Assembly: GCA_964612665.1 (NCBI GenBank)
Contig: CAZTCI010000001.1
Span: forward strand, 508,896-572,895
Length of the DNA stretch: 64,000 nt
Direction of reading: 5' to 3'
Source of the DNA: an uncultured Planctomycetales bacterium
Lineage (GTDB): Bacteria > Omnitrophota > Gorgyraeia > Zapsychrales > JAHFFX01
The translations under genes were made by a program, and so were the position numbers. The notes under the pieces were generated by a model. That model ran no database searches. It saw only the letters and a list, made by a program, of their open reading frames with translations, and was not told where the DNA came from. This document shows positions 1 to 64,000 of the stretch, piece by piece (the first letter of the stretch is position 1; each line of letters starts with the position of its first letter).

Positions 1-3000
1 ATGCAGCACACTTCCTAAACTGTAGTAATTGGGAAGCGGTCGCGTTAAAACAGCGGTCAAGAGACCTTCGACCCAGGCGAGGCGAATGTCGACGTGCTCT
101 GTTAAAGAAGTGATTTGATAACCAGGCTGGCTTTTAATAAATTCCCACTGCTGCTTGATTTGACGCACAAATGAAACGACGCGGTCAAACACCGACTTGA
201 TTTCGCCAGCTATATTGTCGTGCTGTCTTTTAATTGTTTCGTTGATCTCTTTAATTAAGTCCATTAGGTTTTCATAACTGAACTCTTCTTTAATGGCCAA
301 TGAACTTTCTCTTTGAGTGGCAGCATCAGTTATCTCATCCCAATAAGACTGCACAGTTTCAGTAATAAGCTCCAGGGCGTTTCTCACATCATGCAAGCTG
401 AATAGCATTACTGCTTCAGTTTCTTTACCTTCTTCTTTATTCTCCGACGGAGGGATCTCCTCTCCAAAAAGACCGGCCACCAAATTACAGAGTCTTTCTC
501 GTCCAGCGATCTTCGGAATACGGATGACCTTACCTTTATAATCTTGGTTAGGTTCAACTTCAGTCCAGTATAAAGAATCTGTAATACCATACCCTCTAAA
601 ATCATAAGCCAGGATATCGTCGTCTTCACCACTTCGAATGATCATGGGATTAGGGAATCCGATTCTTTTCATTTCCACAATCAATTCAATGCCCGCATTA
701 TTCTTTCCCATCTGATTATCCGTCAACAATAAGTCAACGAGTTTTCCTTCTGCCAAAAGCTGATGATACGTTGATAAAGCCTTTTCCTTGTTGGCAGCCG
801 TATATACTTGATAACCTCTTTGTATTAAATCATTGGATATTGTCTCAAGCACGTCTTCGTCGTCGTCAACCAGCAAAATTAAGCGTTTATACGCCTGAAC
901 ATTGGGAGTTAAAATGGATAAAAGAACAATCATCATTAACCAATCTAACGACACAAAAATGCCTAATGTGGCTCTGGACTCCACTCGCGTTGAATTCTCC
1001 AACCCATTGAACCACCGTTCGACAATTAGCTCGAAATTCCGCAGTTTCGGATCGAATTGCGCTCTCATTTGGATCAGAAGCGATTGGATTTCCTCAATAT
1101 CTCTGAGCGAATTCATTCTAAAATCGGCTTCAAGAATTTTTCGTAAGGAATCAATTAGATATTGTTTCCCATCGGGGATAAAGGCCTTAAGTAATTCTAC
1201 GATTCTGGTCCTCGAGAATCCTCTATTCATCAAGCGCAAAACATGTTGGTTATTTAAAAAGGCCACAATATTAATTGCCGCAAGAATGTCGACATCTTCT
1301 AGGAGGAAAAGCATTTCGTTTAGTGAAATAAATTGCCCGGCTATTCTTAAATGCCAACTGAAAGAAGTCTTAAATTCTTCTTTTCTCGGCAGGCGATCCG
1401 CTTTATTTACAATCCGCATAAAACGCGCCAGCGAATTGATGCCCATTAGATAACCATCAAACGGTCCTTGTTTTAAGAGTTGCATTGCGAATATATCAGT
1501 CAAAAACTGCGGCGTAAGATCCTTTGTGTCCGTCGTCGAATAAAGTGGAGAGCTACGATTGAAAAGCTCTCGAAGGAACTCATAATAGGACAACACATTT
1601 TTCTGAATGTCCTGATAATCAGAAACTCCCGCATCAACAGCCAGCGCCACGGCCTGGCCAAGCAAAGCCAAGTACTGCGGCTGGCTGATTCCGACGGGTT
1701 CAGTGAGTCTCCATAAATCAGAAATTAGCGTGTCGACACTTACTGGAATATTATCTACCCCAATTATGTGCTTGAATCGATTGAAGCTGGCAGCGACCAG
1801 ATTCTCATCGTTCCTAGATTTATCCAACCAAACTTTCTGCCACTTTTCAACCGATGAGAAGAATTCCACCTGAACAGCCGCAGGTTGTCCAATATCAGCA
1901 TCTAAATTCTCCTCGAGAATACGACCGTTGCTCAACACCAAATAATTAACAGGAAGCATTCGGATATAATCCAAATACATCAAACGATCCTCATCCCTAA
2001 AATCTTCAATCGCCGGTTCGATGAGAATGATTTGGATCGGTACTTTGAGACCAAACACCGCCTGCATGAGGGCAATAGCAAACTTCTTAAAAATGCAGTC
2101 AAATGCGGTACTGCCGATCAAAAAGACAGTCAATTTCTTGGAGTCTCGCTCTTGATTTTCAATTAAAGATTTCAAAAACTGGGCGGTTGAATGTCGCGAA
2201 TTGCTTGCGTGCCAGCGCTGAATTATGCGGTCAGGGCCGACGGGAGGATTCTCCGATTCGATGGCCGAGGAGAGAATTTTGCAAGGTTGCTGTGCCACTG
2301 AAAGTTCTTTCACGTCAACCGTTTTTTGATTCCACAAAATGGAACGTAAAAGATTGCCTGCTATTTTTGCGGCACTTCCTTTTGGCGAAGCCGAATAATC
2401 ATTAACAACATCGATTCCAATGCCCCGTACCGCCGCGATAGCTCCTACTGATACGAACAAGCCTGTCACAGCGCTTAAAACTGTCGGCAAAATCTGCGCC
2501 AGCATCCATAGGAAGAAGGTTAGAATATCACCGTGGGGTAAAACGATCATTTCATAACTTTCTTCATCCGACGACATAAATAGTTCTTGACCTTCCAACT
2601 CTTCTTCTAACGATGACAGCCCTTGAAACTCCTGCGTCAGATGTTCCCAGCTAAGTGGTATCTGTCTTTCTTGTGCCTGTATCATGACCAACTTTGCTTT
2701 TTCTTCATCCACACCTAATTGTTGAGCCAGGGCTTTGGGATTATTAATTAGCTCGTACCATTGTTTTTCTGTTACTTGTTTTTGCAAACGCCAGTAGCGA
2801 AGTAATTCTTGGGAGTGACCAAATTTCGCTTCCAATAAGCGTTTAACCACGTTTCTAAAAACAGCTATTACCATGTTATAAGTTAACGCGCCTAGGGCCA
2901 TGAGATAAAATGAGAAATGGAAAGAATAAACTGCTTTTGCTTTTGCTTTTGCTTTATCTTTATCCATCTTGAACTCTGCATCGGTAAATGCCAGCAAATC

Positions 3001-6000
3001 TGTGAATATAGAAATTCTGACTTGCCATTGACTGGAAAGTTTATTCCACGCTGTTGGCTTGCCATCAAATGTAATGATTGATGGCAATTCGTAAGATTGG
3101 CCCTGGACTTCTGAAATCCAATATTGTCGTATCCGGGATTTACCGAGAAATGTTTCGTCACTTCCAACAACAACGAGTTCTTCGATCAGTAATATTTCGA
3201 TAAAAACTCCCTTATCTTTCGCATAATCCATAATAATAGCGGCGGCATTCAAGAGACAATCGCCATATTTCCCGCCGAGCAGAACAACCTGAATACCGTT
3301 TTCTTGGAGAAGGAGATCTAAGAATTTATAAATACGCTGACGGTCTTCTTTAGAAGATTCATGAATTTTTTCGGGCTTGGGTTCTTCTAATTCTTGAACT
3401 ACGATCCCACGCTTTTTTAATAAAGTAACCAAAGATTTAAAAATCGGCTGCATCTCTCTTCCCAAATCACCAGAAACGCTACGATAATCCCTAACTTCGA
3501 AAATTCCAATTGTGAGAGACCTGATTCGATTTATAGCTACAAAAGATTCTTGAGATGATGTGTATTGATTTCGGCGTTTTTGTCGTTGAATAATAATAAA
3601 CTTGCCAAATTCAAAGATAACTATGCCCAAAATAATACTAACCATTCCCACAGTAAATCCCAACATCCCGGCCGTTTCTTTGGTGGCCTTTAAATAAATA
3701 ACATCCGCCGATAAATCTTTATGACCACCCACATTGATAATCATCTGCTGTTCATACGCTAAAGAAAGCGCGGCCGCTTCGTTGATTTCAAATCCGGCGG
3801 ATTTGACCTGAGCGATCAGTTGGTCTTTAAGTTCGCCGAGCGGACCAAAGGATTCTTCAATCATTTCACCATTGAAGGAGACGAGATGTTTAGTTGCCTT
3901 AATAATATGTATTTCACCTCCATGGGAAAGGACGTTATAAACCTCAGATAAAACTATGGACGGCCTCGTCGATTCAAGCACGAAACTAAGCAAGGCCACA
4001 TCAAACGTCTCTGGCGCAAACGACAAATGCTGGGCGTCTCCATTCACCCAGAGACCATCGCTTACTGTGTGTTGCACGATGCGTATCTTTGAGAAATTAT
4101 TATCTAATCCAACAACGACATTCCCCTGTCTTCTTAACTTACCGGCGATGCCGCCGGAACCAGTACCTACATCCAAAATACGATGACCGCTCCCAATTTC
4201 CTGCAGATACCAAAACGAGAGCATAAAAGAATTATTAATAGTGTGCCGCAACAAATCCTCCAACGTTATGATGATGGGCTTACGCACGGCGGCAACAGAG
4301 ATCATTACTACAAGCAGCATCCATTTTATTAATCCGACGAACCAGATCATCGAAATCAAAGAATAAATATCTACATACAGCGAATTATATTGGCCTTGTT
4401 TATAATGTTCATTCGCACGCCTGATCAATTCTTCATGGATCCGATCACCAATCGGAATCATCCCTCGCCGGTGATTATCGGCCAAATATCCGAGCGCCTC
4501 TGCCAATGTTTGCGCGGCGATGCCGAAAAATAGGCGGACATCATTTGTGCCCATTATGCGGGCCGCGGGATTGGGCGCTGGGGGTTTTTCACGCGCGATA
4601 AACTGGCGGATTTCTTCCAGGACATTGAAGACTTCGGTGAGTTGTTTGAGTGTCTTGACCGATAAATGCGGTTGCGGTTCAACAAAGACAATTGAGTTGA
4701 CCAAGGCCAGCAGATGGTTTTGAATTTGATATGCATAATTATCCAGGTCTTTTATATTGGTCTGCTCGGCAACATGCATTTCATAATCTAAATCTTGATT
4801 AGGAAGATCAAGGATTTTGATCGACAACAGCCCTTTGTGTTGCATCTGTTCCAAAGCCGTGTACAAGGCGGCCATTGATTCCATGAAACCTTCACCCGAC
4901 GGAATATAAGTTTGATTCTTTAATTTCGGACCTTCGCTTCTCTTATCTTTCTTGGGCACAGACTCTTTCTGCGTGTAAGGTAAGAAAACGGCGCCTAATT
5001 TTTGGTTGTCTTTCTTGCCATAAAGGAAAAATTCAATCGCCAGCTGCGGAAAGACCCGGACCGTTTTGGGCAAAGCATCAATAGAAAATCTTTGTATTGT
5101 GACGTCCGCTTTCTTAATCGAGACATACTTGGGGTCCTTAAAGAAAATGACCGCTTCTCCATAATCCGTTGAAATCAGGAACTCAACCTTTTCGCCGGCT
5201 GCAAGATTTTGCTCAACCGCTTTCAAATTGATCGTCAATTCAGACTGGGAATTCTGTTCAAGTACTTCTTGTTGGGAGATCGGCTGTCGTCGAGGATGAT
5301 AAGAAGCAACGTCGAATGAACTTCCTTCCAGCAGCATAAGGATAGTTACGACCAAATAGATATTTTTGAAAAGTTGGAATGAAGATTTAAAGCGCGACGC
5401 GAAAACAGCAATTAAAACTAACACCGCGATAATTACCCAAAACTCTTGTGAATGAATAAGGGAAAAATTACTTCCCTCATCAACAGCATTCAAATCTCCA
5501 TTCTTGGCTCGAACTTCCCAAGTTTTATCAGCTTGTTGGTAAGAATTCTTTTGAATCGCCTCTCTAACTCTTTGAGTCAAATCATTTTCGTCGATGCCGC
5601 CAACGTCGATCCAATTCACGAAGGCAGCAATAATATGCTCCTGAAATTCCTCCGAACTTGCCGACATCCTCACTCCGATTTCCATAAATTCTTTGGCCGC
5701 CCTTTTGAGTTCTTCAATGGCTTGACTGCGTAATGACAAATCCTCGATGCTTCTCGCCAGCGTCCATCTCAGCTGATTGTTTAAATACCGTATGAACGTC
5801 TTTAATTTCTCCATATCTCCCTCGAGTAACTTAATTTTCCATAATTGATTGGCCAGCCGGCTGATCGTTTCAAATGCCTTTTGCCAGGTCTTTTCCGACG
5901 ATGAAAGCGAAAGACGCTCTGCCATTAAAAGCAAAGTCTCATCCAAATATTTCAACTCATTCGATGGATAAAAAAATAAATAGCTATCGTAATCATCCAT

Positions 6001-9000
6001 GCGTCCCATTGCGTGGCTATGATAAAGATCTCGCTCGGGAACAAGGGCGATATTCAAAACATAATCTCTGAACGGTGCTTTTTCATAACTGCAATTTTTT
6101 TCGTATCTAAGCCAACCATCGAGATTTTCCATCGCCATTGAAAAAGATCCACGAAGTCCCGGGTTCGCCCTCCAAGCAACGATTTTCAGTAAGAGCTCTT
6201 TCAGTTTGTGATTTTCAAGTAACCGGCCCGTCGCTTGTCCTTGCCAGTTTAGTTCTTCCACATTAAACAACATCTGCGCCAAATATTGCGGAATCGAATT
6301 TAGTCGCCCTTCGGTCCCCCAAAGATCCAGGGCATTTGTTGACTGAGGATCGTTCGAGATCGCAGGATCAAATGTTTTGAAGTCCAGCGCCTCTTTGAGC
6401 ATCCATAACGTTAGATCCTCATAAGTAAAATCGGAAAATCCGCCATTACGCAAAGACAACGGCTGCTGTAATTGTTCACTCATAACAAAATAAAGTCCGA
6501 TCAATCGTCGGAGGCCTTGAATCAGCGGCGGGAAGTCAATCGGATAAGTTCTTTCTTTATCAAAGTGCATTCCAATTGTTCGCACATGCAACAAAAAGAA
6601 TATCGATGTCCAGGCGGTTAACCATTGTTCTTTCAGTTGTCCACCTGCCCAAAACCACATTCGTCGGGTTCCTATTTCAAATGGTTCGACATCCTCAAGC
6701 GAAGCCAAGCGCACAATATCCTGATTGGGATGACCATACTTTGATAACCAGCCTCTGGCTTTCCAATACCGACGCAGACAATCGCCGATCAATGAAAGCT
6801 CTTGCTCCGAAAGTGGGAGCAAATGACCATCTCCTGTCTCACTATCCATTCTTTCAGAAGTAGCATTCACAATTAGATAACCTAAGAGCTTTGTGAAACG
6901 TTGACTCTCGTGAGTGAGAGAATCAAAAATGGTTGAAGCATTAGCATTATGCAGGCTATACAAAACATATCTTCTCTGCTTTTCGTTATAATGTTCCGTA
7001 TTCAAATCTATCTTAGAATCTAACGTAAATTCCCACGCAGGTGGAAGTAACATGCCTTGCGAATTGATATACCCTAGTTGAACAAGATCATTAAATAACT
7101 GTGGCAAGTCTTTGTCAGGAACAATCCCCTTAAAACTTTTCAAGCTTACCGCATCATATTGATCGAGGAGGTTTGTCAGTGTTTCGATCCATTGCGCAAC
7201 GGGCCGCGATGTATTCTGAGCATTGGAATCAGTTAAAGTAACTTTCTGCTGTCTGACTGAGAGACGACGCCAGAAACTCTCTCCCCATGACAACTTCAGC
7301 ATCATCAAAATCCCGAAGACAATCAGCGCAAGCCATCCCCAACTTCCTTCCGCACCCGTCGTTGGCCAGAGAATCAGATGGCTGCTCAATTCATTTCCCG
7401 ACGCTGATTGAGCACTCAACATCACGATCCCCATCGCAGCGGCAATCATTCCGCCGCGCAGGCGTCCCCAAAATCCTCGTACTAAGCGAATTGCTAACGT
7501 AACAACGAGACCCGCAGTAATGACGGTCAATAATCGATTGAGAATAGATTGCAAAAGGTTTGAAAAAATAGGGTTGTGCTGCAGGAAGGAAAGAAGCGGA
7601 GTATCTTTTTTGCCGACGGGCGGGGCGTTGGGCTGCATCTTAGCATAGTGCCACACAATCAAAATACTAACGCCAATTAAAATCAATAGATATTGCACGA
7701 GTGAGTAGGTGTCCATGTTGAAAATGTTATTTGTTTTAGTCTCCCGATCAAAACCTCCATCCCGTTCGGCGAGCATCAGAAAAGCCGTCTCGGCGATGTG
7801 CATGTCGCTGATGCCGTGATGCAGATAGATTTTATGCACGCTGCGCGTCGAAAGACCGTTTCTGACGAGGCCCAGGTCCCAAACGCCCTGTCCTAACCGC
7901 AACCGATCACCGATTCCAGCGAGAAACTCCGGCGATGCATCCGCGACGGTAACAACCGGGGTGAACTTCCGTTCAGTCTTTGGAATTAATTTTTCTAATT
8001 GTTCGAATAGATTTTCTCTTCCTAACCGTCCAAGAAGAAGATTGGGGCTCGTCACCACAATCACATTGGCGTAAATGGGATAATTTTTATGAAGTTTCAA
8101 AAGCTCGTCGGACGCGGACAAGGCGGCCTGGACCATAGGACCGATGGCGACGATGTTAACCACATTGTCATCGGGATGGTAATCAGGAAGATGGCTGTAA
8201 TCGACGAGCCGGTAACCGCCTTTGAGAATTTCTGGGCCGAGACGCTTGATGGCGGCGGGTTCATTAAGGCCGGAATAAGTTTTCTGTTCCCGCAACCGCC
8301 GGAACAATCCGCTGCGTTCAACCAACAGGCTCGATGCGCGGATATACACGGCGTTACGCCCGTGGTCATGGCCGGTCAACATAAGTTCAAAGGTTTTTTT
8401 CAATATATAATCTAACTCGTCAAGAAAAGCCGGTTCCCACATAACCGTGTTGGGCATCGCCCGGCCGATGTCCGCCGAGACACTCGATTGATGTTGAGCA
8501 CCGTCGGTGGCCAGCGTTGGGCCGGACGGTGTTCCGACAGCAATAAATTGTGAACCCCAGTACTGGGCGTAAAAAAATTGATCCAGCGCCCGGCGGAATA
8601 AAAACATATCATAGATCGTAACAACCGGAATCAAACGCACGCCAAACAAATCATAAGCCTTGCCAAAAGCCGCCGCCAAGGTCACGGCGTTCATTTCTGT
8701 AATGCCAATGCGTAAATGATTTCCCGCAAATGAATCGGCGCTGACAACACCTTGAGTGGCGCCAGGAGCAATCATTCCCGTAGATGATCCAACATCCGGA
8801 GAAATCGTGACCAACCGCGGCGCTATTTTCTGCCAGAAGCGATCGTCTTCGGAAAGGTCCGCCGCCGCCGATTGACTGAGTAGACCTTTCACCCTATTAA
8901 TCGACATACCCAGATATGTCTGCGTTGGAATTCTCCCGCGGGCCGGTGAATAAAGTTTTTCCGGCCAGATTTGATTCTTTAATTCTGCTTCAAACGCCGC

Positions 9001-12000
9001 GCGGTTTGCATCGATCATTTGCTGCGCTTCGGCGGCTTCATGATCTAAACGTGAACGGACATTCTTAAGTGTCTTAAACTCGACGGAAGTTTCATTGAAA
9101 TTGGGGAATGGATTATCTTGCGGCATGCCTAATTCGTTACGGACCTGCGCCAATTCTTCGGGAGTCAATAACTGCGAATGGTTTCCTTCCTGACCAATCA
9201 TCGGTCTTAGACCCCAGCCTTTGATCGTATGCGCAATAATTACCGTCGGGCGATCGCTGGCGCGGGCTTCGCTCAAGGCTTTGATTAACTCAACCAAATC
9301 ATGGCCGCCCAAATCGGTAAAGAGCTCATAGATTTTTTCATCGCTGTATTTCTTCAAGAACCGCTTTATTGGCCTTTTCCTTTCCAAAGAGAGTTTCTTA
9401 TTCTTATCATCCAAGGGAAAAGGCCTAATATTGACTTTTGTTTCTTCCTTTGGATTCACAAAAGTCAATAAAGAAGAACGTTGTTCGATCATCCAAGCGC
9501 GGATTCCGGCGCCGTTTTGAGCGGAAAGATTTTGGTAAACTTTCTGGTCGATTGTTTCCATAACTTTCCTAAAGACACTTCCCCCTCGTCGGGCAAAAGC
9601 CGCTTGCAATTTTCGGCCCCAGCGCAGTTCAACGACTTGCCATCCAGCCGCCGCGTACATTCCGCGCAGTTGATCCAATTTCCAGTTTTCGGTATTTCCG
9701 TCGAGTGATTGGCGGTTGTAATCGACAATATGCGTCACGCGGTCCAAGTTAAATTCTTTCACTAACGTCAGAATCTCCCGCAGGTTTCCTTCTTCAGATT
9801 CAGCATCACCCAAGACCGCGAAGAAATGCGAATCAGAAACCGCATGGCCATGCGCCTTGAGCCATTTCCAAACAACGTTAAGTGCTAAGGCAACCGCCGG
9901 CCCTATGCCAACCGAGCCCGTCGGAATTTTGACGCCGTCCGGGTCCGCCATTCCCGGATACGCGTGCAGGCCTGGTTTGTCTAATTCATCCGTGTTGACT
10001 TCCGGATGCTTGGCGATGAAGGCGGCTTTTAATTCTTCAAGTTCTTTTAAGACTTCTGGCGCAAGACGGCCCCTGATATCTTCAGCCCTGAAATCAACCG
10101 GCAGCCGGACAGCGTTATCACGCAAACGATAAAGTGTATCGACGGGTAATCGACCTAAAAGATATTGAATGGCATGATACACCGGCGCGGCGTGCGGTTT
10201 GTGGGCGACAAAATCATGACCGCGCATGACAGCCAGCTCGAGGGCGATCATAATGTGCAATGCAGACGCGGATGCAGCCTGGTGCCCGCCGGTTTTAGGC
10301 AGTTCATATTTAATTTTATTGGCTTCATCAATTTCACCGATTGAAATCCCAAGCGCCCGACGGGCGATGCTTTCTAAAGCTTCGATGTCCTTCGGTGCAA
10401 ATCCTTCCGGAATTTTATCATTTCTATTTCGGGGAGGCCGGTGTCCGGATGAGCTCATTGCAACAATCATCATCGTGGACAAGAACAACGCAGCCACATG
10501 TCCACCTACGAAGTAGGACACAGCCAATAGTCCATCCAGTGCCAGCGCGATGAGGACAAGCGCAGTTGCAAATACGGTGGAGAGGTTTTGATCTGAGCAT
10601 TCTTTTATTCCATTTTTTGTTTTTTTGGTTTCCTGAGCTGAAAACTTTTTCCACCAGGCAAACGTTTCACTCAAACCCGTCCCAATATTCTTTTGTCGTC
10701 TCAACTTGTTGACAATCAAAATGATTAATGTTATGTTGGCGTCGAAAAGATCATTGATCAATAATTGCGTGGCCCTCTTTGAAAGATGGGAGAATCGTAA
10801 GTGAAGATCTGGGAATTTGAATGGGACAACTGGAATATTGAGCATATTGCTAAACATTCCGTAAAATCTCAAGAGGTAGAAGAAGCTTGTTATCGCCGCC
10901 ACGTCGCTAAGAAAACTAAAGATGACATTTATCTTGTCTATGGTCAAACGTATTCTGGCCGTTATCTTTTCATCGTTATTAAATATAAATCTAAAGGAAT
11001 TGTTTACCCTATAACCGCTCGAGACATGACTGATTCTGAGCAGAGATTCTTCCTTAAACGGAGGTAACATATGATTAAGAAGTCTTCTGTAATCCCAAAA
11101 TTTAAGAATGTCGCCGATGCGGCTGAATTCTTCGATCAACATGATACGACCCAGTTTCTCGACGAATTGCAACCAGCGCATCTTAAGTTCCCTAAGCCCA
11201 AGCATCTTTTGATCACCTTGAAACCTAAACAAATAACGAGGCTCAGACGCTTGGCCGACAAAATGGGTAAACCTTCCGATCAAATTGTTGAGCAATGGAT
11301 CACCCAAAAACTTGCCGAAGGGTAATGATCTGCCCAATGTGGCACGGCTCAATTTCTTTACAATCTCTTTAAAAACGCCTTTCGCTTTATCTGAGGATTT
11401 GGTTCGAATCGTCAGTATCAACAGCAACACATCAACGGCCAACACAAGGAACATCAAATGTAATCCCGGTCCCGGAACAAAATATCCTTTAAACACAACC
11501 ACCGGACGTTCCTCATCAGGCAGAAAACCTAATTCCTCGCGGATCTCCTCGGGAGATATTCTTAAAATATGTATGGGCTGAGGATGATCTTCAAAATATT
11601 TTAAGAACAGGCTTGTAATCGTTTGTCCGTTATCAGAAGCAATATGAAGACGGCCCAGAATAAAAAACGTGTCTTTAGCAGCTTTTCGGCCGCGCGATAA
11701 GATATTGATCATATTGGGGAACATGAATGGTTCCCTTAGGTCAATAGCGAATCTAAAGTTCTCCGAGACATTGATCCCTTTCAAAATTTCTTGAACAGCG
11801 GGCTCGGCCTGGCCGACGACATGATTTTCGCGTTTGGCTCTGGCCATGAGGGCTTTTATAAAAACAACAGTCAAATCACGCCAAGTTGTCAAGTCTTTAA
11901 GCATGTCCGCTGAGTTATCCGGGGGCAATGTTACGATCGCGGAAAAAACGAGACTGTTCCGGGTGTTGTAATAAAGAGAAATGCGTCTGTATAACGTTGT

Positions 12001-15000
12001 AACAGGGTGCATATAGCCGGGAGGTAACCATTGGGCCAAATCCTGCCACGTGGGAAGGATGAACAAATTCAACGCAGAATGAATAAATCCTCTTTTTAGC
12101 GATTGCAGTTTATCTAAAGAAACCTTCGAAGGGTCGGACAGCCATTGTTCATATTGCAGATAGTCATCTAATCGGGTGGCCAATTCATAACTCAAAATCT
12201 CCTCGACGCCAAACAAATGTCCTTTGGTACTACGGTTAAAATGGGTCGACACATACCACAGTTCGTCTTCTTTAAACCGGGCCACTCCTTCGACACCCGC
12301 AAAGATTTTCTTGCGTGCGGCCAGGAGATGGATCTCTTCTCTAAATAATTCATGCTCGGGATTGGTATGGTTTTCCCCGATTAAAAACAATCGCGGTGCG
12401 GATTCGGGTTTCAGGCGGACAGCGAGGAAAATTAATGTGCTCAATAAAAACGTCAGGTTTAAACTATTATCGAAACCATGGACGGCAATAAAGAAGCTCT
12501 TGAAATTTTCAGTCTTTTCCAATTTTCTTGACGACAATTCTTTATTGATCTTGTTGCGTTCTGATGACACATAGGCCAGGACAGCATCCAAAAATTTTCG
12601 ATGGATTGAATCTGTGGGTTTTACAATACGGCCATATTCCGCATATAACGATACAGCTTTATCAAAGGAAACTTCCCAACGGAAGCTGACAGTCTTTTGC
12701 CAAACAATGATTTGGCCCCGCCCGACAGATGACAAGAAGGCATTGGCTTTCTCGTCCGACGGGTTTTTCCGCGCCTGCAGCAAAACACACTCTCCATTAA
12801 ATGGAGGATAAAGAACCATCCGGTAAATAAAACCCAAATCACCCCCAAATTTTTGTTTCCTAAATAAATTTTCCAGTGCCTTGAAATGATGTTGTCGGTT
12901 GGAAATATCTCCCCCTCCTTTAGGAAGATATCCGGCAGCAGCATTAATCTTTGACCAAATTGCTTGAACGGCTTTTTGTTTGACATTAAATCTTTCCGCT
13001 ATCTGTTGATCACTTAGACCTTCAACGAAACCATATAAAATATTCAATTGTTTTTCCGTAAATACTGGTTTTGCCACATCGAATTTTGGAAACGGAGGCC
13101 TCCGGTCGACAAGTCCTAACTTTCTCGCTTTTTTGATAAGTTCCCTTCGCTCCGACGTCACAGCCAACACTTTATAAAGTCTCGAAATCTTTGAGCGTAT
13201 ATTGATTGCCGGTGAACTCAGCGCCTGGCCGATCTCAATCGTAGTATTTCCTTTATTAAGCAATCTTAAGATATGAAGTTCAAGCTCACTTAGGATGAAC
13301 GCATGTTTTTTTGCGAAAAGTTGTTTAGGTTTAACCAGCCGCTCAGACGATCCGAAAATCGCCACGCGGTATTCTTCATGCTGATTGAAAAATTTCCAAA
13401 GAAGATAAGGGTAATCATTATTAAAGTCGCGGGGTCCGCTTTTAATTTCCAGATTTAAAAGTTGATGAATTTGGCTCCTTGACTTGCGGATGGTTTCGGA
13501 CCCTGTCTCAAGCTGAGCGGCAATGTCCTTGTCATTTAATCCAGCATAAAGGCCTTTTAGAATGGCTATGTGTCGCGAAGAGAGTTCTTCGACGGACGCA
13601 CAAGATTGAACGCTGCGCGCTATGGCCGCGAGGACAGCGACAAAGATAAAACTGAAATTGGATAAATAATCCGATGGATTTGTAAGGATAAAAAAGTTAT
13701 GCTCTCGCTGCAACCCTGGCAAAAGACTTTGATTATCTCTTTTACGAAAGACTTCAAAGGGTTGAACAAACATAAACTGCGCGCCCGCTGTTCCCCTGCT
13801 AGTTTTAAAAACTTCACTTTGCCTAATCTGATTATTCAACGCATCGAGCGCTTCTTTAAGCGGTTGCGAGGTAATCAAATCTTTCCAGCCTCTTAAGAAG
13901 CCTATCTGTTCGAGCGCGCCAAAGATCCATGGTTCTTCATCAAACACAATAATGGTATCACTAGACCTTAAATCCCTTAATGTATTAAGCAGCCTAACCA
14001 CGACTGGTTGATCGATCCAAAAAGTTCCTTTTAGAATAACAGTCACACTTTCTTGTCCAGCTCGACGTAGAAATTCGACAATATCATCCAGCGCGTTGTC
14101 GATGTGTAACGTTTCCTTAGGGTAAATTCTATTTAGCAAAATTTTTTCTGGCTCCATAAACTGATTCACGAATGATTGCAGCTCCTTATAAGCTCTTTGC
14201 CGGTCTTCATGGTCATAGAGCCGGTCAATTCCGAGGACCAATTGGGCCGGCAGCTCCGCCACAAAAATGTCAACGCCTATTGCGGGATAAATCCGATACG
14301 GTTTTAAGAGACCAACCGCCGCTAAGACTTCTAACTCTCGCCGCCAGGCCTCGGCCAATGGCCCATAATCAACGCTTCCCCGCGATGCCAACCGTCTGCC
14401 TTGTTCTTCAACTATCATGGAAATCGCTTGAATCTGCTGGAGAATTTCTTCTTCGGAAATTATTTTGCCTCCGGTCCGTCTTGTGCTCTTTCGTAACGCT
14501 CGAACCAAAAATATAACCAGCGCGCTAATTGAAATTAGAGCAGCTGCGGCATAAATAAAACCAGTATCAACTAACATCGACGATGATTCTGGATATTTCG
14601 CGTCATAAGTTTTCGCTAATTGATACAACGTCCGCTCTACACGGTCTTTAAGACGGAGGAATTGCCTTTCTGATAGGGTCAATGTCACCATTATCTCTGG
14701 CCAGGAGCATGTCAGAATATGATTATTATTGTTTTTCTCAGCGAAATCACTTTGGCTTGTATCACTGACCGCATCCATAAGGACTTCCAGTTCTAATAGC
14801 GCTTTGACAATTATCTGACTTGTTTCTTCACCTCGACGATAAACATCGGTCATATCTTGTTTGGTTGGCTCCAACCTTTCATCCGTTGAAGGTTCCGGAA
14901 CATTTTCAAGTTCCGTCTCAAAATCAAAAACTTGCTGCTCCAGTTCTCTTCCCTTCTTAACAGCCCAATCCAAGACCGACGCTTTATAAAACAAAAGTAC

Positions 15001-18000
15001 AAATTTCGGCCCGCGCAAATTATGCTTTAAAATATTTAAAATCCTTTCGGCTTCTTCTTGCATCTGGACATAAGAAATCTGGTCTTCATAAATCTGACCC
15101 ATGAGTATCTCAATCAGCTTTCGTTGATCTACATTTATTCTTTCCTCTCTCCAAATTCTCTCGAGGATTGAAGATGTTCCCGACAACTGGACAACCGGCA
15201 TCAGAGTCTCATAAAATTGAAACACCCTCTTTATCATTTCTGATATTTTTTCTGTTCTTTGTCCTTCATGCTGAGGCTTGAACCAAATATCGACTTCCGA
15301 CGTCACAATAAAATTCTTCATCTCTTCGTAATTGGTATTGATCTTTTCTCGAAAACTCTCAATCTTTTCTAATATAACGTTAAAGACTTTGTCCCACCCG
15401 ATTTCAGCTTCGGTTTTGTTTTCATCGGCCGATTTTGTGTCTCCCTCTCGATCCCCTGCTATGCCTTCCGAATGATTTTCAGTGACGATTACCACTATCA
15501 CTGCTCCCACCCACAACATAAAAGAAATGACCGAGAGATCTAAGAAGGAATGCTCATTGTTCCGGTTTCTGTTTCTGAAATTTCTCCTCCGGCCTGATGA
15601 ATTAAATCTTTCTGTCAACCGCCGTAGATCCTCTAAGTTTGCACTCATGCTCAAACCGTAGTCATTAAAAATATCTCTCAGCGTTTCGGTGACTTTGGAA
15701 ATTCCAGAAAAATCGACCTCTTGGCTCAATGAAAGCATTTCCAAGTTATATTGCCGCAGCCAGCCCTGAAATTCCGCGGGGGTGATTCCACGGGATTCCA
15801 AAGCCTCCCAAAGCCGGAGTAATACAATTCCCATTTCTTCGATTGTTTCCGATTGCTGCCGTTCTATTAAATATTCTCCGCTTGTCGCGGGTTCTGGCAA
15901 TCTTGCCGGTTTTTTTCTTGTTTTTTCCGGCCGGGGAATTCTATGGCGAGGAAAGGCATTGTAAACAGCGCGCTGTATATTTACGAGTTCAGTCACTCCG
16001 CTGCTGATGGCATTTTCAGCCGCATGCAATGCCTTTGTGAATTTACTCCGGCTGGAATTGAAAGACTCGAGGAGCCATGGAATAACTTGTTGGTTCAAAA
16101 TTTCTTCACCACGGCGTCTGGCTTCTTCGCTTAAATTAACCTGATGGGATAAAGAAATTCTCTTATTCATCCAGCGGTCTGCGACGACTAATCCTAAGAA
16201 TTTATATTCAGGATACTCATAAAGATAAACACTGTAACGCGGCTCGTCTTCATTCAATTCGACTAACCGGTATGACCTGCCTTCGCCCCGAAAATCTTCA
16301 TAAATTCCTTCACCCAAATCTCTCAAAGAAAACCAGACAAACTCTCCATCTCTAATCTTGAAGATATCCTCCAGCCATCTTCTTTCTTTTGTTATCTGAA
16401 CGAAATACTTTCCGGCCTGCAATTCTTTGGGGGTGGAATTTTGGGGATTAGGTTTCCGGCGTGTGACTAATGTAAACCACAGCCATTCACTCTGATCGCC
16501 GCGTGCCGTAACGATTTTGGCTTTCAGGGAAACATAACCTCGAGTTCCCCATGAATACCAAAGATCAGCGAATCCGCCTAAATACGCGTCTCCGACGTAA
16601 ATTTTATCTAAACGGTAAAGACCTGTAGATACTCTTGGGTCAACAGCTTCAATCCCTTGGCCTTTCTTAATAATCATGTCGAAACCCTTGCGGTGAAAAT
16701 CAGCGATGTCTTTTCTCACATGACTACTCCGCGCTTTAAGCAGCTTTTGTTGCTTTCCTTGAATGCCCCAATAGTGAAGAATCGGGGAACGTTGTAATTT
16801 TCCGCCGATATTTTCTTCAAACCATACCGCAACATACTCGGAATAAACTGAAGACCAGCGCAGCCCTAAGTTTCCATAACGCTTTCGGACTGTAAACGTC
16901 GAATATCTTTTTCCAAAGAGCGGAATCTTTCCGTCGGCGGTAGTTTTAACATTCTCAATCTTAAGCAATTCATATCCTTGGGCAGACCATCGCTGCGCCA
17001 GTTCAAGACTAATGACACTGTATTGGCCCAAATTTTTTTCACGTTGTCCTTCGCGTTTCGATCCTTTAACGACCAGAATTAAACGCTGTTGACGATCGAC
17101 CTCATGCAGCACCATTTCCTGCTTCACTCTTCTCCATAATTTTGTCCACAACCGTATCCAATCTCGACGGCGCGGATAAATCCGTCCAATTTCAATATCA
17201 TTAATAACTCTGGCACTAATGTCTGCCAAAAGGCCGGCGTCTTTTTGGGACATTCCTAATGACTCCCGCACGGCTTTTAATCTCTTCCCTGGTTCTTGAT
17301 AGAAGTGATCCAACAATATCTTCCAGTCTCGCACCCCCCATCTTACCCGTGCCCCTTTTTCTAATCCCTTAATTTTGAAAGGAGTGGTATTGGATAAGTC
17401 AGCGATTTTTTGCGGCGAGAGTTCTAATATATTCCTGAATAACTTTAACTCTCGTCGGGCTTCTTCATACATTGTATTCAACAATAATGCCAAATCATCG
17501 GCTTTCCATCTGGCATTCTTTGACTTTAAATCATTAATTCTATTTCTACTGATATGCGCAAGAGCCGCGAGTTCTTCTGGCGACATTCGCAAAGCTTCCC
17601 GCAATATCTTTAATTGCCGACCGGCCTCTTTATGCAGTTTATTCAATATAATATTCCAACGGTCAACACTCTCCCTAACATGACCATTCTCTAAAGCACT
17701 AATGCGTCTGGCCCTAACCTTGCTCAAAGCACCAACATCTTTTGCCGTCATTCTCAAAGACTTTCTTAATACCTTTAATTGCCGATGGGCCTCTTCATGC
17801 AGGTCCTCGAAGTTCCATAATTCCGATCGGGACATGTTGAGTAATTCTCTGGATCTCTCTAACAGTTCAATCGATTTTTTATCATCTTGCCCCTGTCTTT
17901 GGGAAGAAGCCGCCATGCCAAGAATCACTAAGGATAAAACGGAGTATACCATCCATAAATTGCTTATAATTTGAACAACCGTTAAGATAATAATCGTCGT

Positions 18001-21000
18001 CGGTAAAATGATCAAGATTTGGGCAGATGAGGTTTTGTCGCGATAAGTCTTTTCAAATTTTCTAAGTGATTTCTCGGTTTTAGAAAGGACGTCATTATAT
18101 GAAACAACCATGAAGACCGCTGCTGATACAAACATCAACAACGGCAAAACAAAATGCCCAGTTCCCCGGACACTTTCCCATCCGGTAAAGATCGGCACCA
18201 GAAAGGAATTTTCCACCTCAACATCGGAAGTTGAGGTCATTTTGCTCTGATTTTGCAGGATCCGAGCTATCCGGGAAAGATAGAGAACATAAATAACGCT
18301 TGCGAAACCAATAAGCAACGTGAACAATTCTCCATTGAAAGCAATCATTCCGAAACCAAACAACTTTGTACGATCTTCCATGAATGTTTTAAGGAAATCT
18401 CTCATCTTTTCTTGAATTTGAGATCGAAAGATATCCTGAACCCGGCGAGGCATAATATTCATACGGGTGCCCGCTTGTTTCCATGCTTCAAATTTTTCTT
18501 TGGTGAATTCTGCCATGAGCCATTGATCTTCTTCGATGGTCTTCAACATGCCACCTTTTTGGGGGTCAAACATTTCACCCAAAACTCTTGAAAAGTCATT
18601 CACATCAAAAGCGACCATGCGACCCAGCTTTCCATCATGAGAAAATGTCAGACCGTAATTTTCTCGCCAATTATGAAAATCGCGATCAACCAGTCCATAT
18701 GTCCAAATCCGACGCGTCAAATTCGAGAATTCGTTTTGAATGTGCCGAAGCTCCATTTGCAAAGCACTCACCTCATCCCACTGTTTATGTTTCTCAGAAA
18801 TCTTTATACGACGGGCAATGGCATCCAGCACTTCTCCAACGGGATGCACGCGTTCTTGAACAATCACATAAGGGAAACTGGTAAGTTTCTCATCCACGAC
18901 AATCGTCAAGTTATTTAAAATAGTCAACGTCATGGCAAAAAGATGGCCCAAATGTTCTTTAACCAATAGGTATCCAGGCAACACTTCTCTCTCGAAGTCC
19001 ACGTCGGCCTTCGGGACCTTGATAATAAGATTTGGAAACGCATAGGAGTAATATGCTTTCATCAGCCCGCCTTGGTCCAAATAATGAAAGGTATGACCTC
19101 GTAGAATACCTTCAACGGTGGTGATTCGAATGTGGTCAAGGTGTTCCTGTAAAACAGTATCCTCTATTCCCATTCTACGCCCCCATTGCATCAACCTTTC
19201 AGGCCAGCCCTCCATATAATTGTCCAATAGCGCTTCCAGAAGAGCATCTTTTAAATTGTTCCTGATCCGACGTGATATAGGTTGGAGGTGGCGTTGAATT
19301 AGTTTTTGATATAACCATCTGAGTATTAATATTAGAGTAACAGCAGTAACTGCGATCAACACCCCTACACGCCACCCATGCATCAGCTCGCTAGAAATAA
19401 GCTGGGCGTTGGATTTTTCCGTTGTTACATCAACCTGCGGGGCCGAAACAGATGAAAACATTTCATCCACCAGCCGTTTGGCTTCCTTGGCCGCATCCAT
19501 GCTTGAACTCATTTTTCCCGAAAAAATGGAAATCTCTCGCGGACTTAAATGCTGAACCGTCGTCGGCCGCGCCGCATTCTGAACCGAACTCACCAGAAAA
19601 TCTTTGAGGGTAAAGATCGAACCAATATGGATCGGATTGAAATCGTGGAAGAATCGATGAGCTTCTTCTTTGATTTGGTCAAATGCCGTCACCGTTGGAT
19701 TCCAGATGATATCGCGTCCCAGTAAATCTTTATACTCATCGGGAATTTCTGGAAATTTGCCAACGTTGAGATGATGAATCGAGTGCTTCACATGAGCGAT
19801 AAAGTGCGCATTATTGCCTAAAGGATTGATCCCGACAAACGGCCCGTCCATAATCAAAATACTTTTGCCCCGGAATGCCGGAGGAAGAAGGACGACAGGC
19901 AACTCAAAAACTTCGAATTGATAGTTTTGCTGATTGGCCGGTTCCGCAATGAACCGATTAATATCGCTGTAAACGGCGTAGACAACGGCATCATAGTTCT
20001 TTAATTTTTCCGGAGTTGCCTCCTGAATGAGCACCTGCACATTGAATTCCTTAAGTTTATCAACGGAGATCTCCGCCAGCTTGCGGATGTTCATAAAGTC
20101 TTCCCCAACAAGCAGCGATAATCCCACAGAATTTTGTTTTAACACCTCCGGATACTTTGTCTCGTAAGGCAAATTAAAACGATTTAATAAAGTCAAATAC
20201 TGCTCGGGCGTAACCGCGCTTCCTTCCGCGGCGATTGCATAGTATTGTTCCAAACTCAAAACCGCTTCACCGAAGACACTCAAAAAGCTTTCACGAGAAT
20301 TAATGACTTCTTGGACAGTTTCTGGACTGCGCGGGTGATGATAGCCGCGATGCAAGCGGCGATCCCAATTGCCGGACACGCCGCCGAAGAGTTTGTTGCG
20401 TTCATACAAAGTCACATCGTATCGAGAATCTTGAGCAATAAACCATGCGGCCGTGATCCCGAAGATTCCGCCTCCGATGACAGCGACTTTGCGTTTCGAT
20501 GGAGCAACAAACGCAGAACGGGACGCCGAAGGAGGTATCCCGGCATCGGCACTCAAATCGAAATCAAAGTATGGCTCCTCAAGCATGTCATCCAAATCGA
20601 TTCCCTCGAAGACCTCTCCCGAATTATCATTAGATTGAACAACTTTAGGATTCACGGGTTCTTCATCTTTCCAATTCCATCCGCCCGCTGCGATCTTTTC
20701 ATCAAACAACCGATGCGGATAACGCATAATGACCGCGTTGACGCCGGCGAATCCGCCCATGCCGTCGTGAACATCGTAACGGCCGCGGATGATGTATTCG
20801 CGATTCCAACGCACCGCTCCGTTTTTCTCGTGATAGCCTTGCGCCGCGTCGGGACTGTAGGTCAGCAATTCTTCCAGAGCATCGCGCCAGGCTTGCAAAG
20901 CTTGAATGTAAATGACCGCAGTGCCGATCCCGCCGACTTGCTTGCCTCGCACGCGATAATGATCGACCCGCGGATGTTTGGCCACAGCCAAGACCGATGG

Positions 21001-24000
21001 AATCGGCGCTCCGACGGAAAAATTAAATCTGACATTGCCATCGTTGTCCTGGATTCCTTCTCCAGCGAGCGTAAAGCGATTCGTCAGCGTCTGAACGTGT
21101 TCCAAAAATGTGCCTCGAAATTCCTGCGCGTCACCATGCTGAATCAAGTCGATCATCTCCGGCGTTAGTTTTTTCTGAATGCTCCAGATCACCGCGCCGA
21201 TGTAACGTCGAGTCACTGCCGAGCGAATCATTTTCCCATCGGCATCCAACGGGTGTTCGAAGACCTCCGCGACCACATGTCCCGTTGGGTGATTCAGAAT
21301 CATGGAACGAATTTGACGCGGACGGATCTGTTCGTAGGGCTGATTGACCCACGCGTCGTTATGAACCTGATAAAGTTCAAGGACATTCTCCAACGTCGGC
21401 CAGCGATACACAATCGTAATCCCCTGCTCCGGACGCTCCTCGCGCACGAACAGCGCCAGGTCGTCCAGCGGAATCTGCTCTATATTAGGAAAGAAGCGCT
21501 GCAGGGCATGATTCAATGTCGTGGGGATGTCTTGCCTTTGGAGCGCCAGCGGCGACGGAGCGGTGGACTCAAAATTCTTGATGCGGAATTGATAATATTC
21601 ATCTAAGGTGCTAAACCACGTTGAGAGCGGATGGCGATTGTTCTGGCGCCGAGCCGCTTCAAGAAGGCGGGAAGTTGAGCCAGAGAAGAACATCGTCGTC
21701 AAATGGCCGTTCAGATGGAGAGCTCTGGTATGAAGGATGGATACAACAAGGACTAAAATAATAGCCAAATTCAAAATCATCATCCATCCCCTGTCGTCAA
21801 AACCGTGGATGGCGAGGAAGTAGGTATGGGTGTTAGAATCGGCCGGACGAGTTACATAAGAACTCTGTCTAAGGACGGTCGCAATCAAAGCGAAGGCAAC
21901 GACAATGTATATATTAGAGAAGATACCTCGAACCTTTTTCTGATCTCCTCCGAACGCCTGCTCCATCGTTTTAGTCTCGAGACGGCCGGGATTGAATGGC
22001 GTCCGATCTTCCATCACTTTCCTTAGAATTCTCAACCGCCCGCCCAAGGCCAGTTCGCGGGATTGTCTGGCCGTAATGACATCCACATCCTGATCCGTAA
22101 ATCCGCGGGTTTGGAAATTGGAAATAGGATGCGCGTTAAAATTCTTGAGACGGGAATATTGTGCGTCGGTCAACCGGGCCTTGGCTTCATCCACATAACG
22201 GCCGGACGCAATCATTTGATCGGCTAATCCTTGAGGAGCAAAGACCCCGAATCGGGTCGGATGCTCCCAAACAACAATGATCACTCCCATTGGAAGACTC
22301 GCTAAAAATTCTTCTGTCCATCGCCGCGTCGATTCCAAGGGCGAAATGGTTCGATCGAGTTTGCGCGTTAGCCAAATATAAATATATTCATAAGCAAATT
22401 TTAAAAACACAACGTCCGCCGGCTTTATGTCTCGAACAAACGCTCTCATTTCATCTCTCGACATCAAATCACTCATATGATGATGAAGAGGCGCCAACTT
22501 TTCCAATCGCAGAATCGGATGACCGACGATCCCGACCAATTTTTCTTTCAGTCTTTTAAAACCCATCGTGATATCCCACTCACTCAGCCGATTGTCCACA
22601 GTTGTCATGGACGAAACATAATAACCGGCAAATAAATCAATCCCGGAAAGGATGTTGTGGAGTTGCGTATTGTTACGATTGAAGATCCCGATGGCGGAAA
22701 GGAGTTGTAATTGCAGGAAATAAATTCTGACTTTGATCGGAATCACGCTGTGTACGGTGAGCTGATCCTCACCGAGCCGAATCTGCTCTTCAATTTTACT
22801 GAGGATTTTTCGAACCGATTTTAGTGAATGGAGGAATTTAAATTTGAAAATGGAAACGACCATGAGTAACACGATGGCCAAATTCAAAATCATCATCCAT
22901 ACCCCGTCGTCAAAACCGTGAGTGCCGAGAAAATAGGCTTTGGTGTTGGAATTAGGAACCATGCACGGCATGTTCCACCCGATCATCATGTATCGGTTAA
23001 AAACAGCGATATCATGGTTCCCATCAGGTTTGACACCTCCAGTCATGTGTGTTATTCTTCCTTCACCGGAGGGGGACAACCAATGCATAAACGAAAGGAT
23101 AAAAACATGAACGCCATCAACATGACGGACATCGTCCGCAAGTCGATGCAAGAACTTGTTGTCCCTGAGTTGAAAATCTTGCAGGGTGATGTTCAGAGTC
23201 TCTAGAATGACAATCTTGAGATCAAGGCTGATCTTCGGATCCTCAATAACCGTGTCGACAATCTGGAAAAATCTTTGAACAGCCGGATGGATTCTCTCAA
23301 CAGCCGGATGGACTCCCTCGAGAAAAGGCTGGATAACTTGGATAAAAGGGTTGACGGCCTTGAAAGGCAAATTCATAGCATGCGCGAGGATTTTAAGCTC
23401 GCGCTCGATATTCATGAGCGGCTCACTGCGCTTGAAGTCAAAATTTCTCATCATAATTAGGCAGTGGTTTTGTTGACGAATCATCGCCGGGCCGATTTCC
23501 TCAAAGTTATATAAAGGAAATCGGCCCGTTGTTTTTTGGTTGCTGTATACGATTTTATAGAACGCCGTCACTGTCGAATCCCAGATCATATCGCGCCTAA
23601 GTAAGTCTTTATATCCCATCCCACCGGATTGACCATACCAAATGAAATAAACCAATGCCCATAAAACCAAGGCCACATCAATTCCAACCATGTATGATAA
23701 ATATGCCGATTGAACGCTGTTTTTATTTTGATCTGGCTCAAACGCAAACAAGCGCACGGACAGACGCGAATTCATATTCCTTAAAAGTTCATTTTGCTCA
23801 TTTATGATTTTTTCCAAATTCAACCGTCTCGCGATGGCCGCCGCGCCCACCAGTGCGACAATAACTTGGATCTCCCGTTGACCGGGCAGCCAGTTTTCCT
23901 GAAAATGCAGACGATTCATCTTCTTGATCAATTCTTTCTTCAAATTTAATTTTATTGATCGAATTTTGCCGGCCCGGGACGACAGAGGCACGTCAAAACT

Positions 24001-27000
24001 TTTGACTTCCACAAAAACTAATCGGTGGTTAGAGTCGATCAACACAGCGTCGATTTCGAACGACTTGTTTTCTCGATGGGGATCAGCGATTTCTTTATTC
24101 AAACTCACTACTTTGAAATGAAAATCCATCAGCAACTTGTGTACCGCCCGCAACTCATTGAGCGTGCCAAATCGTAACCCTTTTTTGATGCGGTAAAGAG
24201 CTTTCTCGATACCGTCCTCATTTAGGAATCTTTCCACCAACGAGGCCTCATTCACATTCAACGTCGGTTTCACCTCAGACCAAAGTTGTTGAATGTACGT
24301 TCGCCTGTCTTTCTGATGCTGTTTCCAAACCCGCTGATAAAATCCGCCATCAATCCATCCGTGCTCTAACGATAATCCCAGCCATCGCTCTTGTTTTTCC
24401 CACCGAGAAAAGATAAGCGGCTGGAAGAATTCTCGCGCCTGCAAAAAGGCCTGCACATCTTCATTGAGAAGCTCGTCGGAGTTCTTTAAAGGAGAAACAG
24501 CGCGGCTCAATTCATGCCGCAACAATAGCTTGAGCCATAACCGGCCGGTGCCAGGTTGCAATTTATTGAACATCTTCACAATCCTCTCGACCTGCCGGTG
24601 AATCAAAATGACGTGGTGTTGCGGATCATAGTCAGACATCAGGTCGATCAGTTCTCCCGTTGCTAATGGACACAGAATATGGTCTGCCCACAAAACCGTT
24701 GTAACCTTGGCCAAACGACTGTAATCCAAATTAAAGCTCTCAATGTCTTTAACAGCGATATCAAACCTTTCCGGAAAGTAAAACGCCTTCCCGTCGGAAA
24801 ACTTCAATGTAAAATGTTCTCGCCAGTTTCCTTCGGCCAATGAAACTCTCTGCGTATCTTCGTCGGTTGACGATGATAAGGCTTGTTGAATGTCGTTGAA
24901 CAACGCGTCCGTCGCTCGCAGCGACGGGCCTGATGGCGTCTTTAAATAAACCCCTTCACCTTCTTTAATCAACTCCGGCGCAACAGCCTCAGGCCATATC
25001 GCCCAGTGCCGATGAGACATCTGCACAGCCGCCGCAAGAGCGGCAGACATCAAAACAAGACTTACAATGCCAGCCCAATGCCAAACAATCATTACAACCG
25101 CCACAATTAAAATAATCCCCATGAATAAACTTTGATTTTGGTCTTCGTTCTTTTTATCGACGGATGCGCAGGATGCGTTATGACCGTTGCCATCCGCCAA
25201 AACCAATTTGTGCCGGCGCCAAAATTCATCGAGCTTCTCGGGATAGTTCACGACCGTTTTTACATCCAGCAGTGAGAATTCTTTGAATAAACTAAAGGCC
25301 ATATTGACCAATTGCTGTTCCGTGACTGGAAGTGACGGTTTATAAAAACTTAAAACCGCGTGTTTAAGCATCCCTTTTTTGCCGTCGGTCGCAAATCCGG
25401 ATTTTTTCTTCATATCCGTCAGCGCCTTGCGGATCGCCCAAATTAAATCCTGGTTGTTTTCAAAAGCCCTGGCTTCTTCCGTCGATATAAATACAGCCTC
25501 CTGAATAGGAACGATGATTGTTCCATCACCGTTCTCAAAAGGTCCTGTCAGTTTAAACAATTTCCGTTTTTGATCGACCTCATAAACCCTGGCCATCGCA
25601 TAAATATTCGTCATCACATAAATTGCCCATTGCCGGCTAATCAAATCTAAATCTTCCGCTGACAACCATAAATGAATAGGGAAAGACGGCTTATGTTCGT
25701 GGTAGCCCATCGAAATTTTATTGGGATTGCTTCTGCCTAGGATAGCGGCCGCTTGTTTATGGGTGATGCCGGGTAAAAAGGCTTTAATCAAACGGAAGCG
25801 CTCACGCATCCCCATCCATTTATCTAAGACCCTCAACGACGGCTGGCCGCTTGCAGCTCGTCGCTGGTTAATTTCCACCACCCAGTGTGCGATTGTTCGT
25901 TTAGGAATATTTGTCATCTGCGCGAGCTCTTCGGCCCAGGTGATGGTCAATTGTTCAGCCATGGATTCAACTAACTCTTGGCCCTGGGCATGTGTTGTTT
26001 GTGGACGTCTTTGTGATTGCTCAACCCATCGCTCTAAGAAAGCAGTATCCTCGGCGCTTAAGGTAATTTTTAAAATAGACAACAGGTTTTGGACAGCTTG
26101 CGGTTTCGGAATAGTAAAGCCTCTTTCCCATCGGTCGTATCTTGCTTTGCGGATTTCCATTCCGGGCATAGCATTGAGCATAAAGTCAAGCTGACGTCTC
26201 GATATAGTTTCGTCCTGGCGTTCTTTCTCGATGAGTTCGAAGACGCGTTTCAGGAAATCTCTGTATGCCGCATCCCGGGTCCACGGCAAGTTGCCGCGCG
26301 TCAATTCCACAACAGCCATTACCCAAAAGATACCAAGCCCGAGCAGTCTAACGCCCCAACCGCTCCCCAACGTCTCCCATCCAATCACCGCCTTCGCTTC
26401 ATGATCGGATTTTCTTTCATCGGAATCAACCGGCGAAATTGAAAAATGATTGGCGTTTATCGATGGGCCATTTTCAAAATCCAAATACTGAATAAACTGT
26501 TCAAATCGCTTCCAGAAAACAATGGTGACATCTATATTCTTCGTCGGATGATTGGCTTTGATAGTCCAGAATCCGAAGGCCGTGGTCCATTTCAATGACT
26601 CGATAATTTTAAAATCGCGGGACAAAACATGCTGCAAATGGTAGGCATCTTCCATAGAAAAATGCGCCATTTTTCCAAACTGATAAATGGGCCCTTCAAA
26701 CGGCAGATGGAATTCCCAATGTCCTTCGGAACTTTTCGGCAAATTCGCAAAAAGATCCGCCATTTGCGCACTCAAACATAAGCTATTATTACCGCCCACC
26801 ACAATAACATGGTGCGCGTAAGGCCATAGCTCGTCGGTTAAGTACTCTGATTTATAACCCGCATGACTTAAATAACTATCATCTCCGTTCAGATTCTCAC
26901 TGACATTTTCAAAAACGGCAGTGATCCTGGGATTCTCTAAAAGCTTATTGATAGACGAAGCGGCTGTCTTCAAAGGATCAAACTCTTCGTTAGTATGAAC

Positions 27001-30000
27001 GATCACCAACGTCCATGGGTTAGGAACTTTTTTAGACAAATGCGCGGACAAATGATCTGAAATGGTTTCTTCCAGCGCACTCTGCCAGATATATCGTTGA
27101 GAACGACCGGCAAGAAGTTCGATTCTTCTGGATGAAGAAACGATATTTATATTAAGAAAATCAACATTCTGTTGCCTGTGGATTTGCTGTGCCGCCAGCT
27201 GGACAACGCTATGTAGGATAAGGCCGGCTAACGCGGGTTGATTGTTCAGTTTCAAAAGACCGACGACAAATCTGCGGGGAAGATAAATGACGGGGCCATT
27301 GTCATTCCATTCCGTCGCAGCGACAGCCACATGACGCCAGTTGTCCGCATAAAGGAATGGTTGGCTCTCATCTTCGCGATCGCGAACCAAGATCAATTGA
27401 CTTCGAAGAAGGATGTCAAACAAATCGCTCGCCGCGACGAAATCAAACAATCCTCCCCGAATTTGATCCCACGGGATATTCATCAACGCACTTAAACTCG
27501 CGTCGAGAATTGAGCGATGCAACTCCATGTGAGTTAATAACGGTTCAACATAACGTTCATTCCTTCGACGAACTTTGTCGATTAGTTCCTGGATTTTCTT
27601 GTACTCTATATTCCATGCCTTCACTAACCTGCCGTTCTCATGATTTGTCATGACACCTGCGGCGGCCATCAGCATGAGGGAAGCCGTCACCGCAATGAGA
27701 CTAAAAGACCAACCACCGCCGAGCTGCTCCCATCCCAACAAAGCCTTCGCTTGATGATCTTTGTGATTAAATCTTTTATCGTCTGAATTAACCAGGGGCG
27801 TAATATCTTGAGCCATGGGCAGCGGCTCGATATGATTTCCGTTCGTGGATTTTTCTCTTGGCTCCCGTAAAAGTGAAGCCTCGTAGCCAATACCTCGATC
27901 TTTTCCATTATTTGGCCATAAACGATATTTCTGCAAGAACGAAGGGTCCTTAAGACTCTTTTTCAAATTTTGAATCATGATTCGACTCTTTATATCGCTT
28001 TTGAGAAATTCATTCCTTAACCTCAGAATGATATTCACAAACTGCTGTTGAGTTACAAGGACTCTTGTTTCTTTAAGCATCTGGTGTCCATAATATTTTA
28101 TGGCCATGCTGATGAGTTGCTTGATATCAGACTTTCCACCGTATGAATTCTCACTATATTCCTCAATAACTTTTCTGATCGCTTCGATCAAACCTGGATC
28201 ACCTTCCACCCGTCGATATTCTTCTTCTGTGATATAAACTGCATTCTCCTCGGGAAGCAGCATGACATCACCATTCGCAAACGGGCCTTCTATTTTTAAA
28301 AGACCGTCCCGCTTGGCTATCACGTGGCCAACTTTATAATAACGGTGTTCGACATATAAAACATCATTCTTAACGGGGTTAAAGCGGCGTCCAGGCATTT
28401 GAAAACGCCACAGAGGATATAAATTCTTTTCCAATTTTGAGATGATCTTAAGACTTATTGGATAGAGCGTATTCTTGCGAGGCAATCTCGCGCCACGGAT
28501 TTTCGCAACGGAAACTTCACATATCTGAACAAGACGCTTATCGGAGATCTCCATTATTTTGGGATTGTCCATAAGGCGATTGAGCGCTTCGCGCGCCTCG
28601 ATGAGTTGTTTAAGCACCGGCCGCATCTTGGCGATCACGTTTTCAGATGGAGTGGCTTTTTGTAGACGATATAGCTTGGCATCACGAGAAACTTTGGAAC
28701 GCTGATTGATCTCTGAATCCGTAATGCCCAGTTGGTTGGCTTGCGTGAGCAGTTGAACCAGTTCTATTCGAAGTTTTTTGAGATCTGGCCTTTGTTCTTT
28801 GAAATATTCCGTCAGGGCCATAAGCAATTTAGAGATAGTCGATGCGTGCGGCAACGTCCTATTTCCGGCTGCAATCATACTGATCGTGGTCTGATCCACC
28901 CCAGATAATTTTGCCAAACTCTCCTGATTTAATCCTTGCTCAAAAGCGTTCGTCATCAAGACGAGTACACTTCTAAATTGTTCCGCCGGAGATCCTGCCA
29001 TAGGCAGTCGATCCAATTTACTTTCAATCGATGCAATCGTATCTCGCCTTAATTGCGCCGGAGCCTCTCCTAATATTTTGCGCAGCGTTTTGTCATCAAT
29101 ACCCAATCTCGCCCGGATGGCCCGTCCCGAATATTGGCCTTCCTTATTAAGTCTCTTGATGTAATTCTGAAGGTCAACGGGAAGAATCACCATCACAGCC
29201 AATCCCGACAGGATTTTTAATACAATTATTATTCCTTTGAGGCCGATCAAAAGCCACGTGGATTCGAGGGTGATCGAGGAGAGTTTCTCCGTGTTTTCGT
29301 TTGAAGATTTTTTCCCAGGTTTGTCTTCATACTGCGCCACTTCTTTTAATTTCGACGCCAAACGATCAATATAGTCCTGAGCCTCGTCGGTGACGACGTA
29401 ACCCTGAGCTTCCAGGACATCCAAAACTTCCAGCACAAAAGCGGCCATCATCAAATAATGAATCAAATTTCTACTTTTCCAAGAAGACCATTCTCGAGGA
29501 GAATTTTCTTCTACATAGATCGGTTGAGGAATCGTTTCAACACGGCCTCCCACTTCTCTCAATTGCGAATGAATATTCTCAATCTTAGGAAGATAATCAA
29601 CATACCGCCACAACACATTTTCTTCTGTCTCGATATCCACCCCTTCGCGGAAATAATTCCAGGCCGTCACGATCATTTTCTGATCATAATCTCGCTTTGA
29701 AACGATTCCTTCCCGTCGAAAAACGTACTCACGATCAATCGTGCCCGAAATCATATGCATATAATACAGATCAATATATCGTCGGCCGCCGTTATTCCAT
29801 GGTTTTAAGTCCAAGTTGAATCGTTGATTGGCCTGGAAAATAACCTCGGGGTTAATCAATGTTCTATACAATAGAAGTTCCGTACCAATGGAATCGATGG
29901 TTCTCGTATCCGTGTCGATGAGTATAATTCGGTCTGTTTCCGGAGATAAAATCCCCTCGTCGTGCCAGTATTTGACAAAAAGGACCGCTTGAAGTGAATC

Positions 30001-33000
30001 TTGCCGAACGGCTTGGTCATTGTGCATTGTCGCCCAAACACTATGCATGCGCTCTTCAGGAAATTCTTCTGTAATTCTGGTGTAAATCTTTGACATTTCA
30101 AAAAGCGGTTCGGCTCCTGCTCGCAAGAACACAATACGCGTGTTCTTCCGGTATTGCTTATTCTCTTCGTGGGATCGAGGATATTCTTTGATACGCATGA
30201 ATACGTGTTGTATGAAATCCATCAATCCCAGTCTGCGCTCGGCGCCATGACCCAAAAATGTCGTCAAATGTTTAGTATCCAAATAGTGTTGATACGCTTT
30301 GGCAAACATTGCTTGATCCCCCGCAGAAAAGATTCGTCCGAGGGATTGAATACTCTGATTACGCGCGCGAACATTATCTTCATGTAATCTGAGTCGATTT
30401 AATCTAACCGAGGCAATGGCCGCAAATCCTGCCAGGATTTTAAAGATCAGCATTACACCCTTGATGCCGATTATGATCCACGCGGCGTCGAGGGTGAGGG
30501 CGGGAAGCTTTCCAACATCAGATGTTGGAAAGGGCGGGTTCAACCTGCGGGGTTGATGTCCGTTGGCATGCTTCTCTTGCGGATGGGTGAACTTTTCCGA
30601 GGAAAACTTCTTTATATCTTGGTCGCTCCACTCTTCTCCAAACACCTTTTTTAAATCCGATTTATTTCCGTTCTTTCCGTTCCTCTCCTTCTTTGCCAAA
30701 TCGTCATAGAATTTTTTCATGATCTCATCTTGCCGACGATCGAACTCCTCGGCGGAGAGAGACCAGTCATCTCGCTCTCGTTTGTATGCTTCCTCCGGTT
30801 TCCGATTCTGATTTAACCAAACGTCCTTAAGAACATCGTAGAGATTACACAACATGCGATTCCCCGCAAATTGCCTTAATCCCTCCCGATTGTCCTTATT
30901 CTTCAATATAATGCGGGCCATTTTAGTCTTCTCGAGATCCTGCTTGAGAAGGTGAACTAGGGCTTCATGGCGTCCGAGGTTTATTTTGGCCTCCCCGAAC
31001 ATGTCTTTCACAATTTGAACAAAAAGCTCAGGACCGATCTCCCTCATCGATAGCCAGGCATGCAAGACGATTTCTACTTTTTCTTCCTCGCTTTGAATAC
31101 GATGATGCCAAATCCAGATTTCATCAGAATTTTTGAGACCGCCAGAGGCATGGGAAGATCGAGAAAGGTCCCCATAGATCACACCGACGACGAAGAAGAC
31201 CACGATCAACATTTGTATCGGCGAGAGAACCGTCGACTCCACTCCCAATCCCAAGGCATTCATGGCCGTTGGTTTCCCGGGCCCGCGGAATGCTGTGAGT
31301 TCATTCAACCTGCGGGGTTGATGCCCGTCGGCAATTTCATTCGAAGACTTGATGTGGCGGAATCCTCGGTCGGAGATGTTCAATGTGAACCCATCCTCAT
31401 CAGAGAAACTACTGTAAAACAAAATCTCCCGGGCCAAATACGTTTCGTTAAACTCGATGACCAGCGCCTCACGCTTTTGGCCCATCTCCAACAGATCGTT
31501 CCACAAGAATGTTCTTGAAAAACGAAGTTCGCCAGCACCGATACGAAACGTAATGATGATGTCATTTCCGATGAGCCGGCCTTTCACAAAATAGATCCCT
31601 TGATCTTCCGTCACAATCCGGATTCTGGAATGTCTCAACAGCGTTGAAATCGGCAATTTGATTACTTCTCTGATATGATAAACTTTCTGGAGGGAATATT
31701 CGGCGTAGAAGGACAGCTCGTCTGCATCTGGAAGATGAAGGATAAAGTCATGAATCGGCGGCAATCCGCAGGCGGAATTGGTGAGCATGGCCATGATCAT
31801 AAAACGGATCAGCGTCGGGCTGCGAGTGAAACCAGCGACCTTAAGCCAGAATAGCCATACGATCATTGCCGTAATCAAAACGGCGAGGAAATATGCTAAG
31901 AAAGCAGCTGATAATTTCTCCTCAGAAGACGTCTTCCACCAGGTATATTTTTCCTTCATCTCATGATAGGAATTCAAAATAAGATTTAACGTTCCCTTCA
32001 CGCTTTGTTCCGTTGTCCCCCGCTCGGTGCTGATGTCTTGAATCGTCCATCCATTTAAGATCAGCGTAATAATCTCGCGCTGCGGCGGCGACATTTGATT
32101 CAATAGGGCCCGACGATGTGGATCCAATGATTGAGAATCGCGGATAATTTCGCCCAGGATTTGTTTCCGTTGAGAAGCACCCGCGCCTTGGAAATGAATG
32201 TTGATGCCTTCATGCAGCGGATATAATTCATCGCACCTTTCTTCCCGTTCAATTTGTTCTCTTAGGGGTTTCAAAGACAATTCGTTCTTAAGATCACGGT
32301 ATCTGAGTAATCCTCGACGGGCGGTGATGATCACCGTAGTCCACTTAATCTGCAATAGTCGGGCCACATCCGCCGGATGATAACCTGCAATGGCAAACGG
32401 AAGAATTTCTCGCTCCTTTTCCTCCAGCTGATCAAAGATCTCTCGATGGTCCAAGAGAAAATCTTGTTTAACCTCTCTGAGAATATTGATGAATTCTCGA
32501 CGGTTGGGAGATTTCAGGAAGAAATTGAATTCCGCATCTCGATCGTTGCGGATAACCATCATGGCCAACATGCCGGGTAAAAGGAGTATGACCAAAAAGT
32601 AAAGGCCCTGTATTTCTATAAAAATGATCTGTGTAAACGCGATCAAGACAAGCACGGACGGGAATACGGCGGAAAGTTTTTCCACCTTCCGATCTTGCGA
32701 TGTGGGGGCCAACTCTTTCTCAACAAGCTCCCCACGATATACCATCCGCTGAACAAGGCCCATCGGATAATTGATTTCTTTTAAGTCACCCTTATAGGCT
32801 TCACGCCGGATAACTTCATTGAGCAGGCGAAGTTTCTTTTTGATCTTTTGGACCTGATCTTTTTCTTGCGCACTTAAACTTTGATGATTAACGTATTTTT
32901 TGTGAAGTGTATAATCGTAAACGCTGAGCGAGATCGTCTGTTGTTCTTCTCCAACAATAACGACATTACCTTGATCCCCGGCTGGTTCGATGAAGAATTG

Positions 33001-36000
33001 ATACACAATTCCCTCAGCATAGAGATAATATTGGATTTGTGCATGGCTGTTATTAAAAATGCGGATATCATCAACCGAAAGATAATGCGGCCCATCAGGA
33101 TGATTGTGCAGGTCCAAATAAACGAGGGGATAATCTGGATTTAGTTCCGGACCGACGGAATCCTTATCGCCTTTGACGATACTGTAAAGGTCCCCTTCCA
33201 AGGATTGATGGGAAACTTCAAAAGGTAAATATCCAGAGGCGACGGTGTAAAAACGATCAATCGCGCGCCAGAACTCCGGCGTCCCGACGGCCGCGGCAAA
33301 TGGTCGAGCGCTGTAGCGTGTTCCTTCCTTCGCACTAATAATATCCTGCTTTATCTGATCGAGCGTCATGACTGGCCGACGCTGGATCCGGGAGATAAAC
33401 TTCCGACGGATGAATTCCTGGGCTTCCAGTTCATGGACGGCCATACCGATTATCGCGACCGCCGTCAGGCCGAGCAGGCTAAGCCAATCGGTATAGGCGG
33501 AAAGTTTTTCCACCTTCCCAACCCCGGAGGTTGGGGAGGATAATAATTTTTGGCTAAGATCTGCAGCCACATCCAAGTTTTCCAACACTTTCGTCGCATC
33601 TTTAGAACTTTTAATAAAGACAACCGCCTGAGAAACCGCCGCCGATATTGTTTCTATTTCGCCGATCATCGGAAAACTTCTCTTCCAAATAGCAAACTGG
33701 TGATTCCACGCAGCCAAACGCAGTTTGATGGCCAGATACCTCTTATCGGCCCATAACTCCTTCACTTGATCTCGGGCATGGACCATCGACGGGATTCGGT
33801 CCAAGGACAGGAGCAATCTTTCCTGATTTTCCCGTCGTTGTGCTTCCTGAAGTTCCCGTAATTCTTTTCTAATTTGCTGTAGTTCTTTTAAACTATGGAA
33901 CAATTGCTCAGTGGACGGGCCTTTAAGGACCGTCCGCGACATAGCTGCTGCCATTGCCCCCATCCCAGCAGAGAGCAATATCTTTCCGACGGGGATTCCA
34001 AACCATAACGCGGTCCCCCCATCTACACCTACGAGGTAAAGATGGATCCCCACTCCATACAACGCCAGTGCAATCATGACGGATGGAAATATGGCGAAAA
34101 GTTTTTCCACCTTCCCAACCCCGGGGGTTGGGGAGGATCTGAGGATCACCGCCAGCATTTCAATTAGTCCAACCAATCCCTTAAACACAATCCAAATCCA
34201 CACGGCTTCGATCGTGACGGCGGAGACGTTCTCGATGGGATTGTGATCGAATTCTTCTAGCGCATCGATTTTTCCGTATAAATATTGGGCCAAATGGCGG
34301 ATATCTTTTCGATAGTCGTGCGTCTTAACCAAATCCCAGAGGTTCAATTGTTCCCATTGATCGCCGGCAGCTTCGAGAGCTGCTTGGATTATCTTTAACC
34401 ATTCCTTCGCATAGAATTCTCGATGACGGAAATTGGACGCCACAATCCAGTGCAGTAATTCTTCTTCGGAAGATGTCTTCAACATCTCAATCGCGGCCCG
34501 GCGTTTGGCTGGCGAAGTGACCACCAAATCATTCATCCGCAAATGCTCGTTGAGAATGTGCTTCAGGCGCCGAGTCCTGGCAGAATTCGCCAAGCTGGTT
34601 TTATTTGTGAAGTCATCAAGAGAATTGAACGGATTGTTTAGCTTGCGAACCATCACCACAAATTCGGTCTGCGTCATTGTAAATCCACTCAAAAGAAAAT
34701 CCACCTCATCAGCGTAATTAAGGAAATATAGAATTTGTTTTTTGGTGTTTTTCGGGTGCTTCTGCAATTCTCGACGATGTTGCTCCGCATTTTCTTTCTT
34801 CTCTTTTCGTCTTTCGTTCTCTTTCTCTAAATCCGCCCGTGCCCTTTCACGAGGATTCTGAAATAGAATCTCTCGACGGTTTTCGGACGTTCGTTCCCAC
34901 GACATCGCAAAGACAAAGATATATGCCAGCAACATCCACGGACTGAACAGATAAGTACGAACTCCGGAATGATGGACGATTTGTTTCTGTGGAGTTTCTT
35001 CTTTAGTTGACAAGCCAACTTTCAGGGCTTGGGCGCGGCTGGCGGAGAGGTAAATCAACCGTTGAACAAACATGCCCGCGATCATCAGCACCGTAAAGAC
35101 ACTCATTCCCGTCGATAAATCGATCGTCACGGCGCGGTGTTTTTCGATATCAGAAGAACGACTTGGTGTTTTATCTTGTGCATTCAACCTGCGGGGTTGA
35201 ATGGACATCCTGTTCCCCTTCACACCTCCGAGGCGCGAAAGAGCATTATTTCTTAGCTTTTTACGAATACTTATAATTTTTAACACTGAACGAATATGCC
35301 ATTCTCTTAGCCCCAACCGCTCTTCCCGGATTTCTAATCTATCCCCAGGATATTTTTCAAAATCTGCAGTCACAATTTCGATAAGCCGTTCCCTTTTTTC
35401 TAGCTTTTCTCTTAAACGCACTCCCGCGGCTTTCTGCTTTAAGAACGTTAAATCATAATCCGGCCATATTTTGCTAATAATGTAATTCGACACTTGTTCA
35501 ATGTATTGATGCGATGATCCCATCTGTTCGACAATGATGCTTGATGATTGATCCAAAGCTATTTTGCGGACTAACACTTCTTTTTGCGGGAGCGTTAGTC
35601 CATACCTATCTCCTATATCGTTAAGGGTCCTTACAAGTCCTTCTTTAGTGATGGCATAGCCACTACTCTCCATAATGTCGCGAGCAAAACTTACTCTATT
35701 ACCATGCTCCATCGCTGTCTCCTGAGACGATAGAGAAGATCGGTATTCCTGGATCCCTTTTTGGCGATCTCGGTTTCGCGCATATGTATTTCGTTCGCCT
35801 CGAATTTTTAAATTAATTCCATTAACGACATATGTCAATAAGCCTACGCCATTGCGCCGATCAAATTTGATCACACTGCTGCGAATAGTTTTAATGAAGT
35901 CATCTGTTCTTTCCTTTAGGAAGGATCTATTCCATCTCTGTTTAACTAAGGGCATTTCTGTCAGACCGGCGATGAGGACTTCCATCGCCAAACCATCTTT

Positions 36001-39000
36001 CTTATCTTGAATAAGGTCAATTAAACGGCTCTGTTGCTCACGGCTTAAATATCCTCTGGAATGACGTGGCATGCCCAAGATCGTATTGACAGCGGCTTCA
36101 TCTCTTTGCTGAGGAGCCCAAATAATTTTAAGTTTAGACTCTTTAATAACCGGCACAGGAGGATTCAGCCCGTACCATTTCTTCATTTCATAAAGAATTT
36201 CTACTGAGCTTTTTCCTTTTAGATCGTGATTTTTTGCCCAGTTCAGCAGAAGCCCCTCTAAACATTTTCCTCCAAACCCTGGAATACCTGTATGAATAAT
36301 ATCGCCCACTTTTAAATCTACTATCTTCCCTGCACGGCGATGATTGGCTAGATGTTGAAGGATCGCCCATTGCAACCGCTCTTCAAGTTTGTCCCAGGAG
36401 AATTTCCTCGCCCGTCGGAATTGATCCAATACCGTTTCCAATTCTTCAAGGGTTACTGGTTTTTCTTCTGCCATCGTCATAAGAACAGCAGATGCGCAGA
36501 GGACTGCTATCCACGCTTCCGCACCTACGAGGTGCTGATGGGTAACCATGGCGACGAAAGCGGCGGAAATGATGATAAAGCGGAAGACTCCGTCGAGGAA
36601 ATCATTCAGTCGGCTGGGTTGAACAAATACAATTCGACGCAAAATGGAATTCACATTGTCTTGGCCGACATACGCAAGCGCCGCCGCAATTCCTACCAGA
36701 ACAAAAATCCATAAGGATGGACCAACGGCCATCAGTTTTATCTCTCGATCCCAAAACTGACTTGGCCCACACCGGCGGACAACAAATTTCTTTTCCAAAT
36801 CCTCTTTGACCGTCGTCACATCTTCTTGGACGATCGCGTCCGCCACACGTAAAGAAAATCCCATTTGCAGGGCCTGACGGCCGGGCATGGATGGGCTATA
36901 TCTCAAGCGAAGCCCCTGAATCAACGCGCGATAGGGCGCTTCCTGTCCCCGGAGAAACTTAAGGAAGGCAAACTGTTTGATTTCTTTGGTGGATACGGAG
37001 GTTTCAATATTATTTCTAAGATACGCTAAAAATTCTTTGTAATAACTGACCCAGTGCTCAAGGATTCTTTCCAGCCCCAACTCATTTAATTGTTTGTTCA
37101 AACGATTTGTGTTCCCAAAGACCAAATCTGTCGGTTTAAATTTATCAAATGTATCGGAGGTAATAGGACTCAATAAACAGCGCTCATTTAACGTTGATAC
37201 ACTGAGCTCATGCTTTTCGCCCCCGATTCTGACCCACCGCCCCAATCCCCGTCGGGCCAGGGCAATGAGATATTCGGGTTCGATATCAAATTGATCTTTC
37301 CCTTGATAATAAACGTGAATGTCCAGGTCCTTGATCATGGACCACAATGGGATTTGATTTTCGCTAAAAAGATAGGTCGAGGAGCCGGTGACCGTGATGA
37401 TCGGAGCCTCCACAATGGATAACGTAGCGACTTGCTTTAGAAGTTCGATTAAATCGACCGGCGGTAAAGCTGGATTGTCTGGCTGAACAATAAACTGGCG
37501 CTCAGGACGATAGTAGGAAATGTGTTCATCTTGGTCCACGATCAAAACAGGCCAATGCACTGTTTGGACCGCCGCCAGTAATATCAGCGCGTAGACCGCC
37601 TCGTTCAAACCGATCAGATCTCCGTGGGCCAAAAGACCGGATAAAGCCGCGAGGATGGCGATAGGGCGGAAGAGTTGTGCGATCAACCTGCGGGAGTGAA
37701 CAGACTTGATAAAGCGGAAAATTCCGTCGAGGAATAACATCACCCTCTCCGACGGCGGCGAAGTCTTGAGAAATTCGTAAAACGCGCGGAGGTTTTCAAG
37801 GATGACGCGGGATTTGGAGATTAGAACAGCGGCCATCAAAACAATAATGAGAATTTCCGCGAGGTGAAACACATTATTCGACGAAAAATTTGATTTTCTC
37901 GTCGGTCTTATCCGTGCAGTCGAAAGGAAATCGATTCGATGGGCGTTCAACGTCGCGGCATCTAATAATTCAAACCCTGGGAATGTTTGATCGACGATAT
38001 GTTTAATCAAATCCGCCAACTGATCCGCAGGGATTTTGATTAGATATCCTGGAATTCGGTGCATCTGCTGAGGACTAATTTCCCTCATCTCTTCTGCAGT
38101 CAAAAATTGAACCGCGGCCATCGATACAACCCGGCCTTCTAATCTGTTGACAGTCCATTTTCGCGACATTATACTTTGAATCGAAAAGGAGATAGATTGA
38201 TGACTTCTCTTCAAGATGCTATGAAAATCATTAAACCGCTTCAAAACCGTTTCAAGAAAAGCCATAAGTCCAGAAGAAAAACGAAGATTGCCGACGATCT
38301 TTTGGGTGCGTTCAAAGGTGCGACCGAAGGTAAATCTTCCAGTCAATGTGTTCGAGAATTGAGAAATTCTTCTTATGGTAAGTTTAAATAACCCTTCCTT
38401 GCTCTTGGACTCCGATGTCCTTGTCAGCTGGTTGACGCTCGAAGAAGATATTCTTACCCATAAAAAGCTCTGGGAAGCTCCCCACAAAATAATGACAATG
38501 GTTGAGGAAAATTCTTCTCTCGGTTGTTCAACGATTATCAATCTTATGGAAATCAGGTTTGTGTTGCGTGCTAAGAAGAAATTCAGTGAGCATAAGATTA
38601 CATCTTCTCTTAATAAACTCTCCGAGATTCTGAAGCTATTCATTCCAGATGAAATCAACCTATTAAAGGCGAATGAACTCCAGTCCAAATATCTTTCATT
38701 ATCGCCAACCGACGCTATCCTTCTGTCTGTGGCCACAACCCTAGACAATGTTGTCCTAATCACCCGCGATCGAGAATTATTGAAAGCTGCCTCAAAAATT
38801 GTCTCCGCATCAACTCCTGAAGAATTTCTGGCGAAACGCTGATCTCTTCTGTTCCAATAAAAATTCCCCACCAGCATTGCAATTAGCCCAACCACTCCCT
38901 TAAACACAATCCAAATAAAGCGGAAAATTCCGTCGAGGAATAACATCATCATCTTCGACGGCGGTGAGGTTTTAAGAAGTTCGTAGAACGCGCGGAGGTT

Positions 39001-42000
39001 TTCGAGGATGACGCGGGATTTGGATAGCAGAACAGCGGCAACCAAAATAATGATTAGAATTTCCGCGAAGTTAAAGGAGTTATTCGTTGGAGAATTCGAT
39101 TTACCCGTCGATCTCGTGGCGAGAGCTCTGCTGTCCTGAGATCTTCTTTCTGTGGTGACGAAAGTTCCTACCCTTCTTAAAATTTTGATAACTCTATCCC
39201 TTCCCTGAAGGTTATTAGAACTCTGTCGAGATTGGGGTTGTTCAACGATCGGCAAAGTGACGAAAAAGCTGGCGCCCTGGCCCAACTCGCTCTCCACATC
39301 AATCTCTCCATTGTGCGCCGTAATAATGCTTTTCACAATGTAAAGTCCCTGGCCGGTCCCGTCTTTTCCTTTCGTCGTGAAATATGGCTCGAAGATTTTA
39401 GAGACCAGCTCGGGCGCGATCCCGGGGCCATTGTCTTTCACCTCGAATTGCACGAGGGGCGCATTGTCGATTGGCGTGACGATCAACTCAATCTTTCCGT
39501 CTGGTATCTGCGCTAAGGTATACACCGCATTCTTTAGGAGATTGATAAACGCATGCGTCATCTGAATTTGTTCGACATCGATTCTAATCCCGGCGGCAGC
39601 GGAAAAATCAATCTGAAGTTGCTGTGGATCGAAGAGAGCGAAGATCTCTTCAAAATGTCCTCTAAGATTAGTCAAGAATTCCTCGACGGAAATGACTTTC
39701 TTCTTACCTTTCCCGGAATAACTGAGATAAAAATCAATGATTATTTTAAGCCGGTGGGTAACGCTGTGGAGGGTTTTGAGGACTTCACGCTTGGCTTTAG
39801 GCTCAACGATACCTTGATCGATATTTTTGTCTTGCGGATGCTGGCGGAAATCTTTGACGAGCTGCTTCCAGGCGCGATGAAACTTTTTCAGTTCAGGTAA
39901 ATCATCGAGAAGGATTTGCAACGCCAACATAATTAACCTTTCGCGCTGTTCTTGTGTAAACGGTTGGGCATAATTTTCAAGCACCTGTTGTAATGCCGGA
40001 TTGAATAACCCACCTATTGGCCTTTTCTCTCTTAAAGATAAGGTTGTTCTGTCATGCTCGGGGAGAAAAGGCCTAATACTAGACTTTTGCAATGCAAAAG
40101 TCAGTAATAACTCCGCTCGCTGTTCTCCTGTAAGCAGCTCAGCATATTTTTCAAGCATCGCCCGTTTTAATTCTGGGTTTGATAATGACTGAATATCGAC
40201 ATAAGGTTGATCAGATGCGGCATGGTTGCGAAGAATCTTCAAATCATTAATTTTCTCGAGAAGATTTAAATCCATAATATTCTCACTCAAAGATTGCATA
40301 GCGGATTTGAATGGTTCCGGCAAAATATCGGCATTACCGTTTGCCGGATCAAAGAATAAAGTAATCACGGTCAAATCATTGCCGATTTCATGCAGGAAGA
40401 CCGGCCCCAAATCAGCGATGATCCCCTGCCAATAATCTTCTTTTGGTATCCGCATTACCATAACGACAACCATCGATAGTCCCAGCAGCCAATTGAACGG
40501 CATAATGTATACGGCGTTTCTCTCGGTTGGGAGCTTCATAAATACATATTCCCTTCTGGCCACTGTCTGAATTTCAAGACCAAGCGGCTTTCGGTTTAAC
40601 GTTTTGAGCATTTGGGTGATAAAGTTTATCCGCCGCAAAACTGATGTGATCGGCATGCTGCTGCCATCACCCAACGTCGTCCCTGGTTTTTCTTCCAGCA
40701 GCATCTCCATGGTCTGCCCAATAACTGTCAAGGCCCCGGACAGATTTATGACGACGGGCCCGTCTGTAATAGAATTTCTAAACGCCGTCCCCATCACATT
40801 GCTTTTCCGCACTAAAGCGATCAAATCCTTGGCCTTTGGTGTCGTATCATTGCCAAACACAGGGTCGGATTCTGCCTCCTGCTTGACGTTTAGCATTGCT
40901 TCCAAAATCAATCTTGCGGACTCGCGTGCCCGTGTCGGATCTCCTAACGCTTCGCGTTGGCCATTAACAAATTTAACGAACTTAACCAGCTCCGTGCGCA
41001 GAGCCTTAATCCATTGCGGCCATTCTAGGTAATAAAATAATTGTTCCAGGACTGCCATAATAAGGAGCGTGCGTTCTCCGACGGGTTGGATTGGATTTCT
41101 AGATATTTGTTCTTCTTTCTGTTCAATGTCTAGAATCAAATGCCAGACTGGCTCTACAAATGCTTTCCTCTCAAGCAAGCCCCTTGTATATTTGAAGAAA
41201 TCATTCTGAGATTCATGATGACGCAATACTCGACGGGCAGCCAAACGGGCCATGGGATATTTCATGGAGCCGATTAAATCAGTCAACGTAAGATAATTTT
41301 TTACAAAGCTGCGCAATCCTGGCTCTTCAATCAATCCTTTAAACTCAATCAGCTCGGAAATAAAACGGAAATAGAAAACAAACCGTTCTCCGCCGGCCTT
41401 ATAAAGGATCCGTTTCCTTCCCGTGGCGGAAATAGGCCTATCATTTAAAACTTCGATCAGCCAAGCAGCGATCAAAAGTCTTAATGCCTCCATGTCCTCA
41501 TCCTCAACCGGCCCACTTAAAATCCACGCGCGTTTTTCGTCGGTGGAAAGGGCCAGGAGATTATCGAGACCAGTATACTGGCCGCGCACCGCCATCAAAA
41601 ATACCGGAGCGCTCAGCAACATCAAAGACATTCCCATCCATAAAACGGTTTTGATGGCGAGTATAACCAACATCAATCCGCCCACGGCGCCGACCAAGGC
41701 GATGGAATGCAATTTCTCCTCGAGCTGCGCGATTTTATTTTCTATTCCATTTGTCTTTTCAGATTCTTGGTCTTTCTTCCCGTTTCCATTCAATTCAGTG
41801 GAATACGCTGTCAGAGTGAATAATTCTTTTAAGTCCTCTTCCCATTGCTTATGAAAAGGAAGGCTCTCTGCATATTCCTGGAAGAGACCTGCGCGCAGCT
41901 GACGCCACACCATATGGTCGAGCAAGACCTGACCATTGATGACAAATGCCTGCGCAAAGTGTCTTAATTCCTCGACGTAGGCCGGATATTTCTGTGAGAT

Positions 42001-45000
42001 CTTTTGTAAAGAAGACAATTCCTCGGATAGAGAATCTTTCTTAAGCAAAGCATCCACGTATTGTTCAATCTGTTGGCTTTTAGCATAGTCATGGTCTTGC
42101 GATAAACGGATACGTTCTTCAATACGATCCGTGGCTGTTTCAAAAGCAATGATCCAATCGGCATCAGAACCGGAGAATTCCGAGACATAGCTTGATACCC
42201 TGGACTTTAATAAAAGCCTGTGCGTCGTCCCGGCCTCACCGTTACGGGCGATACGGGCCATGATTTGTCGCATATCACGTTTGGAAAAAAGAACGTTGTA
42301 AAGAACAGCCACAACGCCGGAGGCAACATTGGTCAAAATATTCACCCCTCGGCCTCCCATGGGACTGGTAATAAGAATCGTAATCTGTAAGCGGCCTTTC
42401 TGGTTAATAACATAACCGGCCTTTTCAAATTGACCGGCTTCTTCCCTGCGCTTTTCAGGATTTTGATCGATCCCTAAAACAGTCTCAATCTTGATATCAT
42501 TGTTGGGCCGGCCTCTTTCCAAGATGGCGTTTAATAGTTCCTTGACATGATGGGCCGAAGCGATATCTTCCGTCGCGATAAAAACCGGCCTTCCTGACAA
42601 TAAAGCATTCATAACAATTTCGATTAAGCTTTGGTCCATCTCTTCCACGGTCTCATATCCGATGGAGGAATGATCAACCCGGATGGATTTGATATCGGAG
42701 GGTTGAACATACACTTGCATGTTCAATCTTTTCTTTAAATGCTGTTCAATCGTCGGACTCATCTCTGAACCACTGACCGCGGCATAGCCATGTCTATACA
42801 ACTTTAAAAGGGAGTGATACGTCAAGGCCGCCAAAAGCCGGCGCGGATTCTTTTCATTGTCGATACCGGAACGCGCTTCTATCATACGTTGTACCTCGGG
42901 AGAATAAACACGCAAAATGTCCGGGCGTTTACTATCGTCGGGAATAGGCAATACATTTTCACGTTTAGCATCTAAACAAAAATCATGATCCTCTTTAAGG
43001 TTCCAGCCAATCACCGCAAAGTCCGCCAGCTGACGCAAATGCGCATCAGAGATTTCATCTAATTCCCGACGATTTCTAAGAAATTCCATAATCTTCCGCG
43101 GGTCACGCCAAACCACTTGTCTTCCCTGATCGGAAGAAATAATCTCTTCGGGATTCGTAGCCCAATCTTTCAACAAAAAGAAGACGTCCTTATCAAAACG
43201 ATGCCACGCTGTATAGGCTGCGATAATTCTCTTCACTAATTCTTTATCCTTACCGTTGACGATGATGTCGATCGACAGAGTATTCAAGACGGAGAAGATA
43301 TCCCAAAGATAATAATCCGCCTCATCCAATAAAGCCCGACGATCAATGGTCAATGGTTGTTCTAAACTTTTTCTGGTCGAAATTTCTCGCGCCAGGGCTG
43401 TTAAAGAAATATATCGGATCTGTGCTTTGCCGGCTTCAGCCCAGAGAGAGGAACCAAAAAATCTAGTGAACCTTTTTGACTGGCCCGGAATAAGTAGTGT
43501 ACGGGACCCTTCGGTGATGCAGCTTACGGAATGCCCCAAAGAAGCCAAAATCCCGGCCTGACTGTTAAAGCCGTCTTGGGCCAAATGATCTGTCGTGGTG
43601 ACGATATCCGTTGATACACCCATTTTCTCCAGAGCATCGGCCGCCATCGACAAGGCCATGGTTTTTCCGGCGCTGGTATCAAACTTGACAAAATATCCCC
43701 GCGATCCGTCTTCGGTCCTCGGTTGCATCAAGAGTTCAGCAGTTTTAAGTTGTGCGGGGCGGCGTTGATACTTAATCATAATATTCTTATCAGCCATCCT
43801 TCGACGCGCAATGACCTCAAATTCCTCTAATGATTCCCTAATTACGTCGGGAAAATATTCGCTCAAGGATAAAGGCAGATCGGTCCACGCCACGCCATTT
43901 TGTATCGATGTTTTAATAATTTCTTTTTGTTCACTGAATACGTTCAGTTGAGGGGTGGGAGTCTCGTCGATCTCCCCAATGATATTCGCGGGCGTAGATA
44001 AAGATTCCATCTGAAGTCTTTCTGCCTCCTCTTCCAACGGCGAAACTTTTTCCGGACGCTGGAACTCAAACGACATCTCGGGTTCAGGAGGCTGAAAAGC
44101 AATTCCAAAATAATGGGCGAGATGATGGACTGACTTAAAGAATCTTTCCATTGATATCTCAAATCTTCCTTGTTCATAATTCTTCACTGACGACTGGCTT
44201 AATTGTAGAATTTCGGCAAATTGAGTTTGAGATAAGTCCAGCTCCTTACGAAGATGGGTTAAATTCAAGAGATATTTTTTCAGTAAAGCATTCTGTTGGC
44301 TGTTTGGAGAGGATTTCGCTTCTTGTTGAACATCATTGATGAATTCTTTCACTTCCGTCGGGACCTCACTGGAAACATTGTCCATTAAGAAATCTATAAC
44401 CTTCTTCATTGACTTTGCGCTAAGTTTCCATGCCTTGGCAGAACTTGCGTGATCTACAATATATTTTTGCCCTCCCATCGACGCGATCATTGTCTCGACA
44501 GAGTATCTCTGCTTAAAACGATTTAGTAAATGCTTAATCGGCTCGCTCAATCTCTTAAAAATTTCGCGTCGTTCTTCTCTTGATGCACGCAAAGCTTGTG
44601 CATACAAAAGCTGTATCTGCTGCTTCCACTGCTTAATGTCTCGAGACCACTCACCAATGGGCTGAACATCCTCATTCTGCCCACCGAAAGTAGAGATGAT
44701 GATAGATTCATCGATGAGCTGAACATTCTCATTCTGCTCAAAAGCGATAGGAATCTCGTCCGCCTCTTGTAATGAAATCAAGCTAGAGATTGGCTTTTCT
44801 TCTTCAATGAACTGAGTATCCTCATTCTGCTTACCGATCAAACTTTCATCGACCTCAGGCAAAGTTAATTCAAAAGTCGTTTCTTCATCGCTTTCTGGAG
44901 TAAGGATGATGATAGATTCATCGATGAACTGAACATTCTCGTTCTGCTCAAAAGCGATAGGAATCTCGCCCATCTCCCCAATTCCATTCGTGGGCGGAGA

Positions 45001-48000
45001 TAAAGATTCCATCTGAGATATTTCCGCCTCCTCTTCCAACGGCGAGACTTTTCCCGGAAACTGGAACTCAAACTTCATCTCGGGCTCAGAAGGCTGAAAA
45101 GCAATTCCAAAATAATGGGCGAGATGATGGACTGATTGAAGAAATCTTTCCATTGGTATCCTAGATCTTCCCAGTTCATATTCCGACACTGACCACCGGC
45201 TTAATTTTAGAATTTCGGCAAATTGGGTTTGAGACAAGCCCAGCTTCTTACGAATGCGGGTTAAATCCGAAAAATATTTTTTCAGTAAAGCATTCTGTTG
45301 GCTGTTTGGAGAGGATTTCCCTTCTTGTTGAACATCATTGATGAATTCTTTCACTTCCCTTGGAACCTCACTGGAAACATTGTCCATTAAGAAATTGATG
45401 ACCTTCTCCATTGACTTTGCGCTAAGTGTCCCCGCATCGGCAGAACTTGCGCGATCTACGATATATTTTGTTACTCCCATCAACGCCATTTTCTCGACAG
45501 AGAATTCTTGCTTAAAGCGATCCAGTAAATGCTTAATGGGCTTGCTCAATCTCTTGCGTTGTTCTTCTCTCGACGCACGCAAAGCTTGGACATACAAAAG
45601 CTGCATCTGATGCTTCCACTCGTTAATGTCTTGAGACCACTCACCCATGGGCTGAACATCCTCTTCTTCTTTCCGTAGAATTTCTTCCGTCCGTTGGGAC
45701 TCAAACTTCGTTGCGGGCTCAGAAATCTGAAAAGAAATTATTGAAAACTTTTGAAAATAATTCTCCACAATTCTTTCTAATAACGGTGTTTCCTGCATCC
45801 TCCAAGGACGAATTGTTTTGCCTTTGTCCAAATCATTCTCATCGCGATGAGAAAACTTCGCCATCCCCAACATCACGCCCGCGAATCCCAGAAGATTAAT
45901 GAACGCGATGAAATCCATTGCATAAAAATGCGCCGTTCCGATCATGGCCAGGATGGATGCGATGATCTTTACAAAAATTCCGTTGATCATTGTAAACAGC
46001 ACCATCGCTCCCATAACGACCGACCAAACCACCCAACCACCGGCCACGTTGAGAAATACGATAGAAGACAATGTGCTTATCCCCGATGGGACCAATTCAA
46101 GTTGCTCTGGATTGGTTTGAGCAATATAAGATCTAAATATATATAGTTTCTCAAAGTAACTTTTATTTATGTCGGAAACGAGATAATCTAGACGATGATG
46201 ACTAATTCCCTTTAATCCTTCCAACCGTAACATCGCATTAACAAAATTCATGGCTAATGAATTATTGCCTTTGCGGAATAAAAACCATTGGCTCGATTCA
46301 TCGTGCCCAAAAGTGCCTAAATAGAAACCAAAAATGCGTTCAATACGACTATTGATATCCTTCTGTTGCTGACCGTCCTTGACCCATTCCCCCAGATGAT
46401 TCATCATCTTGAGAATCCGTCGATGAATATCCTCTTTGGATCTCGCTCTCAGTTCTCCTGCGACATTCAAGGCATAATCCTCACTTGGATAAAAGCGTTT
46501 TCCGTCCTTGCCTAACAGAAGAATGATATTAAAATTCTTAAGCCAAATTAAGAAATCTTGGGTCGTGGTTATACGGTCCGAGACGAAATTGAATAACAAA
46601 CGCAAAATCTCTCCTCGAACTTCGTGGGAATTAATCCAATAATTCCTCTGCTCATCCATCGACGGCCATATTGCTAAAGTCGAAGGATCCGGGTTTCTGA
46701 TCATTTCTTCTTTAGGTAGCTGTAAGGCATTTTCCCAATTCCAAGTCGGCATGGCCCGTTTGAACATCGCCAGTTCTTTTGTCGCCACATCAACAGAAAC
46801 ATCCCGGTCTTGCTGAAGAACCGGATCAAAAATCACAACAGTTGGATTTTCCGAAGTCCCCTTCACTGCCATCCTCACAGCACCCGCCATAACGATCGAT
46901 GCGATCCCCAGATAACCAATCATCGAATGCCCAAGCCAGGCAGCCGTCAATACCTCCAAAAGCCCGGTAATTCCGACGATAAGAACCCAGTGATACCACT
47001 TTGCTTGAGCCAATAGCTCATGGAAAAATTCCTTTGTGTCTTGAACGATGACCTTCCAACTCAGCCTGGTCCTCCATGCCCGTTTCCACTCCATGACCAA
47101 GATGAGGAATTGAATCAAAATAATCAGGCCTGTTACGATTGTGATGACAAGATCGGCCGTCGGTGAAAGTTCCTGTTGGGGCACCACATAGGCCGCCTCG
47201 GTCAAGCTTGGCAGAATCCCCTGCAAAAACAAAACGCCGGCAAGCACCAACAACAGCGCAATAGCCACGAATACGAAATCAAAAATTCCTGCTACCGTTA
47301 CCAGATCTCCAAATCTCTCAGAAAACTTCGAAGATAAAATCCGTGCATTCCAGCCAAACGGAGAAACGAGGCCTTCATCCCCTAGGTGGATTTCCGGTAA
47401 ACGTCTCAAATCCAAAATCAAATGATCCTGGCCAGCCACTTGGCGTTCTTTTATTTGGTAAATTCCTCTGAAAAAGTCATTGTTCCGTAAGAGAAGATAA
47501 TCAAATTGGGCGGCTAATGTTTTAAGGAAATTGTTTTCTGGTTTGAAGAAGTCCCGCGCTCGACGGTACATTCTTTGTTTGGCCTGCGTTTTGTTCAGTC
47601 CTTCATGTTTTTGATAATAGGCGCGCACGGCCTCGTGGTTATATCCGGCCATATGATAGACGCCGAGCTTAACGATCCTTTCGTTGAAATAAAGCTCAAG
47701 CGATACGAGACTTGACTCTTTAGATGATCCGAATAGATCAATCGAGACAAGATTTAAATTTTCATTAACCTCAATCTGTTGAACACCGTCCCAATCGTGA
47801 GTTAATTCCAAAACCCATTGCTTGAAGGATTCTGATAATTGATCATCATTAACAAATCGCATCGATGCCAGCGTCGAAGAATTTTGGTCCATCATTCCCG
47901 CGGTAACAAAAATCATCGCCCACAACACCCCGATTCCACCTACGAGGTGGAACGTGGTCCAAACGGCGATTAGGAAGGAAGGTATAACGGTGAAGCGGAA

Positions 48001-51000
48001 TAATTGATCGAACAGCGGCGCCGAAATCTTCGCCGGGACTTGGGTACGTTTGGCGGTATTTATAATCAACACAATAATGACAACCGCCAGCGCCAACATG
48101 GTAACAGCAAGAAATTTCTTATTTGTTGATTCAGGATTGCTTTTTTGGACCGATGGTAAGGATGTCCACGGCATTAAGACTCCATCGACTGAGAATCGCG
48201 CTGCCAAGGCTTCCGGCGACACGACGTAATTTTGCGGGAGAAATATATCCGCCAGAAAGTTCGGGTCTTTTTGACTTCGACCTTCTGCAGTTTCTACTCT
48301 GATCAGTAAAGAAAAGACATAAACCTGAAGAGGTATGACATTTATATCTGTCTTTGCGTCTTTCAAGACGGCTCCGATATGATGGAAACTAACAATCTTA
48401 TAAATTGTTTCATCATCAGAAAAAGCAGCCGTATCGTGGAGAACACCCGCCAACCATTCTCCATAACCGATACGCTTTTGAAGGTCCATGAGATGCTCGG
48501 ACCGGATGCCTCCAGCTTTCTCATATTTAATATCTTTGATATACCCTGCCCCTTCCATTCGCATAATTATAGCGGCCATCACTTTAATAAAGTCGCCAAA
48601 TAAAGTATGCGCCAAATCCTCCGACGGAATATCAGATACATTTCGAACACCTTTCTGAGCGTAATGTTCCAGTATGCTAAAAAAGGCCTTACGACCTTCT
48701 CTCAATGAGCGACCGAGATAAGGAAATTGAGTTAAATAATCGGCACCCGCCAGTTCCTTGACCAACATGCCAAGAAGAATCGTCTTTAAAATCTTGCTTT
48801 CTTCGCTCGAATCCTTTGTATAACGAATTAAAACAGGAATAATCCTCGGATTAATTAGAAAATCAAATTCAAGATATCCTTCACTGTTGATTGCGAATCC
48901 TTGATCTGTCATCTGGGGAACAATCGCGATGGGTGATTTGGAATCTCTGGGAAGAAAATCAAACTTACCGGTCATTCGCTTTAGGATTTCAGCCCAGCGC
49001 CGTTCGCGCTCATCGGAAGAATGAGCCCATTGAGCGGCTGTTGTCTGGAAAAATTGTCTAATAACCCGTTTAATTTCTTCGGGAGAATCAGGTAAAGATT
49101 CCTTTTCCTTGCGGGAAACAGCAGGAACGGAATTCGATGGTGCGGCAAATATGAGCGTTGATGTAAAGAGGAAATGAACGGCCGTCAGAAGAATCAAGAT
49201 CTTCTTAGAAATCGGCGGCGGTGAATTCTTCTGACGTTCAAAATAGCGTCGAAACTCGCTTAGACTCATCAATCCGCCGGCGAATCTTCTCCCAATAAAT
49301 ATAAGCATTACAACAACCACGCCCAGAATCGCATACCCATCTACACCCCGGAGGTGTAGATGGGTAACAGGATTTTTCTCTGACTCAAAATCACTTTCAG
49401 CAAAAGCACCTTCCAAAAGTGCGCCGACACGTTTCAGCCAAACATCAAAGTCAATCGCTTCATGCTGTGCCAACCACATAATGGCCTGCTCGAGCACTTT
49501 CACATGCCGAGGAAGTGCTTTTTGTTTCCAGGCCGGTAACGCGTTATAGGCCATGACATCCACTTGGACGCGGGCCGTTGTCCAATTTTCCTGTATGAGC
49601 AATGCGCGTACACTGCGCAAGACGTCTGCGCAATTTTCTATACCAATCGCATCAGTGAGAAATATGTCGATGTGCGTTGCATTCTCTTCTTGGGCTTCTA
49701 CCTTGGCCCATACATGAACAGCCGAAAGGTCGCGGTATTCAGCGACGACGGAATTCACCAGATCAATCAACGCGCTGCGGTCGTCGCGGTGCATGGTCAA
49801 TGCAATGTCCTGATTTTCCAAAACATCTTTGAGATGAAGCAGGAAGCTTACAACTTTATACGTGCCGGCCTGCGCAGCGAGTTCGATGCCTCTGGAGACA
49901 ATTTCCATGCGGACAACTGGATTGCGAAATTCAACAGCTGTCAGACCTAAAAGATCGTTGAGCGCAACAACGCTCGGTGATCTGTGAATCTCGTCGGATA
50001 ATTGATTCATAACAGTCAAGACACGATCCATTTCTTCTGTTTGAGCTTCGATAGCCGCTGACAAACCGTTAAGTATGTATAAAATCCAACGGAATTCTGG
50101 ATTATATTGCTTAGTCATCGCTGATACTATTGCCTTCGCCTGTCGAAGCGGCGCTCGAGCCAGATCTATTTGATCATTTGAATAGTGACTCCAGGCCAAG
50201 TACACGTAAGCAGCCACTTTTTGCGGTTCTAAAATATTTAATGATGTGATCGACGTCCAGCGTCTCACAGCTTCATCATATTCTTTTTGTTCAAAACTAA
50301 TTCTAGCCTGAGCGATTGCGGTCAAAGACAACACGCGGCCCTTTATGCCCAAATCGGAATACTGCTGGCTCCATGCTTTCAGAAGCCTGATTCTCTCGAC
50401 GGCAGATTCGAATTTCTGTTCCGTAATATCTATGATGATTCTGTAATAATTGGCCAGAATGTCCAACTCGATATAGCTAAAGTGGGGATGAAACTTCTGG
50501 GTCAGCATTGGCTGATAATGTGTCACATACCGATTGTTGATAGCGAGCGCCTGCACAAACGCTTGATTAGCTTCTACATAATGTTGCTGATCAAAATGAA
50601 TCATGCCTTTAAACAACGTAAACCATGCTTGTTCCAAGGAATCATCAGGGAATTTTTTGATCGCTTGATCGGCGGCCTGCAAAGCGGCTTCAAATTCTTC
50701 AAAAAGGGCCAAATGTAAGACCTTTCCAGTCAACTGCACAGACATGTCATCATCTTTTTCTGTCCTTTGTACCAAAACGCTCTGTTCCTGACGTGACAAC
50801 CATATCTCGACGGCATTTTGCACTTTCGCGACATCCAGGTTTTTCACTCTCGTCGCTTTCGAAAGAACAGCGCGTACCGTCGCTTCGTTTTGAATGCCAG
50901 CGACCAATGTTCTTAACTCCTGATCACTCGGCTGACCGCTTGGCAGATTCGGCAAAACATTCCGCAAGGCTCGACGCAGAGACGCATAATCTGTTTTGGG

Positions 51001-54000
51001 TCTGCCGGATGATATGGCCATGGCGAATATGAACATCAACAAGATAACCATCTCTAAAGACACAGGGTGGGCTTGCATCTGGTTGTTACCGTCGGCCAAT
51101 CGCATTGATCGGTTGTGTTGCGGATGTTTTGTTGCCAGGTTATTCTTTTGTGGACTGCCACTGACGACTTGTTCTGCCGCGATAAGACATTTCGTTCTGT
51201 CTTCTTTAGGTAGATACAAACACTTCACAACCAAATCAAGATACTGTCTGGCCAGCTCTGGATTATCAGAATTACTGCTCATTTGTCTAGTACGCTCGAG
51301 TACTATCCCCGCGAGAATGAGGGTTCCTTGTGGCCCTGTCCATAGAATGCGTCTGGCTTCCACGTTTTCTAATCTTTCTTCCGGTCGGAGAATTTGCCGC
51401 ACAAGAAAGCGGCCGGATTCAATCCAATCCAGCTCATCACGATTCCAGGCAATACTGCCATCCGCCGCCGCGTTCACGGCCCGGTAAGCGCGATTAAATG
51501 AGGTGTCTTTGCTATACCAAGGAATATTGCTCAAGATAATTGACCCGATGAAAAACACAACAACAGTCCTGCCGGTCATATTCAACAATCGTCTTATCGA
51601 TTCTCGCCATGACCATCCTAGCATCGTCGAGGGCCTCGCAAATTCCCGATGACTTTCGAAGTAATCAGAAAGCAGTAACCACACAACAAAAACCACAAAC
51701 AACCAAACACCATAGTGCTCAAAGAACGGCTGTATCAACTGTATATCGAAAAGATAATTCTTGTTTTCGACAACTTTGAAAATCTTCCAATCATGAGTTG
51801 AATAAGATCCTAAAGGATCTGTGCCGATAGACCCTTGGGCCACTTCTACCAATTGCCGTCGGGCTTTGTTAAGCAGTGTATTTAATTGATGCAGGTAGAC
51901 CTGAGTATCTTGCCATTCGATTGAAGATCTTTCTCCAGTTTGTTTATCGGTAACTTCCTCATAGTGCGTATACCATCCGACAATAAAATAACCGTTTAAT
52001 CTTAATATCCGCGCGATTGAATCAAGCATGCGTCTTTTAACGTCTTCCTTAATATAAGGACTCGAAAAAATGCTCATGGCAACGATTACAGCCACTGACT
52101 CTTTGCCTAACAAACTGTTTTCAAAATAAGCTTGAGCCCGTGGAAGGACCTGGAGTTTAGGCTCTCGGGCTGCACGGTTCTGCCAAATTTCATGGGAATT
52201 AATTTCTAGCGGATTGGCATCGGAATCATCGGAGGGTTGATAGATGATCAATTGATCGATGTGACAAAGAAGCATATCCTCCCATGGGATCTGATAAAAG
52301 TCTGACGGATTAGCGCTGGGTCCGATTGAAACCGCCCGCTCCCATCTGGATTTTTCAAGAGCGTTAATGGCGTTTCGCGCCCGCTGATAATACTCGGGGA
52401 CAAACCCGCTCGCCAAAAGTTCGCGTATACGAGTTCTCCTCTGCATTAGATCAATCCGCCTTTGCCGTCGAATTTCTTCCTGAAACTCTAAAATTGAACC
52501 TCGAGGATGTGCCCCTGTTATCCGTGCCCAAATATAATTCGCCCCAAGAACGAGGAAACCAAACACAATAATCAGGATTATTACTGCGGTTGAGTTATCA
52601 GGGATAACATTCTGCTGAATGAGAACATCCGTGATCGCTCCGGATGAGATGGCGCGATTAACTTGGGCGGTACGAGGAGAAGGAATCGGGATAATCTGCT
52701 CGCGCCATGCCATCAGCGGTTGATTAAACTCCACATTTGGATTTCGGAGTTGGACGGCTTCCCACATCATCTGTCTGATCTCTTCCTGCCTAAACTGACC
52801 ATCAAAATAATTATGTGAAATACCGTTGAGGTTATGAAGCCGCAATAAGGCGTTAACAAAATTCATAAATAAAGAGTTGTTACCTTTTATCATAAGGTTC
52901 ACGGCACGATTATTCAGATGTCTAGAAGAACCGATATATCCATTGATAATAAAATCAACGATTTCAGCCAATCTCAAATCGGAGGCTTCCGGAGTTAAAA
53001 TAGGAATGAAACGTTGCCAGATGGCTGCCGATAGTTGTAGAGAGAATTCTTTGGGATAACGTGTTGTTCCGGCGACGAAGCGGATGGAGCGTTCGTCCCG
53101 CTTTTGGGCGCCGATCATGGTGGGGGTGATGTAGTATGAATCGCCCAGTCCGATGATAACAATTTTGTTCAAGTACCGGAACCATTGCAGAATGTCTTCT
53201 GGACTGCCGATTGTTCCTTCGTTTTGTGCCAGAATCATCTTTAGAATTTCTGGCCTTACAGTTTTCTGATTTTTCCAGTAATTTTCTTGGTTGGGTGTTT
53301 CGGGCCTAATTTGACGTTCAGGAAGTCGAATAACTTCGTTCCAAGGCACCTCCAAGGCCTTTGTAAAATTAAAATAAGGGAATGCTTCTTGGAATCTCTT
53401 CGCCAGATTTTCATGGTCTTCTGCAGAATCCCCCGCAACACTACCGACGGCAACCGCCAATGCCGCTGCCCAAACCCAAGCGCCGGACAATCCGGCCGTC
53501 CATAACTTAATCAGTGCCATGATTACAGCAGTCACGGCAACCGGCCCTGCGCGAAGTTTGATTGTCAGGACGATAATCGCCAGAATAACGAGGAATCCGC
53601 CGATGAGATACGCCGATGATTCTTCTTTTTTGCTTGAAGTATTTTGAACGAGACTCGAAATCGATTGTGCCTTCTCTTCTTCCGCTTCCTTGCGCAAGCG
53701 TTGCCACATCCTTCGAGTTTGTGTTTGAAATCTGGGAGTTTGAACTCGTCGATATAATTTATTCAAAATATATTTGGCTTCCGATGATAACTGATGAGAT
53801 TGCTGCACCAACTCCCCTTGACGCAGGTTCAGCACATACTGCAAATCTTCTTCTCCTAATAAAAATGCAAAACGCAATTCTTGCAATAAAACATGCGGGT
53901 GGGCATGCATTTCTTCATAGTACCGTGACAGTAATCTCATTCTAGCCGCTCTTCCTCTTGACCAAGAAGGATTGAACACCTCATTCCAAATATTTCTAAA

Positions 54001-57000
54001 CGAATCAGAAATAATTTCTCTCCACGTTGTGCGATACGATAACTCCAGAATTCCGTTTCCGCGATAGCGCGTGTGATCGTAAACCATCTCAAATAGCTCA
54101 TGGACAAATGCAGCCTTGTCCCTATTGGGCGACGTCGGTTTGGGTTTCTGGTAATAGAATTGTCCCGATCTGAGGAATTGATTTTTGAGCGCAACCCAGA
54201 CTTGGCCTCCCTCAGTCACATAAAACATGTCACTCAAAAATGCGTACTCGGGTCCTTCCAAAAGAATGGCCCCTAACGTTTGGCCGAATTCATCGAAGCT
54301 CATCGCCTTGATCTCGTTGATCGTGCCCAGCCGCGCAATACGCAGCCAGGCCTGGTGAATCAAACGATCATCGTGGCGTTTCATTGGCCGATAATCTCTA
54401 AAGTACCAAAACAATAGCTGTGTCACGGATATCGCCAGAATATTAACGGAGAAAGGATAATTTTTAATTTCTTCCATAAGCAACGAAGCCATCGTCATGA
54501 TGATCGTCGGCGCGGTTAGGTGCGTCACACCCACTACGACGATGATGATAAGAATCGCTATCGAACAAACCCATAACATTCCATGCAGTTCCTGCTCGGA
54601 GGAATTTGTTTGAACCTTCTTCGCATTGGCGTTGAATTGTTTTCCAAACACCTTCTCCTGCGCCTCTTGAGCAGAAACTTTGTCGGCGCGCAGATTAATA
54701 TATTCGAGCGCGAGATCTATTTGATGACCACTCAATTCCCACGCGATGCCGGCGAGGATCAGGCCGTAGGCTTCTTCGTGATTTTCGATATCGTTCAGCA
54801 CCTTCTTAATGACGGCTTCCCGTTGATCCACATCTCTGATTCCCGCCAAGGTCATGGCGGTCTCAATTAACTCACGGTCTTCTTCCGGTTCGATTGTGTT
54901 CAATCCATCAATGGCCATCCATTGCACATATGTACGGGCATGCTTGTAGGGATCCGTGATCTCCTGCGCCCAGGAGACTTTGCTAGACAACACAAAGGTA
55001 GCAATTAGAAGTAGCAATTCTCGACGATGAAATGCAGATCTATTTTTTGTGCTGATAGAAGATGTATTCGTGATTGTAGTTGATCGGGTGTAAGATTTGA
55101 GGAGCCAAAGAAGAAGGACAATCAGCAGGAGATCAATACCTAACGAAACTATCCAGACTTTTTGTTTTAATAAATCTTCAAAATCCGAAAGACCATCATC
55201 TTCCTCATCAATTTCTAAATTATTCTTACTTCTCGCCATCGAGATCATACTCATCGTTTGGTTAAACAATACCTCTGATCTCCGCTCTTCCTCTTCTTTC
55301 TGTGTCAAAACTTTGGGCCGCAGTTGCTGCTGTTCGGCGATCGCCATTAATGTTCCAAAATAAATCGGATAAAGTGAAGATGATTCTCTAAGAATCAGCA
55401 TGCCGTGACCATCATGGAATTCTCTATTTTTGAGCTGCTGAATCTGACTTAATGTTGCCAGGGCATTCATCGCTTGAACAGTGAACGGCTCATCGTATTC
55501 AATCGCCTGTTGAACAAATTCTGCCTTCAAAATTGGACTGTCAGCGTACGCATGAGGATTCGGTAAAATGATCTCAACTTGGATATTACTTTCTGCATCC
55601 TGATAAATAAATCGTGTGGCTCCATCCACTATCTCCTGAGTTAACTGATCAAACCTGATGTCATGACGCAGATTTTCTGTCGTATAAATCATGACATCGT
55701 TATAAAGGGTGAGGACGGCTCTTGAGATTTGACTGAGCGCATAACGGCCCCCAATGTCATCCATTTCAAGATCAGACCCATCCAGAACTTGAGTTTCATC
55801 CGCATCAGATCGTGGAGCATTAAATTCAGCGATTAGACTTTCTATTCCAAACTTTACCATTCCGAAAATTTCATCCAAATCCGCCTGACGAACTTTCACA
55901 TCAAATTGGCGTCCTGAAGAATATATACTTGAGGCTCTTTTTAAAAAGTAATCGATAAACTCTTGCTTATCAACTCCTGTATTTAAATCTTCAAAATTTT
56001 CTTTCCTATTAAGAAATACTTCCCAGCTGTCTTTAATAAAAGAATTCATCTTCTTGATTAATGAAGGTAAGGTCAATGTAGAGCTTGACCATATTTGGTG
56101 AGGATAAAATTCCGTATTGAAAAATTCTTTCCGATAATCATTCAAATATTGATTTAAAACAGGGACACTTAAAACGAGGCCATTGCCACCTAAGACTTTG
56201 CGCAAAATATCATGGATAATCCGCCCGCCGTTATTTTCTCCCATTTTTATAAAATAAATGTCTCTAAAGGTCGGCGGTACATTGTGGTTTGTGTAATTCA
56301 TATTCATCAGTGTCAACAAGGCACGAACTCTAGAGATTGTTTCTGCGCGACTTTGATTTTTTTCTAGCGCCGGTAAAAATCTGCTGGCGAGGTTCGGATA
56401 ATTCATGATTCCATCAAAAGAACGTTTACCAGCAATGGACACTTGAAATGCAAAATGTTCACTGGTCATAATCATCTTTCGAATTGCGTATCCCTTGACG
56501 AACCAATTTTGTTCAATCAGTTCTTCTCGAGCCGGAACATAAACAATTAACATCTCAATGATCAGTTCAGCCATGGCCAAATTCTGTTCAAACAAAGCAT
56601 CCTGTTCTGGATACATCCGACGGGATAGAATGACAGTATGTTGCAGCGCTGAAAGAATTCTAACGGCCGGCCAATGATCGATGCTAAGCAATGCGGTTCT
56701 CAATTGCCTGACCTCCTCGATCAAATTAGACAGATAAGACATTTTTGAAATTTCTGGATATTCTCCGACAATCGCTTCCAACTCCTGAAGAAGCGGCTCG
56801 ATGAATTCCGGGATAACATAATACCGTTCGTAGGTCGGTTTATTCTTCGTCCGCGTTAGAGTCACCATCCGTTTCTCTTGCTGGCGCTGTCGCTGTCTTA
56901 AATGATTCACGATCGGACCGTAGTCATTTTGAATTCCTTTAAAACGAGAGACCGTTTTGGATGAAAGGGGCGTCGTCGTTTCTAAGGTCACGACAGCGTC

Positions 57001-60000
57001 GAGAATGGATTTCAAACTCTCTAATACATGTTCGGTCTGCGTCAAAACGTCCGATTCCTCGGCTTCAAGCTTATCGGCCTCAGCCATTAATTCTTCAACC
57101 TTATAGGCTGGAGCCCTATGCGTTTTTAAAGCTGCCTCCATGTGAACCATTCTCGTCCTGGCCGCATCAATGAGTGCGATGGCTCGTTTTTCTGAAACCT
57201 CTTGCATGTATTGGGTCAATGTCTTCCCGAGTGCGTCCTGATCACTGGCTAATGTTTGTAATTCATTCCGTCCTTCCTCGGAAATCTTGGATTGATGAAC
57301 GGTGATGGCACTGATCGTCAGCGCTGCTTTACTCACATCATCCGTCATCGTCTTAAGCCTCTGATAAAGATCATTAAACTCCGTCAACAAGACGCCCATA
57401 TTATCATCACTGACGATTAGTGTCTTCTTTAGATAAGTGGCTACGGATGCATTGATCTCTAAAGACACAACGTTGCGCATCTGCGTCAATCGATCCTTCG
57501 TTTTTTCCATTAAATCTTCGAGCGTAATAAATCGATGACCAGCTTCAAAAGAGTCCTGAAGCAAGATCATTTGCGTCTCTTGCGTTCCTTGATAGACATT
57601 GCGGGTCTCCTCAATCAGCGTCTCAATGGATTGAGGATCTTGCTGCAGAATTTGGGCCGCTCTTCTTATTTCCGCCACGGCCAGCGTCCAGAGATCCTCG
57701 TCGGCCTGATCCATCAAACGTTGCGCCCAAGCGATAAATTCAAATTCCATCAACTCTTGATTCCAAGACGAACTCAATTCGTGAATCAATTTAATCGTTT
57801 CAAATTCGGGAGACTCTTTTAAATAATCTCGTCGAACCATTCTTAAAATACGTGCCTCGATGACATCGAATTCATCCCAATTAGAAATTTGTCGATCAAT
57901 GAGGAACTCGGCGACCTCATCCAGCGTTTTGAGTTTTACGATCGCCGTCAACAATTCTCGCTCTTGTTTCGATTCTGTCTTCTCTTCTTGTTGCAAGTTT
58001 TCGTTCGATTCTCCGTTTGCACGGAAAAGTTCGTTATGCTTTGCAGATCCTTCTTCGATCGATTCGTTAATGGCATTCGCCAATACTCGTCGGGTGTTTG
58101 GATCAAAAGCCACATTGTCCGGGAGATCTCTGCGCATGCTAAAGTAAACAAATAATATTTCGCGCCGTTCTCCTTCCCGCCAGCTATATCTGAAAAAGAT
58201 TCGATATGGTTTCCAATGAAGTTCTTGTAAGTTCAAGTAATTAATTCCAAATCCCATAATCACCTTGCCCAACGCCTTCCCATGCTCAATTTGCGATGCC
58301 GACGTCATCCATCGATCGATCTCATCCAGTAAACGCTTCTTTTCTTTCTCGTTGAGTTCGGATATGTTTTCATAAAATTCTTCCGAGGCCCTAGCTCGTA
58401 AACGTTTCAATGATGTGCTGCCATTGGCATAAATTGCTGTGCCGACAATAATGCCAAGGATAAACATCCATGAAAACGACGTGTCGATCATAATCCCCAC
58501 CACCGCTCCGATGAGAATCATGCGGAAGAGGTGATCCGCCGTGAGATGGTAGAGATGACGAAGGACGTAGGCGGAGACGCCGATAAAGAGGATGCTAATG
58601 AGCAACACTGGCGAGATCGCTTTGAGATTATGATGTTTCGACGGGTTTAACTCACCAGCCTTCTCATCCAAATGCTGAGTGATGTCTTCAACGGGAATGG
58701 CAAGACCATAATAACGTATAATTTCTGATAAATTGACAAAAGTGGTTTGGGCTTCATCCCATTGTTTCAGAGTTTGAATCTGTGATACCTGTTGCGCCAG
58801 TTGATGAATCTCTTCGACCATAACATCATGCAGCGCGTCTTTCCGAATGGCTTGACGGCGAGATTCAATCTCGTCGATCATCTCTTGGAAGGTCTGACGA
58901 TAAGCATCCAGAGCTTCCTTTGTCGATTGATATTGATCATCCAGCAAGGATTGCTGTTTTTGTAAACGCGACTGCAACAATCGTACGCGCTCAAGGGGAT
59001 CTTGAGGATGACGTCGCTTCGCCTTCGCTTTGGATATCGTTTTCCGCCCATGAGGATATCCTACAAATTTTTGATCACGAATCACGCGCCGGACGGCTTT
59101 CCCCTGCGTTTCTCCTCGCTGATTCTTTCCGGTGATGAACTGAATCGCACTTCGCCTTTTATTCCAGATGTTATCCGAACTGATTTCAACCGGCAAACTG
59201 ACTCTGATGGCACTGTTGGGCCAGATGCCTTCGGAGGTATCAATTCCAAAAGACAGCCGGATGATTTCAGCGGCCGCCGAATCTTTCCCTTGCAACTCCG
59301 CATATCTTAAACGCATCGCCTCAGCCTCGGGAGTATCGATCTCACCGCGGAAAACCTTTCTCAATTCCAAATCTCGCGCATTCAACACGACCGCTTTTTG
59401 CTTAATCGCCAGAACCTCCTTTTTCCTGGCCTCAGGCAGAAGCAAGATGGTTGACAACGGAACATTGAAAGCTGCGGCAAATTGAGGCAACGCACTGATC
59501 GAAAGCGTGCCGTCTCTCATTTGCTTCTGAAGATTTTGATAAAACATCCCGATCCGCTTGGCAAAATCTTCTTCGGTTAAATCGCGTTCCAGGCGAAGGA
59601 CCAGAAGATTGGCGAAGATTAAGCGTACAAATTCTTTTCCATCCGTCGGGCCGATGAACGGATACTCGGCTTCGTCTAAATTATCCAAAAAGAAAAGCAA
59701 TGGATTTCGCTGCAAGATATTCGCTATCTGGACAATTTTCGCCACCTGCGTGAATTGCAAATTATTTTCAATCCGGCGAATAGAATTCCCCGACATTCCC
59801 AGTTTTGTCGCGAGCCCTTGACGGGCTAAATCTGATGACGATGCTTCACGATATTTTTCAACCTGAGCGCCCACCCATTGACCATAGCGTTCAATTTCTT
59901 CCAATTTCTCGGGAGTGAAAATACTCGTCCTCGACTTCCTATCCACTCTGGCCATCCCGGCGAGGAACATCAGGTTAAGACCAAGGGCGGTGAGGGATAG

Positions 60001-63000
60001 CGATGAGAACAACATCCCCATTCCCGTCGATAATCCGGAAATGATTTTGGCGAGGGCGAGAACGGTGATCACAACAGGGGTCAATGCGACAAGGCTCAAA
60101 CGGCTTTCGGTGATCGATGGAACTGGATCGAATCTCGCTTCTCGCCGCGGAAACTTTTTGCGCAATTTCTCTAAAATCGATTCCAGCGTTTCATTCTTCG
60201 GTAATCTTTGGATAGTAAGGCAAAGGCGGCCTTCCTCAACTCCTTTTAATACCTCGACGAGGTAACACGCGGAGGGTGGCTTGAGGATCTTTCTTAAAAT
60301 GAATGGGAGTCTTTCTTTATCTGATAACGTCAGGCCGGGCGCCGCTTTAATCTCCTGTAAAATTTCTTCGAGCGTGCCCTGGAATTTGAAGGACTGAATT
60401 TTGAGGTGTGGATTTTCTTGTGTCCCAGCATCCGGCGCAGAGGTTTCGAGATAAACATTGATAGAACTATCATTGGAAGGGACCATCGCGGATTCGTTCG
60501 GCACCGTGACAAGGAAACGAACAACCGCCGCATGCAGTGCTAAACTCAACATCAACGCCAGGATATTCACTTTGCGGTCGGATAAAATTCTCAACGAAGA
60601 TGCAAAGATACGCGACATCCGCTGCGTCGGTGACCGGATCATGCCCGCCACAAAATACAAAACGAGGAACAATCCGATGATAAGGATGCCCGCCCAAGAA
60701 AGATTATTGAATCCTTCTCCAATGAAATAGGCCTTCAGTTTTTCCTGCTGGGCTTGATCCAAATTCGATTCTGATCTCACGCGGATCGGCAACAGATTTT
60801 CATGCTGGGCAATTTCCTTGAGCATGCCCAAGGCAGCTTCTGATTCGACTGATCCCTTCTTTAGTAAACCATCTTCACCTTGCAGTTCATTGTGCTGATG
60901 AAGGAAAAACATTTGATAAATCGTCCCGGCAAACAAAGCGCGCTGAGTAAACTCTGGATGCATCGTGGCCGCGGATTTAAATATGCGCTGCTCTTCTGTT
61001 TCTTCAGACTCCGATGAAGGCGATGAATCATCGCGGGAAACTTGATAGGCTCTCCAATCTTCCACAATAAAGCCGACATGGACAAATTCGTTCTCAAAAT
61101 AAAATCGCGTTGACTTACCGTCGGAGTCTGAAATTTCTATGTCCTCATACTTGACACCCAAATGCGGTCGCAACATATAGTGTTGTACCTGGACGTAAGT
61201 ATCAATAAGCACTCTGACAACCTTGAGTAAATTCTTTCTGGCTGTAAGAATTTCCAATCCAGCCAGATCGCCCTCACTTTCCATCTTTGCCTGCAGTTTC
61301 GCAATGGTTTCCCCCACACCTTCTTTCTTATCCAGCATATTTTTGGTTGTATTCAGGATAATTTTTCTATTGTATGGATAACGTAAGTGCTTTTTGAATA
61401 CCTCAAAGCCGTTGGGGACCAATCCAGTCTTGTTGTAATCTTCAATAAATTCGTGCCATATTGCAAGGGCCTCATTAATCACCTCCGGAATTTCATAACT
61501 CGACCGCGGTCTTCTAACATGCGGCAGATTCTTATTGCGAAAGGCGGACAAAATTCCAGTCTTTTTCTTTTTTAATTTTGGATCAACCCACTCCAACTCT
61601 GGGAACAGTTGCAATCGTTTTAAAAAGAATAAATAAATGCTCATCATAAATGGACCAAGATCCATATCGTGATAATAGGAGGTAATCAAAACCATAGGTT
61701 CAATGCCAAAAATGATCATGGCCATTTCTCGAGCAATAAATCTGGCTCTATTTAACTGAGTCGCCAGATTTTTATTAAATGTCATCGCTGGTTTTAATAA
61801 ATTTGAAATATTAACTCTACAATAAATCAATGCTTCAAATTCTTCATCTGTAGAAATGGTCTTTATTTTTTGAATGATCCCAACGTTGATTTTCTCCGCT
61901 CCCTCAAAACGAACGATTCTCGCTCTCGCCATGGCATATTCTTGAAGCATTTCCACAGCCAGCATGGATATGGCGATGCGGCCACTTAGCTCATCTAGAT
62001 ATTCCTGTAGCTCAATGCCCTGGCTAATCGCTTGCTTTTCAAGTTCGTTTCTTACTAAAGGATTGATTTCATCGAGAGTCTTAAATTTCTGTTCAATAAC
62101 ATCATCATCAAATCCAAGGAAATACAAGATACGCTCCAAAGCAGCACGCAAAACGTCAAGAGGGGCAAATGAATCTGCATCGTCGAGATGACGCAGCGAT
62201 TCTCTAAAATCCTCAACGTCAATGAATAAATTCATCGACGAAGAGAAGAGTGTCAGTGTGGGGGCAAACCGGATGGTGTCTTCAATGACCTGAATGGCTT
62301 CTTCGACCAATGGAGGAATGGAATAATAACGATCAAAACTGGACTCATCGGCGACTTTCTTCTTTTGAAGTTGATTCAACTTAGTCGTGAAGTCTTTTTG
62401 CTGGGCCTTGAATTGTGCGGCGAGCTCTCCATATTGTAATTCCAAAGTGTTAATCCGGGTTTTGGTGGCATCAGAAACCTTTTGTTGATCTTGCTTTATG
62501 ATATTTAATAATCCTCGGCTCCATCGCATCAAAACTTCGCATTTTTCCACAAATCTTTTCTGCGATTCAATAATGGCATTCACATCTTGTAAATCTGTTT
62601 CGGTGATTGTCGGCTGACCATGTCTCAAAATTATTAAGAACTGGCCTGCTTGCATTTCAAAAGCTTCAATTTCCAACGCCACGATCGCTTCATACCCGGC
62701 GGTGATGACTTGTTGAACAGAAGCGGTCAACTGCGCAAATTCATTTTGAATGACAGAAATATCTTCGGTCCAGCCATTCTCAATCCCCGTCGCAATTTCT
62801 TTTAACAAAGCAACCGCGTGGCCGATTGATTGCAAATGATTCTTAACTTCTGTCTGCCTCCCTTCGATCACATCCATTTGATCCAAAACGTCTTTTTGTT
62901 CGCTCCAGGGCTTTGTCGGATCGATATGGCGTGTCAGCTGCACAACAGGCCAGCTGGCCACGACAGTGGATAACGTTTGAATTTCCGTCTGAGTTCTTGC

Positions 63001-64000
63001 GATCAGTCCGGAAATTGAAATCTTTTCTTGTGACTCCAAACGAAATGGATCTCTCACCAATACATCCATATCCTTCGGTTCCGACGGATTAGCCGCCTCC
63101 AACGCTTCTTGAATCAACGCGCTCACCGCGGATTCATCCATTTCCAGAATTTTTCCGGCTTCTTCAATTTCCAACGACGCCACGGCGATCAAATCTGAAT
63201 CCCCTTCGGTATTTTTATAACTCAACAATCGGCTGCCCCATAATGTAAATTCATGTTCAATCAGCGTGCTTAAAAAGATCGACTCGCTGTGATCGATGAT
63301 GGATTTTAGACGTTGGAATTCCGATGAGCTCGGATTGCGAAAGGCCTCGCGAATGCGTTTGGCGGCGCGTCGTTCAACAAATGCGGCTTCTTCACCTTCC
63401 ACATATTGCCTGAGGAAGAACTGTTCGACATCCTCAATACTCTGCATGGCCTTGACGCTTTGAACCAATGCCTCAGATAAATTCGCATTTGGCATTGAAT
63501 CTCCATTGGTCTCAGAGATATCTTCAACCTGGATATATCTCAACAACCGCTCATCCAATCGACGAATCATGTCGACTTCACTCACGGGATCGAGAATATC
63601 CCCGAGCACTCTCATAAGAATATCATTTATTCCTATCTTGGCGCGGGGGCTGTTAATGTCTTTCCTAAGCGTGTAATACAATAAAGTGATCTCCCGTTGG
63701 CGCCATTCGTATTGGAAAAAAATGCGATGGTCGCTCCACGGCAATTCCTGAATATGAGTCTCTGCGAAAATACTTGTGAACGCCTTTCCGATACTTTTCG
63801 GCTCGATCATCTGATTAACCCCACTGATCCAACGGGCGAGTTGATCCAAAATTTGATTTGTTTGATCGGCTGTCAATTCGTTAAACATCTGGCGATAAAA
63901 CGCAAGCGAATACCGCAGGGTTAATGGTAGAATCGCCGTCGTTCGAATCTCCGACGATTCATGGACCTGACCATTTCCATTATTTTTGATCGATTCTTTT
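1..64000 (-). CDS. Fragment of one giant ORF, open at both window edges (about 21,333 codons in-window); multi-domain, multi-transmembrane giant protein
   Basis: The phase is the reverse-strand one whose codons coincide with + triplets 1-3, 4-6 ... (first full codon 63999-63997). I hand-translated well over 100 sixty-nt lines spread over the window (e.g. 1-1500, 2401-2520, 3901-4200, 7741-7800, 9481-10440, 10621-11400, 20701-21660, 22921-23580, 38101-38880, 42301-43740, 51001-51360, 62641-63999). None contained a TTA/CTA/TCA triplet in this phase, i.e. no stop. All domains listed below are in this same phase. Independent support: none of the 33 minus-strand ORFs in the supplied track is in this phase (their end coordinates are all 1 or 2 mod 3). 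That is expected from an ORF caller that needs a terminating stop if this phase never terminates in the window. Confidence 0.9.
556..888 (-). other. Receiver (REC)-like domain of the giant ORF
   Basis: Translation of 541-900: KRLILLVDDDEDVLETISNDLIQRGYQVYTAANKEKALSTYHQLLAEGKLVDLLLTDNQMGKNNAGIELIVEMKRIGFPNPMIIRSGEDDD. It has the acidic pocket (VDDD), a phospho-acceptor-like Asp (LLLTD) and a conserved Ser (IIRSG). It is preceded by a TM helix (GIFVSLDWLMMIVLLSILTP, about 905-965). Confidence 0.7.
3850..4260 (-). other. Class I SAM-dependent methyltransferase domain of the giant ORF
   Basis: Translation of 3901-4200: EIGSGHRILDVGTGSGGIAGKLRRQGNVVVGLDNNFSKIRIVQHTVSDGLWVNGDAQHLSFAPETFDVALLSFVLESTRPSIVLSEVYNVLSHGGEIHII. 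Motif I (ILDVGTGSG) lies at 4153-4179, followed by the acidic post-I residue (GLD) and the DAQHL / FDV motif pattern of Methyltransf_11/25-type enzymes. Confidence 0.8.
7750..10440 (-). other. Full-length AceE-like TPP-dependent E1 (homodimeric pyruvate/2-oxoacid dehydrogenase E1, transketolase-like) embedded in the giant ORF
   Basis: Hand translation shows three matching blocks. The first is LPKTGGHQAASASALHIMIALELAVMRGHDFVAHKPHAAPVYHAIQYLLGRL (compare AceE GGH..S..S.A.L..V..NHFF ... GH.SP..YA). The second is the TPP motif AVLGDAESEEGNLREILTLVKEFNLDRVTHIVDYNRQSLDG (compare GDGE...N.N.QRLDG). The third is a C-terminal block ending ...GLSTRSVHKIYLHHGISDMHIAETAFLMLAE. There is no start or stop of its own. 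It is flanked by TM segments at about 10450-10600 and 7290-7720. Confidence 0.8.
10709..10737 (+). promoter_or_regulatory. Sigma70-type promoter of the nested brnTA cassette (TTGACA-N17-TATGTT)
   Basis: TTGACA at 10709-14, a 17-nt spacer, then TATGTT at 10732-37. It lies 64 nt upstream of the brnT GTG start. A GGGAGA ribosome-binding site sits at 10788-10793. Confidence 0.55.
10753..10762. promoter_or_regulatory. Perfect 10-bp palindrome ATTGATCAAT between the -10 element and the RBS of brnTA (candidate operator)
   Basis: The palindrome is read directly from the sequence. It sits between the promoter and the RBS, where type II toxin-antitoxin (TA) autoregulatory operators usually lie. Its function is inferred only. 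Confidence 0.3.
10801..11067 (+). CDS. brnT: BrnT-family (DUF497) ribonuclease toxin
   Basis: The 88-aa ORF starts at GTG with an RBS 7 nt upstream. (M)KIWEFEWDNWNIEHIAKHSVKSQEVEEA...YLVYGQTYSGRYLFIVIKYKSKGIVYPITARDMTDSEQRFF matches the BrnT pattern (FEWD..N..KH.V...E..E ... G..l.vv......iriISAR.a...E...Y). The toxin-first gene order is typical of brnTA. It ends in TAA. It lies antisense to, and codon-aligned with, the giant ORF. Confidence 0.85.
   Translation: MKIWEFEWDNWNIEHIAKHSVKSQEVEEACYRRHVAKKTKDDIYLVYGQTYSGRYLFIVIKYKSKGIVYPITARDMTDSEQRFFLKRR
11071..11325 (+). CDS. brnA: BrnA-family antitoxin (RHH/CopG-like C-terminus)
   Basis: The 84-aa ORF starts 3 nt after the brnT stop. IPKFKNVADAAEFFDQHDTTQFLDELQPAHLKFPKPKHLLITLKPKQITRLRRLADKMGKPSDQIVEQWITQKL matches the BrnA pattern (IP.F.seeE.aeFwd.HDst.y.d... 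then a ribbon-helix-helix segment). It ends TAA TGA. Confidence 0.85.
   Translation: MIKKSSVIPKFKNVADAAEFFDQHDTTQFLDELQPAHLKFPKPKHLLITLKPKQITRLRRLADKMGKPSDQIVEQWITQKLAEG
12940..13610 (-). other. Three tandem LuxR/GerE-type HTH domains of the giant ORF
   Basis: Translation gives three units. Unit 1: SRHIAILKGLYAGLNDKDIAAQLETGSETIRKSRSQIHQLL. Unit 2: LSELELHILRLLNKGNTTIEIGQALSSPAINIRSKISRLYKVLAV. Unit 3: FTEKQLNILYGFVEGLSDQQIAERFNVKQKAVQAIWSKI. Each has the LuxR pattern (L..rE..vl.l...G.s..eIa..l.is..TVk.h...i..Kl). Confidence 0.75.
17170..17830 (-). other. Four tandem XRE (Cro/C1)-type HTH domains of the giant ORF
   Basis: Translation gives four units. Unit 1: RQLKVLRKSLRMTAKDVGALSKVRARRISALENGH. 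Unit 2: RQLKILREALRMSPEELAALAHISRNRINDLKS. Unit 3: RELKLFRNILELSPQKIADLSNTTPFKIKGLEKG. Unit 4: KRLKAVRESLGMSQKDAGLLADISARVINDIEIG. The repeat period is about 50 aa. Confidence 0.75.
18590..19260 (-). other. Possible atypical protein-kinase-like fold (RIO/Kdo-like) in the giant ORF
   Basis: The motifs, in order, are: LIIKVPKAD (VAIK-like Lys), VIVQERVHPV (hinge-like), GLVDRDFHNWRENYGL (D..... N spacing like HGDLSEYNI) and RMVAFDVNDF (DFG-like Asp). This rests on weak motif-level evidence only. Confidence 0.35.
19620..20500 (-). other. FAD/NAD(P)-binding oxidoreductase (DAO-like) domain of the giant ORF
   Basis: Translation of 20401-20520: KRKVAVIGGGIFGITAAWFIAQDSRYDVTLYE (a GxGxxG Rossmann motif plus an acidic residue at the end of beta-2), followed by RNKLFGGVSGNWDRRLHRGYHHPRS. 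Confidence 0.7.
23030..23058 (+). promoter_or_regulatory. Sigma70-type promoter of the nested coiled-coil cassette (TTGACA-N17-TATTCT)
   Basis: TTGACA at 23030-35, a 17-nt spacer, then TATTCT at 23053-58. A GGAGG RBS at 23068-72 precedes the ATG at 23083. Confidence 0.5.
23083..23460 (+). pseudogene. Small coiled-coil protein gene interrupted by one in-frame TAG (23203-23205), nested antisense in the giant ORF
   Basis: ATG at 23083: MHKRKDKNMNAINMTDIVRKSMQELVVPELKILQGDVQSL-TAG-NDNLEIKADLRILNNRVDNLEKSLNSRMDSLNSRMDSLEKRLDNLDKRVDGLERQIHSMREDFKLALDIHERLTALEVKISHHN-TAG. The heptad-like repeat continues in the same frame across the TAG. A 21-bp tandem duplication lies at 23278-23319. Promoter, RBS and terminator are all present. 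The gene is codon-aligned with the giant ORF, in which the TAG reads as CTA (Leu). Confidence 0.5.
23488..23539 (+). terminator. Rho-independent terminator of the nested coiled-coil cassette
   Basis: A perfect 13-bp stem (CGGGCCGATTTCC at 23488-23500 pairing with GGAAATCGGCCCG at 23516-23528) has a 15-nt loop and is followed by TTGTTTTTTG. There is no U-tract in the minus-strand orientation, so it should act only on + strand transcripts. The giant ORF reads straight through it (...TAFYKIVYSNQKTTGRFPLYNFEEIGPAM...). Confidence 0.75.
23960..24190 (-). other. PD-(D/E)xK nuclease-fold motif (YraN/UPF0102-like) in the giant ORF
   Basis: Translation of 24001-24180: GTLNELRAVHKLLMDFHFKVVSLNKEIADPHRENKSFEIDAVLIDSNHRLVFVEVKS. 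This matches the pattern G...E..a...L...g..v...n.......EIDlia.....lvFVEVK. Confidence 0.5.
25250..26260 (-). other. Supermodule B: three HTH-like units plus a small conserved domain (paralog of 28020-29160)
   Basis: The HTH-like segments are ...MEIRKARYDRWERGFTIPKPQAVQNLLSIL, AEELAQMTNIPKRTIAHWVVE and ITHKQAAAILGRSNPNKISMGYHE. They are followed by ...LFKLTGPFENGDGTIIVPIQEAVFISTEEARAFENNQDLIWAIRKAL, which aligns with the 28.0-28.5 kb module. Confidence 0.5.
28020..29160 (-). other. Supermodule A: three XRE-like HTH units plus a small conserved domain (paralog of 25250-26260)
   Basis: Translation includes SLAKLSGVDQTTISMIAAGN (28861-28920, a classic XRE HTH), IRARLGIDDKTLRKILG and ITDSEINQRSKVSRDAKLYRLQKA. 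It then continues LLKIEGPFANGDVMLLPEENAVYITEEEYRRVEGDPGLIEAIRKVI. Confidence 0.6.
31975..32430 (-). other. Two LuxR / sigma-70 region-4-type HTH units of the giant ORF
   Basis: Translation gives LEEKEREILPFAIAGYHPADVARLLQIKWTTVIITARRGLLRYRDL and MSPPQREIITLILNGWTIQDISTERGTTEQSVKGTLNLIL. Confidence 0.65.
33513..33539. repeat. Junction hairpin: 11-bp stem (one G-T pair), loop CCGGA
   Basis: CCTTCCCAACC ccgga GGTTGGGGAGG. It is read in the giant ORF as SSPTSGVGKV and lies just upstream of a TM helix. A near-identical copy at 34110-34136 has loop CCGGG. Confidence 0.8.
34110..34136. repeat. Junction hairpin, second copy (loop CCGGG)
   Basis: CCTTCCCAACC ccggg GGTTGGGGAGG. The flanking sequence GAAAAGTTTTTCCACCTT is shared with the copies at 33497 and 32674. 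Confidence 0.8.
35181..35203. repeat. Junction hairpin: 9-bp perfect stem, loop TGCGG (QPRRLN family)
   Basis: CATTCAACC tgcgg GGTTGAATG. Shorter copies with 6-bp stems lie at 30540-30556 and 31305-31321. All three are read as QPRRLN, 10-20 codons upstream of a TM helix. Confidence 0.8.
35470..36080 (-). other. Sigma-70-family-like domain (regions 2 and 4) of the giant ORF
   Basis: Translation gives a region 2-like segment, SSVIKFDRRNGVGLLTYVVNGINLKIRG (compare fd...g..F.tYa...I...i.r), and a region 4-like segment, LTLPQKEVLVRKIALDQSSSIIVEQMGSSHQYIEQVSNYIISKI. Confidence 0.6.
36484..36600 (-). other. Representative TM-turn-TM junction (FLDGVFRF-TM1-HQHLVG-TM2)
   Basis: Translation of 36481-36600: FLDGVFRFIIISAAFVAMVTHQHLVGAEAWIAVLCASAVL. 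The same architecture occurs at 47893-48000 (FRFTVIPSFLIAVWTTFHLVGGIGVLWAMIFVTAG), at 33960-34130 and at 10450-10600. By eye, about 45-60 hydrophobic TM-like segments occur across the window (an approximate count). Confidence 0.7.
37711..37905. repeat. Left copy of an approximately 195-bp direct repeat bracketing the vapBC-like cassette
   Basis: It aligns with 38917-39111 at an offset of 1206 nt (a multiple of 3) and roughly 80 percent identity by eye; the first 32 nt are identical (AAAGCGGAAAATTCCGTCGAGGAATAACATCA). It encodes ...AEILIIVLMAAVLISKSRVILENLRAFYEFLKTSPPS..MLFLDGIFRFI. Confidence 0.8.
38147..38175 (+). promoter_or_regulatory. Sigma70-type promoter of the nested antitoxin/PIN cassette (TTGACA-N17-TATACT)
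   Basis: TTGACA at 38147-52, a 17-nt spacer, then TATACT at 38170-75. An AAGGAG RBS at 38186-91 sits 8 nt before the ATG at 38200. Confidence 0.6.
38200..38391 (+). CDS. Putative type II antitoxin (VapB-like small ORF) upstream of the PIN toxin
   Basis: The ATG at 38200 has a consensus RBS. The track's upstream TTG start at 38176 overlaps the -10/RBS region and is unlikely. The 63-aa product MTSLQDAMKIIKPLQNRFKK...LLGAFKGATEGKSSSQCVRELRNSSYGKFK overlaps the PIN ORF by 17 nt. The call rests on position and size rather than strong similarity. Confidence 0.5.
   Translation: MTSLQDAMKIIKPLQNRFKKSHKSRRKTKIADDLLGAFKGATEGKSSSQCVRELRNSSYGKFK
38375..38842 (+). CDS. vapC: PIN-domain ribonuclease toxin (VapC-like)
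   Basis: The 155-aa ORF carries the PIN acidic signature in order: LLLDSDVLVSW, TLEED, SPTDAILLSVATTLDNVVLITRDRELL. It ends in TGA. It is the only nested ORF that is not codon-aligned with the giant ORF (+ frame 2), yet the giant phase stays open across it. Confidence 0.8.
   Translation: MVSLNNPSLLLDSDVLVSWLTLEEDILTHKKLWEAPHKIMTMVEENSSLGCSTIINLMEIRFVLRAKKKFSEHKITSSLNKLSEILKLFIPDEINLLKANELQSKYLSLSPTDAILLSVATTLDNVVLITRDRELLKAASKIVSASTPEEFLAKR
38917..39111. repeat. Right copy of the approximately 195-bp direct repeat bracketing the vapBC-like cassette
   Basis: See 37711-37905. It encodes ...AEILIIILVAAVLLSKSRVILENLRAFYELLKTSPPSKMMMLFLDGIFRFI. Confidence 0.8.
39225..39800 (-). other. Histidine-kinase-like module: possible H-box plus HATPase_c catalytic domain
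   Basis: Translation gives an N box (HAFINLLKNAVYT), a G1 box (EVKDNGPGIAPE), an F box (KIFEPYFTTK) and a G2 box (GTGQGLYIVKSIITAHNGEI), followed by SELGQGASFFVTLP. The upstream segment LKTLHSVTHRLKIIIDF (39721-39780) may be the phospho-acceptor helix. Confidence 0.8.
42230..43800 (-). other. Divergent SecA DEAD-like motor ATPase domain of the giant ORF
   Basis: Four blocks match SecA. FVKFDTSAGKTMALSMAADALEKMGVSTDIVTTTDHLAQDGF compares with SecA EMRTGEGKTL...GKGVHVVTVNDYLAQRD. ALLDEADYYLWD is a DEAD box at about 43318-43329. FIATEDIASAHHVKELL follows. ITSPMGGRGVNIL compares with SecA IATNMAGRGTDI. Confidence 0.8.
44040..45680. repeat. Tandem duplication with a period of about 1 kb (copies about 44040-44680 and 45040-45670), each encoding an XRE HTH; short acidic sub-repeats lie between the copies
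   Basis: About 620 bp align at high identity by eye, with offsets of 1002 nt at one end and 990 nt at the other (a 12-nt in-frame indel). Each copy encodes ...LLKKY..L..(I/L)RK.L.LSQTQFAEIL.LS..SV..YE.GR..I.MERF..SVHHLAHYFGIAFQP.EPEM.FEFQ. The sub-repeat IPIAFEQNENVQ(F/L)IDESIII is encoded at about 44698-44760 and 44903-44975. Confidence 0.85.
49334..49366. repeat. Junction hairpin: 14-bp perfect stem, loop CCGGA
   Basis: TACCCATCTACACC ccgga GGTGTAGATGGGTA, with every pair checked base by base. It is read in the giant ORF as THLHLRGVDG and is immediately followed by the TM helix YAILGVVVVMLIFIG. Confidence 0.9.
49500..50700 (-). other. TPR-like helical repeat region of the giant ORF
   Basis: Translation includes SLEQAWFTLFKGMIHFDQQHYVEANQAFVQALAINNRYVT, ...YYRIIIDITEQKFESAVERIRLLKAW... 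and ...AQARISFEQKEYDEAVRRWTSI... The repeats are about 34 aa long with the A/F/Y..A pattern. Confidence 0.55.
59440..59850 (-). other. Two XRE-type HTH units of the giant ORF
   Basis: Translation gives QGLATKLGMSGNSIRRIENN (59761-59820) and LTEEDFAKRIGMFYQNLQKQMRDGTLSISALPQFAAAFNVPLSTIL (about 59440-59580). Confidence 0.7.

Follow-up and report, generated by a model that had tools for sequence, protein, structure and literature searches.

VapBC type II toxin-antitoxin (TA) systems (PF01850/PF13470) rely on a PIN-domain toxin and a VapB partner, which typically carries an AbrB, RHH, PhD/YefM or HTH DNA-binding domain. Compact TA cassettes with their own promoters are also held by chromosomal integron arrays, where they are often reversed, lie amid heterogeneous cargo and are thought to protect the arrays against deletion. 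In turn, bacterial antisense overlapping genes embedded in other genes have been reviewed (PMC7457138; bioRxiv 10.1101/2020.11.18.388249). The embedded antisense cases reported so far mostly concern ORFs that are short, evolutionarily young and functionally uncertain and that were born inside an older gene. Giant 'multi-enzyme' proteins are described for Omnitrophota (Gorgyraeia) by West-Roberts et al. (2023; bioRxiv 10.1101/2023.11.21.568195) and in a second paper by Nielsen & Lui (2026; bioRxiv 10.64898/2026.06.07.730766). Neither paper mentions opposite-strand genes in a giant ORF, the terms 'antisense' and 'opposite strand' being absent from both, and we found no description of a nested antisense operon in the giant-gene literature searched. 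For the giant ORFs of Omnitrophota, the question whether they are genuine genes translated without a break is still open, and the case for them rests mostly on gene prediction. A selfish or accessory operon lying backwards in such an ORF is a natural probe, as opposite a giant frame that was not needed the cassette would gather antisense stops as fast as its ordinary relatives do, with about 4–5 in each.

Here we analyze a DNA stretch of 64,000 nucleotides (hereafter the window) in which an intact TA-like operon lies antisense in a giant ORF and belongs to one clade of cassettes that were likely recoded to be stop-free in the enclosing frame. Expression, proteomic or toxicity evidence is lacking for either strand.

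The giant frame and the cassette within it

The minus strand of the window forms a single stop-free frame which continues past both window ends, so that its true length exceeds 21,333 codons. According to the original prediction, made from the sequence alone, this phase is open through the whole cassette; re-translation revealed none of the stops that would have refuted it. A Pfam scan detected many unrelated sense-encoded domains of at least 15 distinct families, among them HATPase_c, HTH_3 (several), SecA fragments, transketolase, DAO, sigma-70 region 4, GerE and methyltransferase, and the frame thus qualifies as a giant-gene ORF, which is defined by a length of 10,000 codons or more and by numerous different Pfam domains along it. 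The complete HATPase_c domain closest to the cassette is encoded around 400 nt before it in the giant direction, and a domain of such significance (E=2e-22) adjoining the cassette indicates that the giant frame is truly coding there. Hydrophobic helices occur about every 400 aa in the giant frame near the cassette.

The segment obtained by reading the giant frame through the cassette is enriched in Ser (15.9% vs. 6.7% in the whole giant frame) and Arg (11.2% vs. 6.7%) and depleted in Pro (0.4% vs. 3.6%). The codon-usage score of the giant frame, 26.9 ± 7.4 bits per 300 nt, drops to 3.5–9 across the cassette; nowhere else in 64 kb does a plus frame score clearly higher than the giant frame when judged by the giant's own codon usage. 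Directly after it in the giant direction, an ATG-led sense segment begins (MAAVQF..., from position 38130 downwards). The window has many other plus-strand ORFs of 95–307 aa, and the ten longest tested gave no Pfam match; a long antisense ORF alone is therefore no evidence of a nested gene, and these ORFs are probably chance shadows of the giant frame. A motif search for BrnT returned nothing; a brnTA pair was detected by searching for start codons with a preceding ribosome-binding site.

The promoter of the cassette (TTGACA-17-TATACT) matches the consensus at 11 of 12 positions and is the top-scoring site within 37600–39400 (Table 1). It is followed by two adjacent, co-oriented small genes whose ORFs overlap by 17 nt (38375–38391), and this arrangement under one promoter meets the layout of a type II TA operon. 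The 63-aa ORF shares the codon register of the giant frame, its position 3 lying on giant position 1, while the PIN ORF is offset: the first position of its codons falls on the second of the giant codons, and the third positions of both frames coincide. The promoter, the AAGGAG ribosome-binding site, both ORFs with their overlap and the placement of one ORF in and the other out of register had all been put forward in the original prediction, and all of them held. An independent Logan contig (1.1 kb, SRR12313480) is 100% identical over 37709–38831, and the small ORF is on record in one Logan contig. No RNA family was detected by an Rfam scan of 37000–39800.

Table 1. Positions of the features in and around the nested cassette (numbering of the window)
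Feature	Position	Strand	Remarks
Giant stop-free reading frame	1..63999	-	21,333 codons; no stop on re-translation
Complete HATPase_c domain of the giant frame	39246..39570	-	Sense-encoded, E=2e-22
Junction repeat, copy A	38863..39129	-	Codes for the hydrophobic helices AEILIIILVAAVLL and IWIVFKGVVGLIAMLVG
Segment of the giant frame across the cassette	38147..38842	-	232-aa segment, atypical composition
Junction repeat, copy B	37633..37923	-	82% aa and 84% nt identity to copy A over 200 nt
13-nt direct repeat, left copy	38084..38096	+	CTCATCTCTTCTG
13-nt direct repeat, right copy	38839-38851		CTGATCTCTTCTG; spans the PIN stop codon; spacing 755 nt
Sigma-70-type promoter	38147..38175	+	TTGACA 38147-38152, 17-nt spacer, TATACT 38170-38175
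Shine-Dalgarno AAGGAG	38186..38191	+	8 nt upstream of the small-ORF ATG (38200)
63-aa antitoxin-like ORF	38200..38391	+	MTSLQDAMKII...LLGAFKG...RELRNSSYGKFK
155-aa PIN-domain (VapC-like) ORF	38375..38842	+	Pfam PIN; acidic residues; fold

The 155-aa ORF encodes a genuine VapC-like PIN protein, for which ribonuclease activity and growth inhibition are inferred from the sequence and the predicted fold. In the search against PIN/VapC models proposed in the original prediction, it passed the Pfam threshold for PF01850 (E=9.5e-9, 36.4 bits, cut-off 23.6) and scored 28.1 bits against PF13470 (cut-off 27). An alignment of 25 sequences shows D12, D14, E59, D113 and D132 to be invariant; lack of the conserved acidic quartet (D12, E59, D113, D132) would have refuted the original claim, which thus held. 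We identified 24 free-standing PIN homologs of 145–170 aa. The AlphaFold2 model (pLDDT 94.4) retrieved FitB (2h1c), PAE2754 (1v8p) and Shigella VapC (5ecw) from the PDB by Foldseek, each with probability 1.00, and with target-normalised TM-scores of 0.70–0.81; the fold search was needed, as no chain was matched when PDB sequences were searched with a profile of the PIN alignment. An exact-sequence lookup of the 155-aa protein returned no record, presumably because automated annotation counts this DNA as part of the giant ORF.

The 63-aa protein is a member of an unnamed family of ~60-aa proteins encoded upstream of this PIN family, with 291 database homologs. In ordinary (non-nested) loci of Bacteria and Archaea, the small partner precedes the PIN gene in 38 cases out of 39. 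It has a conserved C-terminal motif, LLGxxxG...S.....R...YGK, and its model consists of two helices predicted with low confidence (pLDDT 67). No Pfam or NCBIfam family was assigned to the small ORF of the window or to six of its homologs, PADLOC has no family for it, and the criterion of a recognised DNA-binding or antitoxin domain was not met. Hence, of the original designation as 'antitoxin-like', the conserved partnership with PIN held, while the antitoxin role, i.e., neutralisation of the PIN protein, is an inference whose sole basis is the order, overlap and co-conservation of the two genes, without binding data.

As for the flanks, the helix IWIVFKGVVGLIAMLVG of junction copy A is encoded at 38866–38915 and ends just before the cassette in the giant direction. 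Copies A and B are 1206 nt apart, and between them lie the cassette and an 84-aa sense segment (37879–38130). An iterated HMM search yielded only three local copies of the junction motif, and the modules share nothing but the junction. The 'junction TM helix' noticed originally is indeed positioned next to the cassette, but it belongs to this three-copy local repeat and is not a general giant-gene junction. That the cassette always follows a TM helix was rejected as a rule, with a hydrophobic helix found just before it in three of nine nested loci. We also rejected the view of the giant ORF as an array of the integron type, in which a junction or attC-like element would recur universally, given the three local copies of the motif and the lack of conserved flanks; attC sites at the cassette borders, as a criterion, were not met, since between-lineage similarity stops at the -35 box and the PIN stop codon. 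The 13-nt direct repeat (shuffle P=0.01) is a weak candidate which may possibly represent an insertion scar. A convincing one surrounds the cassette of lineage L008, where a 38-nt flanking direct repeat with a hairpin has a spacing of 798 nt (266 codons). No flanking direct repeats were found in nested lineages other than L008 and the window.

Conservation and codon choice in nested lineages

The cassette and its closest relatives make up ten nested lineages (the window, L001, L002/3/5, L004, L006, L007, L008, L029, L066 and L067), whose cassettes are all antisense, stop-free in the same phase relation and located in frames open over the whole loci, up to 20.4 kb. The closest of them with a taxonomic label come from MAGs labelled Omnitrophota or 'Planctomycetales'. 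In a neighbour-joining tree, all nested cassettes group together as a single clade; the ten lineages thus share ancestry and are not fully independent, although their third codon positions are only 43–48% identical. At the DNA level, similarity between lineages starts with the -35 box and ends with the PIN stop codon, and similarity of the giant frames is limited to the cassette, the flanks being unrelated. At least L001, L006, L007, L066 and L067 carry TTGACA followed 17 nt later by a TAT-type -10 box, a similar promoter site lies upstream of the cassette in L005, the GGAG of the Shine-Dalgarno sequence is kept in most nested lineages, and the overlap of the two ORFs varies from 14 to 17 nt.

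Both ORFs are intact in nine of the ten lineages, at only about 50–60% identity. In L029, the PIN gene is broken or truncated and the giant frame is still open; the openness is therefore independent of an intact toxin. The near-identical strains L002/L003 and L005 point to the same conclusion, as they are distinguished by an in-frame difference of 660 nt (220 codons) that removes a neighbouring hicBA pair. In L002/L003, this difference joins the cassette to a truncated hicB remnant, and the promoter region of the PIN cassette is absent.

At the first, second and third plus codon positions, the small ORF has nucleotide identities of 0.70/0.81/0.48 and PIN of 0.66/0.82/0.43, and amino-acid identity of the respective regions reaches 0.60 and 0.61 in the plus frames vs. 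0.38 and 0.51 in the giant frame. Within the small-ORF region, it is the first codon position of the giant frame that varies the most, which is the opposite of a selected giant-frame protein. Purifying selection acts on the proteins of the plus strand, and what is selected in the giant frame over the length of the cassette is merely the absence of stops, without amino-acid constraint. Two of the criteria for an antisense embedded gene, namely intact ORFs on the two strands beyond chance and selection acting on each frame, are fulfilled.

We found that antisense stops over the whole cassette are zero in all ten nested lineages, compared to one of 36 ordinary cassettes (Fisher p=2.7e-9), which have on average 4.6 stops in their best antisense frame. 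In this PIN family, the wobble-on-wobble phase carries the fewest antisense stops anyway, with a mean of only 2.7 in ordinary PINs. The small ORF avoids TTA, CTA and TCA, whose reverse complements are stops in the giant frame: these codons are missing from the small ORFs of 8/8 nested lineages tested (per-lineage P 0.006–0.19), whereas the adjacent PIN gene uses TTA/CTA for 22–54% of its Leu codons in seven of the eight. Given the codon usage of the window's own PIN gene, its 63-aa ORF would lack all three by chance with a probability of 0.025. In turn, codons ending in T or C are avoided before Tyr in the nested PIN ORFs, as are those ending in T before His and Gln, and these ORFs contain 2–7 Tyr, His and Gln residues in total vs. 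a mean of 7.8 in ordinary PINs. Codon choices differ between the in-register and out-of-register gene exactly as the genetic code predicts.

The dicodon avoidance had been proposed originally for the PIN ORF of the window, and the junctions quoted in its support (AAA-TAT, ACC-CAT, CCC-CAC, CTC-CAG and GAG-CAT) are all present. Its logic held, but its significance for this ORF alone did not: in the permutation test that accompanied the proposal, synonymous shuffling left the antisense frame open 43% of the time (P=0.43), with P(open) of 0.04–0.43 across the nested lineages. A stronger signal comes from the in-register small ORF and from the comparison across lineages. Taken alone, the window provides moderate evidence beyond chance, which becomes overwhelming with the nine other nested lineages. 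Ten diverged lineages with zero antisense stops are therefore direct evolutionary evidence for selection on read-through, and their stop-free codons suggest selection for an unbroken giant frame.

Proposed mechanism and competing explanations

In the explanation we favour and consider likely, the operon consists of its own sigma-70 promoter, a ribosome-binding site, the ~60-aa partner and a translationally coupled VapC-like PIN ribonuclease, all embedded backwards in a giant multi-domain ORF such as those reported from Omnitrophota. One clade of PIN modules, to which the cassette belongs, would have been recoded such that one antisense frame is devoid of stops. Ribosomes on the giant mRNA are inferred to read through the cassette, giving a filler segment of ~232 aa, and the cassette may meanwhile be transcribed and translated from the opposite strand. 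A premature stop in the giant frame would be harmful, and only stop-free cassettes would persist in such genes.

The same present-day state could have another history, which seems unlikely to us: an operon that was an ordinary neighbour was overrun by a giant ORF that had lost its stop, and substitutions later removed the antisense stops. Few changes would be needed, considering the mean of 4.6 stops in ordinary cassettes, one of which has none, and of 2.7 in the PIN wobble frame. Moreover, giant frames form a mosaic of domains that are unrelated and frequently incomplete, among them sense-oriented antitoxin-like HTH_3/Xre, MraZ and NTP_transf_2 domains, which suggests accretion of neighbouring genes. 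Yet, a single clade in the same phase with unrelated flanks is better fitted by a pre-adapted cassette moving between giant genes, and the 38-nt direct repeat around the L008 cassette, with copies 798 nt (266 codons) apart, as well as the in-frame presence or absence of a 660-nt neighbouring cassette between near-identical strains, also speak against overrunning. We consider it very unlikely that the captured TA genes are a dead relic, no longer expressed, whose DNA now serves as filler coding for the giant protein. Decay does occur, as the truncated PIN in the open giant frame of L029 demonstrates, and the PIN cassette of L002/L003 is without its own promoter region. However, the catalytic residues are invariant, nine of ten lineages keep both ORFs and most keep the promoter and ribosome-binding site, and the most variable plus third positions, together with the higher amino-acid conservation of the plus frames, imply continuing purifying selection.

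That the two plus-strand ORFs arose accidentally, as shadows opposite real giant coding sequence, is all but excluded. In favour of this view are the many other plus-strand ORFs of the window (95–307 aa), with no Pfam match among the ten longest tested; against it, PIN and its partner stand free in dozens of bacterial and archaeal genomes without a giant ORF, the PIN protein has the fold and active site of its family, and only at this place in 64 kb does a plus frame clearly score above the giant frame by the giant's codon usage. Finally, the giant frame might not be translated as one unit, and its openness might serve a need other than a full-length protein, e.g., keeping a ribosome on a very long transcript and thereby preventing Rho-dependent termination of downstream modules; the cassette would then be the sole functional protein-coding information at this spot. 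The lack of protein-level constraint and the odd composition of the giant frame across the cassette are consistent with this, as is the start of the MAAVQF... segment immediately behind it. We regard this possibility as improbable, and even so ribosomes must still cross the cassette in the giant frame, which makes it a variant of the favoured explanation without contradicting it.

Implications and relation to known systems

The favoured explanation, a stop-free operon read through by the giant frame, yields a cheap general test, i.e., counting the antisense stops of any gene that lies inside a giant ORF. The locus is an unusually clean natural case of a long, conserved two-gene antisense overlap, and it indicates that annotation pipelines forbidding overlaps will miss genes inside giant ORFs. 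It also raises the testable idea that TA modules stabilise giant genes. A bolder reading, which at present is no more than possible, holds that giant ORFs have to be read from end to end and therefore came to host a guild of TA cassettes recoded to be free of antisense stops (BrnT/CopG, HicAB and DUF5647, for example, besides PIN and its small partner), which travel in frame from one giant gene to another. Such cassettes may be addiction modules that penalise deletions in a recombination-prone giant gene, or antisense brakes on expression. If true, this would be the first comparative-genomic evidence of selection keeping ORFs of 60 kb and more uninterrupted.

With VapBC systems the locus shares the PIN acidic residues, the VapC-like predicted fold, a small upstream gene overlapping the toxin gene, a single promoter and a wide, patchy spread in Bacteria and Archaea. 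It differs in that the partner represents an unnamed ~60-aa family without Pfam or NCBIfam match, no PDB chain matches the PIN protein by sequence, and the whole operon is antisense inside another ORF. The enclosing frame resembles the giant genes of Omnitrophota in its ORF far above 10,000 codons, its hydrophobic helices and its wealth of unrelated Pfam domains (HATPase_c, methyltransferase and SecA DEAD among them). The assignment of the window to Omnitrophota is an inference from the closest labelled relatives of the cassette, in MAGs named as Omnitrophota or 'Planctomycetales', and from the published accounts of giant genes. In contrast to TA cassettes of integrons, the cassette has no conserved attC-like flanking sites and its 'array' is a single uninterrupted reading frame. 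Similar to embedded antisense genes, the two coding frames lie on opposite strands with one gene wholly within the other. Unlike them, the embedded element is an operon of two genes, old and widely distributed, that has a promoter of its own; the arrangement is kept in ten lineages, and it is the enclosing frame that is without sequence constraint. Likewise, an engineered toxin-within-gene system places a toxin gene inside another gene such that mutations and deletions hit both, whereas the arrangement described here is natural and antisense, includes an antitoxin-like gene and a promoter, and is located in a giant ORF.

Anatomy of the cassette and identity of its products

We found that the minus strand of the window (G+C content of 44.7%) forms one giant stop-free frame, in which a plus-strand cassette of two genes is embedded antisense. 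The original prediction had placed at 38147–38842 a promoter, a ribosome-binding site, a 63-aa ORF and an overlapping 155-aa PIN ORF, with the giant phase open throughout. All these elements held and re-translation revealed no giant-frame stop in the cassette. The promoter-like site (11/12 match) is the best one across 37600–39400, and the ORFs overlap by 17 nt. The claimed phase relations also held: the codons of the small ORF are in register with those of the giant frame, position 3 on giant position 1, while those of the PIN ORF are offset, its third positions falling on the giant third positions. A complete sense HATPase_c domain is encoded in the giant frame ~400 nt before the cassette.

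Features of the window and of homologous loci (window positions unless a locus is named)
Feature	Coordinates	Strand	Details
Giant frame	63999–1	−	21,333 codons, open at both window ends
TTGACA	38147–38152	+	17-nt spacer to TATACT
TATACT	38170–38175	+	
Ribosome-binding site AAGGAG	38186–38191	+	
Small ORF	38200 (ATG)–38391	+	63 aa
PIN ORF	38375 (ATG)–38842	+	155 aa
Hydrophobic stretch IWIVFKGVVGLIAMLVG	38866–38915	−	giant frame, just ahead of the cassette
200-nt direct repeat	38915–39114; 37709–37908		84% nt, 82% aa identity
13-nt direct repeat	38084–38096; 38839–38851		12/13 matching, spacing 755 nt
Sense segment MAAVQFLTAEEMREISPQQMH...	37879–38130	−	84 aa, ATG start
BrnT_toxin, full-length match	10801–11067	+	88-aa ORF; E=9e-7, 29.5 bits (cut-off 34.5)
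CopG_antitoxin match	11071–11325	+	84-aa ORF; E=5e-9, over cut-off
Hairpins	19409–19447; 30539–30568; 31297–31333; 35163–35206; 37675–37705		
Further hairpins	33496–33541; 34093–34138; 34014–34052; 36510–36548; 49332–49370		
Tandem duplication, ~1 kb	43951–45739		300-nt copies, 85% identity, 1002-nt spacing
L008, 38-nt direct repeat	9669–9706; 10467–10504		37/38 matching; 798 nt (266 codons) apart
L005, gene island	6789–9794	+	at least 3 kb
L005, MraZ and NTP_transf_2	2–6700	−	sense orientation
L002 / L003 vs L005, 660-nt (220-codon) difference	591–890 / 644–943 vs 8149–9108		
L026, antisense-open cassette	3361–4055		232 codons
L009, PIN without antisense stops	9961–10440		

The 155-aa product exceeds the thresholds of PF01850 (36.4 bits vs 23.6) and PF13470 (28.1 bits vs 27) and has 24 free-standing homologs of 145–170 aa, with identity of up to 66%. 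D12, D14, E59, D113 and D132 are invariant in the PIN alignment. The AlphaFold2 model built from it (mean pLDDT 94.4) is best matched in the PDB by VapC, FitB and archaeal PIN proteins (TM-scores of ~0.7–0.8, target-normalised); a sequence search of PDB chains retrieved no similar one. Both plus-strand genes are real, the operon anatomy is intact, and PIN has kept its fold and active site. The protein adds a member to the VapC-like PIN toxins, its RNase activity and toxicity being inferred.

The 63-aa ORF fits no family in Pfam, NCBIfam or PADLOC. In 38 of 39 ordinary (non-nested) loci, profile search detected a homolog of it directly upstream of PIN, the loci deriving from Nitrospirota, Elusimicrobia, Ratteibacteria, Methanoperedens, Bathyarchaeota, Archaeoglobi and others. 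Database homologs (n=291, ~60 aa) are all designated ‘hypothetical’, and the conserved core of the family reads LLGxxxG...S.....R...YGK; we consider it likely that the family is undescribed. Based on gene order, overlap and strict co-occurrence, a toxin-antitoxin pair is the best and a likely reading of the two genes. Neutralisation of the toxin is inferred and not shown, and the ‘antitoxin-like’ status proposed for the small ORF is thus reduced to an inference. Its predicted structure consists of two helices and is of low confidence (pLDDT 67), which speaks neither for nor against such a role.

Nesting across lineages and selection against antisense stops

Homolog contexts were taken from exact-protein lookups, one genome per species, and metagenomes, and at each locus we measured how far an antisense frame stays free of stops around PIN. 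In every same-clade locus with a PIN protein at least ~49% identical to that of the window (L001, L002/L003/L005/L065, L004, L006, L007, L008, L029, L066 and L067), the antisense frame contains no stop anywhere in the retrieved locus; its length reaches 16.6, 17.7 and 20.4 kb, and the contigs measure up to 309 kb. Loci with a taxonomic label are MAGs assigned to Omnitrophota or, in some cases, to ‘uncultured Planctomycetales’. At all remaining loci, including one Omnitrophota MAG (L013) and ~70 bacterial/archaeal contigs, PIN is an ordinary gene with antisense stops. The nested cassettes form one clade in a neighbour-joining tree (without support values) and share an identical phase relation to the enclosing frame.

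With the window, ten nested lineages could be compared, in which the cassette is shared and the flanks are unrelated. Likeness between enclosing frames is limited to the 190–240 codons of the cassette; pairwise, the flanks gave no match at E<1e-4, except for the near-identical L002/L005. DNA similarity begins at the −35 box and ends at the PIN stop codon. At least the window, L001, L006, L007, L066 and L067 have TTGACA with a TAT-type −10 box at 17 nt, and L005 has a similar site. Sense domains of the enclosing frames include HATPase_c, His_Phos_1, Peptidase_M23, Asparaginase and Peptidase_S8. In L029 the PIN ORF is broken past ~residue 96 and the enclosing frame is still open over 15 kb; its openness is thus independent of an intact toxin, for which the comparison of L002/L003 with L005 can also be cited.

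In codon alignments of the nested lineages, nucleotide identity at plus-strand positions 1/2/3 is 0.70/0.81/0.48 for the small ORF and 0.66/0.82/0.43 for PIN, while amino-acid identity amounts to 0.60 and 0.61 in the plus frame vs 0.38 and 0.51 in the giant frame. In the small-ORF region, position 1 of the giant frame is the most variable, the opposite of what is expected for a selected giant-frame protein. A scan with giant-frame codon usage as the training set scored 26.9 ± 7.4 bits per 300 nt window-wide vs 3.5–9 in the cassette, and only at 38311–38821 in 64 kb does a plus frame clearly win. Over the cassette, the 232-aa giant-frame peptide has abundant Ser, Arg and Phe and is nearly devoid of Pro. 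Identity, codon usage and composition thus indicate that at this site the protein information resides in the plus-strand genes and that the giant frame is merely kept open; the plus-strand proteins are under purifying selection.

It could be argued that the frame is open by chance. In ordinary cassettes (n=36), the best of the three antisense frames contains on average 4.6 stops from the small ORF to the PIN stop, and only one (L026) has none, vs all ten nested lineages (Fisher p=2.7e-9). An in-register antisense stop arises wherever the sense codon is TTA, CTA or TCA; the small ORF has none of these in each of eight nested lineages tested. In the adjacent PIN gene, where these codons are harmless, TTA/CTA constitute 22–54% of Leu codons in seven of the eight, and TCA 8–38% of Ser codons in the lineages tested. 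Given PIN codon usage, the probability of their absence from the small ORF is 0.025 for the window and 0.006–0.19 for the other lineages. In the PIN phase, a stop requires Tyr to be preceded by a codon ending in T or C, or His/Gln by one ending in T. This dicodon rule, formulated in the original prediction, held, and the five junctions quoted for it are present, but its weight had to be corrected: after synonymous shuffling in the offset phase, 43% of the window trials (4–34% for other lineages) still had an open frame, so openness of the PIN ORF alone is not significant.

Wobble-on-wobble is simply the antisense phase poorest in stops for the PIN family, with a mean of 2.7 in ordinary homologs, the remaining two having ~7 and ~12; it is stop-free in 2/38 of them. 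Tyr, His and Gln together number 2–7 per nested PIN vs a mean of 7.8 in ordinary ones. As for shared ancestry, third codon positions are only 43–48% identical between nested lineages, and the absence of stops in every lineage thus reflects continuing selection, not ancestry alone. Selection acts against antisense-frame stops. The recurrence in ten lineages and this code-specific signature make the finding stronger than could be known from sequence alone.

Two non-nested loci, L026 (Brocadiaceae MAG) and L009 (Ratteibacteria MAG), also have a stop-free wobble-on-wobble phase in PIN, extending in L026 over the whole cassette; this may be chance, or these cassettes may formerly have resided inside a giant ORF.

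Repeats, possible turnover and other elements of the giant frames

The hydrophobic segment reported before the cassette was confirmed, although it is not the ‘junction’ it was taken for. The 200-nt repeat flanking the cassette codes for a hydrophobic helix pair, and iterated HMM search found no more than three copies, spaced by 402 and 392 codons, in modules with nothing else in common; it is thus a local repeat. Overall, the original observation is confirmed and its interpretation supported with three corrections. A Logan contig from SRR12313480, 100% identical to 37709–38831, independently supports the joining of giant sense-coding DNA to the cassette on its promoter side. The 13-nt repeat bracketing the cassette, whose spacing is no multiple of three, is weak evidence of an insertion scar. 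The 84-aa sense segment directly past the cassette is divergent from its promoter, has codon usage normal for the giant frame and matches nothing in Pfam.

In L008, the direct repeat flanking the PIN cassette belongs to a ~58-nt element forming a ~20-bp hairpin (AGAGGCGCTCTTTGCC...GGCAAAGAGCGCCTCT), conceivably an insertion or recombination site; no such flanking repeat was seen in the other lineages compared. L002/L003 and L005, strains 97.6% identical, differ by a frame-keeping presence/absence that in L002/L003 takes away most of the neighbouring hicB-hicA and ends ~20 nt before the small-ORF ATG, which suggests cassette turnover within the giant ORF with the frame unbroken.

Other elements were noted in these frames. 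A second toxin-antitoxin pair, of the BrnT-CopG type, lies antisense at 10801–11325 of the window. In L005 (Omnitrophota MAG JAHJHM010000107), the PIN cassette is the final member of a plus-strand gene island, antisense in a 10.2-kb stop-free frame, which also comprises a hicB-like ORF, HicA_toxin (E=8e-12), DUF5647 (E=5e-17), an unnamed ORF and another with weak likeness to retropepsin. Promoter-like TTGACA/TATACT sites accompany both the PIN cassette and the hicBA cassette, one each. Short conserved hairpins, e.g., TTCAACC-TGCGG-GGTTGAA, CCCAACC-CCGGA-GGTTGGG and CCATCTACACC-...-GGTGTAGATGG, recur within the giant ORF, several adjoining hydrophobic junction segments. Antitoxin-type domains are also sense-encoded: several Xre-type HTH domains (HTH_3/HTH_31/HTH_19 matches) occur across all four 15-kb segments scanned (4000–63999, minus strand), with weak MqsA_antitoxin and Xre-like-HTH matches at 34000–48999, and MraZ and NTP_transf_2 in L005. 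Together with many other, merely partial enzyme domains (SecA_DEAD 90–156 of 290, DAO 1–65 of 353, Transketolase_N 98–216 of 334), they look like captured genes accreted into the ORF. The tandem repeats at 43951–45739, with several sub-repeats, are a recent internal duplication of the giant ORF.

Possible function and comparison with known systems

In the mechanism we propose, the cassette promoter would drive a bicistronic mRNA, the small protein being translated from its own ribosome-binding site and PIN through coupling via the overlap; PIN would act as a metal-dependent RNase restrained by the small protein. Ribosomes on the giant mRNA would traverse the cassette and produce a filler segment. 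A stop there is inferred to be harmful, either as the downstream giant protein is needed or as uncoupling would end the long transcript, so only stop-free cassettes would persist. Cassette transcription, head-on to that of the giant gene, could modulate the latter. Toxin-antitoxin cassettes are thought to protect chromosomal integron arrays from deletion; by analogy, and speculatively, the cassettes might guard the giant gene.

The enclosing gene fits the ‘multi-enzyme’ class among the giant proteins of Omnitrophota, of which the most extreme case is described as having one transmembrane helix per ~370 residues (bioRxiv 10.64898/2026.06.07.730766). Genes antisense within giant ORFs are mentioned neither there nor in West-Roberts et al. 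(2023) or the companion lateral-transfer paper. The nearest results of a full-text literature search were general antisense-overlap work and an engineered gene-within-gene toxin construct; a prior description cannot be excluded. Within the literature searched, the arrangement is likely undescribed, and it combines known kinds of organization, namely embedded antisense genes and toxin-antitoxin operons.

Follow-up and report, generated by a model that had tools for sequence, protein, structure and literature searches.

A PIN toxin-antitoxin cassette antisense to a giant open reading frame is bracketed by a frame-preserving direct repeat

The window, the 64-kb stretch of DNA analysed here, is spanned on the minus strand by a single open reading frame (ORF; 1..63999). 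A six-frame stop scan gave 21,333 codons with 0 stops, and the frame is open past both window ends. In the predicted protein, soluble domains are interleaved with paired transmembrane (TM) helices: about 70 hydrophobic segments were found in a Kyte-Doolittle scan, and a mosaic of Pfam matches includes SecA_DEAD, P-loop_SecA, HATPase_c, Response_reg, several HTH_3, GerE and Sigma70_r4_2 as well as Transketolase N and pyr, DAO, methyltransferase and TPR. The giant genes of Candidatus Omnitrophota (West-Roberts et al. 2023, bioRxiv 10.1101/2023.11.21.568195; also 10.64898/2026.06.07.730766) likewise have tens of thousands of codons, many TM helices, divergent SecA DEAD-like domains and common HATPase_c domains, and the window ORF looks like a gene of this type. 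The loci that share its cassette, described below, come from Omnitrophota MAGs, as do the published giant genes.

Two short genes lie within this ORF on the plus strand, an antisense placement that the first-pass annotation had implied and not stated. The second of them (38375..38842) encodes a 155-aa PIN-domain toxin (Pfam PIN 9.5e-9, PIN_3 3.9e-6) with all the invariant acidic residues, D12, E59, D113 and D132, and with 24 stand-alone homologues at 36-66% identity. It is preceded by an antitoxin-like gene of 63 aa, identified by translation (38200..38391), whose last 17 nt overlap the start of PIN. The 63-aa protein has no match in Pfam or NCBIfam; it aligns with the partners upstream of all embedded PINs, with M1, T2, A7, A31, L34, L35, G36, G40, S47 and R55 invariant. 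A promoter scan placed TTGACA-17 nt-TATACT at 38147-38175, with 11 of 12 consensus matches the best candidate between 37000 and 40000, and a Shine-Dalgarno sequence, AAGGAG, follows at 38186-38191. Judged by these features, the PIN cassette is intact and self-contained from predicted sigma-70 promoter to toxin stop. The plus-strand genes terminate in TGA and TAA, which indicates the standard genetic code. In its antitoxin-first two-gene operon, 17-nt overlap, four conserved acidic residues and own promoter the cassette resembles type II VapBC systems, a likeness drawn from the genes themselves, whereas its antitoxin belongs to no Pfam or NCBIfam family. To our knowledge, location within the antisense strand of another gene is not a VapBC feature.

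The cassette is bracketed by ungapped direct repeats of 200 nt, copy A (37709..37908) and copy B (38915..39114), which are identical at 168 of 200 bases (84%) and are spaced 1206 nt, or 402 codons, apart. In the minus-strand giant frame the copies share 78% protein identity, and both read from a hydrophobic helix through SKSRVILENLRAFYE.LKTSPPS to (M)LFLDGIFRFI. The first-pass annotation had described frame-preserving repeats at this offset with the same TM segment and junction in each; our alignment agrees, with limits up to 3 nt wider. In copy B, TM helix 1 is followed by a loop (SKSRVILENLRAFYELLKTSPPSKMMM) and then by TM helix 2 as far as its midpoint (LFLDGIFRFI). Close by on the N-terminal side of this copy, the giant protein has a HATPase_c domain of the histidine-kinase ATPase type (39247..39570, minus strand; Pfam E=2.1e-22, residues 144-251 of window:37000-39999:-). 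Copy A has the same coding content and then runs into KSVHSRRLIAQLF... with no continued hydrophobic helix; the sequences downstream of the two copies are unrelated. The copies differ at 32 positions, leaving a single perfect block above 20 nt (34 nt). These differences fall 13/3/16 at codon positions 1/2/3 and give dS=0.41 and dN/dS=0.30, a pattern that points to purifying selection on both copies in the giant frame. Their 16% divergence could equally mark old paralogous junctions or one junction imported with the cassette.

In this region the giant gene has a TM junction every 1.1-1.2 kb, as the next one, junction C, shows. To compare the repeat with ordinary junctions, BLASTP and an HMM derived from copies A and B were run over the giant ORF in its full length of 21,333 residues. 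The next best junctions, at aa 9098-9145 and 4891-4941, reach 31-35% protein identity (E >= 0.03 by BLASTP or domain i-E 0.004 by HMM), and no other junction in the whole-window ORF exceeds 35%. The repeat is real and unique among the junctions of the window, and the first-pass observation withstands this comparison with ordinary junction modules, which the annotation had named as its refutation test.

The giant ORF stays open across the cassette on the opposite strand. The third codon positions of the PIN frame and the giant frame coincide, and the giant frame has 0 stops over the cassette as compared to 19 and 17 in the other two antisense frames. When synonymous codons were resampled for the same two proteins, this frame was open in 2.7% of trials; the openness spans the antitoxin (5% by chance), the promoter and PIN. 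The 200-codon stretch over the cassette lies in the lowest 0.41% for giant-frame codon usage, and its product is Ser/Arg/Phe-rich. By these measures the host frame over the cassette appears to be constrained solely to avoid stops. There is an ATG on the minus strand at 38172.

The same arrangement was found in related loci. All 11 of the closest PIN relatives lie antisense inside an ORF open over the whole locus, always in the identical frame relation; this embedded set comprises every PIN relative with >=49% identity plus metagenome contig L046 (43%). The open ORFs are largest in metagenome contigs L005 and L006 (17.7 and 20.4 kb), and they extend for 10-12 kb around PIN in Omnitrophota MAGs L084, L085 and L087 and for 12.5-16.6 kb in L086, L088 and L109, MAGs labelled "uncultured Planctomycetales". 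In a neighbour-joining tree the embedded PINs group together as a single clade. The antisense frame is stop-free in 11 of 11 embedded PINs as compared to 9 of 103 non-embedded relatives (Fisher 2.6e-10, kinship ignored), which carry a mean of 2.4 stops in the equivalent frame, and Tyr+His+Gln content is half that of the non-embedded proteins (2.5% vs 5.4%). Equivalents of the promoter and Shine-Dalgarno sequence occur in 10 of the 11 cassettes. The flanks show no homology between loci, so the cassette is a discrete unit at differing sites. Neither terminal inverted repeats nor a recombinase nor conserved sequences were found at the cassette ends, and hence no known insertion mechanism was identified. 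Four other toxin-antitoxin families are likewise embedded antisense with read-through, and the window itself holds a second embedded cassette, BrnT/BrnA. From the sequences compared, the PIN cassette is a member of a single lineage known only inside giant ORFs. The antisense read-through arrangement that defines this whole lineage was missed in the first-pass annotation.

One possibility is that the cassette or repeat is an assembly chimera, or that the "giant ORF" is two genes with chance openness. Repeats can be collapsed or chimerised in metagenome assemblies, an antisense frame with coinciding third positions is intrinsically stop-poor (hence the nine open frames among 103 ordinary PIN genes), and an ATG is present on the minus strand at 38172. 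However, copies that differ at 32 positions are not a collapsed repeat, and the same layout occurs in at least 11 independent assemblies from different projects. Nor would chance readily cover antitoxin, promoter, PIN and four further toxin-antitoxin families, and the ordinary TGA and TAA stops speak for standard decoding. We regard an artefact as very improbable.

Across related giant-gene loci, local direct repeats flank 6 of 14 antisense toxin-antitoxin cassettes, as compared to 0.86 expected by random placement (P=5e-5, kinship ignored) in a permutation test that took the repeats of each locus itself as background. The repeats are 45-203 nt long, 84% to 100% identical and non-homologous between loci, and in every case their spacing is a multiple of 3. 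In L088, 58-nt repeats of 100% identity enclose 740 nt that consist of promoter, antitoxin and PIN and nothing else. An 87-nt TM-coding repeat lies tightly around a PIN_3 cassette in L086, and a 203-nt TM-coding repeat, 96% identical, surrounds a MazF cassette in L109. The repeats of L088, L109 and L084 are 95-100% identical and made of local sequence, and at three loci no more than tens of nucleotides separate repeat and cassette. On the other hand, a bracketing repeat is missing in 8 of the 14 tested cassettes and in the BrnT/BrnA cassette of the window, which was found after the test. The first-pass proposal that the duplication is linked to cassette acquisition thus gains support from other loci and not from an empty site; a search for an orthologous giant gene or an empty site for the window locus found neither.

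The bracketing might nevertheless be incidental. Giant genes in general carry a background of local in-frame repeats without link to cassettes, and if they keep duplicating modules and TM junctions in frame, the repeat would be silent on how the cassette arrived. The window has several cassette-free local direct repeats (43958-44678 / 44960-45667, 86%; 21737 / 22850, 81%; 33496 / 34093, 96%), its TM junctions recur at short intervals and BrnT/BrnA is unbracketed. This explanation is unlikely, however, as the six bracketed cassettes exceed expectation against the repeat background of their own loci and the repeats of three loci lie so close to the cassette. In addition, a plain tandem module duplication would not yield the unrelated sequence that follows copy B as compared to copy A.

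The 1006 nt between the copies (37909-38914) contain the PIN ORF, the 63-aa ORF, the promoter and giant-frame-only sequence. The first-pass annotation had assigned to this 1.0 kb the cassette, which is present, and about 90 aa of giant-protein sequence, which is instead 77 aa + 24 aa. The 77 codons (GRVVSMAAVQFLTAEEMREISPQQ...STARIR; 37909..38139, minus strand) lie between the cassette promoter and copy A, have stops in each plus-strand frame and have no homologue in the 64-kb window or in 143 loci. The 24 codons (WIVFKGVVGLIAMLVGNFYWNRRD; 38843..38914, minus strand) finish TM helix 2 after copy B and constitute the rightmost part of the insert. At this right edge, 38865-38915 is 90% identical (blastn E=6e-14; alignment) to a paralogous TM-coding patch of the same gene 4.7 kb away (WIWIVFKGLVGLIEML; 34146..34196, minus strand). 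A 27-nt edge motif has 3 matches in the window as compared to 0.00 expected by chance and is absent from the other 143 loci. Its third copy, GATAAAGCGGAARAYTCCGTCGAGGAA (coding FLDGVFRFI; 36574..36600, minus strand), lies in junction C, which shares 25 of 27 nt there and just ~32% protein identity outside the motif. If a cassette had simply inserted with duplication of its target, the 231 + 72 nt of extra giant-frame-only sequence in the 77 and 24 codons would not be expected.

An alternative, then, is that one junction copy came with the cassette from a paralogous junction of this or another giant gene and was not duplicated in place. This could occur by Campbell-type homologous integration of an excised "junction + cassette" circle, or TM-coding junctions could have exchanged sequence through unequal recombination or gene conversion; the homology used to integrate would then be the repeat, and the 16% divergence the difference between donor and recipient. 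Single-crossover integration leaves a direct repeat around the insert, as is seen here. The high divergence of the copies despite purifying selection on both, the extra giant-frame sequence on either side of the cassette and the match of the right edge to the TM patch are consistent with import, and the motif shared with the otherwise dissimilar junction C suggests conversion or recombination among junctions. Against this, in-place duplication is simpler for L088, L109 and L084, with their nearly identical local repeats and, in L088, a cassette-only insert. Neither for the junction nor for the 77-aa spacer was a donor found in the available 64 kb or the 143 loci, and a circle with homology to the target requires a prior duplication. 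Import is a credible explanation, though we doubt it.

Overall, the best explanation is probably antisense insertion of the cassette with duplication of the local junction and retention of the giant frame. A type II toxin-antitoxin cassette of ~700 nt would have inserted antisense into the giant gene, and the accompanying duplication of the local TM-hairpin-coding junction, by fill-in of a long staggered break or by a replication template switch as candidate routes, would have produced the 200-nt direct repeat. Because bracketing is enriched across loci and all spacings are multiples of 3, the most fitting reading of the repeat is a duplication that arose when the cassette inserted and that kept the frame. 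It looks like the trace of a route, not described before, by which cassettes settle in giant genes. The added DNA (1206 nt, 402 codons) has 0 giant-frame stops and the giant protein therefore stays in frame; since the unit carries two predicted TM helices, membrane topology downstream of the insert is probably unchanged. In the PIN lineage, protein sequences and codon choices have probably evolved towards an antisense frame without stops, and both repeat copies are presumably still translated.

Like transposon target-site duplications, the repeats are direct duplications of the local target that vary by site; unlike those short, fixed duplications they are variable in length (45-203 nt), and unlike transposable elements the cassettes have no terminal inverted repeats, transposase or conserved element ends. 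Long antisense overlapping gene pairs with a stop-free antisense frame are known in bacteria such as Pseudomonas aeruginosa (PMC8850804). Such pairs are attributed to a new ORF that overprints an old gene. The present case differs in that a pre-existing, horizontally mobile two-gene cassette appears to have been embedded in the host ORF. In a term search of both Omnitrophota giant-gene papers (10.1101/2023.11.21.568195; 10.64898/2026.06.07.730766), toxin-antitoxin genes appeared only as locus flanks or mobile cargo, with no mention of opposite-strand genes, toxin-antitoxin cassettes inside giant ORFs or insertion-linked duplications.

The Vibrio superintegron offers a further comparison. The accessible portion of Richard et al. 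2024 (PMC13108822) describes promoter-bearing toxin-antitoxin cassettes scattered in sedentary chromosomal integrons, with a proposed role in killing cells that lose cassettes. As far as that portion goes, both systems have several families of small type II cassettes, each with a promoter of its own, dispersed over a very large structure that is rich in repeats and prone to recombination, and in both direct repeats bracket cassettes and would allow scarless excision. The platform here, however, is one presumably translated ORF in place of a cassette array; the cassettes lie antisense to this ORF and must be stop-free in its frame; and the flanking repeats, unlike attC sites, consist of local coding sequence that was duplicated over variable lengths. 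Neither an integron integrase nor an attC core motif was seen.

As the first-pass annotation proposed, homologous recombination between copies A and B could plausibly, in physical terms, delete the cassette. A crossover between them would excise 402 codons exactly, with a single hybrid junction left behind, so the repeats may on rare occasions allow the unit to be lost in frame and without a scar. However, the copies are 16% diverged, and the 34-nt block is the only perfect match above 20 nt that they share. The catalytic residues and near-consensus promoter suggest, by inference only, a post-segregational penalty: the toxin would act against loss of the unit and the cassette could in this way help to keep the giant gene intact.

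The first-pass annotation had described a direct repeat around the PIN cassette that keeps the frame of the giant ORF and codes in both copies for the same transmembrane (TM) junction. This repeat is real. Repeat finding and blastn extended its boundaries to 200 nt each, and the two copies, copy A (37709-37908) and copy B (38915-39114), align without gaps at 168 of 200 nt (84%). Their start-to-start spacing is 1206 nt, or 402 codons, and the encoded proteins are 78% identical. In the giant frame, both copies code for a hydrophobic helix, AEILII(I/V)L(V/M)AAVL, a loop, SKSRVILENLRAFYE(L/F)LKTSPPS, and the start of a second helix, LFLDGIFRFI. Both belong to the "TM hairpin" junctions of the giant protein.

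The bracketing would be incidental if the copies were no more alike than any two junction modules of the gene. This is not the case. We compared each copy by BLASTP, and an HMM built from both, with the full 21,333-residue translation, and the other junctions showed 31-35% identity to copies A and B (E of at least 0.03 by BLASTP; domain i-E 0.004 by HMM); the two copies are far closer to each other. They differ mostly at codon positions 1 and 3 (dS 0.41, dN/dS 0.30), and both evolved under purifying selection in the giant frame. A third junction, one module further on, is much more diverged (about 32% identical at the protein level outside the patch) and has in common with them a 27-nt patch coding for FLDGVFRFI. 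This motif, GATAAAGCGGAARAYTCCGTCGAGGAA (coding for FLDGxFRFI), occurs at the edges of three successive junctions (36574-36600, 37708-37734, and 38914-38940), compared to 0.00 occurrences expected by chance in the window. Between 25 and 27 of its 27 nt are kept, including most synonymous positions, and this conservation could reflect a gene-conversion patch or a function at the nucleotide level. A role as a general recombination site was rejected, as the motif is absent from the other 143 loci.

The giant ORF itself lies on the minus strand (63999..1) and runs for 21,333 codons without a stop and beyond both ends of the window, exceeding the 10,000 codons that mark an Omnitrophota-type giant gene. 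Its product has about 70 hydrophobic segments (72 Kyte-Doolittle peaks), often paired, and is a mosaic of SecA DEAD-like, HATPase_c, Response_reg, many HTH_3, GerE, sigma-70 region 4, transketolase, DAO, methyltransferase, and TPR domains. The SecA_DEAD match scores 28.6 bits (cut-off 24.6) while P-loop_SecA, at 21.8 bits, lies under its cut-off. Numerous transmembrane regions and divergent SecA DEAD domains have been reported for the giant genes of Candidatus Omnitrophota (10.1101/2023.11.21.568195), and the giant ORF resembles them in both respects.

The 1006 nt between copies A and B hold a complete small operon on the plus strand. Its promoter, TTGACA-17 nt-TATACT (38147-38175), matches the consensus at 11 of 12 positions and is the best in the region. 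It is followed by a Shine-Dalgarno sequence, AAGGAG, a 63-aa ORF in the antitoxin position (38200-38391), and a 155-aa PIN-domain ORF (38375-38842) that overlaps the 63-aa ORF by 17 nt. The latter matches the Pfam families PIN (9.5e-9, 36.4 bits, cut-off 23.6) and PIN_3 (28.1 bits, cut-off 27), and it has 24 stand-alone homologues of the same length with 36-66% identity; D12, E59, D113, and D132 are invariant across the 25-sequence alignment. With these acidic catalytic residues and a small partner gene upstream, the pair resembles VapBC-like type II toxin-antitoxin systems. It differs from them in that the 63-aa ORF falls outside the recognized antitoxin and DNA-binding families, with no match in Pfam (E<=0.01) or NCBIfam. 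In homologous contigs, a similar 58-aa partner precedes the PIN gene. The toxin-antitoxin pair accounts for all of the ORFs within the bracket. The remainder is read in the giant frame only: 24 minus-strand codons (38843-38914) that supply the rest of the second TM helix begun in copy B, and a 77-codon spacer (37909-38139, minus strand). We considered the spacer as a decayed plus-strand gene and rejected this, as it has stops in all plus frames and no homologue in the window or the 143 loci. No remnants of other PIN or antitoxin genes were found elsewhere in the window by tblastn (E<=10). The GC content of the cassette (39-41%, local range 38-52%) was uninformative.

The giant ORF is open straight through the antisense cassette, with 0 stops as compared to 19 and 17 in the other two antisense frames. 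When synonymous codons were resampled with the proteins fixed, this frame stayed open in 53% of cases for the PIN gene, 5% for the antitoxin gene, and 2.7% for both. The giant-frame codon-usage score over the cassette falls in the lowest 0.41% of all 200-codon windows, and the peptide read across it is rich in Ser, Arg, and Phe. The giant frame therefore looks to be constrained here mainly to avoid stops. As in a functional antisense overlapping gene pair, both frames are open. The plus-strand proteins are conserved across their family, and the giant frame shows stop avoidance. The predicted tryptic peptides of the giant-frame stretch antisense to the cassette include NSSGVDAETIFEAAFNNSR and ISESLLR.

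To place the cassette among its relatives we fetched PIN-related loci, 80 from metagenomes and 60 from GTDB species genomes. Every PIN relative with at least 49% identity, as well as that of L046 (43%), lies antisense in an ORF without a stop anywhere in the locus or contig that was fetched. These ORFs span 2.9 kb (L001), 1.7 kb (L004, also fetched as L003 and near-identical to L002), and 1.2 kb (L046) on the smaller contigs and 17.7 kb (L005) and 20.4 kb (L006) on the larger ones. They span 10-12 kb in L084, L085, and L087, from MAGs labelled Candidatus Omnitrophota, and 12.5-16.6 kb in L086, L088, and L109, from MAGs labelled "uncultured Planctomycetales". The window has no marker gene of its own, and an Omnitrophota-like host is suggested by these loci with sister cassettes. 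More distant PIN relatives, among them those of Nitrospirota and archaea, are ordinary genes.

The embedded PIN genes always lie with their third codon positions coinciding with those of the giant frame. Their antisense frame is stop-free in 11 of 11 cases, compared to 9 of 103 non-embedded genes (mean 2.4 stops; Fisher 2.6e-10, with loci taken as independent). Tyr, His, and Gln, the residues whose codons can make antisense stops in this frame, constitute 2.5% of the embedded proteins and 5.4% of the non-embedded ones. In a neighbor-joining tree the 11 embedded PINs grouped in a single clade that held no other sequence. Each is equipped with a near-consensus promoter and a Shine-Dalgarno sequence of its own and has a homologous 57-62-aa partner upstream. 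Among the 11 cassettes, no conservation between loci was found beyond the interval from promoter to stop codon, and the giant-protein flanks showed no homology between loci. Therefore, judging from these sequences, the PIN cassette is a self-contained unit of about 700-740 nt that has been adapting to antisense read-through for a long time and resides at different places in different giant genes.

The proposed link between the junction duplication and cassette acquisition gained support from the other loci. We collected same-strand self-matches (>=40 nt, >=74% identity, spacing <=3.5 kb) in the window and in eight long related loci, nine sequences in all, and compared them with the positions of 14 antisense cassettes. 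Six of the 14 are bracketed by a repeat pair, compared to 0.86 under random placement in the same loci (P=5e-5, loci taken as independent). Besides the window's PIN cassette (200 nt, 84% identity, spacing 1206 nt), these are the PIN cassette of L088 (58 nt, 100%, 798 nt), the PIN_3 cassette of L086 (87 nt, 87%, 804 nt), the MazF cassette of L109 (203 nt, 96%, 930 nt), the PIN cassette of L085 (45 nt, 93%, 1038 nt, and a second pair of 123 nt, 86%, 1683 nt), and the PIN cassette of L084 (155 nt, 95%, 2400 nt). A further pair (172 nt, 76% identical) brackets the PIN cassette of L086. All of the spacings are multiples of three. The repeats are local sequence, unrelated from locus to locus, and those of the window, L109, L086, and L084 code for TM segments.

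In L088, two perfect 58-nt copies (9670-9727 and 10468-10525) surround a 740-nt cassette and enclose nothing else. Each copy holds a 16-nt perfect palindrome (AGAGGCGCTCTTTGCC...GGCAAAGAGCGCCTCT) within giant-ORF coding sequence; it was found in no other locus. In L086, the PIN_3 cassette lies within 5-45 nt of the repeat copies, and the promoter of the next cassette directly follows the second copy. Repeats that are 95-100% identical show that the insertion-duplication events were recent, long after the cassette lineages diverged. At L109 9977-10333 (plus strand), an embedded PIN gene is cut short at about residue 100, and the 203-nt repeat around the MazF cassette starts at exactly this point. 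A later MazF-cassette insertion appears to have destroyed an older PIN cassette at this site.

How might such insertions arise? The duplication may be produced by the insertion event itself, for instance through a long staggered break followed by fill-in, or through a replication template switch in which the junction is copied once more after the cassette. Since the giant protein has to stay whole, the survivors would be stop-free antisense insertions whose added bases are a multiple of three. The DNA added in the window keeps the frame and introduces no stop. The inserted unit codes for two predicted TM helices, and an even number of helices would preserve the topology of everything downstream. 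Known mobile-element signatures were not seen: neither the window insert nor the flanks of the 11 cassettes, nor the L088 palindrome inspected by eye, revealed a transposase, inverted repeats, an attC-like site, or conserved ends. Transposon target-site duplications are short and of fixed length, while the repeats here measure 45, 58, 87, 155, 200, or 203 nt depending on the locus, and in the window the ends of the insert do not pair through any inverted repeat of >=12 nt. As to integron attC sites, the window repeats have no palindrome and that of L088 has no attC core recognizable by eye. The sequences covered, the window and the related loci, fall entirely within giant ORFs.

The window event is, however, unlike a clean "cassette plus target duplication". 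Giant-frame sequence beyond the cassette is present in its insert, copies A and B have diverged by 16%, and the right edge of the insert (38865-38915) is 90% identical to a TM-coding patch at 34146-34196, 4.7 kb away. These three features make a recombinational origin a serious alternative, in which a paralogous junction donated one of the copies along with the cassette, or integration was Campbell-style; we consider this less likely than duplication by the insertion event, which we favor. Directly beside the 34146-34196 patch is another direct repeat (33496-33541 and 34093-34138; 46 nt, 96% identity, spacing 597 nt) with the palindrome CCAACCCCGGGGGTTGG. It was rejected as a second cassette bracket, as it encloses no plus-strand ORF.

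The annotation had also raised loss of the cassette by recombination, with a penalty imposed by the toxin. A crossover between the copies would remove exactly 402 codons, in frame and without a scar, and leave one hybrid junction; GGAATAACATCA is the end of the stretch that would meet the sequence downstream of copy A if the 1206 nt were deleted. The longest perfect blocks that the copies have in common are 34, 20, and 17 nt, and given the minimal homology requirements of RecA-type recombination, it should be possible between them but inefficient. Loss by recombination and toxin-based addiction are plausible. The closest documented parallel is that of the promoter-bearing toxin-antitoxin cassettes of chromosomal integrons, which kill cells upon cassette excision (PMC13108822).

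We looked for alleles that lack the cassette. A protein search with 1,101 aa covering the histidine-kinase domain, both junctions, and module A returned ordinary histidine kinases and no giant-gene relative. HMMER with the 911 aa downstream of copy A gave 8 weak matches, which covered a domain of about 180 aa at <=35% identity, and no orthologue. Chimeric "cassette-deleted allele" queries built for L088, L085, L109, and L086 gave no match at E<=1e-10, the source proteins included, and the giant ORFs of the related loci thus appear to be absent from the searched protein collection. No empty site or deletion variant emerged from these searches.

PIN cassettes are not the only ones embedded in this way. 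Antisense cassettes read through by the giant frame include MazF/PemK (L005 8445-8964 and L109 10636-11209), BrnT/CopG (L006 3922-4467), and, in L086, a PIN_3 pair (14083-14749) and HicB/HicA (14951-15396). Three plus-strand ORFs in L085 (6789-7873), one of them retropepsin-like with a DTGA motif, are also read through. L005 and L086 each carry two cassettes in tandem, each cassette with its own promoter.

The window contains a second cassette as well. Its promoter, TTGACA-17-TATGTT (10709-10737, plus strand), precedes a BrnT-like toxin gene with a GTG start (10801-11067; Pfam 29.5 bits, below the gathering score) and a CopG/BrnA-type antitoxin gene (11071-11325; 5e-9). The giant frame is stop-free through 10709-11325, and the codon score is at its global minimum there. 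The first codon-usage scan, which is not a complete census, flagged the PIN cassette alone and missed this one; it was traced later, at the point where the giant-frame score is lowest. It is not bracketed by any direct repeat of >=20 nt. Elsewhere in the window (23030-23460, plus strand), a near-consensus promoter, TTGACA-17-TATTCT, with GGAGG lies ahead of two ORFs, one of 40 aa (23083-23205) and a coiled-coil one of 61 aa (23275-23460), which may be what is left of a third embedded unit after decay.

How giant genes of 20,000-85,000 codons grow, gain domains, and avoid recombinational collapse is described as an open question in the conclusions of West-Roberts et al. (10.1101/2023.11.21.568195). 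A term search of that paper and of a second one on Omnitrophota giant genes (10.64898/2026.06.07.730766) gave no mention of opposite-strand genes or embedded toxin-antitoxin cassettes; toxin-antitoxin genes figure there only as neighbors of the giant genes or as mobile cargo. The wider phenomenon, a toxin-antitoxin clade lying antisense in presumably translated giant ORFs and apparently inserted with frame-preserving local duplications, varies themes that are already known and, as far as the literature consulted shows, would be undescribed. The exact PIN protein of the window is not on record as a called gene in public assemblies, and gene callers that report the giant ORF silently omit embedded toxin-antitoxin genes.

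These data suggest that foreign two-gene cassettes can be inserted into the opposite strand of a giant gene without interrupting it, that such insertions leave a recognizable scar in the form of a local in-frame duplication, and that a whole cassette clade is specialized for this niche. A bracketing duplication with an antisense cassette offers a concrete, searchable signature for giant-gene evolution, and the embedded cassettes provide a natural case of one DNA stretch long serving two strands. A broader reading, which we put forward tentatively as possible rather than probable, is that the giant genes of Omnitrophota-like bacteria are cassette platforms. They would host an old, dedicated PIN lineage, adapted to antisense life by a frame free of stops and a low content of Tyr, His, and Gln, along with MazF, HicAB, BrnTA, and PIN_3 cassettes. 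The cassettes would reach new, non-homologous sites through an insertion process that preserves the frame, generates duplications, and is unlike known mobile-element mechanisms, and they would guard the repeat-rich giant gene from internal deletions by killing the cells in which they are lost. Addiction modules would then stabilize giant genes, as has been proposed for chromosomal integron arrays.

Other parts of the giant ORF bear on its growth. At 43958-45739 (minus strand), a module of about 330 aa with an HTH_3 (Xre-type) domain has been duplicated in tandem and in frame; the copies (721 nt, spacing 1002 nt) have 86% DNA identity and about 75% protein identity, and this duplication is recent. 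The ORF encodes at least 6 HTH_3 domains in addition to GerE and sigma-70 region 4, all of which may have been left behind in sense orientation by captured regulator or antitoxin genes. Regions resembling whole enzyme or signalling domains lie at 7000-9999, 19000-21999, and 1-999 (minus strand). The in-frame fusions comprise transketolase N-terminal and pyrimidine-binding domains, a DAO/NAD-binding domain, and a response-regulator receiver domain, and the presence of such cytoplasmic domains suggests that the gene grows by absorbing ordinary genes.

Follow-up and report, generated by a model that had tools for sequence, protein, structure and literature searches.

A divergent SecA-type motor core embedded in a giant, transmembrane-rich reading frame

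Giant proteins of Omnitrophota contain numerous transmembrane (TM) regions, and most of the giant genes carry divergent SecA DEAD and preprotein-binding domains without the scaffold/wing; these SecA domains form a long-branch clade apart from the normal SecA of the same genome, and it has already been proposed that they serve to export the very protein that carries them (West-Roberts et al. 2023, bioRxiv 10.1101/2023.11.21.568195). A 2026 catalogue of long proteins contains a PF07517 architecture cluster of 20 proteins among 779 Pfam-positive long proteins, as well as TM-anchored long proteins with regulatory and metabolic domains on the cytoplasmic face (bioRxiv 10.64898/2026.06.07.730766). 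In SecA, the two-helix finger enters SecY and contacts the substrate, and IRA1 restrains the ATPase (PMC3101351). The one evident hint at how cells could make proteins tens of thousands of residues long, and insert them with their dozens of membrane passes, is a SecA-derived motor built into the protein.

The window (the whole 64-kb stretch of DNA analysed here) consists of a single minus-strand reading frame of 21,333 codons that is free of stops and open at both ends, and conventional ORFs are almost absent from it because this one frame occupies it entirely. An explanation by faulty assembly or annotation, with the SecA-like module being an ordinary small gene, has a likelihood of virtually nil and was rejected: the frame has zero stops over its whole length, compared to 849-1,344 in each of the other five frames; the module has neither start and stop boundaries around it nor the canonical SecA termini; and a similar architecture was assembled independently in L001 and L033, on two contigs, 98% identical. 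The giant ORF has approximately 80 hydrophobic TM-like segments (Kyte-Doolittle) and a mosaic of Pfam domains, all recognisable ones being cytoplasmic in type: several XRE helix-turn-helix (HTH) domains, Sigma70_r4, GerE, HATPase_c, REC, FAD/NAD-binding, transketolase and methyltransferase. The SecA-like module lies inside the protein, followed by at least 14,000 aa that include dozens of TM segments, and a search for a second such module elsewhere in the giant ORF found none. An uninterrupted soluble segment of approximately 1,390 aa (aa ~6050-7434) houses the motor and two HTH-bearing tandem repeats, which have 76% amino acid and 86% nucleotide identity to each other and match HTH_3/HTH_19 with E values of 3e-16 and 3e-14 (Pfam). 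TM segments bracket the motor (Table 1) and would keep it at the membrane; for the downstream hairpin (aa 7435-7470), the Kyte-Doolittle means over 19 aa are 2.34 and 1.94.

The first-pass annotation had proposed a divergent SecA DEAD-like motor at 42230-43800 and had quoted four motifs, all of which were located in the giant minus-strand frame in the order of SecA: TSAGKT (aa 6775-6780, nt 43660-43677), VTTTDHLAQDG (aa 6800-6810), LLDEADYY (aa 6890-6897) and MGGRGVNI (aa 7214-7221). The span was well chosen: on the minus strand it opens shortly ahead of the Q motif and closes where motif VI ends. The proposal itself holds, with SecA placed first by sequence, profile and fold searches. When the query was 767 aa (aa 6634-7400), SecA_DEAD (PF07517) was matched by Pfam with 25.3 bits (E 1e-5) compared to a gathering score of 24.6, over positions 90-156 only of the 290 in the profile, and P-loop_SecA with 23.2 bits (E 6e-5); when the query was a 5,000-aa piece, SecA_DEAD scored only 23.2 bits, below the 24.6-bit threshold, and the Pfam-level match is borderline. 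The best eight models in NCBIfam were all SecA or SecA2 (E 3.5e-14), and the module scored 52 bits with the full-length equivalog TIGR00963, not reaching its 800-bit cut-off. The first 22 matches in a sequence search of the PDB were all SecA. An AlphaFold2 model of the module (pLDDT 68, pTM 0.67) was built from a SecA-dominated alignment, and its confidence is low in the tail and in the first half of the preprotein-binding domain (PPXD). In a Foldseek search with this model, the first 36 ranks all went to SecA or SecA2 (E 3e-27 to 1e-13), the next class being DinG/XPD, starting at E 9e-10. A generic DEAD/DEAH-box nucleic-acid helicase with a superficial likeness to SecA is very improbable and was rejected, because generic DEAD (PF00270, 15.9 bits versus a threshold of 26) and Helicase_C (PF00271, 13.8 versus 23.5) are both below their thresholds and SecA is ahead in all searches (Pfam, NCBIfam, PDB and Foldseek). 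The module is almost certainly a SecA-family motor core.

Module positions ~30-610 align contiguously with NBD1-PPXD-NBD2 of 118 SecA-family proteins (local iterative search), and the module retains the Q motif, Walker A and B, and motifs Ia, III, V and VI in SecA order along with both RecA-like lobes (Table 1); the NBD2 region was aligned to residues 330-541 of B. subtilis SecA in the PDB alignment. The insert between Walker B and motif III was matched by hhalign to the SecA-family PPXD with 96.5% probability (E 7.6e-10) using a clade profile, over the C-terminal ~70 columns only, and with 30% probability (E 5.6e-4) using the query alone. In this part of the insert, DFCLD...RVYSPEVQRMIEARSG corresponds to D-Y-x-V...GR...GLHQAIEAKEG of the canonical PPXD; the first half is unrecognisable as PPXD and poorly modelled (pLDDT 42-58 for module residues 201-250, versus 69-85 for 251-320). 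No Pfam match to the preprotein cross-linking domain (PF01043) or to the SecA scaffold/wing (PF07516) was found at E<=10 in aa 6634-7400. After NBD2, the AlphaFold model has only one moderately confident long helix; comparison of the tail with the C-terminal regions of 28 SecA-family proteins gave hhalign probabilities of 3.5% with the clade profile and 0.1% with the query alone, and in a search for a displaced scaffold/wing, an HMM of SecA-family C-terminal regions matched nowhere in the 21,333-aa ORF. The canonical N-terminal ~90 residues (the membrane/ribosome-binding helix), represented by an HMM of the N-termini of 51 SecA-length matches, gave only negative scores upstream of Walker A, and the SecA C-terminal tail (SEC-C) was not detected in the module. 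The module is the equivalent of the SecA N68 motor core, because the motor lobes and half of the PPXD are kept whereas the scaffold, wing and N-terminal helix are undetectable.

Table 1. Coordinates of the SecA-like module and its surroundings in the window
Feature	Residues (aa)	Position (nt)	Strand	Remarks
Giant gene hosting the SecA-like module		1..63999	-	Single uninterrupted frame, 21,333 codons
Upstream hydrophobic cluster, 2-3 TM-like segments	5977-6046	45862..46071	-	Membrane tether on the upstream side of the ~1,390-aa soluble segment
Two tandem ~197-aa units	6151-6347 and 6484-6681	43957..45549	-	XRE-type HTH in each; just upstream of the motor
SecA-like motor module, homology-supported core	6744-7345	41965..43770	-	
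NBD1, first part	6744-6905	43285..43770	-	hhalign 98.3%, E 1.8e-14 (query alone versus 35 SecA-family sequences)
Q motif, RRPAQL		43747-43764	-	Within first part of NBD1
Walker A, DTSAGKTM		43657-43680	-	Within first part of NBD1
Motif Ia, VTTTDHLAQDG		43570-43602	-	Within first part of NBD1
Walker B, LLDEADYY		43309-43332	-	Within first part of NBD1
Insert between Walker B and motif III, ~150 aa	6906-7054	42838..43284	-	Position and size of PPXD
Recognisable PPXD part of insert, DFCLD...RVYSPEVQRMIEARSG		42865-42984	-	C-terminal half only
Return strand of NBD1, and NBD2	7055-7279	42163..42837	-	hhalign, query alone, 99.4%, E 2.3e-21
Motif III, AVSGSE		42763-42780	-	NBD1 return strand
SGRPVFIAT		42571-42597	-	In NBD2
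Motif V, SPMGGRGVNI		42337-42366	-	In NBD2
Motif VI, RQIMARIARNGEAG		42229-42270	-	In NBD2
Helical tail, 155 aa	7280-7434	41698..42162	-	Without detectable scaffold/wing homology
First long helix of tail	7286-7320	42040-42144	-	pLDDT 63-71; rest of tail <50
Clade-shared tail motif, KYPAYVEEL		41965-41991	-	Common to P0002 and P0038
Tight hydrophobic hairpin, LVGAVGGLMLVILAIKTVLWMGMSLMLLSAPVFLMA	7435-7470	41590..41697	-	Directly after helical tail; downstream membrane tether

Fourteen columns are invariant in an alignment of the module with 37 relatives; all are located in the SecA motifs and the NBD2 core, and all are kept by the module: G-K-T, the E and D of the DEAD box, E453/G468/G494 in NBD2, the R-G of motif V, and the Q..R..R..G of motif VI. 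The glutamine of the Q motif, which is near-invariant among the relatives, is also kept. The departures of the module are TSAGKT for TGEGKT, SGS for TGT, and GVNI for GTDI (a change from D to N in motif V); in addition, the SecA signature IDEARTPLIIS has degenerated and motif VI lacks its first Arg. Only 40 of the 90 columns that are at least 85% conserved in 116 other SecA motors are kept by the module, the lowest number in the set (the median is 87). These departures could be signs of decay, as could the length of the terminal branch of the module (the longest in the tree described below) and the relaxed constraint on the nearby tandem repeats (dN/dS 0.61), if the module were left over from a SecA gene fusion, without catalytic activity and serving as a structural spacer only. 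Such a relic is improbable, as all residues directly needed to bind and hydrolyse ATP (Q, GKT, DE-D, S-G-S, R-G and Q..R..R) are kept, and the same ATP-site residues are kept in two relatives at 23-25% identity, whereas neutral decay predicts otherwise. Because it is exactly the ATP-site residues that are retained against a background of extreme divergence, the sequence argues for an ATPase that is probably active.

Only one of the 164 matches to the module at E<=1e-3 in a search of 1.84 billion representative proteins had E<=1e-10, and the closest match has 24% identity. Word-indexed searches for closer relatives, with either the single sequence or a three-member clade profile, gave P0001 and canonical SecAs only. 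In a neighbour-joining tree of 118 SecA-family motors (bootstrapped on 57 taxa, and with the published giant-protein sequences outside it), the module groups with the modules of P0002 and P0038 (bootstrap 91/100). Long-branch attraction is possible; at the level of sequence, the grouping is supported by four shared derived features: Q-x3-R-[IV]-[AG]-R in motif VI, ILS-x-LG after motif Ia, a motif III that begins with Ser, and [KR]Y[PS]x[YF]V[EH]xL in the tail. These clade-specific signatures, the first three of which can also be written Q-x3-R-[IV]-[AG]-x0-1-R, G-x-ILS-x-LG and S-[GA]-[ST], could serve to find more such modules. P0038 (6,657 aa with ~37 hydrophobic segments and with methyltransferase, SecA_DEAD and sigma-70 domains) is probably longer, because its frame is open to the start of its contig; a copy that is 98% identical (L033) is on a contig of 309 kb. 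P0002 is a complete gene of 1,932 aa whose product begins with a signal-peptide-like segment and is otherwise free of hydrophobic segments, and the module would therefore sit outside the cytoplasm there. The motor is the sole part that the window ORF has in common with P0038, P0002 and P0018 (BLAST versus the whole ORF); P0018 is another embedded SecA match, annotated as Candidatus Omnitrophota. A scan of genome contigs with the clade alignment identified 30 loci, all of them ordinary SecA-family ORFs (~690-855 aa where complete), and a scan of metagenome contigs identified L033 and L034, the latter a 690-aa frame ended by the end of its contig. The first-pass annotation had also called the module a marker of the class of giant genes. 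This is supported in part: a relative is found in the TM-rich P0038 (at least 6.7 kaa) and most giant genes carry such a module (West-Roberts et al. 2023), but most is not all, the only PF07517 figure in the 2026 catalogue is the 20-protein cluster among 779, and the clade-mates include P0002 at 1.9 kaa. Thus, the module is typical of long, often TM-rich proteins, and neither diagnostic of giants nor exclusive to them.

Most likely, the module would function as a membrane-tethered, ATP-driven polypeptide-clamp motor, acting in cis at the Sec translocon to help insert or translocate either segments of its own giant chain or partner proteins. The covalent TM tethers may stand in for the lost membrane-binding parts of SecA, and the ATPase would be poorly regulated and constitutively active because IRA1 is absent. 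As a whole, this explanation, in which a divergent SecA core is a tethered clamp motor acting in cis, is the best available and is judged to have an even chance of being correct. The push mechanism of canonical SecA cannot be assumed because the finger, scaffold, wing and N-terminal helix are undetectable. Self-export of the giant protein by the module, suggested in the first-pass annotation as it had been in the published work, is more doubtful: it is weakened by the missing two-helix finger and by the signal-peptide-like start of P0002, and only half of the PPXD is recognisable. In a parity-based topology made from Kyte-Doolittle segments, the side given to each Pfam domain flips with the threshold, and single and paired TM clusters occur in the giant ORF at approximately 50:50, a count compatible with long segments being either exported or retained. 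All recognisable Pfam domains are of cytoplasmic type. If most of the protein stays inside, only TM hairpins would need inserting, and insertion of TM hairpins normally needs no SecA. It is rather unlikely that a tethered SecA core devoid of finger, scaffold, wing and N-terminal helix is a cis-acting "auto-translocase" for its own chain; if this were true, the auto-translocase would thread the product of a >64-kb gene with ~80 TM segments into the membrane, SecA-type translocation would need no more than clamp and motor, and giant membrane proteins would owe their existence to this mechanism.

A smaller but appreciable chance is given to an active SecA-derived ATPase that has been repurposed outside export, whether as a membrane-tethered polypeptide clamp, as an unfoldase/chaperone, or as an ATP-dependent switch on the neighbouring regulatory domains of HTH and sigma type. 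The conservation of catalytic motifs while the SecY-engaging and regulatory parts are absent is consistent with repurposing, as are the two XRE HTH domains in the same soluble segment as the module, the sigma-70-like domain that comes after the module in P0038/L033, and the abundance of regulatory domains (HATPase_c, REC, GerE, Sigma70_r4) in the ORF; but to our knowledge there is no precedent for a SecA core as a transcriptional switch. In the AlphaFold model, the insert is flanked by predicted strands (module residues 171-177 and 319-326), and these strands together with the retained part of the PPXD match the polypeptide-clamp region of canonical SecA. Retention of this region suggests that the substrate is a polypeptide, which fits export just as well.

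Compared to canonical SecA (E. coli and B. subtilis; PDB 1tf2, 1m6n, 5eul, 3din), which is the best match in both sequence and fold, the module shares motifs Q, Walker A/B, Ia, III, V and VI, the two RecA-like lobes, and an insert at the position of the PPXD, but it has no detectable N-terminal helix, scaffold/two-helix finger/IRA1, wing or SEC-C tail, and it is covalently part of a membrane protein whereas canonical SecA is a soluble peripheral ATPase. The window offers a clean natural experiment on what SecA can do without: finger, scaffold, wing and N-terminal helix are lost, and the motor and one half of the clamp domain remain. SecA-N68 and the isolated DEAD motor of E. coli SecA (PDB 5k9t, 3bxz) offer a comparison in which N68 is a laboratory truncation, whereas the window module is natural and membrane-tethered, and has a non-homologous helical tail. 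Accessory SecA2 (M. tuberculosis, PDB 4uaq) is free-standing, is ~780 aa long, and keeps the helical scaffold. The module is less similar in sequence to SecA2 models than to SecA models. Two wing-less SecA-like proteins, P0001 (658 aa) and P0159 (629 aa), have PF07517, PF01043 and PF21090 but not PF07516, and like the window module are natural SecA derivatives without the scaffold/wing Pfam domain; they differ in being free-standing and near-canonical (TGEGKT, IDEARTPLIIS, MAGRGTD), and they fall outside the clade of the window module.

As in the published giants, the SecA motor of the window is part of a giant ORF rich in TM segments, is without scaffold/wing, and is adjoined by TM regions, the flanking TM regions of those proteins having been proposed as a membrane anchor. 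Its branch is also very long and appears separate from normal SecA, with long-branch attraction a possible cause. Unlike in the published giants, PF01043 is undetected in the window, where the PPXD is recognised by profile-profile comparison in its C-terminal half only; the module is internal, whereas theirs is near the C-terminus after the TM anchors; and the domains around it, compared by description rather than by sequence, are regulatory and metabolic instead of being involved in adhesion or carbohydrate degradation. A divergent SecA motor inside a giant TM-rich ORF agrees with the published descriptions of giant genes: the combination has already been described (West-Roberts et al. 2023) and is confirmed here, not new, and what the window module adds to it is confirmation and a finer anatomy.

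The giant ORF runs without a stop codon off both ends of the window, and the gene is therefore longer than 64 kb. It is nearly devoid of cysteine (35 of 21,333 residues, 0.16%), and the GC skew of the plus strand is negative throughout. GC content rises from approximately 0.44 to 0.50-0.51 in two patches (window 8001-10000 and 20001-22000) that coincide with a transketolase-like region (aa ~18014-18543) and a FAD/NAD-binding domain (aa ~14504-14565), domains that could be of foreign origin or under stronger compositional constraint. The longest ORF of the plus strand, antisense to the giant frame within a GC-rich patch, is most likely a chance ORF.

Coordinates of the giant ORF, its repeats and domains, and related proteins
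Feature	Nucleotides	Residues (aa)	Strand	Remarks
Giant ORF	window 1-63999		minus	21,333 codons, zero stops, both ends open
Longest plus-strand ORF	window 20245-21168		plus	307 aa, TTG start
Tandem ~197-aa unit, copy 1	window 44959-45549	6151-6347	minus	XRE-type HTH
Tandem ~197-aa unit, copy 2	window 43957-44550	6484-6681	minus	XRE-type HTH
Internal repeat		8296-8362 vs 8698-8764	minus	78% identity
Internal repeat		13683-13724 vs 14054-14095	minus	64% identity
Internal repeat		3536-3733 vs 5746-5938	minus	32% identity
DNA-binding/signalling domains		~1382, 6248, 6581, 10631, 11687, 15571, 16805, 8144, 21041	minus	giant ORF
P0038	L001 227-20200			giant-type clade-mate; 98% identical copy, L033, on a 309-kb contig
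P0002	L002 103-5901			clade-mate, complete, 1,932 aa
P0018		4373-4917		near-canonical SecA; NCBI MFA5339993.1, Candidatus Omnitrophota MAG, partial

Immediately upstream of the SecA-like motor are two tandem HTH units that share 76% identity as protein and 86% as DNA, with a dN/dS of 0.61 between them (Nei-Gojobori), which suggests a recent internal duplication under relaxed constraint; such duplication is one route by which giant genes may grow. Internal repeats were found window-wide, the three further pairs in the table being examples, and several contain hydrophobic segments of near-identical sequence (IWIVFKG[VL]VGLI..., WMMILNLAI[VI]L...), suggesting that the giant ORF is made in part of duplicated modules, each a transmembrane segment plus linker.

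Two proteins, P0038 and P0002, have SecA-like modules that group with that of the window. In P0038, a sigma-70 region-2-like domain comes after the SecA-like module. Its reading frame is still open where contig L001 begins, so that the full gene product probably exceeds 6,657 aa; downstream are ParE-like and MazE-like toxin-antitoxin genes, and the GC content (0.44) is the same as that of the window. The N-terminus of P0002 (MKATYKITTIFLILIFTGTSALSAP) resembles a signal peptide and is the only hydrophobic segment in the 1,932 aa of the protein; the usual rules would predict export of its SecA-like module, and despite this predicted export the module retains the ATPase catalytic motifs. The terminal portion of P0018, a partial 5,059-aa protein annotated as 'VWA domain-containing protein', is a near-canonical SecA with TGEGKT, IDEARTPLVIS and MAGRGTDI motifs and a scaffold-like C-terminus; thus, some long proteins of Omnitrophota bear a SecA fusion that is far less diverged than that of the window.

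The DNA-binding and signalling domains of the giant ORF comprise at least five XRE HTH domains, Sigma70_r4, GerE/LuxR, HATPase_c and a receiver domain, a density that is unusual for a multi-pass membrane protein. No adhesion or carbohydrate-degrading domain was detected in the whole of the giant ORF within the window, which in this respect differs from the published Archaeovorin and Dockerin types of giant protein.
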